A stretch of DNA of 63,846 bases, counting the filler, from Kipferlia bialata (taxonomy: Eukaryota), in NCBI GenBank assembly GCA_003568945.1. It is 5 parts of 5 records of this genome, joined end to end, with 100 filler letters (N's around TTAATTAATTAA, not from the genome) between each part and the next. Parts side by side here need not be neighbours in the genome. Positions count along the whole stretch, not along the records: positions 47,462 to 59,984 come from BDIP01000499.1; 4 more parts are not named here. One strand, given 5' to 3'. The notes under the pieces were generated by a model. That model searched no databases. It was not told the DNA's origin and worked only from the letters and a program-made list of their open reading frames with translations. This document shows positions 1 to 63,846 of the stretch, piece by piece. Numbering within the stretch: position 1 is the first letter of the stretch; each line of letters opens with the position of its first letter. The position numbers and the translations under genes are program-made.

Positions 1-249
1 GGCACCGACATGGGAGAGTGGTGTGACAGGTTAACAGCTGAGGCTGAGGCCAATGAGATACCTATGGGAGAGGGCAGGGAGTGGGGGCCAGGGGAGGTGG
101 TTGTTAGAGAGGCAGATGCACCAGCAGACCTGCTCAGCGGGGAATTGAACCCGGGGCCAATGGGTGGTGAGGAGGTAGTTGTAGAGGGTGGGCATGCTGC
201 AGATGGCTATGTGGAGAGCAAGGAGTCGGAGTACAACCCTTTTGAGTGA
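1..249 (+). CDS. 3' end of a gene of unknown function (acidic, Gly-rich C-terminus ending ESEYNPFE*)
   Basis: Open frame from near the window edge to TGA at 247-249, with coding-like GAG/GGG-rich composition followed by more AT-rich sequence. Confidence 0.4.
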   Translation, partial: GTDMGEWCDRLTAEAEANEIPMGEGREWGPGEVVVREADAPADLLSGELNPGPMGGEEVVVEGGHAADGYVESKESEYNPFE

Positions 250-430
250 GTGTTGGGTGACAGTTGTGTCTTGAGAGAGTAGTGTGTACAGTATGTGAAT
301 TGTCTGAATAGATGACTTCACTCGTATTATTATTATACCTTGCCTACTGACGTATGTGGGAGACCCACCTCGCGGGTCCAAAGTGCCTACTACGGCAATG
401 AGTATGGTCTCTTGCCATAGCACGTATGGG

Positions 431-477
431 TCAATTTTAGTCAATTTTAGTCAATTTTAGTCAATTTTAGTCAATTT
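431..477. repeat. 10-bp tandem repeat (TCAATTTTAG) x4 plus a partial copy
   Basis: Directly visible. Confidence 0.95.
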
Positions 478-1102
478 GGCATTCCCAGATGGAGAAGCGT
501 TACGGAGTAGGTTCCTTGAATAGTAAACCTGGTTTGTTCAATGTCTACTTAGTAGACTCTACTACGTTAAAGGTGCCAAATATTGTGGTCCACTGGGTGG
601 CGGCTGCCTTGTGCAGTTCCCCTAGCACTGTTGTATCTTACATTTGTGACAGGTGGAGGTGACTGGTACTTCCAATCCAATCCAATCCAATATGTATACA
701 CAGGTTTTCCATTGTCAGCGCCATCATTACCTCTCTCATTTACAGACATTTCGGGAATTCAGGGACCACAGGGATGTTTAGAGTCTTCCTTGGTCCCTGC
801 TGTACGGTGAGCTGTCTTCAAATGTGAAAGACTTCACTGGAAGTAAGTGTCACGAACTTCGTGGAAGGAAGTGGGTCACCTCAGGTGATTCATTGTCCAA
901 AGTGCAGCTGCTAGATAGTCTTGCCTTCCCTAAAGACACACTCTCACTAGAGTATCACTCATTTCAGTGCATCTGAGTCCGATACTGGTGGCATACGTTC
1001 CCATGCACCCACGTGCCATATGATACTTGCTCAATGTTAAAGTGTTGTCTCCCAACAATCTATCAAGTGTTGTTACAAATTTCGTCAGAGTCTGAATCTA
1101 GT

Positions 1103-1166
1103 CCAACACTTCGTCACGAAGTGTTGGTCACCCAGGAGAGACGAAGTCTTCGTCTCTCCTGGGTGA
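1103..1166. repeat. Two abutting perfect inverted repeats (12-bp arms and 19-bp arms, each with a 1-nt spacer)
   Basis: CCAACACTTCGT-C-ACGAAGTGTTGG (1103-1127) immediately followed by TCACCCAGGAGAGACGAAG-T-CTTCGTCTCTCCTGGGTGA (1128-1166). Confidence 0.95.
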
Positions 1167-1628
1167 GTCAGCCTCCAATCGGGTGATCTGGACGAGCATG
1201 GGGACCCCTAGTACAATCACACGAGCGTGATGATTTCTAGGTGTTACAAAGCTACACGCACCGGACTGCGTCTGGGTTGATGGTATTTTTGGCAAGAAAA
1301 GGGTTCACTTCAATGAATCATCAGTGAGGGAGAGTTCTCTTGTGAGGCGTCAGGCAAAGACCGAACACATGGAAAAGTGCCCCGTCTGTGAGGCTGGGTG
1401 TGTTCCATCCCCTTTACACACCCCATCCCCACCTGCACTTGCTGTAGCGAGAATGGGTTTCAGTCTGGTTCTGGAGCAGTTTGTTGATGCCAAGAAGCAC
1501 AGAGACCCTGTCCGGATGCAGAAGGCACTACAGTTGCTGAAGGAGCGGGCACATCATCTGCATGATGCATGTGTCGGAGTGGGTACGCCCCCCCCCCCCC
1601 CCCCCCCCCCCCTAAATTGATATTTTTT

Positions 1629-2467
1629 NNNNNNNNNNNNNNNNNNNNNNNNNNNNNNNNNNNNNNNNNNNNNNNNNNNNNNNNNNNNNNNNNNNNNNNN
1701 NNNNNNNNNNNNNNNNNNNNNNNNNNNNNNNNNNNNNNNNNNNNNNNNNNNNNNNNNNNNNNNNNNNNNNNNNNNNNNNNNNNNNNNNNNNNNNNNNNNN
1801 NNNNNNNNNNNNNNNNNNNNNNNNNNNNNNNNNNNNNNNNNNNNNNNNNNNNNNNNNNNNNNNNNNNNNNNNNNNNNNNNNNNNNNNNNNNNNNNNNNNN
1901 NNNNNNNNNNNNNNNNNNNNNNNNNNNNNNNNNNNNNNNNNNNNNNNNNNNNNNNNNNNNNNNNNNNNNNNNNNNNNNNNNNNNNNNNNNNNNNNNNNNN
2001 NNNNNNNNNNNNNNNNNNNNNNNNNNNNNNNNNNNNNNNNNNNNNNNNNNNNNNNNNNNNNNNNNNNNNNNNNNNNNNNNNNNNNNNNNNNNNNNNNNNN
2101 NNNNNNNNNNNNNNNNNNNNNNNNNNNNNNNNNNNNNNNNNNNNNNNNNNNNNNNNNNNNNNNNNNNNNNNNNNNNNNNNNNNNNNNNNNNNNNNNNNNN
2201 NNNNNNNNNNNNNNNNNNNNNNNNNNNNNNNNNNNNNNNNNNNNNNNNNNNNNNNNNNNNNNNNNNNNNNNNNNNNNNNNNNNNNNNNNNNNNNNNNNNN
2301 NNNNNNNNNNNNNNNNNNNNNNNNNNNNNNNNNNNNNNNNNNNNNNNNNNNNNNNNNNNNNNNNNNNNNNNNNNNNNNNNNNNNNNNNNNNNNNNNNNNN
2401 NNNNNNNNNNNNNNNNNNNNNNNNNNNNNNNNNNNNNNNNNNNNNNNNNNNNNNNNNNNNNNNNNNN
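1629..2467. other. Scaffold gap flanked by poly-C runs
   Basis: Run of N. Confidence 0.99.
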
Positions 2468-2546
2468 AATTTTATTCTAAATATGTCCCCCCCCCCCCCC
2501 CCCATCATCCCTACGTTACCGCTTATAAAACACTCTCTCACACTAG

Positions 2547-5500
2547 AACGGCCAATTTCACGTCCTGTATGCTGGAAGCAACCCTACTCCTGTGTCTGTC
2601 TTCGGTCTCTCCACGTCTACCCCCCTCCGGTGGGTGTCTGTACCCCTCTCTCTCTCCGACAAGGTACATACACTGGTACAGGGAGATGCCTCTATCATCC
2701 TGGGCCATGCAGCATCTGGCTGTGCTGTGGTGGCACTCTCTGGTGGGCATGGGTCTGTAGATATCCTGTCTCTTGACCGGTCTTCTCCCAAGGTCTCTCT
2801 CCTGCACCTCTGCCGCCTGGCTAGGCCTCTTGGGTACAGTGTGGGTAGGGTGTCCATGTGTGGCCCCAGGGTCTTGCTCTCTGACGCCTCCGGTACCCAT
2901 GTCACCTCTGTCAATGTACGGACAGGGAGTGCCATGGGGTGTGGCATCAGGGGGAGGGCACACATGCCATGCAGTGTCGGTACAGTGTGTATTGCTGATC
3001 ACAACCTCCACGTTGCAGTCAGGGATGGAACATCGGTGTGTGTGGCACATACCGTCTATCTATGCTGTGTGAGGGATGATGCTCTCATGTGGGTAGTAAG
3101 GGGGGCTCAGAGGACCACTCTTTCAACCACACCACTCTCCCCACTCCTCTCCACCCCCCAACTACCTGCCGCGACAGAGTCTCATGCCGTCATACACCCT
3201 ACTCCCCACAGATGGGTTCACAGAGAGAAGGGAAAGTCTCCCTATACCCTCTTATGCCACACAAGCTCTGGTTGTATTGGTGTATCCATTGGCGTCGATC
3301 TCTCCTTAGTTGGGCTGGGTGTGTATGACCCATCTAGGGGGTGGGAGCAGTTGGTGGAGGTACCAACAGGAGTGGCTGTCCTTCCCCATGTGTCGGGAGT
3401 GCCACTGTACCTGGACCACTGTGTATATGCATCTGTGCTTGGCCGACTGGTTAGAGTGGACCTGGGTGCAAGGAGTGCCTCAGCCATATGCCTCTCCCTC
3501 TCTGCCCAGCCACGAGTGGCCGCTGACATGAGTAGCCTGATACTACAGACACCCAGTGGCATCAGACGCTACCCTCTCAACAGGGACATGAGAGTGGGAG
3601 CCCTTACAGTAGAGAGAGTCTCTGAAGGGAGTGTGGCTGGGGTGTTGGTAGGAGATGCTGTGGTTAAGGGTGTAGCAGGGGCAGAGTCAGTGTACTACCG
3701 GGTGGACAGGGGTGTGTGGACACCGATGGATGTAGTCACGTCCTCCAAGACCCGACACAGTAGAGTACAGGTCACATCTCTCCGTGACTTGGTTACCCTC
3801 CTAGAGAGTGGCGTGGCTGAGTCTCTGGATGTCAGTGGTACGGAGGAGACCTGTCTCCATCTAGACACCGCTCTGTCCAACCGGTGTCTAACTGACTGTA
3901 CATTCATGCACTGTAGTATCAAGTCTGCTACCAGAGCTAGTTTCACTGGGTGCTCTTTCGAGGGATGTACTATGGTCAACGCTGGCCTGTCCCAGATGTC
4001 TCTCTCTGCATCTTCTCTCACTGAGTGTGACCTCTCTGGATCAGACCTCAGTAAGGCTACCCTGACCGATGTTAGGTGTAAGGGGGGTAGGCTTCAGGGG
4101 TGTTCCTTCAAGGGCACTTCCCTAGCCAGTGTTGACTTCGGTGGCATTGCATTGAGTGGGTGTGACTTCACACTATCCACATTCACCTCAGTCAGTGTAG
4201 ATGGGTGTGACATGTCAGAGGTGACACTCAATGGGTCTGACCTCAGTGGGTGTAGGGGCCTGACAGTAGACACCCTCCACAGCGCAGTGTCTATAAGAGG
4301 GGCCATACTCTCTGGCCGTGACCTCAGTGGGTGGAATCTTAGTGGTCTCGACCTGACTGGTGTTGTGATGACAGGGACTAACCTCACTGCTTGTGATCTG
4401 TCAGGAACCACTGGTATGACGGCCACACAGCTACACGCAGCAGCGTCCCTCACCAAGGTATCTCTGAGTGGTATGCAGATGGGTGGGTGGGACCTCAGCG
4501 GCCTATGTCTTTCTGGTGCTGACCTGAGTGGCTGTGGTATAGTGGGGGCCAACTTGAGGGACACAGACCTGACTGGTGTCTCGCTCTGCGGTGCCACAGG
4601 GTTCTCAGCAAAGCAAATGAGAGATGCCAAGAGTGTGAGTGGTGTGATGGGTCTTGAGAAGTGTAACCTGACTGGTGCTGACCTCAGTGCCATTGACCTC
4701 TCGGGGCTTAACCTCACTGGCGCCAACCTCTCTGACACTGCTCTCAAGGGGACTAACATCACAGGCACCACTCTTACCGGTGCCATTCTTGTCAATGCTC
4801 CTTTATGTGAGACCATTGGTCTCAGTTGGAAACACATTCGTAATGCTGGCTGCTTAAAGGGAGCCAACTTGGCCAAGAGATGTCTGACGGCTCAGGACAT
4901 GAGTGGTCTAGACCTCAGTGGTGTCTGCCTCGACGGGTGCAATCTGAAGGGAACCAACTTCACAGGGTCCATTCTAAAGGATGTCAGTCTTGTTGGCGTT
5001 AGTCACCTCAATCCCAAGCAGCTGCGCTCTGCTAAGGATGTGATCGGACTCAACATGTCCGGTCTCAATATGGCCTACTGGGATATGTACGGTCTCGACC
5101 TATCACGGAGCAACCTGTCCAATTGCGACCTTTCCGGTGCCACTCTGACCGGGACAGTCCTCACCGGAGCGGACCTTTCCCACTCGACACTTAGACTTAT
5201 TATTGGTCTCACAGAGCGTCAGCTGCGGGACGCTACATCTCTTTAGGGGTGTGACATCAGCGGCATGGATCTCTCTGGTTTCAACCTATCCCACTTAGAC
5301 TTGTCCAACGTTAACCTGACCCGCACTCGTCTACACAATGTCAACTTCAGAGAGACCATCCTGCGAGGAACCTCTTTGACTTCATCCAGTGTGCATGAGA
5401 CGGTTCTCTCCCGTGCTGTTCTGCCCGACACTGCAGTGCCAATGTTAGTGGATAAAATTCGGGGCATAGACTGTGACACTTTCTTCCTCATTGTTCCTGT

Positions 5501-5765
5501 GATTGAGGGTCTGACTTGGCGTATTTCAGTAGTGAATCGTGCGGCGGTGGTCATCAACGACGTCGAGGTATGCCGTTTGTTGTCCTTTGACCTCCCTGGA
5601 ACCCAGAGACGTATTCTCCTCTGTTCTCGGAGGGGAGAATCTATCCAGATTGTTGGCCCCCAAGCGACGGTAGAGGTTCCCTGTTTCCCTATGTTTCAGA
5701 GTCAGGTGTGCATTGAGTCTCCCGGAGGCATCCGGAGGCGTGTGACTTTGAGTGTCGAAATGTAA
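2547..5765 (+). CDS. Pentapeptide-repeat protein (last exon); in-frame TAG at 5244-5246
   Basis: Long A(D/N)LxG-type repeats (CDLSGSDLSKATL, ADLSGCG, ANLSDTAL). ORFs 2592-5246 and 5265-5765 are in the same frame and the repeat continues across the stop. Acceptor CTCACACTAG ends at 2546, in frame with the ORF. Confidence 0.85.
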
Positions 5766-6104
5766 GGGGTCTTTCCTCTCACAGACGTTCTACCACGAGT
5801 CGATAATACGTCTAGACTCTTGAGACTGAAAGGCGATCTTGTAATATTTACATATCCAGTGAGAAGACACCAACACGAAGTAGTCGGTGAAATAGCAGTA
5901 CTTCTAAGCCCATAAACTCTTTATGAAGTCCAATGCATACGGTGGGTGTGTCACACCAATGCATCTCTATCTCTATGAGTATCAATATACATCTATTCCA
6001 GAGTCACACAGGGTACAGGAATCATAAGGTGTGTACTTTTGTGTGATACTGCCACACTACCTCAAGAAGTCTGAAGTGGAGACCTACGTATGAAACAAAT
6101 CTCA

Positions 6105-9100
6105 TTACTCCTGCACTGAGTATGGGGGAAAGGGACTAGTGACAGGCAGACTCACATCCGTGGCAACAGCAGGTGGTATGGAGAAAGGGGTGGCCTGGTA
6201 AGACCCACACACAGACTCTGGTGGCTTGTCAGTCTTTCTCTCATCGTCTGTGGCGATAGGCCCCACACAGCTTGGGACAAATGACTCCACCAACAATGGG
6301 AGCCCAGCACCAGTGAAGGTCTCCTGAGCGCGGTCGTCAACATCAAAGGCAGCCAGCGCAGCATGAACCACATCAGATACACTCTCGGTGGCCTTCCTGG
6401 CCTGTTGGTTGCTCTTAAGCCTAGAGGCCAGAGCATTGCGGGCTTTCTGGGTTAAGACTCCTGTTATCCTAGTCAGAAATATCGATAATCATACTCTAAT
6501 AATTGACACCGCCAACAATACCTGGTCATGGGGTTTAACGTCCAAAGTATCATGTATCTCATGGGCCCTGAGTGTTTGATCCTGAGAGTTAGATGTATGG
6601 GAACCATTGCAGACAGAGAACACACATACCTGTCTCAACGTTGCAAGAGTCTCACTTGTCCTCTTCACCATGCCTCTCTCTGCCCTGTTGGTGTGTATGG
6701 CCACTAGGCACTTTAGTATGTCCAGTGCACTAGCTGCAGTGGGCCTCTCTCTCGAGTCGTACTGGAGTGAGATAACAACGGACACCACACTCCAAAACAT
6801 AAGCAGACACACTAAGCATAACATATATGTAACCCACCTGCAGCATCAGCCTGATTAGGCTGGAGATGCCGGCGACACCCTCTGGGAGTCAGGAGTGATG
6901 TACTATGTACATACACGATGTACGTTACCAGAGATACAAGGCAGGTGAAATGTATGTGGTACACTACCCACCTGTCTCCTCAAGAGTCAAAGGAGTGATA
7001 GCCTGCTCGTCCTGTGCAACCCTTGTATTAGATGTATATACGAACTATGAAACACTCAATGTCTTTGCTGAAATCGTATGTCACGACTTACGCCCATTCT
7101 TCTTACCTGAGCGCCTCAAGCTCTTGTACGTAGCATCCACCGCCGCAAACGTAGTATGGGTGTCTTCCGGAGATATACTGCGTTAGTGTTCGAAACATAG
7201 TTATCACTGACAAATAATCAGTAATGGCACTAGTGCAGTTCTACCATATCGTATACCTCATAGAAAAGCACTCCACATGCATACACGTCGGCAAGAGTCC
7301 CGTAGGAACCAGCAAATATCTGCGGTTAGGCCCCAATCCATAGCAATATACGTTTGTACTATCCACTGAGAGTTACAAACATATACATACCTCCGGTGCC
7401 CTGACTGTCGGTGTGCCTATCTCTGACTCAGCTATCATGGTAGACTGTCCGTCCTGTAGCATCTTGCACAGACCAAGGTCTATGATTCTGGTGGTGCCGT
7501 CTCTCTCCACCATGATGTTGGCACCCTTGAGGTCTCGGTGCATCACGTTGCACTCAGTCATGAAGGCAATGCTGGTCAGGACCTGGAGGTTGGATTGTGG
7601 CGTGTAGTTCTAGAAACATATCTACGATATACCTGTCTCATGTGCTCCAGTACAAATACTATGGGCACCGCCTTCTGACACCCTGTATCGATCAGGTGTT
7701 GCCTCTTGTCTCTCTTGTCCTGTATCCACTGAGTGTATGCACTGTCACAGTGACGCCCCAACATCTGTGTGTCTCTCTCATCGAGACGTCTGTCTATCTT
7801 GGCCACTTCTGCGGCAGCACTGATGTCTTCCCAAGACTGAGCAGTGATATACGTGCCTGATAGCGTAGAGGCTCTTGCCTGCATGACATCTTGCAGATCA
7901 CAGCCATCAATCACATCAAAGACCAGGACAAGTCGCTGGTGTTAGATTCCGATGAATTGTACATGTGTTGAGATGAAGACCGACTCGGTCACCGAGTACC
8001 TCCTTCTGGTCTGCCATGCTCTCAGTGACTTCTGAGTCTGGACTATCATCAAGGAAGGCCTCTTCCAGCCTGGAGGGTTAGAGTATGCATGACGCCGAGA
8101 GATTATTGTGTATGAAACTGGTGTTGCCACCACATACCTGGTGCAGCAGTTGGGGTATCCTGGCTGGCCCTGTAAGTGAAAGAGGGCATCAGTCTCCGCT
8201 ACCTGACGAACCGCAAAGTCTTTCGACTGAGAGTGAGAGGTGACATATACAGTCCAATGGACTGAGTCCATGATGTATGTACTCGATAGGTCACACCGCT
8301 AGTATTCACCCTCCGTACCAGGCACCTCTGCTCCAAGTCTAGAATGACCTTGACTGCAAACTTCTTCCCGTCGGCCTTCCGAGTGAACTAGATGTGAGTG
8401 CGAGGGATATGCAGTGGTTGTTCTCCCAGACATTTTGTCATCTATGTGGAGGGTCATTCATATTGTTACATCTGATGTCACCTGGCGGACCATCCCATAG
8501 GACCCCTTGCCAAGAGCTACAGCGGTGCGAGTGTATCGTGTAGACAACCTATCGGTCTTGTACCGGCTGTGTGAGTAGTGTGGAAATACAATACCTTAGG
8601 CGAAGACGTTGGATCACAACATCTGATAGGGGTCACGTAACGTGACTCACGTTACCTTCTGATCAGTTCCATGCCCCCTCGTGCCTCCTCCATGTTCTTG
8701 TACCTGGCGGCAGCCTCTCTCCGAATGTCGTGGACGGTGTTGCGGAGGGGCTGCTGCTTCTGAGGTGAGGCTACGCGGTGGCACTCTGCTGTCTTATAAC
8801 TATCTTACTAGGGTACTATTATTGCTATAGCCCACCTTGAATGGCAGAGGCTCGGTATGGTGCAGCTCAATAGGCAGGTTGTCTAGCGCTCCCATCCGAT
8901 TGACACCAGCTACACAACCATCAAAGACTGCCTTTGCTAGGTCTTCAAGCTTGAGTTTCACCGTTGCCATCTTGAGGCCGTATAGCACCACTGCATTGAT
9001 GTGTACATCAGAGACGGCACTTGCTAGCCGAGAGGGTGTCAGGTCATTCACGCTGGGATTAGTAAGAGAGTCACCAATTTAACACTACCATCAAGTAATA

Positions 9101-12100
9101 CTTGACAAGTATCGGACTACCTCAGGTATGCAAAAGGACCAGACCCAGCCTCCAACAGGCCACATCCGTTGGGCAGGCGCTCTGGTCCAGTGGTAAGGAA
9201 GAGCGTGGTGCCCCGTGTACGTGCCTTGGTAGTTACACCGCTGAGGTAGTCTGAGATGTCGGCCGTGAGTGTCTCGGTGGGCACTGCTGCCAGGTGGTAC
9301 AGACTACCAGTGACTAGCTGCTCAGAGGTGGATAGGTACTCCTCACAGCCTATCCCCTCATGGCCTGGGGTGTCTATAGCCCCACACTGCACACACACAG
9401 AGTGGTGGCAGGAGTCACAGCTCTGGTACCCATCAGACTTGGACAGGATGTTGTGGCAGTCAGGTACCACACACATCCCAAGTGGCATGGAGCCTGCCTT
9501 CAGGTGCTTGGCTGCCAGTCTGGATGCGTACTCCTCATACTCAACGGGAGACAGAGACCCCTTCAGGTCCTTGATGTATGCAGTCTCGTGGCACTTGGCA
9601 CAGGTGATAGGCTGGGAGGTGGGGTCTTCCAGTGACACCATGCACTGTTTGACCATGCACCCTTTGCAGAATGGGTGGCCGCACAGGTATAGAGAGTCGT
9701 CAGCCTCTCCGTGGCAGTACACACACCTCCTGTCACACTCCAAGTGCCCTGCTCTCTTCAGAAAGTTGACCAGCTTCTGCTGGACGACACGCATCTCTGT
9801 CTGCTGGGACTCAAAGGAAATGTCACTAACGGCCTCTCCGTTGGATCCACTGTTGGCCAGTATATTCTCTCTGCACTGAGGGAGAGAATACATGTACGTC
9901 AGGATGTTGCGCCTGTTGTCGTCGTACTCTAGACGGCCCAGATGCAGTAGGGACCCACTGTTGATGGAGTCGATGAGCTGGTCTCCCGAGGCACCCTTGC
10001 GTCTGAAGAGCAGTGCTGCCTCAGTACTGAGCTCGATAGTCTGGACTCTAGGCTGGTACTCCTTGGCGGTGTGGGTGTGGATCCTGTTGACAAGTGCGTC
10101 ATAGGTGCCTCTGTCGCAGTAGAACTTGACCCCCTTGATGCGGTTACCAGATCGGTATAGGACCTCCCTGCCGGCACCTCTCTCCCTGCACCATTGGGCT
10201 AACAGGCCATCTCTGTCTGCCTTCAAATCATCCTTGAACAGAACCTCACGGCGTCTCCCGAACACCGCATAGTAGTGAGGAGTTGTCAGCTTAGTCAGCT
10301 CTGCAGCGGCCATGCCACACACACTGGGCACACCAGATATCACAAGGCACGTGGTGTGTACGCCTGAGTCTGTCATGTCAGCCTGAGTGCTGACCCTGAC
10401 TCCCTGGAGACCCAGCTGACTGTACTTGTCGTATACAGTCTGAGCCATCTCATCCAGAGGGTAGCAGTCTGCATGCTTGACCAATACACTGCAGTCGGTA
10501 TGTGATGTATCGGGGTGGCACTGTGTGTATCGATCAGCGTCAGCTGCCGAAGGGAACACAACACTGTAGATGTTGGCAATAGAACCAGTGAGTGCCTCTC
10601 CAGTACTAGTGGTACTCTCAGTGGGAAGTGAACCGCGTAGTGCTGTGGCAGCATTGCTGCAGTCTAGGGTATTGTCGAAGCAGAGGGTAGCTGATGTGGA
10701 CCCATCTGTCTCCGACAGAGTGACATACACAGGGGTGGAGTCACATGCTCTGAGGACATCTGCGTCCTTGGTGCTGCTGGGCATGTCTCGGATGACTATG
10801 CTGGGGACATCAATGACCTCCAAGGCAGTGTATCCCTCACTCGATATGCTCTCTCTCAGTGTGGATATGTCCTGTGCCTGGATGTGCAGTGTAGTGCCCA
10901 GCCTCTGTGACGCAGAGAGGCTGCCAGCGCTCATCTCTGCCTTGGGGTTGGGGACACAGGCACGGGCGGTAGCGGCAGCTGCCTCGTTGCGGAAGTGCAC
11001 CACCCCAGAGACAACCCTGCCCCCCTCTCTAAACAGGGTCCCATACTTCATGTCAGTCTTTGGATCCAGCCTAGCCAGCTTGCAGAGCCACAGGGCCAGG
11101 CTGCGGTCTGACCTTGTCTCTGGGGGCACCCTGTCTACAGTGACGCACAGAGGGTCGTCGGTGGTGGTGACGGCCCTAACCACCCCACCTCCCAGTATCA
11201 CTACGCTGTACTCACCAGCCCCCTCTCCCAGGACTACCCTGTCCTCGTACTCCCTGTAGTTCTCACGCCAGGCACGAACCACACCCACGGCTCTGCGACG
11301 AATGTCGGCACCGCAGTTTGCAGGGGCGTGGATGGCGACTGTACTGGCGTCCAGGTCATGGACCACAACTGCGTGGTACTTGTACTTGGACCTCCGGAGA
11401 ACCCTCTCCAGCTCCAACACAACGGAGCGGCCGACGTTCTTGGCTGTGAAACACACCTCTGTGTTGAGGGTCTGTGCCTTGATCCAGTCCTGCTTCTCAT
11501 AGGAGAGCCATGCTGGGTGTAGGGGGTGGGACATCGCGGCACGTAGCCACCCGTCCTTCTTGGATACGGGGGCGTCGAGGGAGAGAGCCACAAAGAGGGA
11601 GTCTGTGTCCCCGGTGTAGCAGAGCTGTGACTCAGGGGACAGGACACGCATAGTGCCAGATCCGTGGAGCATGTAGACACGAACTGCATCAGCAGAGGGC
11701 ATCATCTTCTGACCTATGTGCTGTGGGTAGGCATAGGCCAGACACCTGCCTATGACCTCTAGCTGATGGGGTGTGTAGTCTGTGGAGACAGCAAGACTCT
11801 GAACATGATCCGTTGACTCCACAGGCTCCCTCTCAGCCACGACCGGGGATGATAACACACTCACCAGTGCCGTACGGGCTGAAGCAAGAACTGTGTGGTC
11901 AAGTCCTGCCTCCTCTGCATACTTGTGTCTACACTGATCACAACCCAAGTGTGACAAGGGATCATCAGACACCACCAGCCCACAGTCACACTTGCCCCCA
12001 GTCAACATGCCTGTGGACAGCCACTCCCTGTATGCCTGGTGGTAAGACTGACTGACCATCTTCTTATCTCAGACTGGAATACACAATGAATGCAGTTATA

Positions 12101-15100
12101 GACGGCTCGTCTAAGACGAGTATTGATAATACCTGGCAGTGGTCGAACAGGTCACTAGAGAGCGACGTAGCCAGCCTCTGCGGGGTCTGGGGCTGGTGTT
12201 CACTGAATATGCTCGATCGTTGGCTCACTATAGCAGCGATCAGGGCAGCCAGTGGACCCTCCCCTTCCTTGGTAGCAAGGTATACAAAGTGGGAGAGAGG
12301 GGCATCAAGAGGGGTGTCTAACACCAGTCGTCCTGTGGGTGTCACCTTCCCATCACTGATGCAACCGTGTAGCTTCAGAGACTCAGTGGTGTTGGCCAGA
12401 CGGTCTTGTGTCACTGTCTTTGACAGACAGGCAATGTCCTGCGTCTCTATGCCCAGCTGGGTCAGATGCAGAACGCTGTCGTCAAGGCTGAGGTCGGTGT
12501 CTGCCATTGATTTCTCTCTTGGAGCGCATTGGGAGGATGAGCATAGTCTCAGGCTGTGTCCATCAGCCGACCTATCAAGCATGCCACCTCTCTCAGACTC
12601 CTCCACTGAGGCAGTGGTCTCACTACCAGCTGTCGTAGTGGGAGTAGTGCCAGTGTCAGACCCTCCACACCGGATGACATCCTCTGCTACAGACCCCTCT
12701 CGCTTAGGTAGAGTGAATGCCCTGAAGAGGGTTGGGAGCTCAACCACCCTGGCCATGTACTCCAGTATGGATGTAGGAGGGTTAAGGCTGCAGAGTACTA
12801 CCACGTAGACATCAGGGCGCTTCACCAGTAGAGAGCGTGCCAGTGTCAAGACCATATGCGCAGATACAGAGAGACTGGACACCTCTATCACCAGTGCACT
12901 GTACTGCGAGAGGGTAGGGTCGGACTTGCACTGGTCCAGGAAGGCTACGGGGGAGAGAGTACTGGAAGTACTGTCACGCAGTGGCATGCCACGTGCTGCG
13001 GTCTCAGAGGAATGTACATGCGCCACCCCCTTGGGGAAGGAAGTGTCCTCCATGGCAAGCGACACAAGACTGCAGTCGGAGACTGGAGTGAGAGGGTGGA
13101 GTCGTATTCAGTCAGGAAACAGATAGGAGTGTCATATGGGTCAGATGGGGATAGATACTGGTTCAAGTAGACTGTGACACACCTGCGTCCACTGCCACCA
13201 CCACAGCCCTCTCTCCCTGTAAGTACGTGACGAGTGATTCTGCAGAGGCCAACTCCTGACTGGGTCCTAGGGTACTAACTGGGGCAGGCTTGGGTGTGGA
13301 AGGACTCCCTGGGATGAGGGAGAGTGTATAATAGACATATCAGTTCCTTTACGCATGTAGTCACAGTATGCGATACCTTTGGGTACAACTGGTGTCGTCT
13401 GCCGCACTGGTGGCGCCAGTCGAGGTGTCTCCCTAACCAGTCCCTCCTGCCACTCAAGGCTGAAGGGTGTGTGGTTGGGACAGGACCCCGGGTTGATACT
13501 GGAGAACTGGTTCTTCTTGAGGTTTCGAGTGTGCACCAGGAAGCGCTGCCCATCATAGAGCACCACCCAGTTGTAGTCCCTAGAACTACCCTTGCGAGCC
13601 TTGGCCCTGATCATCTGGTTCTTGATGCGTGCACAGGCATCCACAATGTCTCCTTCCTCTCCGTCTGCACCCTTCAGTGCCAGGGGTACATCGACCCCTT
13701 CAAGGACAGTGTATGCTCCAACATATCTGTCAAAGGCGAGACCGTGCTTGGAGACAAGGTCATGGTCAGTCTCCCACTCCAGCCTGTGGAGGTATGCCTG
13801 AATCACTTGCAGAGAGACATACACGAACCCGTACTGCCCAGTCACATCAAAGACTACTGCCTGTACAAGCTCTCTGTCCTCGAACACTTCCCAGTCAGGC
13901 AGGAGGTCTGCAATGTATGACCGTACAGCCTGTTCGGCAGCAGCAGCGTCGAAGAAACGGGTGAGGGCCGTGAAGAACACTGGACGGCGGTCAGCCACGA
14001 CGGAGAATGTAGAGACCTCCCCAGTGTCCGTGTCCTGTGTCGATATCTGCCGCGCCTCCATGACTGCATGCAGGTAGTCGTCAGTCTCACTGACCCTCAG
14101 CACCTTGTAGGTGGATGAGCCTGACACACCTGGGTCAGCGACAGGGGTCACTGTGAGTCTACCCATGTCCACCTCTGGGACAGTGGCCAGAGCAGACTTG
14201 GCAGCAGCCACTAGGTCGTCACGAGCCTTCGGACCCTGGTAGAGTAGGTACACTCCCTCACTGCGGGTAGCACGTGCCTTGCGGAAGAGGTTGAAGCGGA
14301 ACGACACGAGCTCCACCCCATAGTCTAGGGGCACATACTCGTTGGCGTGCTCCAGGGAGAACTCCCGCCTGTGCAGTAGGTGGTAGTCGTGAGGGGACAC
14401 AGAAGTGATCATGAGCCGGCGTGATGGCTGCACCACTATGTCGAGAGTCTCTAGCTCGGGGAGGTCAGCCTTGACAGTGGCCTCTAGGGCGCCGGCCAGG
14501 TCCTCTATGTAGTTGACGAAGCGGATCCCATTGAGCACCTGCCGTCCATCCAGGCTGATGGTGACCTCGATCTTGAGGGTCACAACGCACTCACCCCCTT
14601 GCATACGCAGGTTCCTGGGGGTAGGAAGGGGGTAGGTAATACACAAAGTATCCATATGTAGGCAAATACAAATATTCAGACATATACATGAAGATTCAGG
14701 GAGAACTAATCCACCCATCTGTATACATGCATATACATATATATGCATGTTGATCCTGTCCATACCTGGTGACGTCCCTGCTCAGGTTCAGCTCCTCGAC
14801 ATCAGGGGGCACATCCACCTCTGCCACCCCCTCATCCTTGTGGGTGTATGGGCACTGGGGATCGAGGCACCGCCTCTTCCGGCATGTACCAGGGCTGAAT
14901 ATCCTGCCATGCAGTACGGGGGGCAGCACTAGCCTGGTGCTGGAGCCCCTGAAGCTCTTGGCAGGTGTCCTCCTGGAGGTGTTGCCACCCCTGACCTTGC
15001 GTGTAGGGGTAGGGGTAGGGGTAGGGGTAGGGGTAGGGGTAGGGGTAGGGGTGGACGCATCTCTCGTATCGCCAGGATGGGCTGTCTTCTTCGGAGTGGA

Positions 15101-15341
15101 TGCATGACCACCTCCCTCGTTAGTGATAGGGTTCCAGCCCGGGGGATGGATGAAGGGGCACTTGGGCCTTGTGCACCCCAGGCCGGCCTTGCACTCACAC
15201 TGAGTAATGTGCTGGATTGTGATGGTGTTGTTGCAGAATCCAGTCTCAGTCTCCACCGGGAGGTCGGGCCTGCTCAGCCACTGTCCATCTACTACGTACT
15301 TGTACAGGTGGGTGCCGGGTGGGAGAGAGACATAGATGGTC
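6105..15341 (-). CDS. Predicted single multi-exon gene: CBM48 (C-terminal half), CCCH zinc finger, degenerate DEAH/HA2 helicase region, RING-IBR, Ser/Thr protein kinase
   Basis: Manual splicing at GT...(CTNAC-N3/4-YAG-type) introns keeps one frame across ORFs 14696-15256, 13267-14763, 12064-13065, 9117-12059, 8800-9051 and the kinase exons, ending at TAA at 6105. Confidence 0.65.
6630..8566 (-). CDS. Ser/Thr protein kinase domain (multi-exon)
   Basis: LGKGSYGMV, KFAVKVI, HRDLKGANIM, IIDLGLCK, GTPTVRAPE, ADVYACGVLFYE, ERPTAASAL. Confidence 0.92.
9330..9730 (-). CDS. RING1-IBR zinc-binding region (RBR E3-ligase-like; no RING2 seen)
   Basis: CVYC..CGHPFCKGC..CAKC, then CVVPDC..CDSCHHSVCVQC..HEGIGCEEY. 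Confidence 0.8.
12036..12500 (-). CDS. DEAH-helicase HA2/OB-like region, degenerate
   Basis: SLKLHGCISDGKVTPTGRLVLDTPLDAPLSHFV...SDLFDHCQ/AYREW resembles the DEAH HA2 pattern. No intact Walker A or DEAH motif was found upstream. Confidence 0.55.
15007..15052. repeat. (GGGGTA)n hexamer repeat encoding a Pro-Thr linker on the minus strand
   Basis: TPTPTPTPTPTPTPT in ORF 14696-15256. Confidence 0.9.
15210..15341 (-). CDS. CBM48 / AMPK-beta-type glycogen-binding domain, C-terminal half
   Basis: TIYVSLPPGTHLYKYVVDGQWLSRPDLPVETETGFCNNTITI matches the LPPG-YKF-VDG-W...G-NN pattern. Confidence 0.8.
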
Positions 15342-15431
15342 CTGAGGGTGAGAGAGGGGGCTTGTCTAATAACAAGAATAGTGGAGAGAGAAACAGAGAG
15401 AGAGAGAGAATAGAGGGGTGGATCTGAGGCA

Positions 15432-15466
<35 letters not shown>

Positions 15467-15545
15467 GAAAGAGGGGGGGGGGGGGGGGGGGATAATACAC
15501 AGACTATCATTGTAGACTTATCATGATACTGCAGTCGTTATATAC

Positions 15546-16107
15546 CTATCCAGTTCCTCCTGCCTCTGTCTGTATGACATGGGTGCAGATGGGGGTAGGG
15601 GGTGGGCAGTGATGGGCCTGGCACGGCGGAGGTAGGTGTCAGTCACTTGCCTAGTATGTTAGACAATATCCATAAGACATATATACGTCATATATTCATA
15701 GGTGTCGGTCACGTGCCTAATGGAAGAGTGGTATATGTTTATCACTTCATGAACACTGTATCTAAAACAGATATATATACCTCCCCGGCTCCTGCGTAAC
15801 AGCTGGAGTGTGTGTTATGGGTCAAATATACATATACGAGGCTGCTCATTACTCTTACTATGACATATATACTATCACACTCTGTACCTCCCCGGCTCCT
15901 GTCTGACTGCCGGTGTGTGTGTCATGGGCCTCTGACCAGACACACCCCGGGCAGTGCCAGGTCTGGAGCCTTAAGGTGAGATGTATGAATGACCCAGTAC
16001 AATATTGAGAGAGCTGGCCACTGCCAGGTGTCTAACAACAAAACGATAGAATATATACCTGCGGTTATGGGTCTGTGCTGCAGTCTGGCCTTGTCCAAAG
16101 GGTATGT

Positions 16108-16144
<37 letters not shown>

Positions 16145-17994
16145 TAAAGAGACAGGTACAAACCTGCCGTTATGGGTCTGTGCTGCAGTCTGGCCTTGGC
16201 TGTACTGGCCCTGGACCCACCCCTGGACCTGGAGGGCATGATGCCACCTAGTCCAGCACCTAGAGGTAAGGGAGAGGTATTTATATATACTGGAGAGAAA
16301 GGGGGGGGGGGGGATGTGGACCTGGAGGGCATGATGCCACCCAGACCGGCGCCTGAAGGTTAATGCATATACATACATACATACACATGGATATATATAT
16401 AGAGAGAGAAACAGAGAGAGATAGAGGGCATGATGCCACCCAGACCGGCGCCTAGAGGTCAATACGTACACATATACATACATATACTAGTAGATATGTA
16501 AGTGAGTGAGAGAGAGAATCTGGAGGGCATGATGCAAGGGAGAGATAATGACACAAACACTAAGGTATACATACTGGTTTTAACATACACTTATCAGTTA
16601 TGTCCTACCTAGCTCACTGAGTTCACTGTCACTCCCCTATATGAACTATATATATACATATACTAGGGTATGTAGTATATGTAGTATACATGTATATCCA
16701 TACCTAGCTCACTGAGCTCACTGTCACTGCCCTCGTCCTGGATGAAGTCGTCATCATCATCCATGACACCTGAGAGTGAATATGGAGAGAGAGAGAGAGT
16801 ATACGTAGTATATAGTGTGTAATACAGCATATATTATATATTACCTAATTCAGCGAGCTCTGCCTCGTACTCATCGTACAAGAGGTATATACTACACCAT
16901 ATATACATATAGGTATGTATATATATACTGAACTATACCTAGCTCAGCCAGCTCTGCCTCGTACTCATCGTACTGGGGGGACTTGGGGGTCTCCTTGGCC
17001 TAAGAGTCAGAGATATAAACTCACAATACTGTAATACAATTGAATATTATATAGAAACAAAACCGCAATGGTGTTTATGTTGTCTGCTCATCATAGACAT
17101 CCTCAGATATGTATATCATTACAATAGATATATACATACATATATGTACATATATGTATATATATGTATAGTTTACGTGTATACACACCTTTGGCATCTT
17201 TGCTGTCTGCTCATCGTATGCATCCTCATCGTCATGGGGGATGGGGGCAGTCACAGGCCTTGAGGTTAGTACATGCAAATATACACTAGCATATAGGAGG
17301 GTATACATTCGTATTGTATAGGAGTGTGAATATTACATGCATCCTCATCGTCATGGGGGATGGAGGCAGTCAGAGGCCAAGAGGTAAGTATTGGTATTTG
17401 TAAATACAGTATATATGCTCAGACACACAGATATACACAGTATACTGTGGTGATACCTATAATCGAATCCTCCTGCCACCCTCACCACCCTCCTGGGTAT
17501 CCTGTTAAATTCTTAATACATATATTCATTATAGAATATCCTACTAATAATATAATGTTTACCTGTAGTCAAACCCCCCTGCCACCCTGACCACCCTCCT
17601 GGGTATCCTGTTGTGGCTGGTCTCCACTAGGGGTCTGCCTGAAGGGTGAGACACATATACACACATATATACATGTATAGAGAGAGAGAGACAGACAGAG
17701 ATACTGGTGTGGCTGGTCTCAACTAGGGGCCTCCCTGGGTGAGAGTGGGTAAATATAGGTGTATGTGAATGTATGCATATATATATATCATGTGTGAAGA
17801 CACATAGGTTCACAAAGAGTCACTCAATTTGGAGTGTAGTAGTGACAATCACCTGCATTGCCTGGCTTCCTGTATCTAACATTTGGGGACTATATGGCAT
17901 ATATATACATATACATACACACGTATCTCTATTCTTATACTCACCTGCATTGCCTGGCTTCTTGCCCCTCTGACCCTGGGCAGCAGTATCCATC
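15546..17994 (-). CDS. Internal exons of a low-complexity protein of unknown function (recurrent RPITA/RPVTA/RPGTA motifs, acidic stretches)
   Basis: Phase-compatible short exons, e.g. GRPLVETSHNRIPRRVVRVAGGFDYR, PVTAPIPHDDEDAYDEQ, AKETPKSPQYDEYEAELAEL, KARLQHRPITAG. Confidence 0.65.
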
Positions 17995-18025
17995 CTGAGG
18001 GTAAAGAGGGTAAATATATATATAT

Positions 18026-18125
18026 NNNNNNNNNNNNNNNNNNNNNNNNNNNNNNNNNNNNNNNNNNNNTTAATTAATTAANNNNNNNNNNNNNNNNNNN
18101 NNNNNNNNNNNNNNNNNNNNNNNNN
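18026..18125. other. Artificial contig linker N44-TTAATTAATTAA-N44
   Basis: Six-frame-stop spacer, repeated identically four times in the window. Confidence 0.98.
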
Positions 18126-18230
18126 CACCTATGGGACAAGGCAAAACACTTGTCCAAAATATGAAATGCAAACAGTGTCCAGATCAAGCCCCACACACAC
18201 ATATATGTACGGATGAACCTGATCGTACAC

Positions 18231-35801
<17,571 letters not shown>

Positions 35802-36140
35802 CTGGGGGTGAGACCAACACTGAGATATATATATATATATAAGTATTGTTGGGAACTGGGAGGTATGTCTGGAACCAGAGGCACTGGGGGTGAGGTCACA
35901 CATATACTATATAGGAAGAGAGATCGACACAACGAGGAGAATACTAGAGGGTCTGTCTGGAACAAGAGGCACTGGGGGTGAGGGAGACAGAGAGACCGGG
36001 GGGGGGGGGGGGAGGAAGCAAGAGAGTACTGATGCAAGGGAGAGAGTATCATAGACACTTGGAAGAAGTCTGAGACAAGAGTAAACATTCGAAGCGAGGG
36101 AAGGGGGGGGGGGGGGGGGGGGGTCTCCCCTTTTGGGGAC

Positions 36141-36240
36141 NNNNNNNNNNNNNNNNNNNNNNNNNNNNNNNNNNNNNNNNNNNNTTAATTAATTAANNNN
36201 NNNNNNNNNNNNNNNNNNNNNNNNNNNNNNNNNNNNNNNN
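36141..36240. other. Artificial contig linker
   Basis: N44-TTAATTAATTAA-N44. Confidence 0.98.
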
Positions 36241-36289
36241 ACAAAAATATAAAAAACACCCCCCCCCCCCCCCCCCCCCCCCTCCCGAT

Positions 36290-38047
36290 CTCGGTGCCTG
36301 ACTCTATATCTCTCTATCTTCGTAGCCTGACGCGTAGGACTTCCGCAACCCTGACCCTGCCATTGTCATTGAGGACAACTTCATCGCCCTCCACTTCACT
36401 GGATACGTGTACCCCACCAAGTATGGGCAGGACTGGAATGGTGGGTGGGTTTGTACAGATTACTCCTCTCATGTGTCCATGAAATCTCTCCCCCTCCATC
36501 CGTATCTCATTCCAGGACGTGAGAGTATCATGCCCTCCCCACTCCCCAACCTAGTGACGGACGAGGACCTCCAGATGGTCATAAGCAGCACGTGCGTTCA
36601 TTTTTATCACTCGCCCTCACTCTCTTCTCGCACTTCCAGTGTTTGTCAATCTTTTCTATATCTGAAACTTCCTGTAACGTATTCTTCTTGCCCTCATTCC
36701 AGTGTGTTTGAGTCACTGTATCTCTCTGCCCTTGATCTGGATCTGTTGGAGGGAGAGATCGACTACGACAAGGTGAGAGAGACACTGCTATGTTCCTAGG
36801 AATATGATTCCAATCTACCCTCCACATATATCGACAATCAGTTTTCCACCCTCATTTCCAGGTCACCAATCCCCAGTTCCAGTCTCTTCTGAACACTGCA
36901 ACGCTAGGGTCTATATGTCCAGGTAATACCAGCAATACGGGCTCTCGGCAATACTTGTTGCGTGTTATACATATGCATCCGAATCTTCTGGTGGTCATGC
37001 ATCTCCCTCCCCTGTTTATGTATCCGAATGAATCCGTATACTTCTATGTCGGTTATACTTCTGACCCCTAGGTCTCTATGCCGCCTACCCAGATGCCCCA
37101 GTGTCCCTCTCCCTAGAGACATCCATCATGTGAGTGACTGTCTCTGTGTCTTTGTCAGGTTGATTTACCCTGCTCATAATATCCCTCTCCCTCACCCCAG
37201 GCCCACCGTCTCTGTCATGCCCAGTGCCCTATTCACCAACATCACAGGCACAGTGCACGTGTCAGTGCTGGATGCAGACACAGGTGTATATTCATATTAA
37301 GTGTCACGTTTCCTATTCATGTTCAGAGTATATAGATATAGTATATATGAAACCTTAGAGTACTCCATATTCCTCTGTCCTCACCTTCAGACGCGATGGT
37401 CGATGCCTTTAGCGTTGGATACAGTGCCGGACTGGCTGGGATCCCTCAGACACAGACACACGGTGAGGGGACTGCATGTGTATCTCTCTCTTTGTCTGTC
37501 TCTACCCCTCATCTCTACATATGTTTATTCATGTATACATATACCATCTCACACCCAGAACACACCCACAATCACTACACGAGCAATGTGACTCTGTTCT
37601 ACATGGACTACTCGCCCTACAATGTGACCGGGTGGCCTGTGGAGAGTAGCTTTGGACCAGTGGACATGGACAGTCCCATGGCCACTCAGCTGGAGGTAGG
37701 GGTAGGCTTCATACATTGTGTCTAAACGTGCTAATGCCTCTCTTCTCACCCAGATGTTTCTGAGTGCCTTTGGCGTTGCCCCCTGGCTCTCCCAGTGGAC
37801 CCTGGACCATGCACCCAACTACGGCATCAAGGGGGTGCGTCACGACACATACAGTCTCTACCTGTTTTGTATACCTCATTACATCTCATGGTGGTTCGTC
37901 GGCACTTCCGCATGATACAACCACTATGTCACTATCCTCTACGCCTTCTCTGTCTCACCCCAGGATATGTTTGACTGGCCCGCCATGTATCCTCTGCTCT
38001 TGGCCCCTGCCACTATCGTGTACAATGTGCCCATGGTGGTTCAGTGA
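36290..38047 (+). CDS. 3' part of a multi-exon gene of unknown function
   Basis: Regular GT donors and CTCAC/CTGAC-CCCAG-type acceptors. Last exons read MFLSAFGVAPWLSQWTLDHAPNYGIKG and DMFDWPAMYPLLLAPATIVYNVPMVVQ*. Confidence 0.6.
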
Positions 38048-38413
38048 AACTGAGTGGATGTGTATGTGTGCGTGTGTGTAGTGTGGTTTTATTCCTGTAT
38101 TCCTTAGCATCTGATAGTGTCAGTCATAAATTGTTCTTTAGAGATTAGTTGTTCGTCTTGTATTCTATTGCCTAAGTTACGTATCAGTCTGTCCTTACTA
38201 CAGTATTGGAAAGGTTGTCAGCTCTCCAACCCTGTCTCAATATGCACCACCATTCCTACTGTCTTCTCCTGTATGTATACATCCTGCTCTTCCCACTCTG
38301 CAGGGGGTGTCCCTGTGACAAGAACAGTGTCATGGGACAACTGGGTCTGTGGTTAGAACAATCACTACAGTTACAATTCCCTCATATACACCACACTCTA
38401 TCAAGTGGTTTCT

Positions 38414-39490
38414 CTATGTTGCGCATGCCTGACTTAACCACTCCCCGGGCACTGTGTCTACGCCAGCCAGACCGAGAGCTTCTCCTGTCGTTAGTGGAGG
38501 CGCAGCAGAGTCCACTACAGTAACAAGGTTGTTTAGAATGACCCCACCTGTGACTGTATCCACCGTTAACATACTGGGTGTGCTTAGGGCCTGGCCAGTG
38601 AGAGATGGCATAACTCCCAACCCCACAATGCATCTCCCAGCCCTAAACACTGCACACCAGTCTAGCCGGTCAGGCACTTGTGTCTCATCTCGCCACCCGT
38701 GCCTAACAGAGAACACCCTATGGTCGGAGAGGTCTGTGTCAAAGTCGTATGATGCCTTTAGGCAGTGAAGGGCACCCCTCACTACTAGACTGTGATGGGC
38801 GAAACACCTATGTCCATCCCTCCGGTATAGATGCCATTTCTTTGTGGTTAGGCTGCACTCCCATGTCTCAGCCACGTCAAACCCTGTCAGGAAGAGCCTC
38901 TCACTGACACTGAAGAGGATGGGACTGGCTGTCCTGGGTACCCCCTGCATATGGGACACCTTCCACTCCAACGGCTCAGCAGACAGGTCACACACTGACA
39001 TATACATCTGGGCTCCGTGGCCAGCATTGACATACCACAGCCTCCCTGCCAGTGGTACAACACTCCCCACTAGGTTGCACCACAGGTTATCTAATGGGTC
39101 TGGAAAGGGCATGCGTCTCTCATGGATGTGTGGTACAGTATCCACGTCTCCACCAACAAGGGTCAGTATACATGCCACCACCCGAGTAGGTCCTTCTAGG
39201 CCCGTACACAATGCCATGGCAGGAGACGCAGGGGCTGTGCACCTGACAAGCCGGCCAATATGAGCTGGAATATTGACTTGGCCAGTTGAGACCTCAACAA
39301 ACCGTCCACTATTCAGTTCTATGCATGCTGGGGTAGTCCAAATAGCCTTACTCTCAGGAGGCATTAGTGTATGTACTGCTTGTAATGCCTTTGTCTTGAC
39401 GTAGACTCTACGTCGTAGAGTACTAACTGAGACTAGGATGTGTGAATCAGTGAGGACATCGCACTCTGACGCTATCAAGCAGGCAGCCAT
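38414..39490 (-). CDS. Intronless 358-aa protein, probably a Kelch-like beta-propeller
   Basis: ATG-initiated ORF with recurring beta-strand/G/W patterns (VVPLAGRLWYV, LFSVSERLFLTG..TWECSLTTKKW, LVVRGALHC). Confidence 0.6.
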   Translation of the reverse strand: MAACLIASECDVLTDSHILVSVSTLRRRVYVKTKALQAVHTLMPPESKAIWTTPACIELNSGRFVEVSTGQVNIPAHIGRLVRCTAPASPAMALCTGLEGPTRVVACILTLVGGDVDTVPHIHERRMPFPDPLDNLWCNLVGSVVPLAGRLWYVNAGHGAQMYMSVCDLSAEPLEWKVSHMQGVPRTASPILFSVSERLFLTGFDVAETWECSLTTKKWHLYRRDGHRCFAHHSLVVRGALHCLKASYDFDTDLSDHRVFSVRHGWRDETQVPDRLDWCAVFRAGRCIVGLGVMPSLTGQALSTPSMLTVDTVTGGVILNNLVTVVDSAAPPLTTGEALGLAGVDTVPGEWLSQACAT

Positions 39491-39887
39491 CTATGTGTTT
39501 TGATAGTCGATCACCCTCTTCTGACCAAATAGGGAGGGACTGGAGGAATTCTGTTTGCAGATGGCTCTAAGTATTGAAAGACAAAGCAGAAGAATCCTTA
39601 CTAGTCCTAGTCAGTAAATCTGAAAGATTCAGTATGATTACTTAACTGTTGATCGTACCATATAGAAACTGTAATCTACCACTCGACTCACAAGAGAGGC
39701 AACGTCTACTAGACAACGTCTAGTGTTTTCAGCAACAAAGACATATGTAAATAGTGAATATGTACACTGTAAGTTGTACAATACAGTCGCTGGAACGCTT
39801 CAAGACAATCTACAAATACAAAGACTGGTATGCAGCCAGTTAAGCAGAGGCTGTCCCAATGTTGTATCTTCACTATCTGAGTGCATG

Positions 39888-42800
39888 TCACCCAAGTCCA
39901 TCCAACACCCTTGTCAGACCCTTCAAACCGAGTAGCCTGGCCAACCTATAAACCTGTCCCTTCAAGGGCATGTACTGGGCTGTAGTGTATGTTTGTAGGA
40001 CGCTCTCATACTCCACCCCTGTTCCGTATGCATCCTTTTGTATAGCCTTGTCCATTACTTCACTCTCAAGCCTGATGTTTGTGGGTCTTCTAGGTAGGAG
40101 AAGAATAGTTCTAACGCCGGTTGCTATTATGCCCTCACAGAGCCCTGAGAGAGTCATCAGCATTGACATACACTGAACCCAGTATTCTACTCGTACATAC
40201 CCCATAACATCCTTGTGGGGACCCCAGTGATTGTTAGTTGACAGAGCCATAACACACCGCATCAAAAGGGTCTGTATCCTTGAGAGCACACTGTACGGGA
40301 ATGATATACACGATGGGAGCGTCGACTCTACCTGGGTATGTAATACTTACTAAGGATGAGCTAAGGGTGAAACATGTCATTGTTAGGGAGATACCCCTCA
40401 CCTCCGGCATTCCCCTCAACAGTTCAGTCTTGTCCAACAAGGACAGAGACTCCAGCCAAACGCACATGGCCTGTGCCTGCCGGAAGACGTATACTGACGA
40501 CTAGCAGAGTGCCGAAAGTAAGGCTGTTTAAACACAGTTACACAATAATACAGTTTGATACAGTTTCAATGGGTACCAACCTCTATAGTGAGACTCGAGA
40601 CACAGTCTTCGCTTGCTGCTACGACCATGTCTCGGACTAAACCCGTTGATCCCATAGGCAGAGACTCTAGCACCCCCGTCTGCTTGGCTAGTACAAGAGC
40701 AATCCTAAGGGTGAAATATGGCTACGTCACACGATACAATCATTGGTACTTACCCGGCTGCGTGGAGCATGCTAGTATCACCCCTATGTAGACAGGAACT
40801 ACATGAAACACGGCCATCGTTGGGGATATGACAGCTTCCAAGCCCTAGTGCGATACATGCCAGGAATACGTAGAGTAACTGAAGGTAAGAACACACACAC
40901 ACACACTTCACAGACCTGGGATACAAGAGAACACCTCAGGATATGGGAACTGTCGTAGAACACAAAGACGACGACATGTGCAACTGTAGTACACACTTAT
41001 ACCTGGTGGTTGCTGGTGCACAACATCCCCACTTCACTTCCTAACACAGAGTGCATCATGTGGTAGGCCAGGGCTAGGGAATCCAAACAATGCTGTGACG
41101 ACCCGGGACAACCCAGTTTTCTGTACATGACCTCGATTGAGAGGGAGTATGACATGAGTGCCTGGAGTTATCAAGGTAGTGGGGGTGGTCCGGCACGCGG
41201 ACGGGGCCTACTAAGTGGCAATATAGTAATCACCTGCAATGCAACACCGGTACTCTGTAGACCCGAGCATATGAAAAGGTACACGGCCCCTGCTGGGAGG
41301 CCGTACCCCTGTGTGGCCCGCATTAGTAGTCGAGTGTCATAGTGGATATCCGAGAGCATCTGCTGGAGTGCGTGCCTGGTGTGAGTGCGTCCACACTCTA
41401 TTCAGGAGAGTTCTTTGCATCACCATTGGATTATAAACGAGGTCGGTTCCGAGTCTGAACTTCCGACCCAAGAATCTACCTGCAACGCCATTTCTCCACA
41501 CCCCACATACACCATGAGTTGTATACCTAGTGTGACTGTCTGCCAGGTAGCTGTGGTACTTGTACGTGAAGTCGCGTCTCTGGGACCCACTGCAGACACG
41601 AATAGGGTCTGTGAAGAGAGAGAGCGGCAGTGATGGCATGGTGATAGTACTAGAGTTGTCTCGTCTACTGGGGAGCAACACTGTAGGAATGAGTGTCTCA
41701 GAGTCACCGTCTGTCACATACTTGTCTAGACTTCCATCTGCAGAACTATGGATGTCAAAAGTCCTTGGCCTGGTTTCCAGAGAGTTCGTGTAACTAAAGG
41801 CCCGTAGGTGCAGCCTGAAGTTGTACACAGTTAAGCACCCTGCGGTCAGAGACTACCAAGAGTATTCAAAGTGTGAAGTATCATACTTATGCTAACGCAC
41901 CGTATAGTGTAGCAAAATTGACTACACTCCATAGCAGTCGACTCTTTGTCGGCCACTTTCCACTCCTTTACATGTCTACGTACCACATATCAAAGAGGGT
42001 CTCATGTCGGCTGTTCGAGAGTCCACAAAGTTGACATAGGAGTCAGGCATCACAACCTGTCATTGTCAGTGGGAGCTAAAGAGACATCCCATGGTCCTCA
42101 CAAGAATAGAATATGAAGTCGACTCAGCCAGAATGAACACACTAATGAACTGGCTGTGAGCATTATCACTTGTGTGTTACCTTGGTCTTGTCGTCTAATG
42201 CAAACCTCACGAGACCCACAGAGTGATAAGACGCAGGTGTATCCTTACTGTTCATACCCTCTAACAGGCTGTGTAAGAGGCGGGTATTCGACATATTGGT
42301 AACTAGAAAAAGAGGACTGCTTGGTTGTACCTTGCTGTATATCTCGCTGTCTCGGTTGTCATGTTTGCTAGGGCTGCGCCCAAGGCTGTCTTTGACTGAC
42401 ATAAGACATATACTCCCTAGATATCTGACCACAATGAGTGTGTAATACAATGCTGATTCCATGAAACTCTGAATATCATACTCGGATGCTGAAGAACCGA
42501 AATGCTAGTTATGTGTAGAGACTCACATTCAGAGGCATCTGGAACATTCTGAACCACTGCATTGTGGTAAGAGAGTACTTCTCTTGGCAAATGGTGAAGA
42601 ACGGTACCTGCGTTAGTAAGTCGACCCATAGTTGTTATAGGCACTGGGTCTTATAGCCAAAATTGACAGTCAAGAATACGAGATGAGGAGCGCAAACACT
42701 GGTGTGTGTTATACCTGAAAACACCTTGCCAGAACACCTTTGGGTGGGGCTGCGACAGGTGGGAACAGAAGTGCGTGTCTTAGAGGTGGAGGGTTCGGAA

Positions 42801-44733
42801 TGGGCATCGCTGGATTTGTGAGGGGCTCTATGCGACTTGTCATGGCTACTGGTAACCATTGAGAGTCTCCAACCGATTCTGGTGTGCAAGGCTGTCTAAA
42901 GACGGTATGTGAGAGCACCAGACCTGTTCCAAGGTGGAAAGAGCATAACTTGACAGCAGTGTGGAACATAGTCATGGAAGCCTCGTCCAGCATATCCACA
43001 AGCAATCGCTCGAACACCTTGCTCTCGCTGTGCAAGGAAATACCAGAACATCCCAGGGACAGTGTTTCCTGAGGGGGATGCAGTGCTGTTGAATAGTGGG
43101 CTACAAAGGAAGTCTTCCTCAGCCACTTTCTAGGGTCAGAATCAGTAACGATGCAACCATATCCCATGAGATCTAAAGCCGTATTTCCTGAACCCACCTC
43201 AGTGTCAATGATCTCTCCTCTGACAGTTGATGCTGGAACACCTTGTGGCGGTATCTCCCTGGCAGGCTGACTGCTGTTGTGATGAGGGCGAGGCCCAAGG
43301 CAGAGACGACAGGGGCACCTGTACTCGGGAACATACATATAGACATGTGTCGGTTGTCGTGTATGCCATAGGTGACCTCAGAGGGATCCCTTTCGCTAGC
43401 TAGCAGCTCAAATGTCTGAGGTTAGTTCGAGGAGATATGCCAGGTATGTGGCTAGACATGGTGATGTATCACCTCAGCAACAGGGACAGGCTGCCGGTTG
43501 TGATACTCCTCATCCACTAGGACCCACTTCATAAAGGAATGGAGTCGGGAGTGGGTACCTCTGAAAGATGGACAGACCTGAGTGAATAAGTGATACCCAC
43601 CCATGTAGCCCAATACTCTCTGGGGTGTACCAGTGACATAATATACCACAAATGTGTGTCATTGACTCACTCAATCACTCATATAATAGTAACCCCTCAC
43701 CTCTCTTGCTACTGTGGCTTTGCCCTCAGCCGATGCGACCCAGAGACACAGCCCGTGTACCAGGGGATCAGGCAAGTAAGGCAGAAAGATAGCAGCTCCC
43801 AGGGACACTACATATAAGGGGAGGAAGAACGTCTCTGGCGGCACACTGTCTTCCCTGGAACCCAAGCTCTCTAGACACCATGGAATAGTGACGCTCAAGG
43901 AAGCCAAAAGAGACAGGAGGTTAGTGACCTGAGTCAGAGGGGATTGGGCGGATGTCCAGATTGCATGAGAGCACCTCGTAACATATCTACGCTCCGACCA
44001 CCACGTGTACCTGGTATGGGGGTCTGGCCAGGCAACGGAATACGTGCTTTCCCTCACAACCACTACCATCGTCGGTATCACACACTGTGTTTGCAATATC
44101 GGTCTCTGCTAGGTGTACGTGGGTCATTACACTCAAGAGATATACAGTTGAGGTGGAAAGCCCAGCCAGAGCACTAGTAGTGGCGATATTGTATACCCAC
44201 AATGGAGTCGACTGACCAAAGACAGAGAACACAATATCACGCAGCAGCAGAGATGCCAACATGAGACCAAACCCGTGAAGCGGAAGGCTCAATAGATGTC
44301 TGGGTTGTGAGGTGGAACTAACACATATACCCATTCATAATGGCAGACTGACTGTTTACAAGTAGAGTGTCTATAGATGTACAACGTACCGCTCGTCGTA
44401 CATGTCGCCACTGGGGCTAGTGCCATCCGGGCCTGACACACCGCTATGGGCCAAGAATGTTCCCTGTGCCCAGCCGCCTCGTATTTGTCTTCTGTGTGCC
44501 GCCTCTGTCCTAATGAGAGACAGGAGTGTACCCACAGTGTACGCTTCATAGGTAGGATGCCAAAAGAGGCCCACCCTGAGTAGCATTATGATGGCTGGAT
44601 GCCATGTCACTGAAGAGCCCGAGGGAGCTGCGAGAGTCCTAATTCCTAGCCCTGCCACACTGAGTGTATATGCTGCCAGGGCATACTTGATGAGGCAGAA
44701 GTGGCTGAGGGTGGGTGTTAGGAGGGTAGGCAA
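39888..44733 (-). CDS. Probable multi-exon gene(s) of unknown function with hydrophobic N-terminal segments
   Basis: Series of minus-strand ORF pieces separated by plausible introns (e.g. about 43417-43472 with a CTAACCTCAG acceptor). TM-like segments at 43987-44733. Not fully reconstructed. Confidence 0.4.
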
Positions 44734-45985
44734 TTCAGCATGTCTACATTAATGGAAGTGTAGAAACTAGAGGTTCCGGTACCAATATCAATATGTGATC
44801 ATTGAACGTATACCACCCACCTCTCCAGCATCCGTGGCTCTGCATGCCACCGGGGATGACCCATACTGCACTAATTCCCTGTCCTCTTCACGATTAGCAG
44901 TTAGGGAGAGGGACGATGGGGGAACGGTGACTGGGACTGAGGGTATCTATCGCTCATGTGAGAATGCTGTATTCAGTTGGCGAACACACCAGCAGTAAAT
45001 GAAGGTTGGGCGTAGAGGACTGTAGAGTCTACAGTGTAAACACATTCATTGTGGGAGTCTCTCATACGTCAGTATGCATTATTGGCTGAGAGTACACATT
45101 GAAACTGGAGTATATATGTGCCAAACTGCAACCAGTAATGTAGAGTCTTCCAGTATATTATATATGTTACATTTTTCTGTGTCCCAGACTGCTTATGGCT
45201 GCTAGAGGGGAGACGGGGGCCATTCTTGGGACACTCTAAAAGATCTGGAGATGGTTCATACAGCAATTAGGTCAGGCCACATACTTCCGACAAGAGAAGT
45301 GTTGAACCGTGAACGTTGCTCATAGCAACAAGCTCTCAGACTCTCAGACCATATCTAAACAGCGCACTGCACAGGTCGGCTTGCGAGTTGCGTGGCTCTA
45401 GACCTCTTGGGTCTCTTCTGTTTCTTCTTGAGAAGCAGAACTGATATAGTAACTGGTTGTGAGAATACCAAGGATATATCAATCGGTTCCAGAACGATAC
45501 TTGCGTGATCAGACAGCACATTATGTATCACAATACTCAAGCAATGCAAATACATGAAGCTTGAAACGGTGACGGCACGACTAACCTGATGGTCCAACGT
45601 CGGGTAGGTAGAACAGAATGAGATATGCAATGGGCTCCAGGTACGGAATGGTGCCCCAGTGAGCTAGGGTTAGGTAGAGATATACTAGTGCCAAATACTA
45701 ACACATGAATGAGTACACAACCAGCTTTAGTGTAACTGGGCGGTCCCCAGGGAACGTACGGTAGAATAGGAACGCCGATCCCCTCAGCACTGTGAAGAGA
45801 CACCCCATGACACTGGACACGTATATCTGCACGATCAAGGGAGACAGGGAGCCGACATTGGACTGAGGTTAGGGAATAGTATGGAATTTCAACGAAGAGG
45901 TGACCAATAGAGTCAATTGAGAAATGTATCCACTCGTAGAGCATCCCACTATTATTGAAAGTTTTGGAGAGGAGGGGTCAAGATT

Positions 45986-47300
45986 CTACACGACAGTCTG
46001 ACATGCTGCGTGTACCTTGAGCATCCCACTTGTCGACTTAGAGAGCATGGACCTCTTCAGCATCCTGGGTGAGGGAGGGAGGGAGGGAGGGATGGAGGGA
46101 GGGAGAGAGGGGGAGGGGGAGAGGGGGAGAGGAAGATGGCAAGTACACCGGCTGTGTGGATAGACCATACAGACCCCTCCTCTGTCTACATGATAGTATG
46201 AGGCCACAGACACCAGACAGGGACCCCCACCTGATGAGACTGAGACCAGACACGAGAAAGAGGGCAGCAATCAATAGCCATGCCCCAGTGATGAAGTACT
46301 GGTCATGAGACAATGTATACGGAGGAGAAGACCCAGATGAATACAGATGAGAGAGGACAAGATGAGATAGGCCGTATATATTACTATGTTTGGATACTTC
46401 ATAATGCAACCCACCAGGTCATATTTGTAGAGGGGCAGCATTTCAAAGTCGTCGCTGGTGAACCCCGAGAGCCAGTAGCCAATATAGTAGCTGATGATAA
46501 TCACTGGTGTTAGAGGTCTATGGGATACCCAGGATATGTATATGTGAATGCTAGGGGACAATTGTATACTGTGCAACTGACGAGAGAGAGTCAGAGGTAC
46601 CTGACACCGCTGAGACCAGTAAAGTGAGGCCTTGAATGACTACACTGACAGGGCTCTTTCTACTGACACGCCTGAGATGAGGGAGAGACTGAGTGGAGGT
46701 ACTATAGGGGAGTGGGTGGGTACTAGAAGGCTTCCATCCATAGTGCACTCTGCATACCTAGAGGACACATTGAGGAGTCTGCTGGAGTAGAGAGAGAAGG
46801 AGACAAAGAGCAGGAGCGTGGCTAGTCTGGAGGTCAGCAGGGGGACGAGAGTAGATAGTGAAAGTTCATTGAACAGGTTACAGTTGAGAGTATATGGCAG
46901 ACCAACGAACAACAACAGAAACAAGATTGTGATTGTCATGTCTGGAGAGTAGACAGTAATGGGGGAGGATTGAGGGTGGTAATAGTTATAGTAGGAGGTT
47001 CAATACCTATTGAGAGAGAGCAGGGGCAGGAAAGGGACGTCAAGAGAGGACGGCATCAGAAGAGTCCACACAATTCTGGGGTAAGTCGAAGGAAGTGGCT
47101 GGTTGGAAGAGAGACACAGTGTAAGTGGTTATGGTCACAACATGGGGTGACTAGAGGGAGAGGTGAGAGAGAGGTGCAATACCTGACAACGTGTCCAGCC
47201 ATGGCCAGGAGCAGCATCCACTGGGGTCAGATGCGGAAAGGGGGGGGGGAGTGGCATGGGGAGGAGAGAGAGATGGAGCTATACATCGGGTATTTATTGA
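45986..47300 (-). CDS. 3' exons of a multi-pass membrane protein of unknown function
   Basis: Hydrophobic exons (LATLLLFVSFSLYSS, VIYTAYLILSSLICIHLGLLL) bounded by splice signals. Confidence 0.45.
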
Positions 47301-47361
47301 GACAAGGGGTTATTGTGGGGAGTGGGGGGGGGGGGGGGGGGGGGGGGGGGTTTGGTAAAAA

Positions 47362-47461
47362 NNNNNNNNNNNNNNNNNNNNNNNNNNNNNNNNNNNNNNN
47401 NNNNNTTAATTAATTAANNNNNNNNNNNNNNNNNNNNNNNNNNNNNNNNNNNNNNNNNNNN
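47362..47461. other. Artificial contig linker
   Basis: N44-TTAATTAATTAA-N44. Confidence 0.98.
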
Positions 47462-47502
47462 ACTTTGGTTACCAGCGGAAAGGTAACCAAAGTAACCGTT
47501 AC
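47462..47502. repeat. 12-bp perfect stem-loop plus a short palindrome at the contig start
   Basis: ACTTTGGTTACC-AGCGGAAA-GGTAACCAAAGT (47462-47493), overlapping GTAAC-C-GTTAC. Confidence 0.85.
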
Positions 47503-47671
47503 CCTGAGACCCTTGATGAATATTATGCACATACCTGCCACTCGTTGCATATGGTGTCATACGCAATGACAGAGGCATCGTAGGGGTGGAAGGTGGCCAG
47601 AAACCTAGTTGAGAAGGAACTATAGAGTGATGCCACTATGTGAATGTATGAGTTTAGACTCTTCTGTATAG

Positions 47672-49230
47672 TCACAGGCCCTGAAACAGGGAGGGACTAT
47701 TCACAGTAGAATTGTCATCGTTTGAGTACCTCCCTACAGCCATGCCCCTCCGTCTTTCCATGAGTGCCGCAGGTGGGTTCCACCTCACAGGGGCAGGAGG
47801 GGTGAGGGTAGTGTCCTCCCAGAGGCCTGGGGTCAGAAGCATAGTAATTGTCGCAATCCTGTATATGCATATGTGGTATATATATGGTGGTTCTACCATA
47901 TATGATAGAGACTATTTGATAGTAGGGTCGTGTCCTCCCAGAGGCCTGGTGTCAGAACGATGGTAACTCAATCATGTAAAGGTATATGTGGTGGCTCTAC
48001 CATTCTGGTTACCTTCTGATAGTGATTCTTTGACAGTGGAGACGCTTCACTAAGACAAAGCCATGTACAACTTGATGGATCATATTCAGTTAGCATTACC
48101 TCTCAGTGTGAACCTCCCCTCTCCTGTCACCCAGAAAGCATCCGACACAACCCCATACACCCCAGTAGACCTCACTCTCGGGCCTCCCTCGCACGTCCCC
48201 TCCTTCCACTCTGCCACGTCTGGGTCAAACAGGGCATATCTAGTGGCAGTAGGCCCTGGTTCTGTGGCAGCAACCTGAGCCTCCAGCATACTTCTAGTGA
48301 TATGATAGTGCCCTTGCCGTCTGAGTTTCCTTACCAGCTCTTCAGAGGCAGTGGAAGCTGGCATCTCTCCCAGACGCACGAGTACTCCATCTGACAGTCA
48401 GCGCGCTAGGTATTCGTTCGGTTACAACGATGATAGCGGGAGACAAGAAAGCCAGAAATGATTCCATTCCTTCACTATACCTAGCAAAGCAAATGAGTAT
48501 CTCTAGGAGAGTCCTAGTAGAAGTACAGGAATAGCATTCTTTCCTGGCACAAAGTCATAGACACAATACCAACGACAAGGCAAGACACTACTAGCAAAAG
48601 TTCATGAGTCCTTGCATTACCTAGCACAAATGAGTACACACAGTCCCACTGAGGAAGCCCCGGCACAGCGGTGATGCCCAGAGTGGCAAGGTCAAGTAAA
48701 CAGAGGGTGGGGTTGGGGTGCTCCTCTTCTGGGATCTCCCTCTCCCTCTCCCCCTCCTGCTCCATACCAGTTGCGGTGTACACTCTCTCGTGGTGGGGTA
48801 GATGAGAACTGAAGTGAACAGAGAGTGCAAATGATTTGACAGGAGAGAGTGTCTGAGTCTGGACGAAGTATCATGGGCATTATGATACAATACCTATGAC
48901 AAAAGTAGTATTGCTTTAAAGTCCACAGTCACGCGCGCAAATATACTCAGAACAGAAAGGCGGTGTCAGCAGAAGTACATGCTTCCTACCTCTTCAGCAC
49001 CATGTACACCCTGTCCCCCACTTGCCCTATGCACCTTGACAGCTTGTACCCACTGGGCAGAGCCACTCTCTGCACTGTCTCTACCACTGAGAGGTCCGGT
49101 GCAACAGTCACCACACTCAGACAGTTGACAATGTCAACTTGACATACACCCTGTCCCCCTTCTCCCTGATCTGCTCTTCACTGAGCCCCCCTATAGTGGC
49201 ACGATACCTCATCGCATATTGGTTCCCATC
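47672..49230 (-). CDS. Multi-exon hypothetical protein or decayed gene
   Basis: Coding-like exons (PTLCLLDLATLGITAVPGL; RYALFDPDVAEWKEG) with splice signals. Not fully reconstructed. Confidence 0.35.
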
Positions 49231-50248
49231 GATAGGGACCCTATCATAGGGCCGGTCTCTGTCACTAGTCGACGAGATGCAGGTCGGAGCGAACACATAT
49301 CGACTCTTGAGTCTGGTGATACAGTTGGGTGGACGAAGAGAAACTGGTAGGGTCCTGAGGTTAGTATGGTTTGTGTTGAGGTTAGTTTGGTATATGGAGT
49401 GTTAGAATCTAACAGAATCTGACAGAATATTACTTTGCTTTCAGTGAGTTTACTAATCACATATCAGGATCAGAGATTCTCGCTTACGAGGAGGCTAAAT
49501 GGGTGGTACATGTATTAGTGGTACCGGGCACATGAGTGGTATCAGTATCAGTATCAGAATCAGTATCGGTTAGTATGGTTGATGGTAATGTTAGTATGGT
49601 ATGTGGATTCTTTGATATACCTAGCACTGCCACTGGTATTGCTAGCAGTAGCTCTCTGTGTGCACATGGGTGTCTCCTACCAATAGGCTTTCAAAAATAT
49701 AGAGTAATGCCGTATTCTATATAGAATAACGATTATTCTATATAGAAATGGGGTCTATATCCCATTGGGAAGTTCCCCATGTGCACTGCTGTCTTGACAG
49801 GTGGGACACAGAGGCCGTTCCAAGGAATGTTCATCACCTTGTTCAATGTGAACATGGGGTTTCTGGCGTGATGGCACCACTGACGTCATTCCAGAGTAGA
49901 CAGCATATATGTTCTACACATCCGGATAGTTATAGACGATGTTACTTGCGCTATACTACATACGTACCTAGTGAAGCCAACACTGACGCTATTCCGGAGT
50001 ATATATACTACACCAGTGCATATACGTATATACCGATATAACAAAACTACTATACTATGTCACATAGTAACTATGTGACATTGTCACACATATTATGCAA
50101 GGTATTCTGTACGGTCAATCATACATTGACTCAATGAATCAGACATGATTGGAACATGGCTTCCATTGAGGTTATTGAATGGTGATATAGTACAACACAC
50201 CTCGTTGGCTTTGCTACCGTGGTCACTGTAAGTGGTAAACCACCCCTC

Positions 50249-51068
50249 TAGGTGATAGCCACCCTCTGGTGAGTATCTAGGCGAGCATAGACCACACCCA
50301 CATACCAGGGTGGATGGGTTGTATGCTTAGGTCAAGATAGGGTCAAGTGGTGATGGAGTGTAAAACTACAATAACAATACTACACAATGATATCGGTGGC
50401 TCTATATTTGTACAATATTCATTATACATCCCATATGTCGAGGATATGGAAGATACAGTAATGTGGCAACTACTTACTTCTGTCTGGATGCTCTATCCAC
50501 GTTATCCCTGTGCGTCTACGCATCTCTTTGAGCAGCGCATCTAGGGTCTCACATCTCAACTCCCACAGACCGGGAGGGAGACCTGGAGGATAAGGACCAA
50601 GCACATAGGTCCTCCCATAACACATACATATGCATAGACTATACTGGATACTTTACATATGCGCTTGTACACACCCTGTATTAACACACGTAGATACCTG
50701 AACTTGGTCTGTATGACTTTTACACATCCTTACTATGTCCGAACTGTTAGACTTATATACCTGAACTGGGTCTGTATGGCCCTGGTCCTCCCATCACACA
50801 AACACACATATATATAGTATACTGTATACTATTCTTTATACACACATACACTCTTGCTATGTCCGAATTGTTGGAGTTAGATACCTGAGCTGGGTCTGTA
50901 TGGCCCTGGTCCTCCCTTCACACATACATATGCATAGAGTATACTGTATATTATACATATGCACCTATACACACACCCTTACTATGTCTGATGTATACCT
51001 GAGCTGGGTCTGTATGGCCCCGGTCCTCCCTTGTGGTAGTGGTACAGGTACTTCCGAGAGTCGATCAT
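50249..51068 (-). CDS. Small spliced gene of unknown function starting MIDSRKYLYHYHKGGPGPYRPSSG/LPPGLWELRCETLDALLKEMRRR
   Basis: ATG at 51068 after an in-frame stop. The phase-1 donor at 50998 joins the only open frame of the exon at about 50478-50582. The 3' end is uncertain. Confidence 0.5.
50608..51030. repeat. Tandem array of exon 3' end + donor + intron head (spacings 114, 124 and 63 bp)
   Basis: ACCTGA(G/A)CT(G/T)GGTCTGTATG with the exonic part starting at 50999, 50885, 50761 and 50698, and similar intronic sequence between copies. Confidence 0.9.
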
Positions 51069-51547
51069 TGGAAGATGTGGCAGTTAATAAGAGATACAGA
51101 GAGACAGTGTGGTTGAAGCCCTCTAGACTACAATCCTTCAACTTGAGGGTCTCAAGAATCGGAGAATCGGAGAAGGGATTGACCAATAGAGAATCTCCTA
51201 ATTGTGAAGAAGTCTCAATTAAGCTTACCCAAGGCATTGTTAGCAATGCTGTCATAGCATCGTCTGAAAGAGAAACAAGAATACAGATGTGATAAGTACC
51301 ACAGCCGTAGAATTTATGCAAAAGACTGAGTCATATATGCTATATAATGAGTCAGTTTCCATGACCGATTCGATCGGTATGTCCAGCAGATACCAGTGAC
51401 AGGAAAAGACTCAAAGCAACGTGTGTTGAGTCAAATCTATTTGACAATGTCGCATGACCCACGAGTGACATATCAACCCTTGTCACACACACATTACATG
51501 AACTGCTCCATCCACTCGTTGCCTGTCACGAGACCTGTGCTGCACAC

Positions 51548-53373
51548 TATGTAGGTGTGGCCCTCCTTCTCCCCAAGGTGACGGAAGGCGGCAACCTCAC
51601 TCCTGGTGACACCGCCCTGCTGTCAGCTATGGCGTAATATTTGAATTATAGACTATCACAATACACACACACACAAATGGAAAGAGAATATTTGCATATA
51701 TACCCATATATATATATATATATATGCAGGTGTGCTGAGTACGTACCACAATGAACACCACACTGGCTGTCTGATCCCCGTAGGCGTCTCTCTCTCCCCT
51801 GGGCCTAGACGCCTCTCTCCCACTCTCGCTATCCTTCTCAGAGAAGCCACGGCTAGCACCCTGGTGGTCAATTAAAGTCAAACAGAGTCATTAATAGTCA
51901 ATATGGGTACCTTGAGTCCCTTGAGAAGTCTCCTGACCTCCCCCCTCTCCTTGAGGAATGAGGTGATGCCACTGGCAATGTTGTCCTGTAGTGAGAAAAG
52001 GGGGAAGAGAGAGAGAGAGAGAGACAGAGACAGAGATGGGAGGAAGTATATAGAGAAAATGTATAATTTCAAAAGAGAGAAAACATTTACATATGTATAT
52101 ATATATACCTTGAGGTTCTCGCTATCTCTGGTCCTCTCTCTCTCGAGGTCTCTCTCCCTCCCTCTCTCCAGCTCATGCATGGCAGACACAACCCTGGGAA
52201 TAAGGGTCTAGACGGAGAGAGAAAGTAAGGGTGCAGATGGGGAGAGAAGGCCACCAAATGAATACCTGGTCGTCATGGGTGCACACACATATATAGACGT
52301 ATACATTTATGCTCAAAACATATATACACATACTATTGTAAAAAGTATAATGTACACTAATAATCATTGTATGTTATACACTACTATATATACCTTGTTG
52401 TCATGGGTGCGTAGTGGCTGTACACACACATATATATATATTAATATATGAATATATATTCTCCATACATTATATATGTATAGTATATATATATATATAC
52501 CTTGTTGTCATGGGTGCATAGTGGCTGTAGACGTATCCCTCGCCCTTGGGCTTAGAACTGGACCCATCCCCTGGGGTCAGTATATACGAATTCACATTGA
52601 ATATTGTCTGGCCTCGTAAACATAAATGCCCACATCGTGTATATGATACATAATATATCTATACACAAATATATTATTGCAGAGACTAAACATTCTGCAC
52701 TCACCCTCTGAGATTGCTGCCACGTAGTCGTACTTGGTCAGGTGGTAGTGCCTCCTGGGGGTAAGGGAGGGGAAATGGTATATGTATATACATAAATACA
52801 TATGTATATACATATATATACATGTATATAATACTATGTGTGTTAAAACAAGGAGTTAAGTCAGGTGGTAGTGTCTCCTGGGGGTAAGGGAGAGAGAAAG
52901 AAAGGGGGAGAGAGAGGGAGAGAGAGAGAGAGTGGTAGTGCCTCCTGGGGGAAGATGGTAATTGAGACTATATTTCAGAAAAGAGAGAGTAACGACAGTC
53001 GCTGAATCCAGTGACATTATGACACCAAAGCAATAAAATATAGTCATATACTAATTACTTACTAACTCAGACAGACCATACAATACCCTATCCTACCTAG
53101 TCTGGTCCCACTTGTCCCCATAGCCAAGGGGGGGCACGGGGATCCTGAGGGTAAGGATACTAGTGCATAGAGATACGAGTATATATATATATATATGAAG
53201 AGTCCAGGGGCACAGGGATCCTGGGGGTGGGAATACTTCCATACTCGTATTATCCTATGTACAGAGATAATGGGTGGGGGATCCTGAGGCTCAGAATACT
53301 ACCATATTTATATATATCCTATGTAAAGAGATAATGGGTGGGGGAGACAAATAGGGAGAAGAGAGAGAGGGGG

Positions 53374-53408
<35 letters not shown>

Positions 53409-55096
53409 CTACCTGGAGTCCTGCAGGCTCAGCAGGCCAGCAATCTCAAGGTTCCTGAGGTGAGGGCTTGTGTGGAATGAACAGAACAGAAAAGTATAGT
53501 ATACTGAACAAATAGTCCAATTCGCTGTACCTGAGGGCACTTGCTACTGATGCCCCATAGCATGACACTACTAGACCCACGGCACGCTGCATGGTCTTCC
53601 TGTCAAGGCCTCCATCCACGACAGACAGGAGGCAGAGGGCCCTGGTATTAGAGGAAACGACACACAATAGTCAATATATACAGACGAATATATATATATA
53701 TATTGTGACGTATATCTAGGCCTCCATCCACCACAGACAGGAGGCAGAGGGCCCTGGGCGTTAGTATACACATACATGACATAATAATACACATATGTAT
53801 ACATAGACAGAGAGAGAAAGAGAGAGGATATCTAGGCCATCATCTACTAGCAGACAGAGGGCCCAGGATATGATAAAGCAGGACGGATCAATTAAAACAC
53901 TGGTACACAACTTCACATGTATATATATATATATACTACATACCTTAGCACTCTAGCCTTGTGCTTGGGTGACATGGTGGGGTTGGTCTCATCCTCTCTC
54001 TCTCTCCCTCTCTCTCTCAATATATATATACATATAAACATACATATATTCTATAAAATACCTCAGCACCCGAGCCTTGTGCTTGGGTGACATGCTCGGG
54101 TTGGTCTCGTCTGCCATACAGGCCTGGATCACATCCTCCAGTCTATCAATGTACTTGTTGCCCTGGGGTTAGCATTTTAACAACCTAGTAACAATAATTA
54201 CAGTGCAGTCAGATTGTAAATCACTCTCTAATCTGTACAATGTACTTGTTTCCCTGGGATTCGCATGTCACCAACTGAGTAAATACATAACACATATATC
54301 TGTATACACGATCCCAATACCTTCTTCTCCCCCTTCAGCAGGATCGATGACTCGTACTTGTGCAGTGCGGGCAGGAGGGCATCCTTCTTGACAAGCTTCA
54401 GGATGTCCCTGACAAAGGAGGCAAAGTTAGTAAGAACCTTGGATCAGATACATATAGACAAAGAGAGAGAGAGAGAGAGAGAAGGATGTCTCTGACAAAG
54501 GAGGCAAAGTTGGTAAGGACCTACAGTAAGAGCAAGAGAGAGAAAAGGATGCCCCCAAATGACCGAAGGAATAACAGGTAACGTCTTTAGAGTAGACACA
54601 CAGAGAGCGAACTATCGTTCTCATAATAGTAGTACATACCTGCACGTGTATCCTGCTGATCAGCCTCTGCTGTCCCTGCTGGGCAGATGAGGTCTCGAGG
54701 TCATTCTCCAGGCCCTGGGGGTTAGCTGCACTATATGACTCGCGCTCATATGTATCACATTATGATATGACAAAAATCTCTGAATCTCGCTCTATAGGGT
54801 CATTCTCCATATCCCCTGGGTGCAAGAAGTGTCATTGATAGCAAAGACAAAAGGAATGACGACTATTCCGCCATTATATCCACTAACCTGCACCCTCTTG
54901 AGTATGGCAAAGTATGGGTCGAGGAATACAACTATAACGAGGATTCAAAATAGTATATTAAGAGTTGGAAACATATATATCTATATCTCTCTATATACTC
55001 CCACCTGCACCCTTTTGAGTATGGCAAAGTAGGGGTCGAGGTCAAGGAAGTGGTTGTCCTGGGGTGAGATGACATATATACACATACATACATATA

Positions 55097-55135
<39 letters not shown>

Positions 55136-56949
55136 ATATATAACATATATATAAATATGTACAACAAACAACAGTATATATATGTGTATGTGCACTTGTA
55201 TGTGTATGTGTCTAGGTGGTTGTCCTGGGGTGAGACGACATAATAAGGCTAACTATAAATACATTTGAATGAAAATGTTGATATAAACTCATACCTGTAA
55301 GCTGTAGAAGACATACTACTCTCCTGCGTGCTTTCATAATCACAACAACACAAGTATCCAAAGATCTCGTAAATCCATACCTGAATGCTGTGGAAGATGG
55401 GGTTGTTGTTGTTGATGCAGCAGGAACGGGTCTTGTCAGCAGAGACCTGGGGTGTCAGAAGGGAGATACACACACATAAACACATATATATATCCATAGA
55501 GAGAGAGAGAGAGGGAGATAGGAAGGAACGGGTCTTCTCAGCAGAGACCTGGGGGGGAGGAAGGGAGAGAGATACGTGGACACGATACAGGGAATAGGAG
55601 GCACCAAGAGAGAGAGAGAGAGAGAGAGAGGGTGTGTGTGTACCTGCAGGTGACACATGGAGTGTGCACAGTTGGCAAGGGACAGGTCATGCAGAACACC
55701 TGGGGTAAAGGGGGGTAGAGAGAGAGAGAGAGAGACAGGTCATGACCTATGTCTTACTATTTACACTTCTCTGCCTCCTACCTCTGATTGTGTCCTCTGT
55801 GTGCAGAATGGCCTACCTTCTCTCACATACACACACACAGTCTCTCTCTCATTCTATATGTCTCACTATATATATATATATATCTGCCTGATACCTGTGA
55901 TTGTGTTCTCTGTGTGCAGCATGGACACAGGATCAAGGGCCCTGAAATAAGGGGTGTAGAGACAGAGAGCATACAATATACATTGAATAGTTGGAGGGTA
56001 AAGGCAAGGAGTCCGGGACCCCGTACATATGTATAAATTTGAATATACACATATTAATATATCTATATATATAATCATATATCCAAATATATATACATGC
56101 CCACCTGTCCACGATGTACAGGTCGATGCCGCTGCCCTCCATCTCTCTCTCCCTGCTCTCGGCAGAACCAGAGTCACTGGTGTAAGGGTGTAGATTGGAG
56201 GGAGAGAGATAGAGACACTCGGCAGAACTAGAGTCACTGGTGTAAGGGTGAAGAGGGAGGAAGAGAGAGAGATAGAGATTCCTCCGCACACATCGTACAG
56301 TGTGGCGGTTTATATAATGTGAAGGCCAAAACACTAATATTTGAACACACTGGATATTACTCATATAACCATACACATGCCCCTGGCTTCTGTGTACACA
56401 TGGTGCAGTTAAGATAGTGAATATAGTATGATTTACGATAAATATGAATATATACAACATGAATATATACGATGAGAGAGATGAGTAAGAAATATAAATA
56501 ACACATATACATACCCCTTGGCCTCTGTGTACACATCGTGTAGCTTCGATGCAATGTCACCCTTGGCCATCACTCTGTCGAAGCCTGGGGTGGGTAAAGG
56601 GTGTAGGGGGAGAGAGAGAGCCTCAGACAACAACTACGTGTGTCTAGGTACTTCCGTCGATGTATCTCTCTAACTGTCTGAGGCCCAGGGCACTGTGAAT
56701 GTGTGTATATATATATTAATATTCATATATATATATCATATATACATATATACCTCCATCAATGTATGGGGTATATATATAAATATACCTCTTTTCACAC
56801 ACATACTTATATTTAGACATGAATGTAAAATATATATACCTCCGTCGATGTATCTCTCTAACTGTCTGAGGCCCAGGGCACTGCTGTAGAGGGAAGAGGT
56901 GTTGGTGTCGGTGGCAATCTAGGATGACGGGTGGGTAATAGTGAGAGAT

Positions 56950-57000
<51 letters not shown>

Positions 57001-59811
57001 ACTGCTGTAGAGGGAGGAGGTGTTGGTGTCGGTGGCAATCTGGTACGTGAGTAAAAGTAATATTTAGCTTGAATACATATATGCAATTACAGAGTCCCAG
57101 ATGGAGGAGCAACACACCACTGTAGCAAATATATACGGACCTCCCTCCATGTCATGTGCTATGAAGGGGGCATCCCACATATACACTTTATATATACACC
57201 ACTAGTAAATATATATACATAGACCAGGTATATACCTCCCTCCACACTGTAGTGCCCATCTCCAGCACATCTCTGTCATGTGCTATGAAGGGGGCATCCC
57301 ACACAGCCACTCTAGGGCCACTGCCTGCAAGGTGGTCGGAGACACGCTGCTGGGATGAGATATACTAATATGTATATATATGGAGAGAGAGAGAGAGAGA
57401 GAGGACCTGCATAGTGGTCGGAGACACGCTGCTGGGATAAGAAGTGTACTATCTTCCGTGTATCTATATATAGGGAGAGACGTGCGAATATAGTGAGAGA
57501 GAACGGCTGCCAGGTGGTCGGAGACACGCTGCTGGGATAAGAGGTGAATATATATACATATGCATTGGCTGTGAGAGAAATACAGCATGGGGCCACTGCC
57601 AATATATACATATTTATGTACATGCACTCACCCCGTAGTACTCTGGCACGTACTGGATGAAGACTACCAGCCAGTCAGCCTCAACGTCGCAGATGGACTG
57701 GGGTCAGATACATTGATAGCGGCAAAGATGAAAATGTAACCAGAGAGTATATATATAAATATCTTCCATACAATGCTTGGTTATATAATTATGACAGCCA
57801 GTCAGCCTCAACGTCGCAGATGGACTGAAGTTAGACACATAGATATATAGAGAGAGAATACAGAACTAGCAGCCACAGGTGGACTGAAGTGAGAAGCTCC
57901 ACAATTGAGAAATAGTATGGGAGACTAGACCTCAAAGAATACTTCACATTGACTAATGTACTATAAAAAGCAATATACCACGAATTGTGACAGTGTATTA
58001 TTCACTGATGTCTGTCTATAGATAAGGAGAGAGAGATGACCTCCATCTCCGTGAAGCACTGTATGAGGCAAATATTGTTATGAAAACAGAGAGTGCATAC
58101 ATCTTGTATTCAATATACTTGATATATATATACCTCCATCTCCGTGAAGCACTGTGTGATACACAAGTACCCAAAGAGAAAGAGTTCAAAATGGTATAAC
58201 AATTTACATGTCAATATATATATCATAAGATGATGTATATATCTTTATATATATACAATATATATATATACCTCCATCTCCGTGAAGCACTGTATGAGCT
58301 TGGACACGTTCTCCCAGGTGGGTCTGAGGACAAATATCTGGGAATGAGGGTGTAGCGAAAGAGAGAGAGAGAGGCAGAGAGACAGAGCCTACCAGGTGGG
58401 TCTAAGGACAAATATCAGGAAATAAGGGTGTAGAGAGAGAGAGAGAGAGAGATGTAAATACATACCTTCTTCTTGACGTTCTTGGCAGCTAGTGGAACGC
58501 TGAAGGTGCCTCTGATGCCTGAGGGTCAGAGAGAGAGAGAGAGTAACAAGAACATAGAGGAAATACCCCGAAGTGGCATTCTAGGATACCGACAGTCACC
58601 ACACTCCCAGTCAATGAGTGTACATATAGCATACGTAAACATATTATTGTATACCCGTCTCGCTTCTGAACACCGGCCATCCTGGGGCAAGGTTGGTGGG
58701 GATCTCAGTGGCCCTGGCGTTAGGAATAATAATAAAGACCATACTATACTATGATATGTGATATACTCCATTAGACCCGTACTACTGTCAATGCATCACT
58801 ACCTCTGGCTGTCCCAGAAGTATAGCAGGCCCAGTGAAATGGGGAAACACATAAAGATACAACCATACATACTGCTGTATAACACACACTCTCTCTATAT
58901 ATATACAACCATACCTCTGACTGTTCCAGAAGTATGGCAGGCCCAGTGCAATGTGGGCAGAGAGGGAGGGGTCAAAGTAGAAGGCGGTGTTCTGGGGTAA
59001 GAGAGAGAGAAAGAGAGAGAGGGAGGTCAAATCGAAAGACAAGAGTGTTCTGAGGTTTGTCATTAATACATAAAAGAACACAGTACTGATACAATCACTG
59101 CTGAAAGGGGATTCCATTACCCTATACCATAGTGTATCAACATAGCACCCACCGTGAATGTGAACACTGTGCCCTGGTACCCCTTGAGACGCTGATAACG
59201 CTGGGGGACGTCCTAGGTGTTAGTTCTTTGTGATTCGAGGAGAGAGAGAGAGACAGAGAGAAAGTAAGCGAGATAGCGATGGTAGACATCCTTGGCAAAC
59301 TATACCGTGATGCATGGAGGATATGCAAACAAAATGCCATTCAAAGCTAATGTAAATAGTCTCTATACACTGTACCTTGGACACTATGTCTGTGAACTGG
59401 TTCAGTGCATCGGTGCGGTACCTGGGGGTAGGGGAGAGGGGGGGGGGGAGTATATAAGACACAATGTGTCCATATAAATATACAACTACTATATATACCT
59501 ACCATAGAGTACACCCATACCTGTCTGCCAGTGATACAGTGCTATGGAGACTACATCACACAATCAGTACATGATATTATGTACCTATCTATTCCTATGA
59601 CACTGTCTGCCAGGTAGGGCTGTCTCTTGCCAGCATGGTGGAAGGTGTCCTAGGGTAAGGGAGAGACAGAGGGGGAGAGAGGGAGAGACAGAGGGAGAGG
59701 GGATAAGGAGGGATGATCCCTGTACATCATAGTGGAAGGTGTCCTAGGGTAAATACATAATTATTTGTATGATACAGAGTGAGAGAGATTGTAGGTATGG
59801 TGGAAGGTGTC
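51548..59811 (-). CDS. Large multi-exon protein of unknown function; 5' end missing
   Basis: Phase-compatible exon chains, e.g. ATEIPTNLAPGWPVFRSETG/IRGTFSVPLAAKNVKKK/IFVLRPTWENVSKLIQCFTEME and DNHFLDLDPYFAILKRVQ/GLENDLE../VLTNFASFVRDILKLVKKD. Confidence 0.7.
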
Positions 59812-59984
59812 CTAGGATATATGAGGGAGAGAGAGAGAGAGTCAGATATTAGATATATACAGTCAGAGTCACAGAGACACAGACAGACAGACATCCAATG
59901 GGATAGAGAGAGACGGTATGGAAGAAGGAGAGATGGGGGGGGGGGGGGGGGGGGGGGGGGGAGAAAAAAAAAAAAAAAAAAAGA

Positions 59985-60084
59985 NNNNNNNNNNNNNNNN
60001 NNNNNNNNNNNNNNNNNNNNNNNNNNNNTTAATTAATTAANNNNNNNNNNNNNNNNNNNNNNNNNNNNNNNNNNNNNNNNNNNN
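59985..60084. other. Artificial contig linker
   Basis: N44-TTAATTAATTAA-N44. Confidence 0.98.
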
Positions 60085-63000
60085 CATGAGCTGTGTCTGT
60101 CTTCACTCTCTCTCTATATATATATATACACATATATATGCATACACTAACCTCTGCCTGGCCACTGCCATGAGCTGTGTCTGTGCCCCCCCCCCCTCCC
60201 TTTCTCTCTCTCTCTCTATAAATATATATATCATTATATATATACTATATATATACCTCTGCCTGGCCACTGCCATGAGCTGTGTCTGTGCTCTCTCTCT
60301 CCCCCTCTCTCTCTCAATATATAAATTCAATATGCACTACTGACCTCTGCCTAGCCACTGCCATGAGTTGTGTCTGTGTGGCCGGTCTGCCACCCTGGCC
60401 CATCACAGACGGCATGGGCACACCAAGGGCCTTGTTGTAAGTGAGGCATGTATATATGTAAATATACATATAGAGGCAGAGAGAGAGAGACATACAGAGA
60501 GACAGAGAGACAGAGAGAGGGATGGTGACAGAGAGGGCACAATCTTACCTGTAGAGGGTGGACCTTCTTGCCCTGCTTCTTGGCCTCAGACATATATATA
60601 CACACACTATATTATATATCATATATACATATATATATGTTATACATATATACTATACCTGCAGTGGGTGGATCTTCTTGCCCTGCCTCTTGGCCTCGGC
60701 TATCTCGGCATCCCGCTGCAGCTTGATCTGGTGGTTAGACATCATATACACTGCTGATATAGTATACAATATGAAGTATTAAATAGTACACATATCTCGG
60801 CATCCCGCTGCAGCTTGAACTGGGGGGTGAGACACCCCATATTCGTATAGTATATGATATATATAGCCTATCAGATGCAGTAAATAGAATACAGTACAAT
60901 GTATACACCACCCGATTCACTAACATACCTTGTAGTCGGATGTCTCCATGAAGGCCCGTCCCACAGCACATACTTACACTATATATACTATACTATGATA
61001 TATCTATGATATGTATAATCTTATATATATATAGTGTGTGTATGTGTATATCCATATATGCATACCTTGTAGTCGGGTGTCTCCATGAGGGCCAGTCCCA
61101 CGGCTGCCTTCCTGAGGGCACCCACATCATTGGTGCCATCGCCACACATGAGGGGGGCCATGCCTGGTATTTGATATGTATATATACGCTAATATGGGGT
61201 GGGGGAGAAAAAGAGAGAGTTGACGCCAAATAGTATAGATAGATACTATAGTAGGGGGCCCATGCCTAGGGGTTAGAGGGAATGTATATGTGTACAGATA
61301 TATATATATATATATATATATATACGTATACCTGCATCTGCGAGCACTGCCACCACAGCAGCCTTGTACGGGGTATAAACACATATATTCACCCAACCAT
61401 AGATTCATACATCTATCTATATATATATCATATATCTATGTATATACATGTACATACACACCTGCATCAGCGAGCACTGCCACCACGGCTGCCTTGTTGT
61501 CGGGGGAGCACCTGGCAATGACCTGTGGGTAAGAGAGAGAGGAAGAGAGAGAGGGAGAGAGAGATAGATATTCACAACCAAGATGGCAGCATGCAACATC
61601 ATGTATATATGAATACCATACCTTGAGCAGGGGTGTCACGAGTGTGGCCAGGGCTGGGATCTCAAGGAGCTCGTCAAGCTTGTTGCCTGATGGTAAGGGA
61701 TAGTCCAAGGCTATAGAACTAACACCCACATATATATAGTATATCATACTATACTTCATCATGCACCTGATGCACACAGTGCCATCTCCCTGATGTCTGG
61801 CAGTGTCTGCCCAGGTGTGATAGTATACATGCATATACATATATATATATATATATATATACTATACCTGATGCGCATAGGGCCATCTCCCTGATATCAG
61901 GCAGTGCCTGTCCAGGTGTGATGGGCAGAGTGGCAGGGGGCACACTAGAGACACCAGGCTGCTCAGCATAGAGGGGCTCAAACACAGCACAGGGAGGGGT
62001 GGGTTTGGACTGTCATCAGCAACCGCGTAGAATAGGAGGATCGCGTAGAATAGGGGAATCGCGTAGAATACGTACCTTCTTGTCTGCAGGGTCTGCTGGG
62101 GCACCTGGAGTGACAGAGGCGAGGCGCATGACGGCCCTGCCCTTGGCAACAATGGCACTCTTCCTACACGATAAGGAGGGGTATCGCGTAATTGTGATAA
62201 TGAATATGCTATATAATGTATATATACCTGGCAACAGCTGCTGCTGTGTGCAGGTTGTCCCCTGTGATCATATATATATATATATATATATACTACATAT
62301 ACTACTACACCAATATAGTAATATACTACTACACCAATATAGTATATGTTGTATACCTGGCTACAGCTGCTGCTGTGTGGAGGTTGTCCCCTGTGATCAT
62401 GATATATATATATATATATACATATATACTACTAAATACACTACCATGCCAGTATAGTATATGTTGTATACCTTGCCACAGCAGCAGCTGTGTGGAGGTT
62501 GTCCCCTGTGATCATGATGCACCTGTGGCCACTGGACTTGAGGGACAGGATGGTCTTCCTGGAGGTAAGTCATCATCTATATCAATATACATATATACAT
62601 AACCACTATGATACTATAGGTTCTATATACACTGGACTTGAGGGACAGGATGGTCTTCCTGAGGGTCAGTGTACAAGATATATATATATCAATAATATAC
62701 CGCACTATGCATACGCAATATACACACCGCCATGTCATCTCTCTCTCTATATATATTATTATACATATACCTAGTGTCTGTCTTCAAGGGACTGTCACTC
62801 AGCATCAGTCCGGCAAAGACTATATTAACCTATACAACACATAAATACCTGATATATACTATGCATACTACATACATACTACATACATATATACCTAGTG
62901 TCTGTCTTGAGTGGACTGTCACTCAGCATGAGTCCGGCAAAGACTATATATATACAAACAACATAACTACTTCATAATATATGTATATTCTATATACTAT

Positions 63001-63696
63001 ATAGTATATACTATATATACCTAGTGTCTGTCTTGAGTGGACTGTCACTCAGCATCAGTCCGGCAAAGACTAGGTCCTTCTCAACCTCACTCCTCTTCTT
63101 GGTGCGGATGACGGCAGATCTGACGGTGAGACTAACTTGTCACTAATCGAGTAGAGTCTTGTCACACACCGTGTACCACTCACCCTGATGACAGGTCTGT
63201 CTGTCCACCCAGTCTATCTTACTTGTCACACAGTATAATGCAGTTAATATATAACGTGTAGCACTCACCCTGATGACAGGTCTGTCTGTCCTCCCAGTCT
63301 GCGGTAGGCAAGGGCAATCACCCTGTAGCCCTGTCTGGAATGGTCAGATATGAAGAAAACACCCATACATACCAAAATTATGATAGATAACAAAACAGTA
63401 ACTCTGAAGCCGTGTCTGGAGGGGTCAGAGAGAAGCCGACAAGGATGATATAGTATATCAAGAAAGATGATTGACATTTTCAGAGGGTATATATTTTCCT
63501 GGTAGCCTTGGACAGCTCTGCCTCGACCCACTCTGACACACAATAAGAGACAATATAGAAGGTATATATAGATAGGAAAGGTAGATATAACTAACCTGGT
63601 AGCCTTTGACAGCTCTGCCTCGACCCACTCTGGTGTCTCAGTGCACATGGTGGAGATGACCTCTGGTGCTCCCTGATTATTAATGTATATTCACTC

Positions 63697-63740
<44 letters not shown>

Positions 63741-63846
63741 TCGGGTGTCTCAGTGCACATGGTGGAGATGACCTCGGGGGCACCCTAGAGAGTTAGAGAG
63801 AGAGAGAGAGAGAGGGGGGGGGGGGGGGGGGGAGAGGGGAAGAAGC
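60085..63846 (-). CDS. ATP13A1: P5A-type ATPase (Spf1/ATP13A1-like), internal N/P-domain exons
   Basis: [66 protein letters not shown] (the P5A-type variant; P5B enzymes have GDGANDCGAL). Confidence 0.85.
62024..62070. repeat. Intronic 18-bp tandem repeat (CGCGTAGAATAGG..) x about 2.6
   Basis: Directly visible inside the intron between the ..ADKK and SKPTPP.. exons. Confidence 0.85.

Follow-up and report, generated by a model that had tools for sequence, protein, structure and literature searches.

Partial exon copies with an excess of silent differences in the introns of three genes of Kipferlia bialata

The window analysed here is a stretch of 63,846 nucleotides from the Kipferlia bialata assembly GCA_003568945.1, composed of contigs joined by runs of N around a 12-base linker (18026-18125, 36141-36240, 47362-47461 and 59985-60084), and the minus strand of positions 15500-18000 holds a gene of short exons separated by GT-AG introns, here called gene A. 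Public reads from two runs (X1 and X2) of one sample, both in the form of contigs, were compared with positions 14600-18030. One X2 contig of 1807 bases (depth 69) matches in eight pieces, all without other letters, and, because its joints are GT-AG, can be regarded as a spliced transcript, the run itself not being recorded as RNA. This single contig confirms 8 exons in one open frame, namely three upstream exons (17994-17945, 17638-17563 and 17258-17189), the exon ending in ...EAELAEL (16939-16999; contig piece 16937-16998, 0 other letters), the exon ending in ...SELSEL (16704-16769), the exon AGLGGIMPS...RPITA (16164-16259) and the exon at 15888-15969, all with splice sites, together with 15546-15650, the last exon under the transcript contig within the compared stretch. 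Past 15545 the transcript contig continues in letters that match nowhere in 14600-15544. A further exon at 15340-14790, encoding an AMPK1_CBM domain and a CCCH finger, has no transcript-contig depth and is only a putative member of gene A, while a long run of C at about 15430-15490 possibly marks a mis-join of the assembly. At 17971-18025 a contig reaches a depth of 979, double that of the rest.

The introns of gene A contain partial copies of the adjacent exons, hereafter echoes. Five lie near the upstream exons (17869-17853, 17734-17704, 17506-17457, 17377-17337 and 17105-17081). For the remainder of the gene, an initial annotation made from the sequence alone had described a series of echoes differing mostly at silent positions, and each of these was recovered on the minus strand. 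The last 35 bases of the ...EAELAEL exon, encoding YDEYEAELAEL, recur at 16845-16879 on a DNA contig, followed by their own GT and with 3 silent and 0 replacement differences; the 30-base EGSDSELSEL donor echo, also with its own GT, lies at 16609-16638 (2 silent, 0 replacement). Two GAGLGGIMPS acceptor echoes of 28 bases (16424-16451) and 36 bases (16317-16352) each keep their own AG and carry an identical set of 4 silent changes with 0 replacements, and the KARLQHRPITA donor echo (35 bases, 16059-16093; 1 silent, 0 replacement) is present in the assembled sequence, outside the DNA contig cover and thus not read-confirmed. The 41-base donor echo at 15781-15821, which is on a DNA contig, carries 4 silent changes plus two altered codons, M>I and R>T (3 bases). 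A seventh echo in this interval is an identical 16-base fragment from the start of the AGLGGIMPS exon, without acceptor (16520-16535), and just beyond the interval an 18-base acceptor echo at 15699-15716 shows 1 silent and 1 replacement difference. Within the interval 14 of 17 distinct echo-exon differences are silent, whereas decay of the echo alone would give 25% (p 1e-6) and additional silent-site drift of the exon 40% (p 5e-4).

The echoes of gene A are real DNA. An X1 contig of 876 bases and depth 446 spans 16301-17120 in two aligned pieces, both with 0 other letters, between which a 70-base repeat is skipped in register; others cover 15504-15974 (depth 355, 1 other letter) and 17176-18000 (depth 456), depths comparable to those of nearby echo-free X1 contigs (372 and 503). 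The stretch 15975-16300, into which the echo at 16093-16059 falls, is without a listed X1 contig. Among the X1 matches listed for gene A there are no substitutions set apart as variants, no joints that delete an echo, no half depth and no alternative arms. Furthermore, the longest exact run common to a gene A exon and its echo is 30 bases and none reaches 31, so that a 31-mer graph could not have stitched these echoes together. Thus, the possibility raised by the initial annotation, that the tandem arrangement consists of haplotypes joined by the assembler, is not supported for gene A, since read-derived contigs carry exon and echo in tandem. These DNA and transcript checks cover gene A only, and X1 may be the source data of the assembly.

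With respect to which copy is used, the transcript employs the first donor and the last acceptor in 7/7 gene A introns, and its full exons and outermost splice sites imply that all gene A echoes are intronic. When silent differences serve as markers, as had been proposed, the one spliced contig of gene A carries only the letters of the exon copy, echo letters being absent over its 8 exons to the last codon. Neither a second isoform contig over gene A nor, in X1 contigs over 14600-18030, a second allele with echo letters in an exon was found, and exon bins have a single depth, to be read with the limit that contigs can drop rare variants; the strain may be haploid or homozygous at gene A. No deleted DNA form or hybrid exon, as programmed elimination between pointers would leave, was seen among the X1 matches listed or in the transcript. 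One intron of 444 bases contains two donors and three acceptors, of which only the outermost ones are joined in the transcript; such a choice suggests exon definition, in a genome whose introns are very short.

Self-alignment of the window reveals dozens of similar pairs, mostly 80-140 bases apart and mainly within 52000-63846, where two further minus-strand genes were modelled by means of a simple finder and hand curation; both models are without RNA confirmation, and their exons join without stops. Gene B (60085-63784) is P-type ATPase-like, presumably of the P5 type judging from its motifs, and comprises 11 modelled exons and 16 echoes; one exon matches Pfam Hydrolase weakly (E 0.014). One assembly contig ends within a third echo copy at 60100-60085. 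Gene C (51498-59811) belongs to the Sec1 family, with 28 modelled exons and 26 echoes, and its last exon matches Pfam Sec1 with an E of 5e-6, below the curated cut-off. In the modelled frames, echo and exon differ by 34 silent and 7 replacement changes in gene B and by 20 and 16, respectively, in gene C. The simple gene finder mistook 11 echoes for exons.

When every exon was compared without gaps with the introns next to it, leaving out a 95-base stretch in one gene C intron, 55 echoes were obtained in genes A-C, located on 41 of 88 exon/adjacent-intron sides and on 3 of 5 outer flanks. As only 10 of 1980 non-adjacent exon-intron pairs contained a match, the echoes are not chance matches. They are clustered by gene, being present on 41/88 sides in genes A-C versus 2/142 in a BEACH gene and a kinase gene, for which the terminal 70 bases of automatically modelled exons served as queries. 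The introns of genes A-C have 2.5-4 times the TA-run density of those of the BEACH gene.

Elsewhere in the window several further observations were made. At the 5' end of the BEACH gene contig, acceptor echoes at about 35982-35943 and 35895-35855 and a short donor echo at about 35658-35642 surround one exon, and the remainder of the 60-exon BEACH model shows a single 13-base echo at about 27120; a protein search matched two distant BEACH proteins. At 50608-51032 four repeats of one exon end, whose intron flanks can be aligned, apparently form a younger array, and at 47805-47992 about 20 exon bases recur in an acceptor echo, the upstream flank of which is alignable. A 13-base donor echo at 56765-56750, below the search threshold, has two silent changes by eye. 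Short echoes are undercounted. The window also encodes an intronless pentapeptide-repeat frame of 899 aa (2547-5243, plus strand), the modelled protein kinase gene, which is free of echoes (6156-9052, minus strand), and an IBR-domain frame of 983 aa (9120-12068, minus strand) for which a protein search gave no homolog.

All 55 echoes have the geometry of a direct tandem across one exon-intron junction. Each of the 31 downstream echoes matches the 3' part of its exon, 26 reaching the exon end and keeping GT, and each of the 24 upstream echoes matches the 5' part, 20 keeping AG. Echoes measure 12-55 bases, with a median site-to-site period of 105, and the spacers between exon and echo are approximately as long as whole plain introns (median 71 vs 74, KS p 0.42, none shorter than 41); no remnant of a missing splice site was found in these spacers. 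Inner ends resemble an acceptor in 0/31 downstream echoes and a donor in 2/24 upstream echoes (scores above the null 90th percentile), and in 6/9 multi-echo sets the echoes have a common inner end within 3 bases. Ten exons are flanked by echoes on either side, and in 4 of them (17562-17638, 56840-56918, 60659-60727 and 63596-63672) the halves come within 5 bases of each other and jointly reconstitute the exon; upstream and downstream types do not co-occur (Fisher p 1.0). In one case (62518-62228) an exon and its two echoes each have a different synonymous form of one codon. Three structural origins were also considered: a spacer representing a whole intron that ends in a broken acceptor is rejected, the junctions scoring below null; echoes starting at an exon-internal AG are unsupported (42% vs 28% within 4 bases, equal by 8-10 bases); and insertion of the working exon into a split older exon is rejected as a general account (permutation P 0.15).

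The excess of silent differences reported initially is borne out by the comparison of each echo with its exon. In the main set, in which alignments were extended as far as the in-register splice site under a rule that ignores codon position, 55 echoes totalling 1719 bases have 83 silent and 32 replacement differences (pS 0.207, pN 0.024, dN/dS 0.10), whereas a frame shifted by 1 or 2 makes only 16 or 8 of the 115 differences silent. It had been stated that dead copies decay equally at all codon positions, but this is the wrong null, because silent sites of the working exon drift as well, whereas decay in a dead echo affects every position; the corrected expectation is a dN/dS of about 0.5. This value is rejected with p 1e-13, or p 3e-8 with a tenfold transition bias, and by genes A, B and C each alone (p 3e-6, 2e-8 and 0.013), gene C being weaker with a dN/dS of 0.21. 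For a neutral echo about 147 replacements would be expected, compared to 32 observed. The result holds when shared differences are counted once (73/105 silent, p 3e-6 vs 47%) and with unextended alignments (54/83 silent, p 5e-7 to 7e-4, the latter vs 47% being the harshest variant). Eight of the 32 replacements are found within 6 bases of the inner end, as opposed to 2 of the 83 silent changes, and some of these replacements may be alignment overrun.

The echoes are not uniform. Divergence ranges from 0/30 to 6/50, several echoes carry replacements only, and 12 of 43 long echoes are without any silent change, while the 9 echoes without a splice site show 5 silent and 6 replacement differences, a bias that is not significant. 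Some are decayed, with an internal deletion (57179-57150) or a lost donor (63535-63499 and 56405-56380). Nor does pN increase with pS from echo to echo (Spearman -0.27, p 0.08), which indicates a mixture.

The differences between echo and exon resemble in several respects those between functional coding sequences. The more-used codon stands in the echo in 35-37 of 69 silent pairs, from which random silent change differs (P < 1e-4), so echo codons are as preferred as exon codons, and silent sites show no drift towards AT (32 AT>GC, 27 GC>AT), with introns at 38% GC and a GC3 of 0.66-0.73. None of the 29 changed echo codons is a stop, and replacements are milder than random ones (BLOSUM62 +0.21 vs -0.64, p 0.003). 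A YTNAY branch motif precedes 16/20 echo acceptors and 42/47 real ones, compared to 31/255 other intronic YAG, and the motif of an echo acceptor differs in letters from that of its own exon. Donor scores average 5.0 in echoes, 6.6 in real sites and 3.0 in other GT, and acceptor scores 8.4, 10.5 and -3.2, respectively, with the real scores inflated by self-training. Past the splice site, intron-flank identity drops to the background of unrelated introns within 6-12 bases, and flanks can be aligned in 13/50 echoes (about 2.5 by chance) and not at all in 37/50. The 13 alignable flanks differ at 60/405 columns (15%), like silent sites, and the exon parts of the same echoes have 15 silent and 4 replacement differences in 370 bases, replacement sites being about 1.4% different. 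Similarly, the exon ending at 62472 and its first echo have an alignable intron start with 5/35 columns different, next to 4 silent and 0 replacement changes. Judged by sequence comparison, this pattern of divergence looks like that of two working alleles of one junction. Of the initial description of these copies as synonymously recoded, therefore, the silent excess stands, while the exon letters of the one transcript and the equally preferred echo codons fit copies of other working alleles better than recoding.

The echoes are widespread in the window and statistically strong, and a mechanism can be inferred for them. On balance it seems likely that they were copied from diverged working alleles by out-of-register recombination and have no function of their own. 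As DNA that is skipped by splicing is not directly selectable for protein, the silent bias must date from a time when the sequence served as an exon elsewhere. Under the proposed model, a slip or end-joining event in a TA-rich intron would initially duplicate some 60-140 bases across an exon-intron border. Selection would remove duplications that result in a complete additional exon or in a rival splice site nearby, and those surviving would contain half an exon and one splice site only, tolerated on account of whole-exon definition by the spliceosome, which would thus select the first donor and the last acceptor. Subsequently, an echo could pair with the exon of the homolog, which is possible because introns differ between alleles and exons do not, and unequal crossover or conversion would add, remove and rewrite echoes. 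Echo-exon differences would then be allele differences, at a silent diversity of about 0.2, plus slight decay, and the echoes would record past outcrossing or hybridisation. The common inner ends in 6/9 sets favour growth of arrays by unequal exchange over independent captures, and conversion within one chromosome cannot, by reckoning, explain the data, as it would erase silent differences and bring dN/dS near 1. A silent diversity of about 0.2 would be extreme for a eukaryote, and 30-50 bases is short for homologous-recombination pairing. Spacers of whole-intron length without splice remnants and the 37/50 non-aligning flanks are unaccounted for by recombination between alleles. No relatives carrying donor alleles were found in metagenome scans, in which four loci had a glycogen-binding-domain match and 0 near direct repeats, and the two inspected look intronless and prokaryote-type.

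The same evidence bears on several other explanations. It is unlikely that the echoes are under present protein selection, through occasional use in minor transcripts or as backups that would stand in for the exon end when exon-echo annealing repairs a break in the TA-rich spacer. A dN/dS of 0.10, near-intact donor and acceptor scores, homology that ends within 6-12 bases of the splice site and common inner ends that could mark a functional boundary would all suit such a role, but the inner ends lack the splice site required for inclusion, the transcript contig matches its 8 exons with 0 other letters, there is no second isoform contig over gene A, and no DNA joint deleting an echo occurs among the X1 matches listed. 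Selection through rare collapse would moreover, by estimate, need a population diversity near 1, as silent differences would otherwise be erased. A maintained backup, in which spare, correctly coding exon ends with functional splice sites about 100 bases off would let annealing heal breaks in the TA-rich intron with the protein unchanged, is distinctly unlikely; if true, non-translated DNA would be selected for its amino-acid sequence. Donors that were not alleles but lost paralogous or homeologous copies from an old genome merger or segmental duplication appear quite improbable. They would account equally well for the allele-like divergence, for the clustering by gene or region (41/88 vs 2/142) and for the absence of the donor from the sample; on the other hand, one merger predicts one depth, in contrast to the spread from 0/30 to 6/50, and two silent states at the codon where three are seen.

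That the echoes are ordinary tandem duplicates on the same chromosome, dead and decaying, with the silent excess arising from exon drift and alignment choice, is very improbable. The reading predicts 38-47% silent differences, compared to 72% in the anchored set, and even 47% is rejected by the distinct (73/105) and unextended (54/83) counts; it also expects the flank to be as alike as the exon part, whereas identity is gone after 6-12 bases. Some echoes are plainly decaying, to judge from the deletion, the lost donors and the 12/43 without silent change, and gene C has a dN/dS of 0.21, yet the reading is rejected unless the gene models are wrong, that of gene A being RNA-confirmed. Finally, an assembly artefact, with the arms of heterozygous bubbles placed in tandem, is likewise very improbable. 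Stitched allele arms would look alike, the window is a string of short contigs, an exact run of at least 31 bases is common to echo and exon in 8/55 cases, X1 may represent the source reads and the contig check is confined to gene A; nevertheless, contigs assembled independently read through exon, spacer and echo with no mismatch, their depth being that of echo-free DNA, no alternative arm occurs among the X1 matches listed, and no 31-base sharing exists in gene A.

Intron DNA skipped in the mRNA and yet bearing the signature of coding selection is surprising under any explanation. If the echoes are indeed copies of diverged working alleles, fragments of other alleles are kept in the introns of a single genome, and diversity and past outcrossing would be readable from one clonal assembly. 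Echoes also offer a route by which introns of 70 bases could grow modularly to 200-570 bases, and the introns that bear them represent natural tests of splice-site choice. From a practical perspective, they mislead gene finders and break short-read assemblies, as is probably the case in the present one, given the contig that ends within an echo copy and the doubled depth at 17971-18025.

Background on recombination in related organisms is available, although relevant here only if the host is a fornicate: metamonads are described as lacking canonical end joining and fornicates as lacking Rad51A, with sex unobserved, in the accessible text of one study (PMC8516963). A fornicate paper infers diploidy from k-mers, and neither "duplicat" nor "tandem" occurs in its available portion (PMC5874029), just as "duplicat" does not occur in that of a second one (PMC6679479). 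In the literature searched, which comprised titles and abstract openings outside supplements and most subscription journals, no description of a half-exon echo architecture was found. Tandem exon duplication with mutually exclusive splicing, as presented in the accessible parts of two reports, involves whole exons with both splice sites that enter the mRNA (PMC9013439, PMC8373072). The likeness consists of a nearby direct intronic copy of an exon whose amino-acid sequence is kept (echo dN/dS 0.10). Echoes, in contrast, are half exons with one site, are absent from the gene A transcript contig and occur solely on the side where they create a repeat across the junction.

Intron gain by tandem genomic duplication at AG|GT likewise involves a duplication around splice-site-like sequence that is hidden by splicing, the new intron beginning with the copied start of the following exon and finishing with the copied end of the preceding one, whereas echoes lie inside an existing intron, at an intron-length spacer from the exon. 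Ciliate pointers are direct repeats of coding sequence around internal eliminated sequences, with an AT-rich spacer; the echoes differ in that removal takes place by GT-AG RNA splicing, no deleted DNA form or hybrid exon having been seen. A closer parallel is provided by unequal crossing-over or ectopic conversion between short direct repeats, in which tandem copies likewise come from different homologs and arrays grow and shrink, and one-sided invasion with end joining is among the recombination routes across heterology. To our knowledge, there is no known case in which unequal exchange builds a standing intron architecture at almost half of the exon borders of housekeeping genes. Recombination across heterology yields duplications in worm balancers and in mouse cells, introns being unmentioned in the accessible part of that report (PMC5783719). 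In conclusion, the echoes are likely to be a variant of duplication by unequal exchange.

Follow-up and report, generated by a model that had tools for sequence, protein, structure and literature searches.

Intron growth is usually ascribed to transposons or simple repeats. In intron 7 of the human F7 gene, a 37-bp VNTR runs across the exon 7-intron boundary (accessible passages of PMC1557585). Intron gain by tandem duplication, as in the Rogers and ATP2A1 cases, forms a new intron (PMC3265369, PMC4974935, in their accessible parts), and internal gene duplications have been described as frequent, some of them including introns (Gao and Lynch 2009, as cited in accessible text of PMC4974935). 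At meiotic double cuts in the mouse, inter-homolog end joining and tandem duplication are reported and fragment insertion is proposed (10.1101/2020.06.23.168138, accessible part). Metamonads are described as lacking Ku and DNA-PKcs of canonical NHEJ and as likely reliant on modified homologous recombination, and Kipferlia bialata as lacking Chk1, Chk2 and Rad9 (accessible passages of PMC8516963). In our own view, such losses could plausibly set the stage for inexact repair templated by the homolog. A literature search, with most subscription papers outside its reach, returned no account of dense, two-sided, silent-biased exon echoes, by which we mean partial copies of an exon in its neighbouring introns. 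The main text of the K. bialata genome paper is without duplication, heterozygosity and ploidy terms, three supplements are without the words 'intron' and 'exon', and exon echoes are unmentioned in the accessible passages of four metamonad papers.

We analysed a window of 63,846 nucleotides, the whole stretch of K. bialata DNA under study (assembly GCA_003568945.1). Its segments are joined by linkers at 18026-18125, 36141-36240, 47362-47461 and 59985-60084, each consisting of 44 N, a 12-nt spacer with stops in all frames and 44 N; these N-flanked linkers lie between contigs, and adjacent segments need not be neighbours in the genome. On the minus strand, a complete 76-nt exon, GRPLVETSHNRIPRRVVRVAGGFDY(R), is located at 17563..17638 between AG and GT. 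Upstream of it lies a 27-nt copy of its 5' end (5' echo, 17708..17734) with an intact AG ahead at 17736-17735, and downstream a 50-nt copy of its 3' end (3' echo, 17457..17506) with an intact GT next to it. The filler between 5' echo and exon (17639..17707, 69 nt) is rich in (CT)n/(AT)n, resembles the 3' half of an intron and ends in the used acceptor. The filler on the other side (17507..17562, 56 nt) is AT-rich, resembles the 5' half of an intron and has the used donor at its start. A script check placed the 5' piece, the full exon and the 3' piece where the earlier note had put them, and bore out its claim that every difference of the halves from the full exon is silent (3 + 6 = 9). Joined with the 1-nt overlap given in that note, the two halves encode the identical 25 residues; an alternative alignment carries the 5' piece to exon base 34 with two more mismatches, so its inner end is ambiguous and the overlap amounts to 1-8 nt. 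Of the two fillers, the upstream one alone has a clear microsatellite character. The probability that nine of nine differences are silent by chance is 3.7e-6 at a dN/dS of 1 and 2.5e-4 at 0.5, the value when only one copy is free.

Contig support for this structure came from two runs, X1 and X2, of one sample, possibly the one behind the window; both consist of assembled contigs, which drop rare forms, and the RNA nature of X2 is presumed. A single 860-nt contig of X1 spans 17176-18000 and agrees with the window there throughout (0 other letters, 0 gaps); its depth is 455.9, compared with 446.4 and 355.1 in the adjacent contigs. Half-depth echoes with no spanning reads, the possibility raised in the earlier note, were thus not found at this locus, where a full-depth contig spans the split exon and upholds its structure. 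The longest identical runs between the halves and the exon, 13 and 23 nt, are too short for a false join in a 31-letter graph. From X2, a 1807-nt RNA-like contig is made of 8 pieces matching the 8 modelled exons of the host gene with 0 mismatches. It includes the middle exon (matched piece 17562-17637) and skips both halves; its 4 listed joints, CT..AC as seen on the plus strand, correspond to GT-AG. DNA contigs and the RNA-like contig are concordant for this gene. The support covers 15500-18020 only, with DNA cover absent for two bins in 16010-16179 at skipped repeats, which speaks neither for nor against the structure; over 15500-18020 no second allele appeared, as other letters, among the X1 matches listed, which come from contigs that drop variants. 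The split exon is confirmed as a real feature.

The host gene, gene D (15546..17996, minus strand), has 8 exons in view, its 5' end being cut by the gap, and a profile scan of 1 exon gave no family match. It carries 12 echoes, at least one per exon. In addition to the two halves described above, an anchored search identified the following, all on the minus strand: a 3' echo of exon 17996-17945 at 17853..17872; a 5' echo of exon 17258-17189 that has lost its AG (17337..17377) and a decayed 3' echo of the same exon (17066..17105); one-sided 3' echoes of exons 16999-16939 (16845..16879) and 16769-16704 (16609..16638); two stacked 5' echoes of exon 16259-16164 within 16317..16451 (16451-16424 and 16352-16317), which share 3 silent differences from the exon, and a 3' echo of it at 16059..16093; a 3' echo of exon 15969-15888 at 15781..15821; and a 5' echo of exon 15650-15546 at 15699..15716. 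Echoes are spliced out in gene D: 0 of the 12 occur in the RNA-like contig, in which the innermost splice sites are used.

The search was extended to four minus-strand genes, modelled with a self-trained predictor and hand curation, and all echo statistics derive from this one window. All four frames are open, giving 110 exons; genes A, B and C are predicted models, gene A having been compared in addition with a deposited protein. Gene A (60152..63784) encodes a P-type ATPase of subfamily V, with 11 exons modelled (63672-60345) and 16 echoes at 9 of them. Its model equals protein P0001 at 304/304 residues (labelled 'P-type ATPase, subfamily V, partial [Kipferlia bialata]'), which was the one protein found among 5 candidates in a protein search with one 47-aa exon. 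Gene B (51498..59811) is a predicted model of 28 exons with an open frame of 685 aa and 26 echoes at 17 exons; its last exon has a Sec1-family match (E 5e-6) that falls under the curated cutoff. Gene C (18242..35971) encodes a BEACH-domain protein, with 63 exons, an open frame of 4221 aa and 4 echoes at 2 exons, and served as a nearly echo-free internal control. Its introns are short and plain, and 3 of its 4 echoes sit at a contig end. The fraction of echo-bearing exons is 9/11 in gene A, 17/28 in B, 8/8 in D and 2/63 in C, and echo density shows a more than tenfold spread among the four genes.

When each of the 110 exons was compared with both neighbouring introns, 58 echoes were found in the four gene models: 27 5' echoes, all upstream of their exon, and 31 3' echoes, all downstream, with 0 of the 58 on the wrong side across the 110 exons. 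Random exon-intron pairs gave 2 matches in 1947. Every echo is partial, with a length of 13-55 nt; AG is kept in 24 of 27 5' echoes and GT in 28 of 31 3' echoes. Runs of at least 30 nt common to echo and exon occur in 11 echoes, and short-read assembly can miscount such copies. Echoes are pervasive in the window, with a direct repeat unit that straddles a splice site and consists of an exon end, the splice site and part of an intron. Consistent with the earlier proposal that introns lengthen through this process, growth is stepwise: intron length equals 82 + 118 x echo count (r 0.94, 106 introns), and median intron lengths with rising echo number are 74, 194, 307 and 453 nt. Counting four weaker echoes as well, the 62 steps between successive copies measure 102 +/- 21 nt (range 60-166). 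Echo and filler lengths are uncorrelated (rho 0.06), which argues against duplication of a fixed length. Echo-bearing exons are short (median 74 nt vs 117.5 nt). Our gene predictor mistook echoes for micro-exons, a warning that they can mislead annotation in genomes of this kind.

Related structures occur elsewhere in the window. At 50697..51032 (minus strand), outside the 58 echoes counted, lies a four-copy array of an exon-like 3' end, GT and part of an intron, whose units are 77-80% alike and which is the clearest tandem unit of the window. Further near-repeat pairs, 77-120 nt apart, are found at 47805-48044, 48507-48648 and 49868-50001, the first of them resembling a minus-strand 5' echo. 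The first intron of gene B holds a decayed, sub-threshold 3' echo with GT (59585-59422, minus strand), and the modelled exon is 18 nt longer; judged from the letters, this GT may preserve an older donor position, through a splice-site shift. At 57190-57138 (minus strand), a 3' echo of exon 57349-57236 has an internal deletion of ~30 nt, and a weak sub-threshold 5' echo at 63415-63395 (minus strand) encodes HGFRV for the exon's QGYRV, plausible residue variants. Two long frames are intron-free: 2547-5243 on the plus strand, for a pentapeptide-repeat protein (E 1.5e-55), and 9123-12068 on the minus strand, for an IBR-domain protein (E 5e-6).

Differences between echoes and exons carry a coding signature. 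Pooled over the 58 echoes, dN/dS was 0.14 (bootstrap 0.08-0.23), with 92.5 differences at the 403 silent sites and 48.5 at the 1301 replacement sites, and codon positions 1, 2 and 3 held 26, 18 and 97 differences. Trimming 6 nt off the free ends gave 0.13. A ratio below 0.5 was indicated with P 3e-11; P was 2e-7 when transitions were given a fourfold bias, and 9e-9 when the analysis was restricted to the 47 innermost echoes. This pooled check, proposed in the earlier note, therefore gave a value far from 1 within the window. When same-allele duplication with a neutral echo was simulated at five divergence levels and passed through the same detector, dN/dS was 0.47-0.51; the contrast with 0.14 indicates that the echoes are likely derived from other working alleles or homeologs. 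Silent differences are GC/AT-symmetric (28 vs 32), whereas differences at codon positions 1 and 2 go from GC towards AT on the echo side (24 vs 10). We read this as silent changes having arisen while both copies worked, and replacement changes after displacement. The claim that the halves had once been coding, as a diverged version of the exon, thus agrees with the low ratio, with silent changes lacking a GC/AT direction and with the homology of the fillers. Comparison of echoes with each other in 11 arrays gave differences at 11 of 64 silent sites; for replacement sites the count was 10 of 209 (P 0.004 against 1). Array echoes thus differ mutually mostly at silent sites, which suggests contributions from more than two working versions. 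Replacement differences lie closer to the free end (P 0.003, weakening to P 0.03 and 0.23 without the last 6 and 9 nt), stops occur inside 3 echoes, and a conservative bias of the replacement changes was not significant (P 0.10).

We also compared the fillers with the flanks of the working splice sites. Identity to the working flank was low but above that of random pairs, with 0.61 at acceptor positions -12..-3 (0.42 in random pairs), 0.41 at -30..-13 (0.29) and 0.51 at donor positions +3..+8 (0.41), a second donor-side comparison giving 0.36 (0.30); in 40-nt gapped alignments, only 5 of 47 flanks scored above 95% of unrelated introns. Fillers behind 5' echoes resemble intron 3' halves, and those ahead of 3' echoes intron 5' halves. 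The fillers are thus homologous to neighbouring intron ends, and each unit is part exon and part intron. Replacement sites 96% identical beside flanks 36-61% identical cannot both be yielded by a single neutral history. (CT)n follows 12 of the 27 5' echoes and precedes 0 of the 31 3' echoes. De novo addition of (CT)n to both broken ends was rejected, (AG)n preceding only 3 of 31 3' echoes. A cDNA origin is unlikely, given that the echoes keep AG or GT and intron flank, not the next exon. Within introns, no age concordance was detected (n=10).

We propose, with a probability of roughly 0.5, that the echoes remain from inexact exchanges, offset by ~100 nt, between versions of the gene (alleles or homeologs) that had diverged but still worked. 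In a first step, a repair or crossover switch to the other haplotype would land ~100 nt back, so that a stretch is present twice, once per haplotype. Only switches duplicating a single splice site while keeping one exon intact would survive, placing 5' echoes upstream and 3' echoes downstream. An echo could then mispair with the exon of another allele, short exons offering the best homology between haplotypes; such unequal exchange would produce more copies with the same breakpoint, refreshed with working coding sequence. The displaced echo would finally decay. For the split exon at 17563..17638, such a history would mean one event per side, the neat meeting of the halves being due to chance or to a minority class of single breaks. 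The exchanges would require haplotypes ~20% apart at silent sites, which is high. An inter-haplotype origin is likely and forms the firmer part of the proposal, being common to it and to two of the alternatives considered below, a single break in an exon and its mirror image in an intron; the molecular route is what we infer.

The alternative that survives best, although we consider it doubtful, is a nested insertion at a single break, in which a break in one haplotype's exon is filled with the diverged haplotype's exon and its flanks in one event. It accounts for the low dN/dS and the flank homology equally well as imprecise exchange does, and insertion of a homolog fragment at a break is what the mouse meiosis preprint proposes (10.1101/2020.06.23.168138, accessible part). 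The distances between halves give it some ground. The median gap is 11.5 nt, smaller than the 18-21 nt of permuted data (P 0.03; 0.07 corrected), most gaps are positive and overlaps stay at or below 11 nt (P 0.09), as resection and microhomology would leave them; the smaller gap and the lack of longer overlaps lean to single-break events. Halves meeting within 4 nt were counted at 3 of 14 two-sided exons against a permutation mean of 1.7-1.9 (P 0.22-0.28), and at 4 of 14 against 2.0 after three hand corrections (P 0.11). Of the coincidence of breakpoints that the earlier note had suggested checking, the median gap gives the one nominal signal in its favour, and the count within 4 nt does not significantly exceed chance; closeness of breakpoints is a hint, not a result.

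Other observations weigh against a single break. In genes A, B and D, the 41 internal exons divide into 12 with both echoes, 6 with a 5' echo only, 11 with a 3' echo only and 12 with none, so that 17 of 29 internal echo-bearing exons are one-sided, and 5' and 3' echoes do not co-occur significantly (Fisher P 0.19). One-sided cases would have to be explained by halves lost through resection or later decay. In silent divergence, an exon's two halves are uncorrelated (rho -0.06, n=11, with low power), giving no age concordance, and the combined length of the echoes does not follow that of the exon (rho -0.06; 0.35 corrected, P 0.22). Independent breaks should not share breakpoints, yet the free breakpoint is common within 3 nt in 6 of 12 arrays, a pattern more readily explained by arrays growing through echo-exon mispairing than by new breaks. 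That a single cut opened the exon and a complete copy was inserted there is accordingly not established. We also regard as doubtful the broader suggestion of a recurrent repair or recombination route that exchanges entire exons between diverged haplotypes, a break in one receiving the exon and flanking intron of the other, which would make the genes interleaved mosaics of two or more alleles.

An improbable alternative is tandem duplication across a splice site within the same allele, by slippage near microsatellites, with the echo left neutral or converted by its own exon. The polarity, the step size and the arrays are all accounted for in this way, dinucleotide repeats occur in 91% of 33 echo introns vs 26% of 73 others, and the intron parts of the 50697-51032 array show its within-array likeness of 77-80%. 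Moreover, 12 of the 58 echoes have replacement changes only, and replacement divergence is overdispersed; simple duplication within one allele, followed by decay, therefore suits some of the echoes. By contrast, the ratio predicted from neutral drift after same-allele origin (~0.5, or 0.47-0.51 as simulated) was not what the echoes gave (0.13-0.16), and conversion within an allele predicts, by reasoning, a ratio of ~0.5-1, not a lower one. Nor can such a duplication give the 96% replacement-site identity beside the far more diverged flanks. Same-allele duplication is rejected as the main source of echoes in the window; it may underlie a minority of them.

Slightly less probable still is the idea that echoes are present or past alternative exons, either mutually exclusive duplicates that lost a half or halves joined across a nested intron. 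Such exons would yield a low dN/dS, and the splice sites of most echoes are still strong. The 5th percentile of used sites is surpassed by 23 of 27 acceptors and 24 of 31 donors, and the average echo site is slightly weaker than those in use (P 0.03 each, with matrices from the same genes). However, mutually exclusive exons need two complete copies with acceptor and donor, and all 58 echoes are partial. No strong donor was found at the ends of the 27 5' echoes and no strong acceptor at the starts of the 31 3' echoes, and loss of a half should leave wrong-side pieces, of which there are none. Joining of the halves through a nested GT-AG intron was rejected, as it stays in frame only through negative-scoring sites, and neither the site scores of the 58 echoes nor, for gene D, the RNA-like contig revealed a new GT-AG intron between duplicates. 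The absence of all 12 gene D echoes from that contig also speaks against alternative use, bearing in mind that contigs drop rare forms. The innermost site is used and the extras are skipped in gene D, as judged from one RNA-like contig, and the deposited protein agrees with the gene A model. Innermost-site use in gene D suggests exon definition with a proximity rule.

We attach only a slight probability to the mirror image of the nested insertion, a break in an intron that receives a homologous intron with both flanking exon ends. The order within introns (3' echo, donor, intron, acceptor, 5' echo) fits it, as do the likeness of the fillers to 5' and 3' intron halves and the one-sided occurrence of (CT)n. 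Against it, 3' and 5' echoes do not co-occur within introns (P 0.33), introns with one echo are common (17 vs 13 with two), and in 8 of 10 cases the summed length of both fillers exceeds that of the inner intron. Least probable of all is an assembly artefact in which two haplotypes of a heterozygous or mixed culture were written in tandem: the echoes look allelic and the assembly is fragmented and microsatellite-rich, but a separately built contig equals 17176-18000 letter for letter at its neighbours' depth, the shared runs are short as given above, and the order of intron pieces is unlike tandem bubble branches.

Whatever their source, one countable unit, half exon and part intron, accounts for most of the length variation of the 106 introns (r 0.94). 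If the echoes are derived from alleles, one genome stores fragments of past alleles, from which diversity and recombination become readable in a free-living metamonad whose sex and ploidy are poorly known, and break repair can be tested directly in a lineage reported to be without canonical end joining. Should the exon-swap route be true, exons would turn over, introns would gain ~100 nt per event, and introns would preserve earlier alleles as a readable record in order. The many strong decoy splice sites, which lie 60-250 nt away from those in use, likewise provide a natural test of exon vs intron definition, in a cell whose introns measure 50-110 nt and for a spliceosome described as reduced to 87 of 174 proteins (PMC6679479, accessible part).

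Among known systems, the F7 VNTR (accessible passages of PMC1557585) is alike in its direct repeats that straddle a splice site, with functional but unused pseudo-donors downstream and the first donor used. That case is one minisatellite locus whose donors are said to be identical, whereas in Kipferlia 54 echoes affect 34 of 47 exons of genes A, B and D; and unlike F7, as far as that text describes it, the echoes occur on acceptor and donor sides, with a ~100-nt step and a silent signature. Because they fail the same-allele, neutral-decay feature of splice-site-straddling duplication, we file them as a new variant of it. Intron gain by duplication (PMC3265369, PMC4974935, in their accessible parts) similarly involves a local duplicate that takes in splice signals, and the potato duplicate described there resembles a 5' echo unit in comprising the 3' end of an intron and the beginning of the exon that follows. 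In those systems a new intron is born, whereas in Kipferlia the duplicate is absorbed by an existing intron and no new intron was seen. The mouse system, in the accessible part of 10.1101/2020.06.23.168138, shares imprecise inter-homolog joins and haplotype switches at breakpoints; its events are rare, de novo, located at hotspots and mostly from ATM-null animals, whereas the Kipferlia echoes are dense, belong to an assembled genome and are tied to exon-intron structure.

What the first reader, a model, noticed from the sequence alone, without database searches (positions are those of the whole stretch)
50608..51068. A young echo array in which the intron part is still alignable
Seen: the 3' end of exon 1 plus donor plus up to about 85 nt of intron is repeated four times in tandem, with a fifth remnant near 50608. 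In the frame fixed by the next exon (GGPGPYRPSSG) the exonic differences are CCG/CCA, AGC/AGT and CCC/CCA (silent), plus one Pro/Ser change at the edge of the shortest copy. Inference: this shows the unit of the process (exon end + splice site + intron flank) and suggests it recurs at one boundary, with the intronic part diverging faster afterwards.
Basis: partly seen in the sequence, partly recalled or inferred. Interest (0 to 1): 0.7.

Follow-up and report, generated by a model that had tools for sequence, protein, structure and literature searches.

The report
Silent-coded exon-end echoes inside introns
In this free-living anaerobic protist the end of an exon with its splice signal is copied three more times into the next intron, as at about four in ten exon borders of three neighbouring genes, and because the untranslated copies differ from the exon mostly at silent codon positions they are likely pieces of other, highly diverged alleles left behind by recombination, which would be a genomic trace of sex in a group where it has not been seen.

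Summary
The array is real: four donors (50998, 50884, 50760, 50697; minus strand) lie in one read-derived contig at single-copy depth. 'Young' is wrong: intron parts differ by 16-33%; the 'fifth copy' is only 9 nt. The array is one case of a window-wide pattern: 42 echoes at 35 of 88 exon borders of three modelled genes, on donor and acceptor sides (null 1/4230). Differences are 77 silent to 27 replacement, pN/pS 0.11 (0.06-0.20), below the 0.5 expected if copies simply decayed in the intron. An RNA contig of the neighbouring gene skips its echoes. Best reading (0.55): units come from diverged alleles, joined by homologous recombination in the exon and microhomology exit in the intron. A green-algal locus shows the same anatomy but pN/pS 0.38-0.49. 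The scan noted similar exon-end copies in other genomes before. Closest known: splice-junction minisatellites (F7 IVS7). No second strain was available to test.

The parts
50999..51068 (-). Exon 1 (ATG at 51068) of a multi-exon Kipferlia-family hypothetical gene; its last 34 nt are the template of the echoes
   Evidence: aligns to paralogue P0002 in this frame
50917..50998 (-). True donor and intron part I1 (82 nt)
50885..50918 (-). Echo 1 of the exon end (34 nt, one silent difference), followed by pseudo-donor at 50884
50793..50884 (-). Intron part I2 (92 nt)
50761..50792 (-). Echo 2 (32 nt, two silent differences), pseudo-donor at 50760
50716..50760 (-). Short intron part I3 (45 nt); its junction to echo 3 lies at a 6-nt word (ATACAG) present both in the exon end and in I1 and I2
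   Evidence: reading of the junction is inference
50698..50715 (-). Echo 3 (18 nt, two silent differences; Pro/Ser change just outside, at the junction), pseudo-donor at 50697
50617..50697 (-). Intron part I4 (81 nt)
50608..50616 (-).
   Evidence: a match of 9 nt or more to exon 1 occurs in 1 of 44 other introns
50583..50607 (-). Intron tail with branch-like motif and acceptor AG ending at 50583
50478..50582 (-). Exon 2; next intron 50477-50326, exon 3 from 50325; tblastn matches to the paralogue continue to about 48610
51494..59649 (-). Vps33/Sec1-family gene, 28-exon model, 686 aa open; 21 echoes at 17 of 54 borders; RNA contig follows the model
60345..63672 (-). P5-type ATPase gene (partial), 11-exon model identical to public protein P0001 over 304 of 304 aa; 11 echoes at 9 of 20 borders
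15546..17994 (-). Unnamed 8-exon gene piece (frame from an open splice path only); 10 echoes at 9 of 14 borders

Best explanation
The array is a head-to-tail duplication of an exon end, its donor and part of the intron, and its units are likely taken from different, strongly diverged alleles rather than copied from one molecule. Shown: the anatomy, the frame, the window-wide frequency, the silent bias, and that a neighbouring gene's RNA contig uses the outermost splice sites and skips the echoes. Inferred: alleles in the population differ at about a fifth of silent sites and more in introns, so short exons are the main pairing surface. A break in or near an exon end is repaired on the other allele; synthesis runs through the donor into that allele's intron, and the strand leaves at a few bases of microhomology (polymerase-theta-type joining) or, once an echo exists, by unequal pairing of echo with exon end. 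The new exon end stays next to the exon; the displaced one is left in the intron with its own intron flank. An equivalent route is plain slippage followed by repeated exchange with other alleles. Only products that keep a whole exon and at least about 40 nt of intron beside the working site survive; the spliceosome defines the shortest exon, so the copies are silent, and they decay or are deleted soon (pN only 0.026).
For: 77 silent: 27 replacement differences, 79 of 104 at codon position 3, in 42 echoes at 35 of 88 borders; neutral decay rejected (P 1e-21 with transition bias), 'snapshot' model (exon changes silently, copy decays freely, pN/pS about 0.5) rejected (P 1e-9); cluster bootstrap 0.057-0.20; stays 0.095-0.174 over five detection settings including unanchored, looser ones. 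Echo versus echo 12 silent: 4 replacement (P 2e-5). Silent changes are symmetric (27 GC-to-AT, 25 AT-to-GC), as between alleles. In this array intron parts differ pairwise by 0.16-0.33, about equal to pS, and the pattern is a mosaic: I2 and I3 are closest in the 5' part, I1 and I4 in the 3' part. pS and pN are not positively linked across echoes (rho -0.31, P 0.049); multi-copy borders have fewer replacement changes (3/339 versus 24/716, P 0.02). Both junction types in this array sit on short words shared by exon and intron. RNA contig: four consecutive exon pieces join directly across four echoes with 0 other letters, although the echoes of three of these exons differ at 2-6 sites. Literature: metamonads lack Ku/DNA-PKcs and fornicates lack Rad51A but have two Dmc1; K. 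bialata has PolQ, Spo11 and Hap2 (PMC8516963, section 8 and supplement rows); its genome was judged diploid from k-mers (PMC5874029).
Against: No second allele or strain was seen: run X1 shows no other letters over 50000-55000 and the metagenome scan found no close relative (best segments 25-62% identity among 80 loci kept of 332), so silent diversity of 0.2 between alleles is assumed, not measured. The same anatomy and unit length (median 108 versus 106 nt) occurs in algal locus L076 with pN/pS 0.38-0.49, which the simple snapshot model fits: the duplication step does not need diverged alleles. Distal echoes carry fewer, not more, replacement changes (0 in 158 sites), against a simple 'farther is older' order. 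XPF and ERCC1 are present in K. bialata, so a missing flap nuclease is not the cause. Sex has not been observed in metamonads (PMC8516963). A BEACH-domain gene with about 50 introns in the same window has almost no echoes, which this model does not explain. Three genes from one window only.
Confidence: 0.55

Rival explanations
1. Plain same-molecule slippage or repair duplications; each echo is a snapshot of the exon at the time of copying and then decays neutrally, while the exon changes only silently.
For: Known process; fits L076 (37:53 unanchored, expected share 0.41, P 0.52) and some window echoes with only replacement changes (for example 1:4, 0:3). In this array neighbouring units differ by one silent change each, like a ladder.
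Against: Predicts pN/pS near 0.5; observed 0.11, P 1e-9 to 1e-13. Needs silent exon sites to change about eight times faster than the same sequence in the intron while the adjoining intron DNA changes as fast as silent sites.
Confidence: 0.13
2. The echoes are under direct selection because they are sometimes used as coding sequence, by a non-canonical RNA or DNA swap between the direct repeats that puts the echo in place of the exon end.
For: Explains the silent bias, including in distal copies (15:0), and the retention of GT/AG in 42 of 47 echoes.
Against: The only RNA contig laid carries the exon-side sequence and skips echoes (contigs drop rare variants). Using any pseudo-donor of this array by ordinary splicing gives a stop after codon 28. 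AG is not enriched at the start of donor-side echoes (10 of 24, 8.3 expected). Many echoes hold replacement changes; no benefit is evident from swapping synonymous copies; no joint skipping a unit was listed for the DNA run (11 joints not shown).
Confidence: 0.13
3. The diverged partner was not a population allele but a homeologous or paralogous gene copy (old hybrid or long-asexual diploid) that was later lost or converted.
For: Gives the same silent bias without ongoing sex; the species was judged diploid; paralogous families exist (P0002).
Against: Four mutually diverged intron versions in one array need more than two donors; no second copy of the Vps33-like exons was listed at 90% likeness; the known paralogue of this gene is far more diverged (66% amino-acid identity) than the echoes.
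Confidence: 0.14
4. Assembly artefact: alleles or mis-joined reads placed in tandem.
For: Draft assembly with linker gaps; X1 may be the source reads.
Against: An independent de Bruijn contig crosses the whole array without difference at the depth of its neighbours; copies differ from each other; junctions are unique sequence.
Confidence: 0.03

Closest known systems
Minisatellites whose first monomer spans an exon-intron border: human F7 IVS7 37-bp VNTR, CBS intron 13, LMNB2, PDGF intron 4, 6-16 gene (PMC1557585, abstract and passages)
   Same: Head-to-tail units of exon end + donor + intron start; downstream pseudo-donors; the most upstream site is used.
   Different: Those are single-gene arrays of 5-25 near-identical monomers; here 1-3 unequal, diverged copies at 40% of borders, on acceptor sides too, with a codon-level constraint on the copies.
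Intron gain by tandem duplication of an exonic AG/GT proto-splice site, and internal gene duplication (PMC2891723 and PMC3443670, passages; Gao and Lynch 2009 seen only as a reference, not held)
   Same: Local tandem duplication of part of an exon that leaves exon-like sequence in an intron.
   Different: Here an existing border is duplicated; no new intron or exon arises; introns only grow (149-574 nt with echoes, 50-322 without).
Microhomology-bounded tandem duplications and template switches between diverged templates during double-strand-break repair in yeast (PMC12891019, abstract)
   Same: Short microhomology at junctions; switching onto a diverged template.
   Different: Yeast duplications lie within about 40 bp behind the 3' end and are rarer than deletions; units here are 60-188 nt, median 106; nothing is shown experimentally here.
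Same anatomy in locus L076, a Chlorellaceae-like green alga (nearest named hit Micractinium conductrix, 88% over 43 aa)
   Same: Echoes at 15-18 of 42 borders, both sides, gaps from 50 nt, median unit 108 nt.
   Different: pN/pS 0.38-0.49, significantly higher than in the window (Fisher P 0.003 and 5e-6).

Membership tests
Splice-junction minisatellite (F7 IVS7 type) | First unit spans the exon-intron border and the donor is reiterated head to tail | tested here: met
Splice-junction minisatellite (F7 IVS7 type) | Many near-identical monomers of one period | tested here: not met
   Periods 114, 124, 63; intron parts 0.16-0.33 apart
Splice-junction minisatellite (F7 IVS7 type) | Only the most upstream donor is used | tested here: inconclusive
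   True for the neighbouring Vps33-like gene's RNA contig; no RNA contig on this gene; paralogue alignment fits the upstream donor
Splice-junction minisatellite (F7 IVS7 type) | Copy number varies between individuals | not testable with these tools
   One sample only; no close relative
Intron gain by proto-splice-site duplication | A new intron forms between two copies of an exonic AG/GT | tested here: not met
   The duplicated unit contains an existing donor and intron sequence; the splice path joins exon 1 to exon 2
Tandem exon duplication with alternative use | The copy is a whole exon with both splice sites | tested here: not met
   Echoes cover 16-69% of the exon and carry one site; no AG excess at donor-echo starts
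Introner or transposon-derived intron sequence | The same element at many unrelated loci | tested here: not met
   Each echo matches only its own exon; 1 hit in 4230 foreign pairs
Microhomology-mediated repair duplication | Microhomology at the junction | tested here: inconclusive
   9-nt and 6-nt shared words at the two junction types of this array; cannot be told from microhomology-mediated deletion of longer arrays; not measurable for other echoes without the donor allele

The most novel reading that the evidence does not exclude
Kipferlia introns are a running archive of outcrossing: recombination between hyperdiverse alleles starts in the short exons and ends by microhomology in the introns, leaving the displaced exon end of another allele at about 40% of exon borders in active genes. 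One genome would then record population diversity and sex in a lineage where neither has been observed, and this tiny-intron protist would splice by exon definition, ignoring perfect inner splice sites.
Probability: 0.45. Interest if true: 0.82.

Novelty: new variant of a known kind. Interest (0 to 1): 0.66.

Why it matters
Duplicated splice junctions are known as curiosities of single genes. Here they cover a large share of exon borders and keep a protein-level signature that untranslated DNA should not keep. If the allele reading holds, it gives a way to read recombination and diversity from a single genome of an uncultivable or asexual-looking protist, ties a genome feature to the unusual repair kit of fornicates (no NHEJ, Dmc1 only, PolQ present), and explains part of intron growth. 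Either way the locus is a natural test of splice-site choice: perfect inner donors and acceptors are skipped in an organism with a reduced spliceosome (87 of 174 proteins, PMC6679479), and no echo lies closer than 41 nt to the working site. It also warns gene finders: echoes mimic exons.

Tried and rejected
No whole genome is held for this window, so the survey is limited to 64 kb. No RNA holder was listed as such; run X2 gave one spliced contig on the neighbouring gene and none on the finding's gene, which says nothing on its expression, so donor use in this array was not measured; reads were laid on 50000-55000 only. The 121-aa open frame over exon 1 (frame B) was considered and dropped: all echo differences would be replacements, codon score is lower, no Pfam hit, no alignment to the paralogue. 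A word-index search with exon 2 plus read-through found nothing and the atlas gave only scores of 0.81 or less; P0003 and P0004 are zinc-finger-like or repeat proteins and were set aside as chance. Reading exon 2 to a stop at 50470 was dropped when the paralogue showed a further intron. Mini-exon use through an AG before the echo: no enrichment. AT-biased decay as the source of third-position changes: changes are symmetric. Microsatellite content does not separate echo-bearing from echo-free introns within the three genes (131 versus 107 bases per kb) and is low in the finding's own gene, though it is low in the echo-poor BEACH gene too. My first L076 model had two boundary errors; the counts used are from the corrected model. 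Ten paper searches showed no report of gene-wide exon-end copies with silent bias in Kipferlia or Chlorellaceae; only listings were seen for most hits, subscription journals are not covered, and supplements were opened only for PMC8516963. PMC13685798 passages had nothing on this.

Full report
1. Observation. On the minus strand four donors follow a shared exon end, with the G of GT at 50998, 50884, 50760 and 50697. The exon parts of the three copies are 34, 32 and 18 nt, the intron parts 82, 92, 45 and 81 nt. The 'fifth remnant' is a 9-nt word at 50608-50616, followed by 25 nt to the acceptor at 50583. One contig of DNA run X1 covers 50000-51693 with no difference and at the depth of its neighbours, so the array is in the reads; X1 may be the window's own source.

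2. Organism and gene. An exon at 61869-62009 is identical to part of P0001, named 'P-type ATPase, subfamily V, partial [Kipferlia bialata]', and my 11-exon model equals that protein at 304 of 304 residues. The window is therefore taken as K. bialata, an intron-rich free-living fornicate (124,912 introns; PMC5874029 passages). Exon 2 of the finding's gene, searched alone, found P0002 (71% identity, E 3e-9), a K. bialata hypothetical protein. So the frame, the start and the use of the first donor are supported by homology. Function of the protein is not known (no Pfam family).

3. Not young. The intron parts are 0.16-0.33 apart with indels, and the relation is a mosaic: I2 and I3 are alike at the 5' end, while the 3' 67 nt of I4 plus junction match I1 best (87%). 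Silent divergence of the exon parts is 0.23, replacement divergence 0 in 62 sites. Two junction types occur; both lie on short words shared by exon and intron (9 nt and 6 nt). A 9-nt match to exon 1 was found in 1 of 44 other introns. A deleted fifth copy cannot be excluded.

4. The pattern is window-wide. I modelled three other genes by coordinates: the ATPase (11 exons), a Vps33/Sec1-family gene (28 exons, 686 aa open, Pfam Sec1 E 8e-5 on the last exon, below the curated cut-off) and an unnamed piece (8 exons, frame from an open splice path only). Splice-site-anchored copies of the exon end or start were found at 35 of 88 borders (42 copies; 24 donor-side, 18 acceptor-side), in 28 of 44 introns; the null gave 1 hit in 4230 foreign pairs. 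Donor-side copies lie downstream of the true donor, acceptor-side copies upstream of the true acceptor. Copies cover 16-69% of the exon; the intron stretch between working site and nearest copy is 41-144 nt (median 70), never shorter; units are 60-188 nt, median 106. A BEACH-domain gene at about 18.2-36.1 kb with roughly 50 introns (crude count) has anchored repeats only near its 5' end.

5. Splicing skips the copies. The one RNA-like contig (X2, 2220 nt) lies in pieces on the Vps33-like exons; the 8 pieces shown and their offsets match the model, including a 208-nt unshown stretch that fits four exons. Four consecutive pieces join directly across four echoes with no other letters, though three of those echoes differ from their exon at 2-6 sites. 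Contigs drop rare variants, so minor use is not excluded. Choosing the first donor and the last acceptor means the shortest exon is chosen, which is exon definition (inference). In this array any inner donor would give a stop after codon 28.

6. The key result. Echo-exon differences are 77 silent and 27 replacement (pS 0.232, pN 0.026, ratio 0.11; 79 of 104 at position 3), in each of the three genes and on both sides. Free decay predicts 24-29% silent; a snapshot model, in which the exon keeps changing silently while the copy decays, predicts 39-45% and a ratio near 0.5; observed 74% (P 1e-9 or lower). The ratio is 0.057-0.20 by bootstrap over borders and 0.095-0.174 under looser, unanchored or edge-trimmed detection. 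Adjacent echoes differ from each other at 12 silent and 4 replacement sites. Silent changes show no GC-to-AT drift (27 versus 25). Some echoes do carry only replacement changes, so the set is a mixture of fresh and decaying copies.

7. A natural control. Of 80 ATPase loci fetched from metagenomes (80 kept of 332), a donor-anchored repeat scan flagged 4: two are plain tandem repeats, one (L075) has a single echo, and L076 has them throughout. L076 is a GC-rich alga near Micractinium (model 80% identical to P0015 over 809 columns). It has copies at 15 of 42 borders (18 unanchored), with the same minimum gap and unit length, but 22:24 (37:53 unanchored) silent to replacement, ratio 0.38-0.49, which the snapshot model fits and which differs from the window (Fisher P 0.003, 5e-6). 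So the duplication process is not special to Kipferlia; the codon constraint on the copies is.

8. Mechanism. Untranslated copies can keep replacement sites only if they were working exon ends for most of the time since they split from the present exon, or are still used. The second is not seen in the RNA contig and has no known route. The first is met if the units come from different alleles. I infer that alleles differ by about 0.2 at silent sites and more in introns; that repair or crossing between them pairs in the 40-140-nt exons; that synthesis runs into the donor allele's intron and ends at microhomology, or by unequal pairing of an existing echo with the exon end (which explains shared start points in multi-copy introns); and that selection keeps only products with a whole exon and about 40 nt or more of intron beside the working site. 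Slippage followed by repeated inter-allelic exchange is an equivalent route that I cannot separate. The repair inventory fits but does not prove this: no Ku or DNA-PKcs in metamonads, no Rad51A and two Dmc1 in fornicates (PMC8516963 section 8); PolQ, Spo11, Hap2, Msh2, XPF and ERCC1 listed for K. bialata (supplement rows); sex not observed; diploid by k-mers (PMC5874029). That Dmc1 tolerates mismatches better than Rad51 is recalled, not from a call. Against: no second allele was seen or found; distal copies are not more decayed; the echo-poor BEACH gene is unexplained; the sample is three genes.

9. Comparison. Closest are splice-junction minisatellites such as F7 IVS7 (PMC1557585), shared in anatomy and in use of the upstream donor but not in copy number, homogeneity, frequency or codon signal. 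It is not intron gain by proto-splice-site duplication, not exon duplication and not an introner (membership table). Ten searches found no description of this pattern in Kipferlia or Chlorellaceae, within the limits of the library. The scan's own notes record exon-end copies in a sea-urchin gene and a case with silent differences judged near chance; the F7 lead came from there and was checked in the paper.

10. Verdict. Observation partly confirmed, interpretation partly supported. New variant of a known kind; interest 0.66, because the silent bias is strong, robust in this window, contrasts with a natural control and makes outcrossing and splice-site choice in a fornicate directly testable.

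Noticed in passing
L076:1-8384: Chlorellaceae-like algal P5A ATPase gene with exon-end echoes at 15-18 of 42 borders, two GC-AG introns, pN/pS 0.38-0.49; the same architecture in an unrelated eukaryote.
   Followed up: yes
L075:1978-2076: One donor-side exon-end echo in a GA-microsatellite intron of another ATPase locus; organism not examined.
   Followed up: no
window 18200-36100 (-): BEACH-domain gene (Pfam Beach E 1e-14) with about 50 short introns and almost no echoes except near 35640-35980, unlike its neighbours.
   Followed up: partly
window, all echo-bearing introns: No copy lies closer than 41 nt to the working splice site (50 nt in L076), and unit length centres on about 106 nt in both organisms; either a splicing filter or a length built into the duplication process.
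   Followed up: partly
window 18026-18125, 36141-36240, 47362-47461, 59985-60084: N gaps that hold a 12-nt six-frame-stop linker; pieces on either side may not be neighbours in the genome. The ATPase gene ends and the Vps33-like model begins at the last one.
   Followed up: no
window acceptor sites: Branch-like motif sits only 3-8 nt before the AG in most acceptors, and AAG acceptors occur several times; exon 2 of the finding's gene ends with A before GT.
   Followed up: no
window 47805-47992 (-): Acceptor-side echo with 73 nt still alignable including intron flank, in an unmodelled gene.
   Followed up: no
window 2547-5246 (+) and 9117-12068 (-): Long intron-free frames: a pentapeptide-repeat protein (899 aa) and an IBR/RING protein (983 aa).
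   Followed up: no
window 49138-49001 (-): The finding's gene holds an internal repeat of about 45 codons (two similar stretches ending in a GDRVY motif) that also recurs in paralogue P0002, suggesting a repeat or propeller protein.
   Followed up: no

Follow-up and report, generated by a model that had tools for sequence, protein, structure and literature searches.

In a stretch of the genome of Kipferlia bialata, a free-living protist, introns of several housekeeping genes carry short copies, hereafter echoes, of the edges of the exons beside them. These echoes are partial tandem duplications over exon–intron junctions, they are skipped by splicing, and their differences from the working exons are silent more often than a dead copy would predict. 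We favor the reading, at a probability of about 0.55, that most of the silent-biased echoes are pieces of deeply diverged working alleles, stranded next to the exon by repair that copied from the homologous chromosome and ended in end joining. The broader statement that echo and exon come from different alleles, by this or another route, is likely, and selection on the echoes is probably past rather than present.

The window, as we call the whole 63,846-nt stretch analyzed (assembly GCA_003568945.1), is intron-rich eukaryotic DNA in pieces parted by N gaps. The four gaps (18026–18125, 36141–36240, 47362–47461 and 59985–60084) are identical, each of 100 nt with a central 12-nt TTAA-repeat spacer, and are probably scaffold or concatenation linkers. 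The main host gene (51494–59649, minus strand) encodes Vps33, of the Sec1/Munc18 family, and was modelled with 28 short exons. The splice model gives a single open frame of 687 codons in which all exons have GT–AG ends, separated by GT–AG introns of 50–574 nt. It matches the protein P0001, labelled at its source as vacuolar protein sorting-associated protein 33 of K. bialata, from residue 7 onward, with the first exon as the sole difference and 100% identity in the last modelled exon. The Sec1 domain (PF00995) was found on P0001; the last exon alone reached 26.2 bits against this profile (E 5.9e-6; cut-off 30.7). In the annotation, P0001 begins with a short exon near 59520 rather than with the first modelled exon (59649–59585, minus strand), which itself carries two head echoes; at this end (59649–59421, minus strand) the P0001 annotation may have missed upstream exons past the gap.

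Each exon was compared, at the nucleotide level, with its neighboring introns. Vps33 and a P-type ATPase gene fragment beyond the last N gap (60087–63784, minus strand; HAD profile match weak, E 0.014), which we take to be of P5 type, gave 47 matches, 41 of them anchored at a splice site (26 in Vps33, 15 in the ATPase), and two further genes gave 22, of which 14 were retained; the 6 of 47 and 8 of 22 discarded before counting were unanchored or scored below 11. All counts refer to this window, that is to four genes with 55 echoes over 1758 nt, with echoes near 50.6–51.0 kb and 47.8 kb excluded because their frame was unsure. Echoes lie at 18 of the 28 exons of Vps33, at 9 of 11 in the ATPase fragment, at 8 of 9 modelled exons in a third gene (14766–17994, minus strand; 11 echoes), and at 1 of 2 in a fourth, a small gene end (35655–35971, minus strand; three echoes, replacement-rich in an assumed frame). 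Three genes with N gaps between them share this pattern. Upstream copies always repeat the exon head with its acceptor and downstream copies always the tail with its donor, giving 26 head and 29 tail echoes, all of tandem polarity. They are 13–55 nt long, cover 16–69% of their exon, and lie 60–188 nt from it (nearest copy; median 102). Since anchored matches were absent from all 792 non-adjacent exon/intron pairs (0/702 in Vps33, 0/90 in the ATPase), as against 26 and 15 matches in adjacent ones, the echoes are not chance resemblances. Reverse polarity was also absent among the 14 discarded matches. Whole-exon duplication with later trimming was rejected as an origin, by the lack of any reverse-polarity echo; the splitting of one old exon by an insert was not supported, as head and tail echo meet within 8 nt at 4 of 9 exons with 2.1 expected (P 0.11).

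In the window as a whole, local repeats of this kind number 66 and are confined to four zones, with none in 0–14, 18–34 and 36–46 kb, and their density tracks microsatellite content (rho 0.81). Echo zones often adjoin the four N gaps. A long gene with many short introns (18100–34000, minus strand), possibly of the BEACH-domain kind, holds no echoes and serves as a natural control. Further echo clusters lie in other genes at 50608–51032 and 47805–47992 (minus strand), with up to four tail copies near 50.7–51.0 kb, and imperfect palindromes occur at 49697–49747 and 50054–50084, in a non-coding stretch upstream of the genes at 48–49 kb. Outside the counts, the tail echo at 57190–57141 (minus strand) of exon 57349–57236 has a 29-nt internal deletion next to an identical 30-nt core, and is a case of decay by deletion.

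The initial annotation had singled out 53944–55560, where it read silent and conservative changes as protein-level selection on sequences that cannot now be complete exons. Working exons here, all on the minus strand, are 55005–55058 (DNHF...KRVQ; splice model and RNA-like contig depth in bin 54967–55060), 54640–54714, 54321–54437 (VLTNF...EKK) and 54062–54162 (GNKY...KARVL), the last three resting on the splice model and contigs. The changes described there proved correct. The tail echo at 53944–53993, a copy with donor from exon 54162–54062 and preceded by a GA repeat, differs (53993–53944 against 54111–54062) by GAT/GAC, CCC/CCG, AGA/CGG, CTA/CTG and ACC/AGC (T/S), which amounts to 5 silent changes and 1 replacement. 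All changes are silent in the head echo at 54483–54520 of exon 54437–54321 (3/3; minus strand, read 54520–54483) and in the tail echo at 54888–54924 of exon 55058–55005, which has its own donor (2/2; read 54924–54888). The span 55422–55548 holds both the head of exon 55446–55381 and its copy, of which the echo proper (55548–55524; SAEK for SADK) has one replacement (D/E) and an acceptor that lacks the branch motif; the end of the same exon recurs at 55312–55295 (VFYSLQ for IFHSIQ, 14/18 nt, then a GT donor), a diverged tail echo that fell under the detection score and was left out of the counts. The original examples omitted a decayed head echo of exon 54714–54640 that has lost its acceptor (54813–54798; 1 silent, 2 replacement) and a short head echo of exon 54162–54062 (54253–54238; 1 silent, 0 replacement). 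Together, the six echoes detected in the range have 12 silent and 4 replacement changes (P 0.002–0.011 against a dead copy, for a range picked after looking). Farther along, a head echo of exon 53641–53531 (53715–53753) has 2 silent changes. The features listed in this paragraph all lie on the minus strand.

Physical evidence comes from two runs of one sample, both in the form of contigs and compared with 51400–55060 only. Contigs from DNA run X1, which may be the source sample of the window, lose rare forms; three of them (54494–55060, 54051–54444 and 53416–53791) each bridge an echo and an exon with 0 other letters. The first holds echo 54888–54924 with its exon (depth 421), the second echo 54238–54253 with both flanking exons, and the third echo 53715–53753 with its exon. 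The bridging contigs have depths of 421–454, similar to echo-free pieces (436–469). A 98-nt DNA contig at depth 461.5, against 453.5 for the exon contig, reproduces all five differences seen in the 53944 echo; it ends where the echo ends, not reaching the 5′ half of the exon, and no single contig bridges the two. The possibility, raised in the initial annotation, that the echo variants belong to a separate haplotype is contradicted for the echoes bridged by one contig. Run X2 is RNA by our guess, its joints being GT–AG introns. Its single 2220-nt contig, joined at these introns, carries the exons in full, shows 0 other letters and uses ordinary junctions, so normal splicing is undisturbed within 51400–55060; the contig has zero depth in the bins of the three quoted echoes, those at 54888–54924 and 54483–54520 included, and bypasses the latter. 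The echo acceptors at 53753 and 54520 (minus strand) have a good branch motif and AG, yet are passed over for the downstream site: acceptor choice here is not simply the first AG past the branch point.

Neither run showed a second allele or paralogue of 51400–55060 (no other letters at 88% likeness), and in this region the culture looks homozygous. Protein searches among near-length and shorter proteins and in 50% clusters likewise returned no allele or paralogue; in the clusters, the next hit after P0001 itself had E 1e-16 and 28% identity. A metagenome scan with P0001 gave 590 pattern matches, of which 0 were confirmed. The full-length alleles or paralogues with echo codons that the initial annotation proposed to look for were therefore not found in one sample and in collections that hold no close relative.

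The right null for the silent counts is a dead copy next to a selected exon, which has a dN/dS of 0.5 and about 41% silent changes. Pooled over the 55 echoes, 90 of 134 changes are silent and 44 replace an amino acid (pS 0.197, pN 0.034), and the pooled dN/dS, the check suggested at the outset, is 0.15; with shared changes counted once the figures are 81 and 43 (P 6.5e-8 against a dN/dS of 0.5). Simulated dead copies with the same trimming gave a silent fraction of 0.40–0.44, with a maximum of 0.60 in 5 × 300 runs, against the observed 0.67. Transition bias was rejected as the cause, as the null rises to no more than 0.44 with kappa values of up to 5. When positions near the free end are set aside, differences occupy 62 of 249 four-fold sites and 10 of 474 second positions. 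Silent changes lie nearer to the splice site than expected, concentrated in the roughly 12 nt next to it (mean distance 12.1 against 15.7 nt, P 0.0006). The replacements are less drastic than random ones (mean BLOSUM62 of 0.0 against −0.65, P 0.010), and 14 of 35 have positive scores where 28% were expected (P 0.088). Between echoes, ten pairs gave 9.75 silent and 10.25 replacement differences, a silent share above the neutral expectation of 26%, though not a clean excess.

This bias is patchy, strong where the initial annotation looked and absent from the first half of Vps33 and from the fourth gene. The ATPase (34 silent, 8 replacement) and the third gene (29 and 8) reach about 80% silent, both genes counted whole. 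Vps33 as a whole has 26 silent and 21 replacement changes (P 0.007–0.066; 0.06 after removal of edge sites), made up of 6 and 18 in the first 15 exons (pS 0.058, pN 0.056) and 20 and 3 in the next nine, and the fourth gene has 1 and 7 in an uncertain frame. A link between silent share and Vps33 conservation is suggestive only (149 distant homologs, 21 echoes; rho 0.42, P 0.058). The proposed signature of protein-level selection therefore holds as a real silent excess over the null; as evidence of selection on the echoes at present it falls short, since the spliced contig skips them and only 5 of 55 would stay in frame.

The intron flanks of echo and exon are alike at 9.3 of 20 nt, against a background of 7.1, and exceed the 95th percentile of that background in 11 of 55 cases. 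The GT or AG is nevertheless intact in 50 of 55 echoes, though the search did not require it, and most tail echoes end in AG|GT. Among the 26 echo acceptors, 18 retain a branch motif close to the AG, compared with 45 of 48 true acceptors and 20 of 298 random intronic AGs. The 16 echo acceptors with changes at 4 or more of 12 positions still reach 3.6 bits, where true acceptors score 4.5 and random ones −6.7 (P 7e-10); counted over 16 positions, echo acceptors have changed at 4–12 while keeping the branch motif, as at 54483–54520 (9/16) and 53715–53753 (10/16), where the AG is retained too. Diverged echo donors scored no higher than random GTs (P 0.14), and flank divergence did not correlate with silent share (P 0.14). 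The combination of silent codon change with a diverged acceptor that keeps its motif implies that the echo diverged while functional, most likely among other alleles of a highly diverse population, so that selection is probably past, not present. A dinucleotide run on the junction side (24 of 55 echoes vs 29% of intron 12-mers) is a weak hint as to mechanism. Removing the echo units would leave introns of 50–322 nt, most below 200 nt.

Forward simulation compared copying from self, conversion in cis, copying from another allele, and overwriting. Self-copies, with or without cis conversion, gave a pN/pS of 0.55–0.58, and echo–exon conversion in cis was rejected since the ratio stays there. Copies from another allele gave a pS of 0.20–0.23, a pN of 0.02–0.04 and a ratio of 0.09–0.18 at a silent diversity of 0.18; as these values match the data, we infer that echo and exon come from different alleles. 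Error-prone synthesis filtered by selection was rejected by reasoning, since 25 replacement sites would seldom escape change at an error rate of 20%. Under the favored reading, one end of a break would invade the homolog in an exon, where homology is good, exons being presumably the only well-alignable sites for strand invasion. The end would be extended on the homolog by Dmc1, about 100 nt being copied from the homologous chromosome over the junction, and would then be joined without homology by polymerase theta. Selection would remove whole-exon doublings and frame breaks, such that products over one splice site and shorter than the exon persist, and captured echoes would decay neutrally afterward, which would account for the minority of replacement changes. 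Some echoes resemble plain self-copies, namely those of the first Vps33 half.

The repair toolkit of K. bialata fits this route, the individual steps being our reconstruction. Entries in Supplementary Data 2 of PMC8516963 give Dmc1 (4 models), Rad52, Spo11 and PolQ as present and Ku70 as absent, and passages of the same paper describe fornicates as without Rad51A and NHEJ and reliant on Dmc1. Mismatched heteroduplex is stabilized by Dmc1, according to the passages available from PMC6719624, and k-mers suggested diploidy of K. bialata (PMC5874029, in part). The route would need an allelic silent diversity of about 15–20%, hence a hyperdiverse population or hybrid parents; such diversity sits at the top of the known range, and this counts against an allelic origin, as do the lack of a second allele in the runs and searches, the marginal result of Vps33 alone, the unbiased counts of its first 15 exons and of the fourth gene, the near-even differences between echoes, the random-like scores of diverged donors, and flank divergence that does not follow silent share.

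The order of events may also have been reversed: self-copies would form first, by slippage or sister-chromatid repair (the origin assumed for the mirages of amphioxus), and later allelic recombination would replace the exon or overwrite the echo. Such a history shares a hyperdiverse sexual population with the favored reading, fits the counts equally well in simulation (pS 0.215, pN 0.027, ratio 0.13), and agrees with silent differences near the splice site, as patchy conversion would leave, and with some echoes identical over 27–43 nt. Against it, the intron flank would have to be exchanged too in about 44 of 55 cases, despite its poor homology, and young self-copies with near-identical flanks are few, so we regard it as unlikely.

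That the echoes are dead self-copies, with a silent excess due only to selection on the working exon and to the choice of examples, suits the first 15 exons of Vps33 and the fourth gene; as a general account it is improbable, since it predicts 40–44% silent changes rather than 67% pooled or the roughly 80% of the ATPase and of the third gene, and leaves the heavily changed yet motif-bearing acceptors unexplained. We give similarly little credit to present use, whether as cassettes swapped into exon DNA in a stage or subpopulation that escaped sampling, or as sites for recursive splicing or rare isoforms. Its fullest form, a working reservoir in which a protist with Dmc1 only and no NHEJ routinely swaps exon edges, as DNA, among exon, echo and partner chromosome, and in which intronic codons and splice signals are directly selected, is just as doubtful. 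Intact GT and AG, echo acceptors that score like true ones, AG|GT tail ends and mild replacements would all suit present use, but the sole spliced contig has exon letters only, and no echo-removing DNA joint occurs among the joints listed, from contigs that lose rare forms. Use of the echo splice site would give an in-frame, stop-free message in just 5 of 55 echoes, which makes present use unlikely; GT..AG pairs in register seldom lie within the copied stretch, nearly all of them falling at the existing junction instead. Moreover, recursive splicing would leave the codons unprotected, copy-back in cis keeps the ratio at 0.55 or above, and there is no obvious benefit in housekeeping genes. Least probable is a two-haplotype assembly artefact, or fragments of a paralogue still in the genome, to which spacing near the length of a short read (median 102 nt), microsatellite-rich zones near assembly gaps, the suggested diploidy and the possible identity of X1 with the source sample lend some color, against separate contigs that bridge echo and exon with no other letters at ordinary depth, the contig with 53944 echo letters that ends at the echo end (for a comparison covering 51400–55060), and the lack of a paralogue among near-length or shorter proteins and 50% clusters.

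If the echoes are indeed alleles left behind, a single genome records its population: silent diversity would be near 0.2, matching the highest level measured in any eukaryote, and homologs would have exchanged DNA repeatedly, in a fornicate without a close sequenced relative in the collections searched. This would bear on metamonad sex and ploidy and on break repair without NHEJ or Rad51, and would make echoes a countable genome-wide scar of inter-homolog repair as well as a route to intron lengthening. They also supply dozens of natural decoy splice sites for studying site choice by a reduced spliceosome, and caution that an intronic copy may have a dN/dS below 0.5 and yet no present function.

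Mutually exclusive duplicated exons, where a full second exon has both acceptor and donor, differ from the echoes, which cover 16–69% of an exon and have one splice site each. In intron gain under the Rogers model, an AG|GT site is duplicated in tandem (passages of PMC3265369), and new introns in Daphnia have break-repair repeats of 4–12 bp at the exon edge (passages of PMC4202315); there too exon sequence duplicated locally becomes intronic, with a link to break repair. In Kipferlia, by contrast, an existing junction is doubled, over 13–55 nt plus flank rather than 4–12 bp, and no new intron of the Rogers type arises, as all in-register pairs but a few lie at the existing junction and the spliced contig uses ordinary junctions. 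Human minisatellites acquire repeat units from the other allele, as we propose for the echoes, but these are non-coding arrays with homologous repeats on both alleles, as against single-copy coding junctions (PMC2599865). Schizophyllum commune, with a silent diversity of 0.20 and exon-biased crossovers, has alleles that differ at up to 20% of silent sites, and its recombination can act in exons; its crossovers are clean, and junction duplications go unmentioned in the passages available from PMC4576712 and PMC4209137. The available passages of the literature searched, those of the genome paper included, give no account of such echoes in Kipferlia, nor of junction copies with a silent bias.

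The nearest relatives in form are the mirages of amphioxus, minisatellite-like tandem duplications of exon–intron boundaries in Adh3, the BflGb6/9 globins, troponin C and PGBD5 (passages of PMC3087553 and PMC3902484). The host is a deuterostome there and a metamonad here. Mirages form arrays, whereas Kipferlia has 1–3 copies at most exons of whole genes, and Tandem Repeats Finder reported only 2 long-period arrays in 51400–63846. Mirage units are homogenized and 81–100% alike, in contrast to echoes, whose exon part is 92% identical and whose intron part is barely alignable, and a silent bias with diverged, intact acceptors is unreported in those passages. The allele-like divergence is thus undescribed in the literature searched, but the form of the echoes matches that of mirages: both are tandem, junction-spanning copies of 5′ and 3′ boundaries alike, with many AG and GT kept, splicing undisturbed, and units of the same order of size (10–160 bp in mirages, 60–188 nt in Kipferlia).

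Follow-up and report, generated by a model that had tools for sequence, protein, structure and literature searches.

A 69-nt exon of a P5-type ATPase gene in Kipferlia bialata is flanked by a partial copy of its start in the upstream intron and a partial copy of its end in the downstream intron. We read these halves, with a probability of about 0.5, as two separate intronic copies of exon ends, likely former working exon ends of strongly diverged alleles that reached the introns by out-of-register recombination. Such copies are called echoes here: a 5' echo consists of an acceptor and the start of an exon in the upstream intron, a 3' echo of the end of an exon and its donor in the downstream intron. 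Selection for protein is not expected in parts of introns that the mRNA skips, yet half of the exon edges of three genes carry echoes with a pN/pS of 0.20.

Genes and gene models

The window, i.e., the whole stretch of 63,846 nt that was analysed, consists of several K. bialata contigs joined by N-spacers, the last piece covering positions 60085-63846. Three genes, selected for having echoes, were modelled by hand: the ATPase gene, VPS33 and eight exons of a gene with an AMPK1_CBM domain.

60085..63846, minus strand: P5-type ATPase gene, part; 11 exons, echoes on 14 of 22 edges
51494..59649, minus strand: VPS33 (Sec1 family) gene; 28 exons, echoes on 23 of 56 edges
15546..17994, minus strand: gene continuing into an exon with AMPK1_CBM and CCCH finger; 8 exons, echoes on 11 of 16 edges

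The exon chain of the ATPase gene includes protein P0001, labelled 'P-type ATPase, subfamily V, partial [Kipferlia bialata]', letter for letter. The best profile was TIGR01657 P-ATPase-V with an E-value of 1e-45, below the full-length cut-off because the gene is partial, and the named relatives in a protein search were of the ATP13A1/PDR2 type. The gene with the focal exon is a P5-type ATPase of K. bialata and, judged by these sequence matches, probably P5A-like, which upholds the identity proposed in the sequence-only reading. P5A and P5B are distinguished by a motif in TM4; the TM4-coding part of this gene lies outside the window. The VPS33 model was identical to P0057 in 665 of 671 residues. 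The third gene includes the previously reported 'nest' at 17457-17742; downstream of its echo-rich exons (15546-17994), the exon at 14771-15340 (minus strand) encodes an AMPK1_CBM glycogen-binding domain followed by CCCH-type zinc fingers. Echoes lead gene finders astray: an automatic predictor mistook them for exons, and only 8 of the 11 ATPase exons were exact. Elsewhere in the window, an intron-free region at ~3850-5400 (plus strand) contains short degenerate repeats, which by eye resemble a pentapeptide-repeat coding region. The intron consensus of all modelled genes was TCTCCCTTAACCCCAG for the acceptor and CAG|GTATGTA for the donor, and a branch-point-like motif was present 4-8 nt before the AG. 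The acceptor resembles the fused branch point-acceptor of diplomonads and Trichomonas, as far as the accessible text of PMC6679479 describes it, but is more variable.

The focal exon and its neighbourhood

The features are listed in the direction of transcription.

61253..61265, minus strand: short 5' echo of the GDGTND exon, skipped
61066..61163, minus strand: upstream exon with GDGTND, spliced straight to the focal exon in the contig
60929..60967, minus strand: 3' echo of the GDGTND exon, decayed (L/R, L/F, P/S and one silent change), skipped
60793..60819, minus strand: 5' echo of the focal exon, first 27 nt copied, reading FKLQRDAEI after ...CTCACCCCCCAG
60728..60792, minus strand: spacer, 65 nt, 31% GC, ending in the used acceptor
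60659..60727, minus strand: complete, used focal exon, 69 nt, 23 residues, phase 0-0, between ...CTAACCACCAG and GTATAG
60588..60658, minus strand: spacer, 71 nt, 17% GC, TA-rich, beginning with the used donor
60549..60587, minus strand: 3' echo of the focal exon, last 39 nt (13 residues) copied, before GTAAGA
60431..60548, minus strand: ordinary-looking intron, 118 nt, from the echo donor to the next acceptor
60345..60430, minus strand: next exon, ALGVPMPS...AVARQ, its start directly after the focal exon in the spliced contig
60257..60290, minus strand: first 3' echo of exon 60430-60345, silent CAG for CAA and GCC for GCT
60152..60185, minus strand: second 3' echo of exon 60430-60345, exon part as in the first echo, intron flank different
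60085..60100, minus strand: third 3' echo of exon 60430-60345, truncated by the contig end

Re-reading of the minus strand reproduced exactly what had been described before, that is, the letters and coordinates of the echoes, the complete exon between them and the one missing codon. The listed changes (two silent, R/K, I/V and I/F) were confirmed letter by letter, as were the three downstream echoes of the neighbouring exon, with CAG for CAA and GCC for GCT in the first two. The 5' echo (60819-60793) differs from the exon in a single letter, ATC/TTC (I/F), the 3' echo (60587-60549) in four: AGG/AAG (R/K), ATC/GTC (I/V), CCA/CCT and CTG/CTA. Codon 10 of the exon (GCC) is the only codon absent from both halves. 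Each echo retains an intact splice site, a branch point-AG acceptor in the 5' echo (score 8.6 versus 10.7 at the real acceptor) and the donor GTAAGA in the 3' echo (10.1 versus 11.5 at the real donor); splice-site scoring detected no acceptor-like site before the 3' echo in the spacer 60588-60658. The focal exon is placed in a variable charged insert after GDGTND. The nearest relatives found for this comparison are 33-39% identical and give no usable alignment in this gap-rich insert, and a comparison of the residues F, K and V was uninformative.

Sequencing run X2 is tentatively regarded as RNA because its contig is without introns; rare forms are invisible in contigs. In this contig (2159 nt, depth 1137), 61066-61166 is followed directly by 60658-60727 without any other letter, and at each loose end the sequence goes on into the start of a complete neighbouring exon. 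It agrees with the complete exons at 13 of 13 positions where echoes differ (10 tabulated, 3 read by eye from a loose end). Over its three junctions four echoes of two exons are skipped, and according to the loose end a fifth. At 85% likeness only one X2 contig matched the stretch examined, which did not include the 3' echo of the focal exon and its spacer, and none matched an echo; run X1 gave a single 35-nt piece there, an unlike one.

Frequency and distribution of echoes

Self-comparison of the window yielded dozens of direct repeats 60-300 nt apart, concentrated in few genes. A search anchored at splice sites found 60 echoes on 48 of the 94 exon edges of the three genes. Wrong exon-intron pairs, 3878 in number and searched in the same manner, yielded 9 hits: echoes are far above chance. 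They are 7-55 nt long and lie 60-250 nt from their own exon end. The AG was kept in 25 of 28 5' echoes and the GT in 29 of 32 3' echoes, in total 54 of 60. A comparison of exon ends in AG with live 3' echoes (22 of 39 versus 1 of 7) was not significant (p=0.10). Arrays of 2-4 copies occur, including the identical sister echoes 60290/60185 and 16354/16459, and stops, dead splice sites and an internal deletion testify to decay in place. The deletion, of ~29 nt, is in the 3' echo of VPS33 exon 9 at 57150-57190 (minus strand), a clear case of such decay. At 50608-51032 (minus strand), outside the counts, an exon end is present four times with partly alignable flanks and scrambled sub-repeats, which looks, from the sequence pattern, like a younger local array.

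The spacers between exons and echoes have a median length of 71 nt (minimum 41 nt) and a GC content of 25-38% versus 58% in exons. They are rich in TA, GA and CT runs, and a dinucleotide-type repeat was found in 69 of 140 spacer windows versus 32 of 247. Echo density is regional and associated with TA/GA-rich introns. In the same window, a BEACH-domain gene had 4 echoes on 3 of 130 edges in an automatic model; model-free scans agreed that repeats are scarce there. This gene (18242-35801, minus strand) is very large, with ~65 exons in the automatic model and Pfam Beach on two of them, and is nearly echo-free except for its end near a contig break. Its introns are short (median 74 nt) and contain few dinucleotide runs.

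Tiling of the two halves

The two halves had been described as a 'split-exon nest', which implies a special structure. Fourteen exons have echoes on both sides, with overlaps from -46 to +11 nt, and in 3 of the 14 the halves tile within 5 nt, where two permutation nulls expect 2.5 and 3.1 (P=0.47 and 0.64). The lengths of left and right echoes were uncorrelated (rho -0.07; 14 exons). For this count the echo length of VPS33 exon 9, which has the internal deletion, was set by hand; the exon at 35801 is not counted, nor is an old, gapped echo near 59046. Tiling as the mark of one event was rejected, since 3 of 14 is the chance expectation. If two echoes arise independently and each covers roughly half of an exon, they will often meet, so that a 'nest' is one 5' event plus one 3' event. 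The tiling of the focal halves is a coincidence. The special nest was hence abandoned, with the tiling at chance level and the complete exon in the spliced contig. What proved to be of interest in the earlier description were the silent and conservative changes, a signal that is gene-wide and not local to the nest.

Codon-preserving divergence

The nearest echo per edge (n=48) differs from its exon in 72 silent versus 42 replacement codons. Codon-level counts, 89:42 or, for the nearest echoes, 72:42, were preferred to the site-level count of 95:45, which scores a few double-hit codons as silent. If the echo evolved neutrally and the exon next to it tolerated silent changes alone, the silent share would be 0.41 (p=1.6e-6 versus the observed share). 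Comparison of echo with echo (11 pairs) gave 14 silent and 5 replacement letters at an expected silent share of 0.25 (p=1e-5). Twelve of the 60 echoes, those with at least three silent codons, account for 48 silent and 4 replacement changes; 11 of the 60 carry only replacements. The replacements are milder than random (BLOSUM 0.18 versus -0.47, n=40, p=0.006), and R/K and I/V at the focal exon fit this. Directional GC change was absent among the silent changes (31 S>W, 26 W>S). The intronic copies thus bear the mark of purifying selection for protein.

Silent changes were more frequent towards the splice site, with 36 of 162 codons in the splice-site half versus 21 of 173 in the junction half. 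The polarity ratio of 1.83 compares with 1.14 in simulations with even divergence and the same detection (P=0.008); replacements in the same echoes had no edge polarity. At the inner junction the echo is often identical to the exon, and the junctions are sharp, with an identity beyond them of 0.23-0.28. Gradual erosion of longer copies was rejected, identity past the junction being at background. Two observations were made in the ATPase gene. The end of the TGDN exon and its copies, at 62472, 62357 and 62228 (minus strand), have GTG, GTA and GTT at one silent site. At 62472/62357, 19 nt of intron are common to the exon and the first of its echoes, and four silent sites beside the donor differ between them.

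Alternative explanations

The same recombination might have had another donor, namely a diverged homeologue or paralogue (from an old hybrid, a polyploid or a long-asexual homologue) that has since been lost or homogenised, instead of a segregating allele. Exon edges with 3-5 silent changes in a row do look deeper than ordinary polymorphism, and the flanks do not align. However, divergence between echoes (14 of ~69 silent sites) equals that between echo and exon, three states at one site (GTG/GTA/GTT) point to more than two lineages, and word-limited, weak searches found no second Kipferlia copy of the ATPase or of VPS33. We regard this donor as unlikely, although it is the alternative that fares best.

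Plain local tandem duplications, decaying neutrally or homogenised with their own exon, would owe the silent bias solely to the evolution of the exon. The spacing of 60-250 nt, the arrays of 2-4, the identical sister echoes and the replacements-only echoes agree with such an origin, which is known from amphioxus (PMC3087553, in its accessible part). Neutral duplicates predict a pN/pS of at least 0.5 and no silent bias between echoes, in contrast to the observed 0.20 and 14:5. Homogenisation does not help, as conversion in cis would erase silent differences in both directions and replacements in one, leading to an enrichment of replacements. Flanks should also match as well as the exon parts, but mostly do not: exon parts are 0.92-0.94 alike, intron flanks 0.42-0.52, and 8 of 60 flanks exceed the 95th percentile of unrelated pairs. 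The mean flank identity is nevertheless above background (0.52 versus 0.37 and 0.42 versus 0.34), hence some copies are plain local duplicates. As the general explanation plain duplication is disfavoured, with a small probability.

That the echoes are translated, in a minor or stage-specific mRNA that joins the halves or by a non-canonical or recursive splice that uses the echo end, is improbable. Such use would account for the codon-preserving divergence and the mostly intact splice sites; rare forms are dropped from contigs, and a joined match located at a repeat was lost. There is even one in-frame GT-AG route through both halves (60819-60790 + 60584-60549). Its inner sites, however, score -2.9 and -2.6, below all 64 ordinary sites (weakest donor 2.0, weakest acceptor 3.2); among the in-frame GT-AG routes between the flanking exons only the complete exon has two strong sites, and the echo acceptor or the echo donor combined with the real focal exon leads to a stop or a frameshift. 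The spliced contig uses complete exons, most echoes are without a partner half, tiling is at chance, and some echoes contain stops. The acceptor score of echo ends is not superior to that of exon ends (-3.1 versus -3.3, p=0.56). By motif scores, the level of the weakest acceptor is attained by 7 of 29 live echo ends versus 18 of 51 ordinary exon ends, and a donor scoring at least 1.7 would be restored in 5 of 25 5' echoes. Recursive splicing with the echo end as ratchet point is unsupported by these acceptor counts. A mutually exclusive or alternative exon was rejected as well, the inner ends being without usable sites and the contig having only the complete exon. The branch-AG pattern was found in 0 of 30 spacers but in just 15 of 32 real acceptors, and is hence a weak indicator. 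As 21 of the 60 echo sites score as high as the real site, site strength alone does not decide the splice choice.

An assembly artefact, in which haplotypes or strains that differ in their introns would have been joined head to tail, is improbable on indirect evidence. In its favour, a silent bias is typical of differences between two haplotypes, the spacers are of low complexity and contigs end among echoes. Against it, run X1, which may be the source sample of the window, contains 0.92 of 389 sampled 31-letter words, above the ceiling of 0.86 if all 18 junctions were false (p ~0.001). A live second haplotype also fits poorly with stops, deletions and dead splice sites and with as many as four distinct copies; the RNA contig matches the complete exons at all 13 sites, and the identical stretches at junctions range from 7 to 43 nt without a peak at one word length.

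Comparison with known systems

Mutually exclusive duplicated exons are tandem copies with silent and conservative differences; they are whole exons with both splice sites, and both are used. The echoes of K. bialata, in contrast, have one site and are skipped. The closest known system are the 'mirages' of amphioxus in Adh3, the globins BflGb6 and BflGb9, troponin C and PGBD5, which the accessible parts of PMC3087553 and PMC3902484 describe as tandem copies across an exon-intron boundary. These comprise 5' or 3' ends, many keep AG or GT, splicing is normal, and unequal crossing-over has been proposed for their turnover; a further feature is a copy number that varies between haplotypes or cells. 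Like mirages, the 60 echoes span the boundary and lie in tandem in the adjacent intron at 60-250 nt, both 5' and 3' boundaries are copied with AG and GT often kept (25/28 and 29/32), and normal splicing is undisturbed (one spliced contig, three junctions). Units of BflGb6, however, are 81-100% alike over their length, intron included, according to the same texts, whereas the intron flanks in K. bialata reach 0.42-0.52. Mirages, as described there, are single loci; in K. bialata, a fornicate protist, three genes have echoes on roughly half of their exon edges. A further difference from mirages as described is the silent bias measured in the echoes, together with its edge polarity; the word 'synonymous' is absent from the available text of PMC3087553. 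The echoes thus behave like mirages without being typical members, because the intron parts are unlike.

In Schizophyllum commune, with parents 14% apart, 51 of 71 crossovers were in exons and 6 in introns (PMC4209137, accessible part). Exons there are pairing islands, as the mechanism proposed below needs. The crossovers are in register and leave no duplicate, and the part of the article available describes no echoes. In the model of Rogers, as discussed in the accessible text of PMC3087553, introns are gained by duplication of sequence that bears a splice site. Likewise, a local duplicate with a splice signal enlarges or creates an intron, but in K. bialata the duplicate remains within an existing intron. 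No report of Kipferlia echoes or of edge polarity was found in the literature search, which ran outside subscription journals and supplements, and 'duplicat', 'heterozyg' and 'ploid' are not mentioned in PMC5874029. Going by the sequence comparisons, the echoes are mirage-like and dense in some genes, and their divergence is codon-preserving and edge-polarised.

Origin of the echoes

Exchange between diverged alleles would proceed in three steps. A short duplication across an exon-intron boundary would first create an echo, which may be tolerated provided that a splice site is missing at one of its ends and that length and AT-richness let the spacer pass for intron. If short exons are the only places at which alleles pair, such an echo would then offer a second landing site. 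Crossover or conversion between it and a working exon end in a diverged allele would leave a composite copy: the inner part would match the neighbouring exon, and the diverged allele would have supplied the outer part together with its splice site and intron, which is the pattern observed. Neutral decay would later add replacements, stops and dead splice sites. For cases like 62472/62357, the shared flank together with four differing silent edge codons would require conversion of the working exon edge and counts against a plain crossover.

The silent divergence of ~0.2, with runs of 3-5 changed third positions, would need a diversity matching the most variable eukaryotes known, and the literature search gave no diversity data of that level for K. 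bialata. A second allele or isolate was not found among 54 longer proteins and 80 metagenome loci or in a VPS33 search; P0001 forms a cluster of 1, and the closest relatives found share 25-62% identity, over short parts. As the second allele was not found, the required allelic diversity is an assumption and the weak point of the allele-exchange reading.

We tentatively consider a wider possibility, less probable than the reading itself, that exon-edge exchange is a running genome-wide process in which introns together with 10-15 nt of flanking exon are swapped between deeply diverged alleles and the displaced ends accumulate as echoes. If true, this would explain intron turnover in K. bialata, and one genome would be a dated record of past alleles, revealing that a free-living fornicate recombines cryptically and is extremely diverse. 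The choice of splice sites becomes testable, as a reduced spliceosome, with 87 of 174 proteins found (accessible text of PMC6679479), skips intact decoy sites 60-130 nt away. If allele exchange holds, recombination and past allelic diversity would be readable from a single protist genome, with a bearing on sex and population size in free-living fornicates.

Follow-up and report, generated by a model that had tools for sequence, protein, structure and literature searches.

The window, by which we mean the whole 63,846-nt stretch of Kipferlia bialata DNA that was analysed (GCA_003568945.1), consists of five parts joined by filler, and all counts given below refer to this window only. Artificial spacers, in which a 12-nt TTAA repeat is flanked by 44 N on either side, lie at 18026-18125, 36141-36240, 47362-47461 and 59985-60084, and an additional N run occupies 1629-2467. 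Two open frames are intronless: one of 899 aa on the plus strand (2547-5246), which contains many pentapeptide repeats (PF00805, E 1.5e-55), and one of 983 aa on the minus strand (9117-12068), which contains an IBR domain in its final part (PF01485, E 5.2e-6). A long minus-strand exon at 14768-15337 begins with about 40 residues (KYVVDGQW motif) that match prokaryotic-looking metagenome loci, followed by CCCH-like and Pro-Thr repeats; its start presumably resembles a glycogen-binding module. A short tandem array with a 10-nt unit is found at 430-477.

Self-alignment of the window revealed short repeats in dozens, spaced at about 100 nt and concentrated in intron-rich genes. Fifty-two exons were modelled in six copy-rich genes, and the four main models are stop-free. 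Each modelled exon was aligned to both flanking introns at a score cut-off of 26, which unrelated introns pass in 0.34% of 2912 exon-versus-unrelated-intron controls; copies scoring below 26 were left uncounted. By this procedure 61 partial copies were found at 36 of the 52 exons. It should be noted that the six genes were selected for repeats in the self-alignment, and hence this proportion is not a genome rate.

One of these genes is a Sec1-family fragment on the minus strand (51494-59649; PF00995, E 4.7e-6, under the curated cut-off), in which 28 exons were modelled, stop-free to a TAA, with 25 half-copies. Nests, in which an exon has half-copies on both sides, occur there at exons 58337, 57349, 56918 and 54162. 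An 8-exon modelled gene at 15546-17994 (minus strand) carries 13 half-copies, with nests at exons 17638, 17258 and 16259. Smaller cases, all likewise on the minus strand, include a stack of three 3' half-copies at what is probably a first coding exon (ATG at 51068; 50697-51068), exon 47826-47730 with one 5' half-copy (47730-47945), and exon 35801-35714, which has a pair of 5' copies as well as a short 3' copy (35641-35971), these three copies being of a decay type discussed below. The 3' copy of exon 57349-57236 at 57179-57141 (minus strand) has a clean internal deletion of 29 nt, leaving the last 9 exon bases and GT. Short or decayed copies around the threshold were seen by eye on the minus strand near 59530, 59310, 56300, 54810, 53280-53220, 27120 and 23470; most are uncounted, and they suggest older layers.

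Copies are not spread evenly over the window. A 27-exon gene on the minus strand (27457-22086, approximate boundaries), ending in what we take from its motif to be a BEACH-like domain, has a copy at one exon only. Its introns are short and plain (median 72 nt) and its exons have a median of 112 nt, whereas the copy-rich genes (15.5-18.0 kb and 51.5-63.8 kb) combine short exons (median about 70 nt) with long copy-free introns (median 135 nt). Microsatellite density is 0.009 in the copy-poor gene and 0.049 in the copy-rich genes. From the contrast in exon and intron length comes the speculative idea that half-exon duplications might also seed new introns.

The stretch from 60,085 to 63,846 (BDIP01000575.1) holds, on its minus strand, a P5A-type ATPase gene fragment with 11 modelled exons and 16 half-copies. 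All 11 exons (63672-60345) are bounded by AG and GT and chain to 938 nt without a stop. The best solved-structure matches of one exon are P5A-type ATPases (E 2.7e-6), and another lies near Cation_ATPase clusters; Pfam returned no family for two short exons of this fragment, and the GAPE exon alone found no match among solved structures (1 hit, E 3.8). At exon 60430-60345 a third copy is truncated by the spacer 59985-60084, and stacks of half-copies may therefore be sites at which contigs break.

The GAPE nest (63499-63784, minus strand) is one instance of the arrangement. The complete exon (63596-63672, 77 nt) runs from CAG to GT, translates as [25 protein letters not shown] and forms the 938-nt stop-free frame with the 10 exons downstream. 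It is taken as the working exon because it is the sole piece in which both splice sites and the frame are kept. Before it lies a 5' half-copy (63741-63784) that covers exon positions 1-44, or 1-41 by the strict end call; this half has a TAG acceptor in front and no donor, and it is separated from the exon by a 68-nt spacer of (CT)n(AT)n (63673-63740) that ends with the working CAG acceptor. After it, a 60-nt spacer (63536-63595) begins with the working GT donor and leads to a 3' half-copy of exon positions 41-77 (63499-63535), which, as a correction, is followed by GA instead of GT and so has no canonical donor. All three pieces named in the preliminary description are present, and the five codon differences that it listed between halves and exon (GGA/GGT, GCA/GCC, CCA/CCC, CCA/CCC and TCA/TCC) are indeed all silent; the fourth silent change of the 5' copy sits at the cut end and could be spacer sequence. 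The two halves score 68 and 69 in local alignment against a maximum of 35 in the 2912 controls; therefore, the similarity is not due to chance. They had also been said to overlap by a few nucleotides. The alignment ends do give 4 nt, but the halves disagree at exon position 42 (C vs A), so these 4 nt cannot all be the staggered end of one allele; the strict end call gives 1 nt, and the true value is nearer 0-2 nt than 4.

Further along the same gene, half-copies accompany several exons. The working exon after GAPE (63269-63334) has a 3' half-copy at 63184-63215, with its GT donor kept and one silent change. The next working exon (63021-63119; [10 protein letters not shown]...PLKTDT), whose letters match a spliced contig described below, has two stacked 3' half-copies with the same cut point: copy 1 (62895-62946), with the donor kept and one silent change, and copy 2 (62771-62822), with three silent changes including CTC/TTG. 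The neighbouring nest is built around working exon 62472-62558, which has a 5' half-copy with its acceptor kept (62630-62658) and two 3' half-copies, at 62357-62403 (four silent changes) and 62228-62271 (five silent changes).

Over all copies, a simple side rule was observed: 25 of the 26 upstream copies begin at the exon start, and 32 of the 35 downstream copies extend to the exon end, so that 57/61 are anchored at a splice site. The adjoining dinucleotide is retained in most of these (AG in 23/25, GT in 30/32, 53/57 overall). No copy comprises a whole exon (0/61), the largest amounting to 0.69 of its exon. The repeated unit has a median length of 107 nt (range 60-188), and the spacer is always at least 41 nt. 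Eleven stacks of two to three copies were found, mostly with a common cut point. Breakpoints are far from uniform (KS p 2e-4 and 2e-5), copies ending near the exon midpoint. Unit lengths fall into the three remainders modulo three as 14/20/13; frame-preserving retention of units was rejected on this lack of a multiple-of-three bias.

The second regularity concerns the differences between copies and exons. For codon counts, three bases were trimmed from every cut end, and one copy was trimmed by hand where its alignment entered the intron. In 535 codons there are 87 silent and 33 non-silent differences, a silent share of 0.725, whereas a copy lying dead next to a working exon is predicted to give 0.39-0.43 (p below 1e-10). 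Estimates of dS (0.23-0.27), dN (0.03) and dN/dS (0.10-0.13) between copies and exons are like those of working alleles. Four-fold sites differ at 63/280 and zero-fold sites at 31/1038, a ratio of 7.5 where dead copies predict 2, and the four-fold excess persists when the count is limited to the nearest copies; it is seen in three genes and for upstream as well as downstream copies. Copies also differ from one another mainly at silent sites (13 versus 7 in 17 pairs, p 1e-4). The amino-acid changes that do occur in copies are milder than random (p 0.02-0.04), with 0 stop codons among 32 changes. Codon-usage drift was rejected as a cause, silent changes toward and away from G/C being 31 versus 32. 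Neutral decay of same-allele duplicates was likewise rejected as the general cause, since it predicts a ratio of 2 and 7.5 is seen.

Neutral decay does agree with what is seen in the three copies at 35.6-36.0 kb. These differ from exon 35801-35714 at non-silent sites only, and silent bias is absent from them (0/13 four-fold, 5/38 zero-fold). By comparison, 37 of the 57 anchored copies have 0 first- or second-position changes in 683 sites and 63 third-position changes in 334. Across copies, third-position and other-position rates are negatively correlated (rho -0.35, p 0.008). These observations suggest two classes of copies, an allele-like class and a smaller decay class. In most copies the changes are nearly confined to third positions and the splice dinucleotides are kept; therefore, such copies have been dead only briefly, and their source was a distant coding sequence. 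Most copies were coding until recently, and their source was about 20% different at silent sites.

Divergence is also graded along the copy: third positions differ at 24% close to the splice site and at 10% by the cut end. Divided into halves, the copies show 51/229 differences next to the splice site vs 30/249 next to the cut end (p 0.003). The intron flanks of copies and exons remain related, though at great divergence (p 6e-7 for acceptor flanks and 2e-3 for donor flanks): only 5/25 acceptor and 5/32 donor flanks exceed the 95th centile of the null, and ungapped identity 6-15 nt from the splice site is 0.35-0.66, compared with 0.28-0.41 at unrelated sites.

The presence of the copies in DNA was checked over 62150-62975 (826 nt), which covers the neighbouring nest and the two stacked copies, two cut ends in TA repeats being skipped. 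Contigs of sequencing run X1 tile this region at a depth of 389-458 with no alternative letters. One runs from the cut end of the 5' half-copy 62630-62658 through the spacer into working exon 62558-62472, another joins two different dead halves, and a third joins two stacked copies; a shared 43-mer has a depth of 1031. On the repeat side of the cut ends the contigs have 30 letters, one under a 31-letter bridging rule, which is to be expected of 31-mer contigs meeting a repeat. No copy-free form is present among the X1 DNA contigs of this region, and no second allele or length variant was found in the contigs over these 826 nt, contigs being such that rare variants are dropped.

These data bear on whether the nests were produced by an assembler placing contigs of different haplotypes or strains end to end. 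Haplotype contigs breaking at shared exon words would be expected to give a silent bias, pieces of half-exon length and identity close to the cut end, and the window does contain artificial gap spacers. However, the separately built X1 contigs carry the junctions unchanged at full depth, with the copy-free DNA contig absent, and X1 contains 0.96 of the sampled words over 51400-59984, where 25 invented junctions would remove an estimated 9% or so. X1 may nevertheless be the source run of the window itself, and the check consists of contigs at the neighbouring nest. We regard an assembly artefact as very improbable. The contention that the copies are real structure is thus upheld at the neighbouring nest, where contigs cross the junctions at even depth.

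Treatment in RNA could be followed over the same region. A 2159-nt contig from X2, presumed to be RNA, links exon 62558-62472, without any alternative letter, to the exon upstream, and the intron between them has CT..AC ends. Among the runs listed as containing window sequence, none is registered as RNA, a result without bearing on expression. None of the five copies in 62150-62975 is included in the X2 contig; its sole mismatch to copy 1 is the letter of the working exon, and its loose ends run into working exons on both sides. The contig removes a 462-nt intron despite decoy sites offering introns of 112 and 212 nt, a choice that would fit pairing of splice sites across the exon (exon definition).

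It is conceivable that the copies are nevertheless used at a low level, with non-canonical splicing, guided by the repeats, putting a copy in place of the working half in minor transcripts; the copies would then be under direct selection. A dN/dS of about 0.1, 0 stops among the 32 amino-acid changes and the mildness of those changes are what such use would leave, and rare isoforms would be hidden in contigs. On the other hand, a GT-AG switch point that would let a copy replace the working half exists in 4/57 copies only, the one X2 contig has working letters and passes over every copy in its region, and multiples of three are not favoured among the unit lengths. Some copies moreover lack splice sites, and one has the 29-nt deletion. 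Low-level use is accordingly judged improbable.

The near-coincident breakpoints and end resection of the preliminary description point to a reading of each nest as the product of a single event: one mid-exon break would bring in a complete exon and its flanking sequence from another allele, the old halves would remain as the nest, and any gaps would reflect resection. If so, 5' and 3' halves might co-occur beyond chance. They do not: exons with both number 11/52, vs 10.4 expected (Fisher p 0.78). A one-break model with independently failing ends would also yield such a count, so that this result removes support without refuting the idea. Gaps of about 11 and 26 nt had been reported between other paired halves; gaps of 11 and 25 nt were recovered, together with gaps of 13, 20, 35 and 42 nt and overlaps of 8 and 11 nt. 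With loose end calls, an absolute gap of up to 5 nt is seen in 3/11 nests (means of 1.4-3.1 under four nulls, p 0.16-0.66), and with strict end calls in 4/11 (null means 1.1-2.8, p 0.014-0.29). The strict end rule was adopted after the first test, a threshold of 8 nt gives p 0.07-0.73, and n = 11. Across nests, the 5' end and the 3' start are uncorrelated (rho -0.17, p 0.61); halves lie close in nests because copies span about half an exon, in a nest or not.

Several details do lean toward a single break. Under strict ends, the halves of three of the 11 nests (63672, 56918 and 17638) overlap slightly and meet to within 4 nt, the 4-nt overlap at 56918 is identical in both halves, overlaps above 5 nt occur in 1/11 nests only (strict ends), and against nulls drawn from non-nest copies p is 0.014-0.02. 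These three nests leave room for a one-break subset. Set against this are the lack of any nest excess, the uncorrelated cut points, the p values obtained with loose ends or at the 8-nt threshold, and the fact that 25 of the 36 copy-bearing exons are not nests. A single break as the source of both halves is weakly suggested, and as a general account it is unlikely. The assertion that unrelated random duplications are not responsible is borne out for the copies; the coincidence of breakpoints, from which it was drawn, is weak (p 0.014-0.73, depending on null, threshold and end call). The strong regularity is the half-exon rule together with silent bias, not the nest.

The explanation that we favour, at a probability of roughly one half, is that the halves are mirage-like tandem duplications within introns, each comprising one exon end and the splice site belonging to it, formed by break repair from a divergent allele followed by end joining. 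Under this model, alleles would share little but exons of 60-100 nt, and a break would occur inside an exon. One broken end would invade the exon of the other, strongly diverged allele, and would copy the rest of the donor exon along with 40-100 nt of donor intron. If the copied end failed to anneal back, it would be end-joined to the other broken end; the new half would then become the working half, leaving the old half stranded in the intron. Stranded and working halves would differ silently because both coded until then. Selection would keep only products with one whole exon. The spliceosome would cope with these, since it matches an acceptor to a donor over a short exon and passes over solitary sites. 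Stacks of units with a common cut point would then arise by unequal exchange. A nest would likely record two events, one per side, while a minority may stem from one break with both ends mis-joined. The earlier appeal to break repair is in this respect retained, as the likeliest source of the copies, without the reading of one break per nest. In Caenorhabditis elegans, end joining of failed SDSA intermediates has been shown to yield tandem duplications from about 100 bp up (PMC8654963).

Of the explanations considered, this divergent-allele model is the best fit: it would account for the side rule as well as the silent bias, and also for intact splice sites and diverged flanks. The repair donor would have been a divergent allele, and the allelic divergence that the model demands, about 20% at silent sites, is one that we infer, the X1 contigs giving no sign of a second allele in 826 nt. 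A metagenome scan with the 190-aa exon of the gene at 15 kb returned 16 loci among 299 candidate stretches, which matched over the first 50 residues only at 36-59% identity and included no allele or close relative. Several points count against the model. It needs a very high event rate or turnover (36/52 exons are hit, and most copies are undecayed), and it leaves the half-exon stop and the third-position gradient (24% to 10%) unaccounted for when taken alone. The three copies of one gene without silent bias and the 27-exon neighbour with a copy at one exon also weigh on the negative side. Cut ends adjoin low-complexity intron sequence, and scoring of junction microhomology would call for the ancestral introns.

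The gradient in particular would be expected if old mirage arrays were exchanging continually with the working exon by unequal crossing-over or conversion. The copies would then be spare half-exons under indirect selection at the protein level, since harmful changes in a copy would reach the exon and be purged. Besides graded divergence (p 0.003), this account is favoured by the intron flanks, which diverge far more than the exon parts do, and by the cut points common to stacked copies; amphioxus mirages are reported as length-unstable and partly homogenised (PMC3087553). However, exchange frequent enough for purging would be expected to remove silent differences on one chromosome as well. Were it to take place between divergent alleles, it could spare them, but it would then be a variant of the divergent-allele model; moreover, X1 holds no length variant, as far as contigs can tell. 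We consider continual exchange within arrays rather unlikely.

A more far-reaching form of the divergent-allele model is that this lineage recombines exon by exon, repair routinely swapping half-exons between alleles, so that the stranded halves would be an exchangeable stack of recent functional alleles. We offer this only tentatively, as the odds are clearly against it. If it were true, one genome would record several alleles per exon along with the positions of mid-exon breaks, exact nests would be single capture events, and exon-definition splicing would be the enabling condition.

The wider phenomenon is real where tested, and neutral decay does not explain it. Mirage-type repeats appear so far, in the literature accessible to us, as curiosities of a few amphioxus genes, and here they occur at most exons of several genes. 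A dN/dS of about 0.1 is unexpected for dead copies and makes their origin testable, as descent from divergent alleles or exchange with working exons. The copies also provide a natural test of splice-site choice: introns here start from 50 nt, and the bypassing of decoys points to exon definition. In practical terms, the copies mislead gene prediction (a trial gene finder called several of them as exons) and may break assemblies.

Four known systems resemble these copies in part. Mutually exclusive duplicated exons, such as exons 5a and 5b of SCN, are neighbouring copies with mostly silent differences, but they are whole exons with both splice sites, and none of the 61 copies here is whole. Intron gain by tandem genomic or internal gene duplication also duplicates an internal segment with its splice signals; that route makes a new intron from AG|GT inside the duplicate (PMC3443670). 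Here 4/57 copies only could do so, and the old sites are the ones used in the spliced contig. The polymerase theta duplications of C. elegans helq-1 and brc-1 mutants are similar in that the joining of an extended break end to its partner leaves the copied tract in duplicate. They differ in being identical sister copies, their median size in those repair mutants being about 1 kb, whereas the copies here are tight at about 107 nt and differ as alleles do (PMC8654963).

The closest parallel is with amphioxus mirages, known from Adh3, the globins BflGb6 and BflGb9, troponin C and PGBD5, whose mechanism is given as unclear (PMC3087553, PMC3902484). Mirages are likewise tandem duplications across an exon-intron boundary at either exon end (here 57/61 are anchored and the flanks are closer than unrelated sites), many of their units keep AG or GT (here 23/25 and 30/32), normal splicing is undisturbed (here in one presumed-RNA contig over 62150-62975), and the units are minisatellite-like and head-to-tail, of 10-160 bp (here a median of 107 nt, range 60-188) (PMC3087553). 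Unlike the present copies, mirages are described from a handful of genes, in arrays of two to seven units that are 81-100% alike, the latter figure being for BflGb6 (PMC3087553). In the window, 36/52 exons of copy-rich genes have one to three copies per side, often at both exon ends. The intron part of mirages aligns well by eye (PMC3087553, supplement 4), whereas the flanks here are barely alignable. The silent bias is 7.5-fold here, and the accessible text reports none for mirages, on whose alignment we made no such count (PMC3087553, PMC3902484). In the mostly open-access literature consulted, no dense, silent-biased half-exon copies were found. Density, silent bias and barely alignable intron flanks would thus be new with respect to mirages, and the copies in the window, which are not alike over the whole unit, would represent a variant of the mirage and not a plain member of that class.
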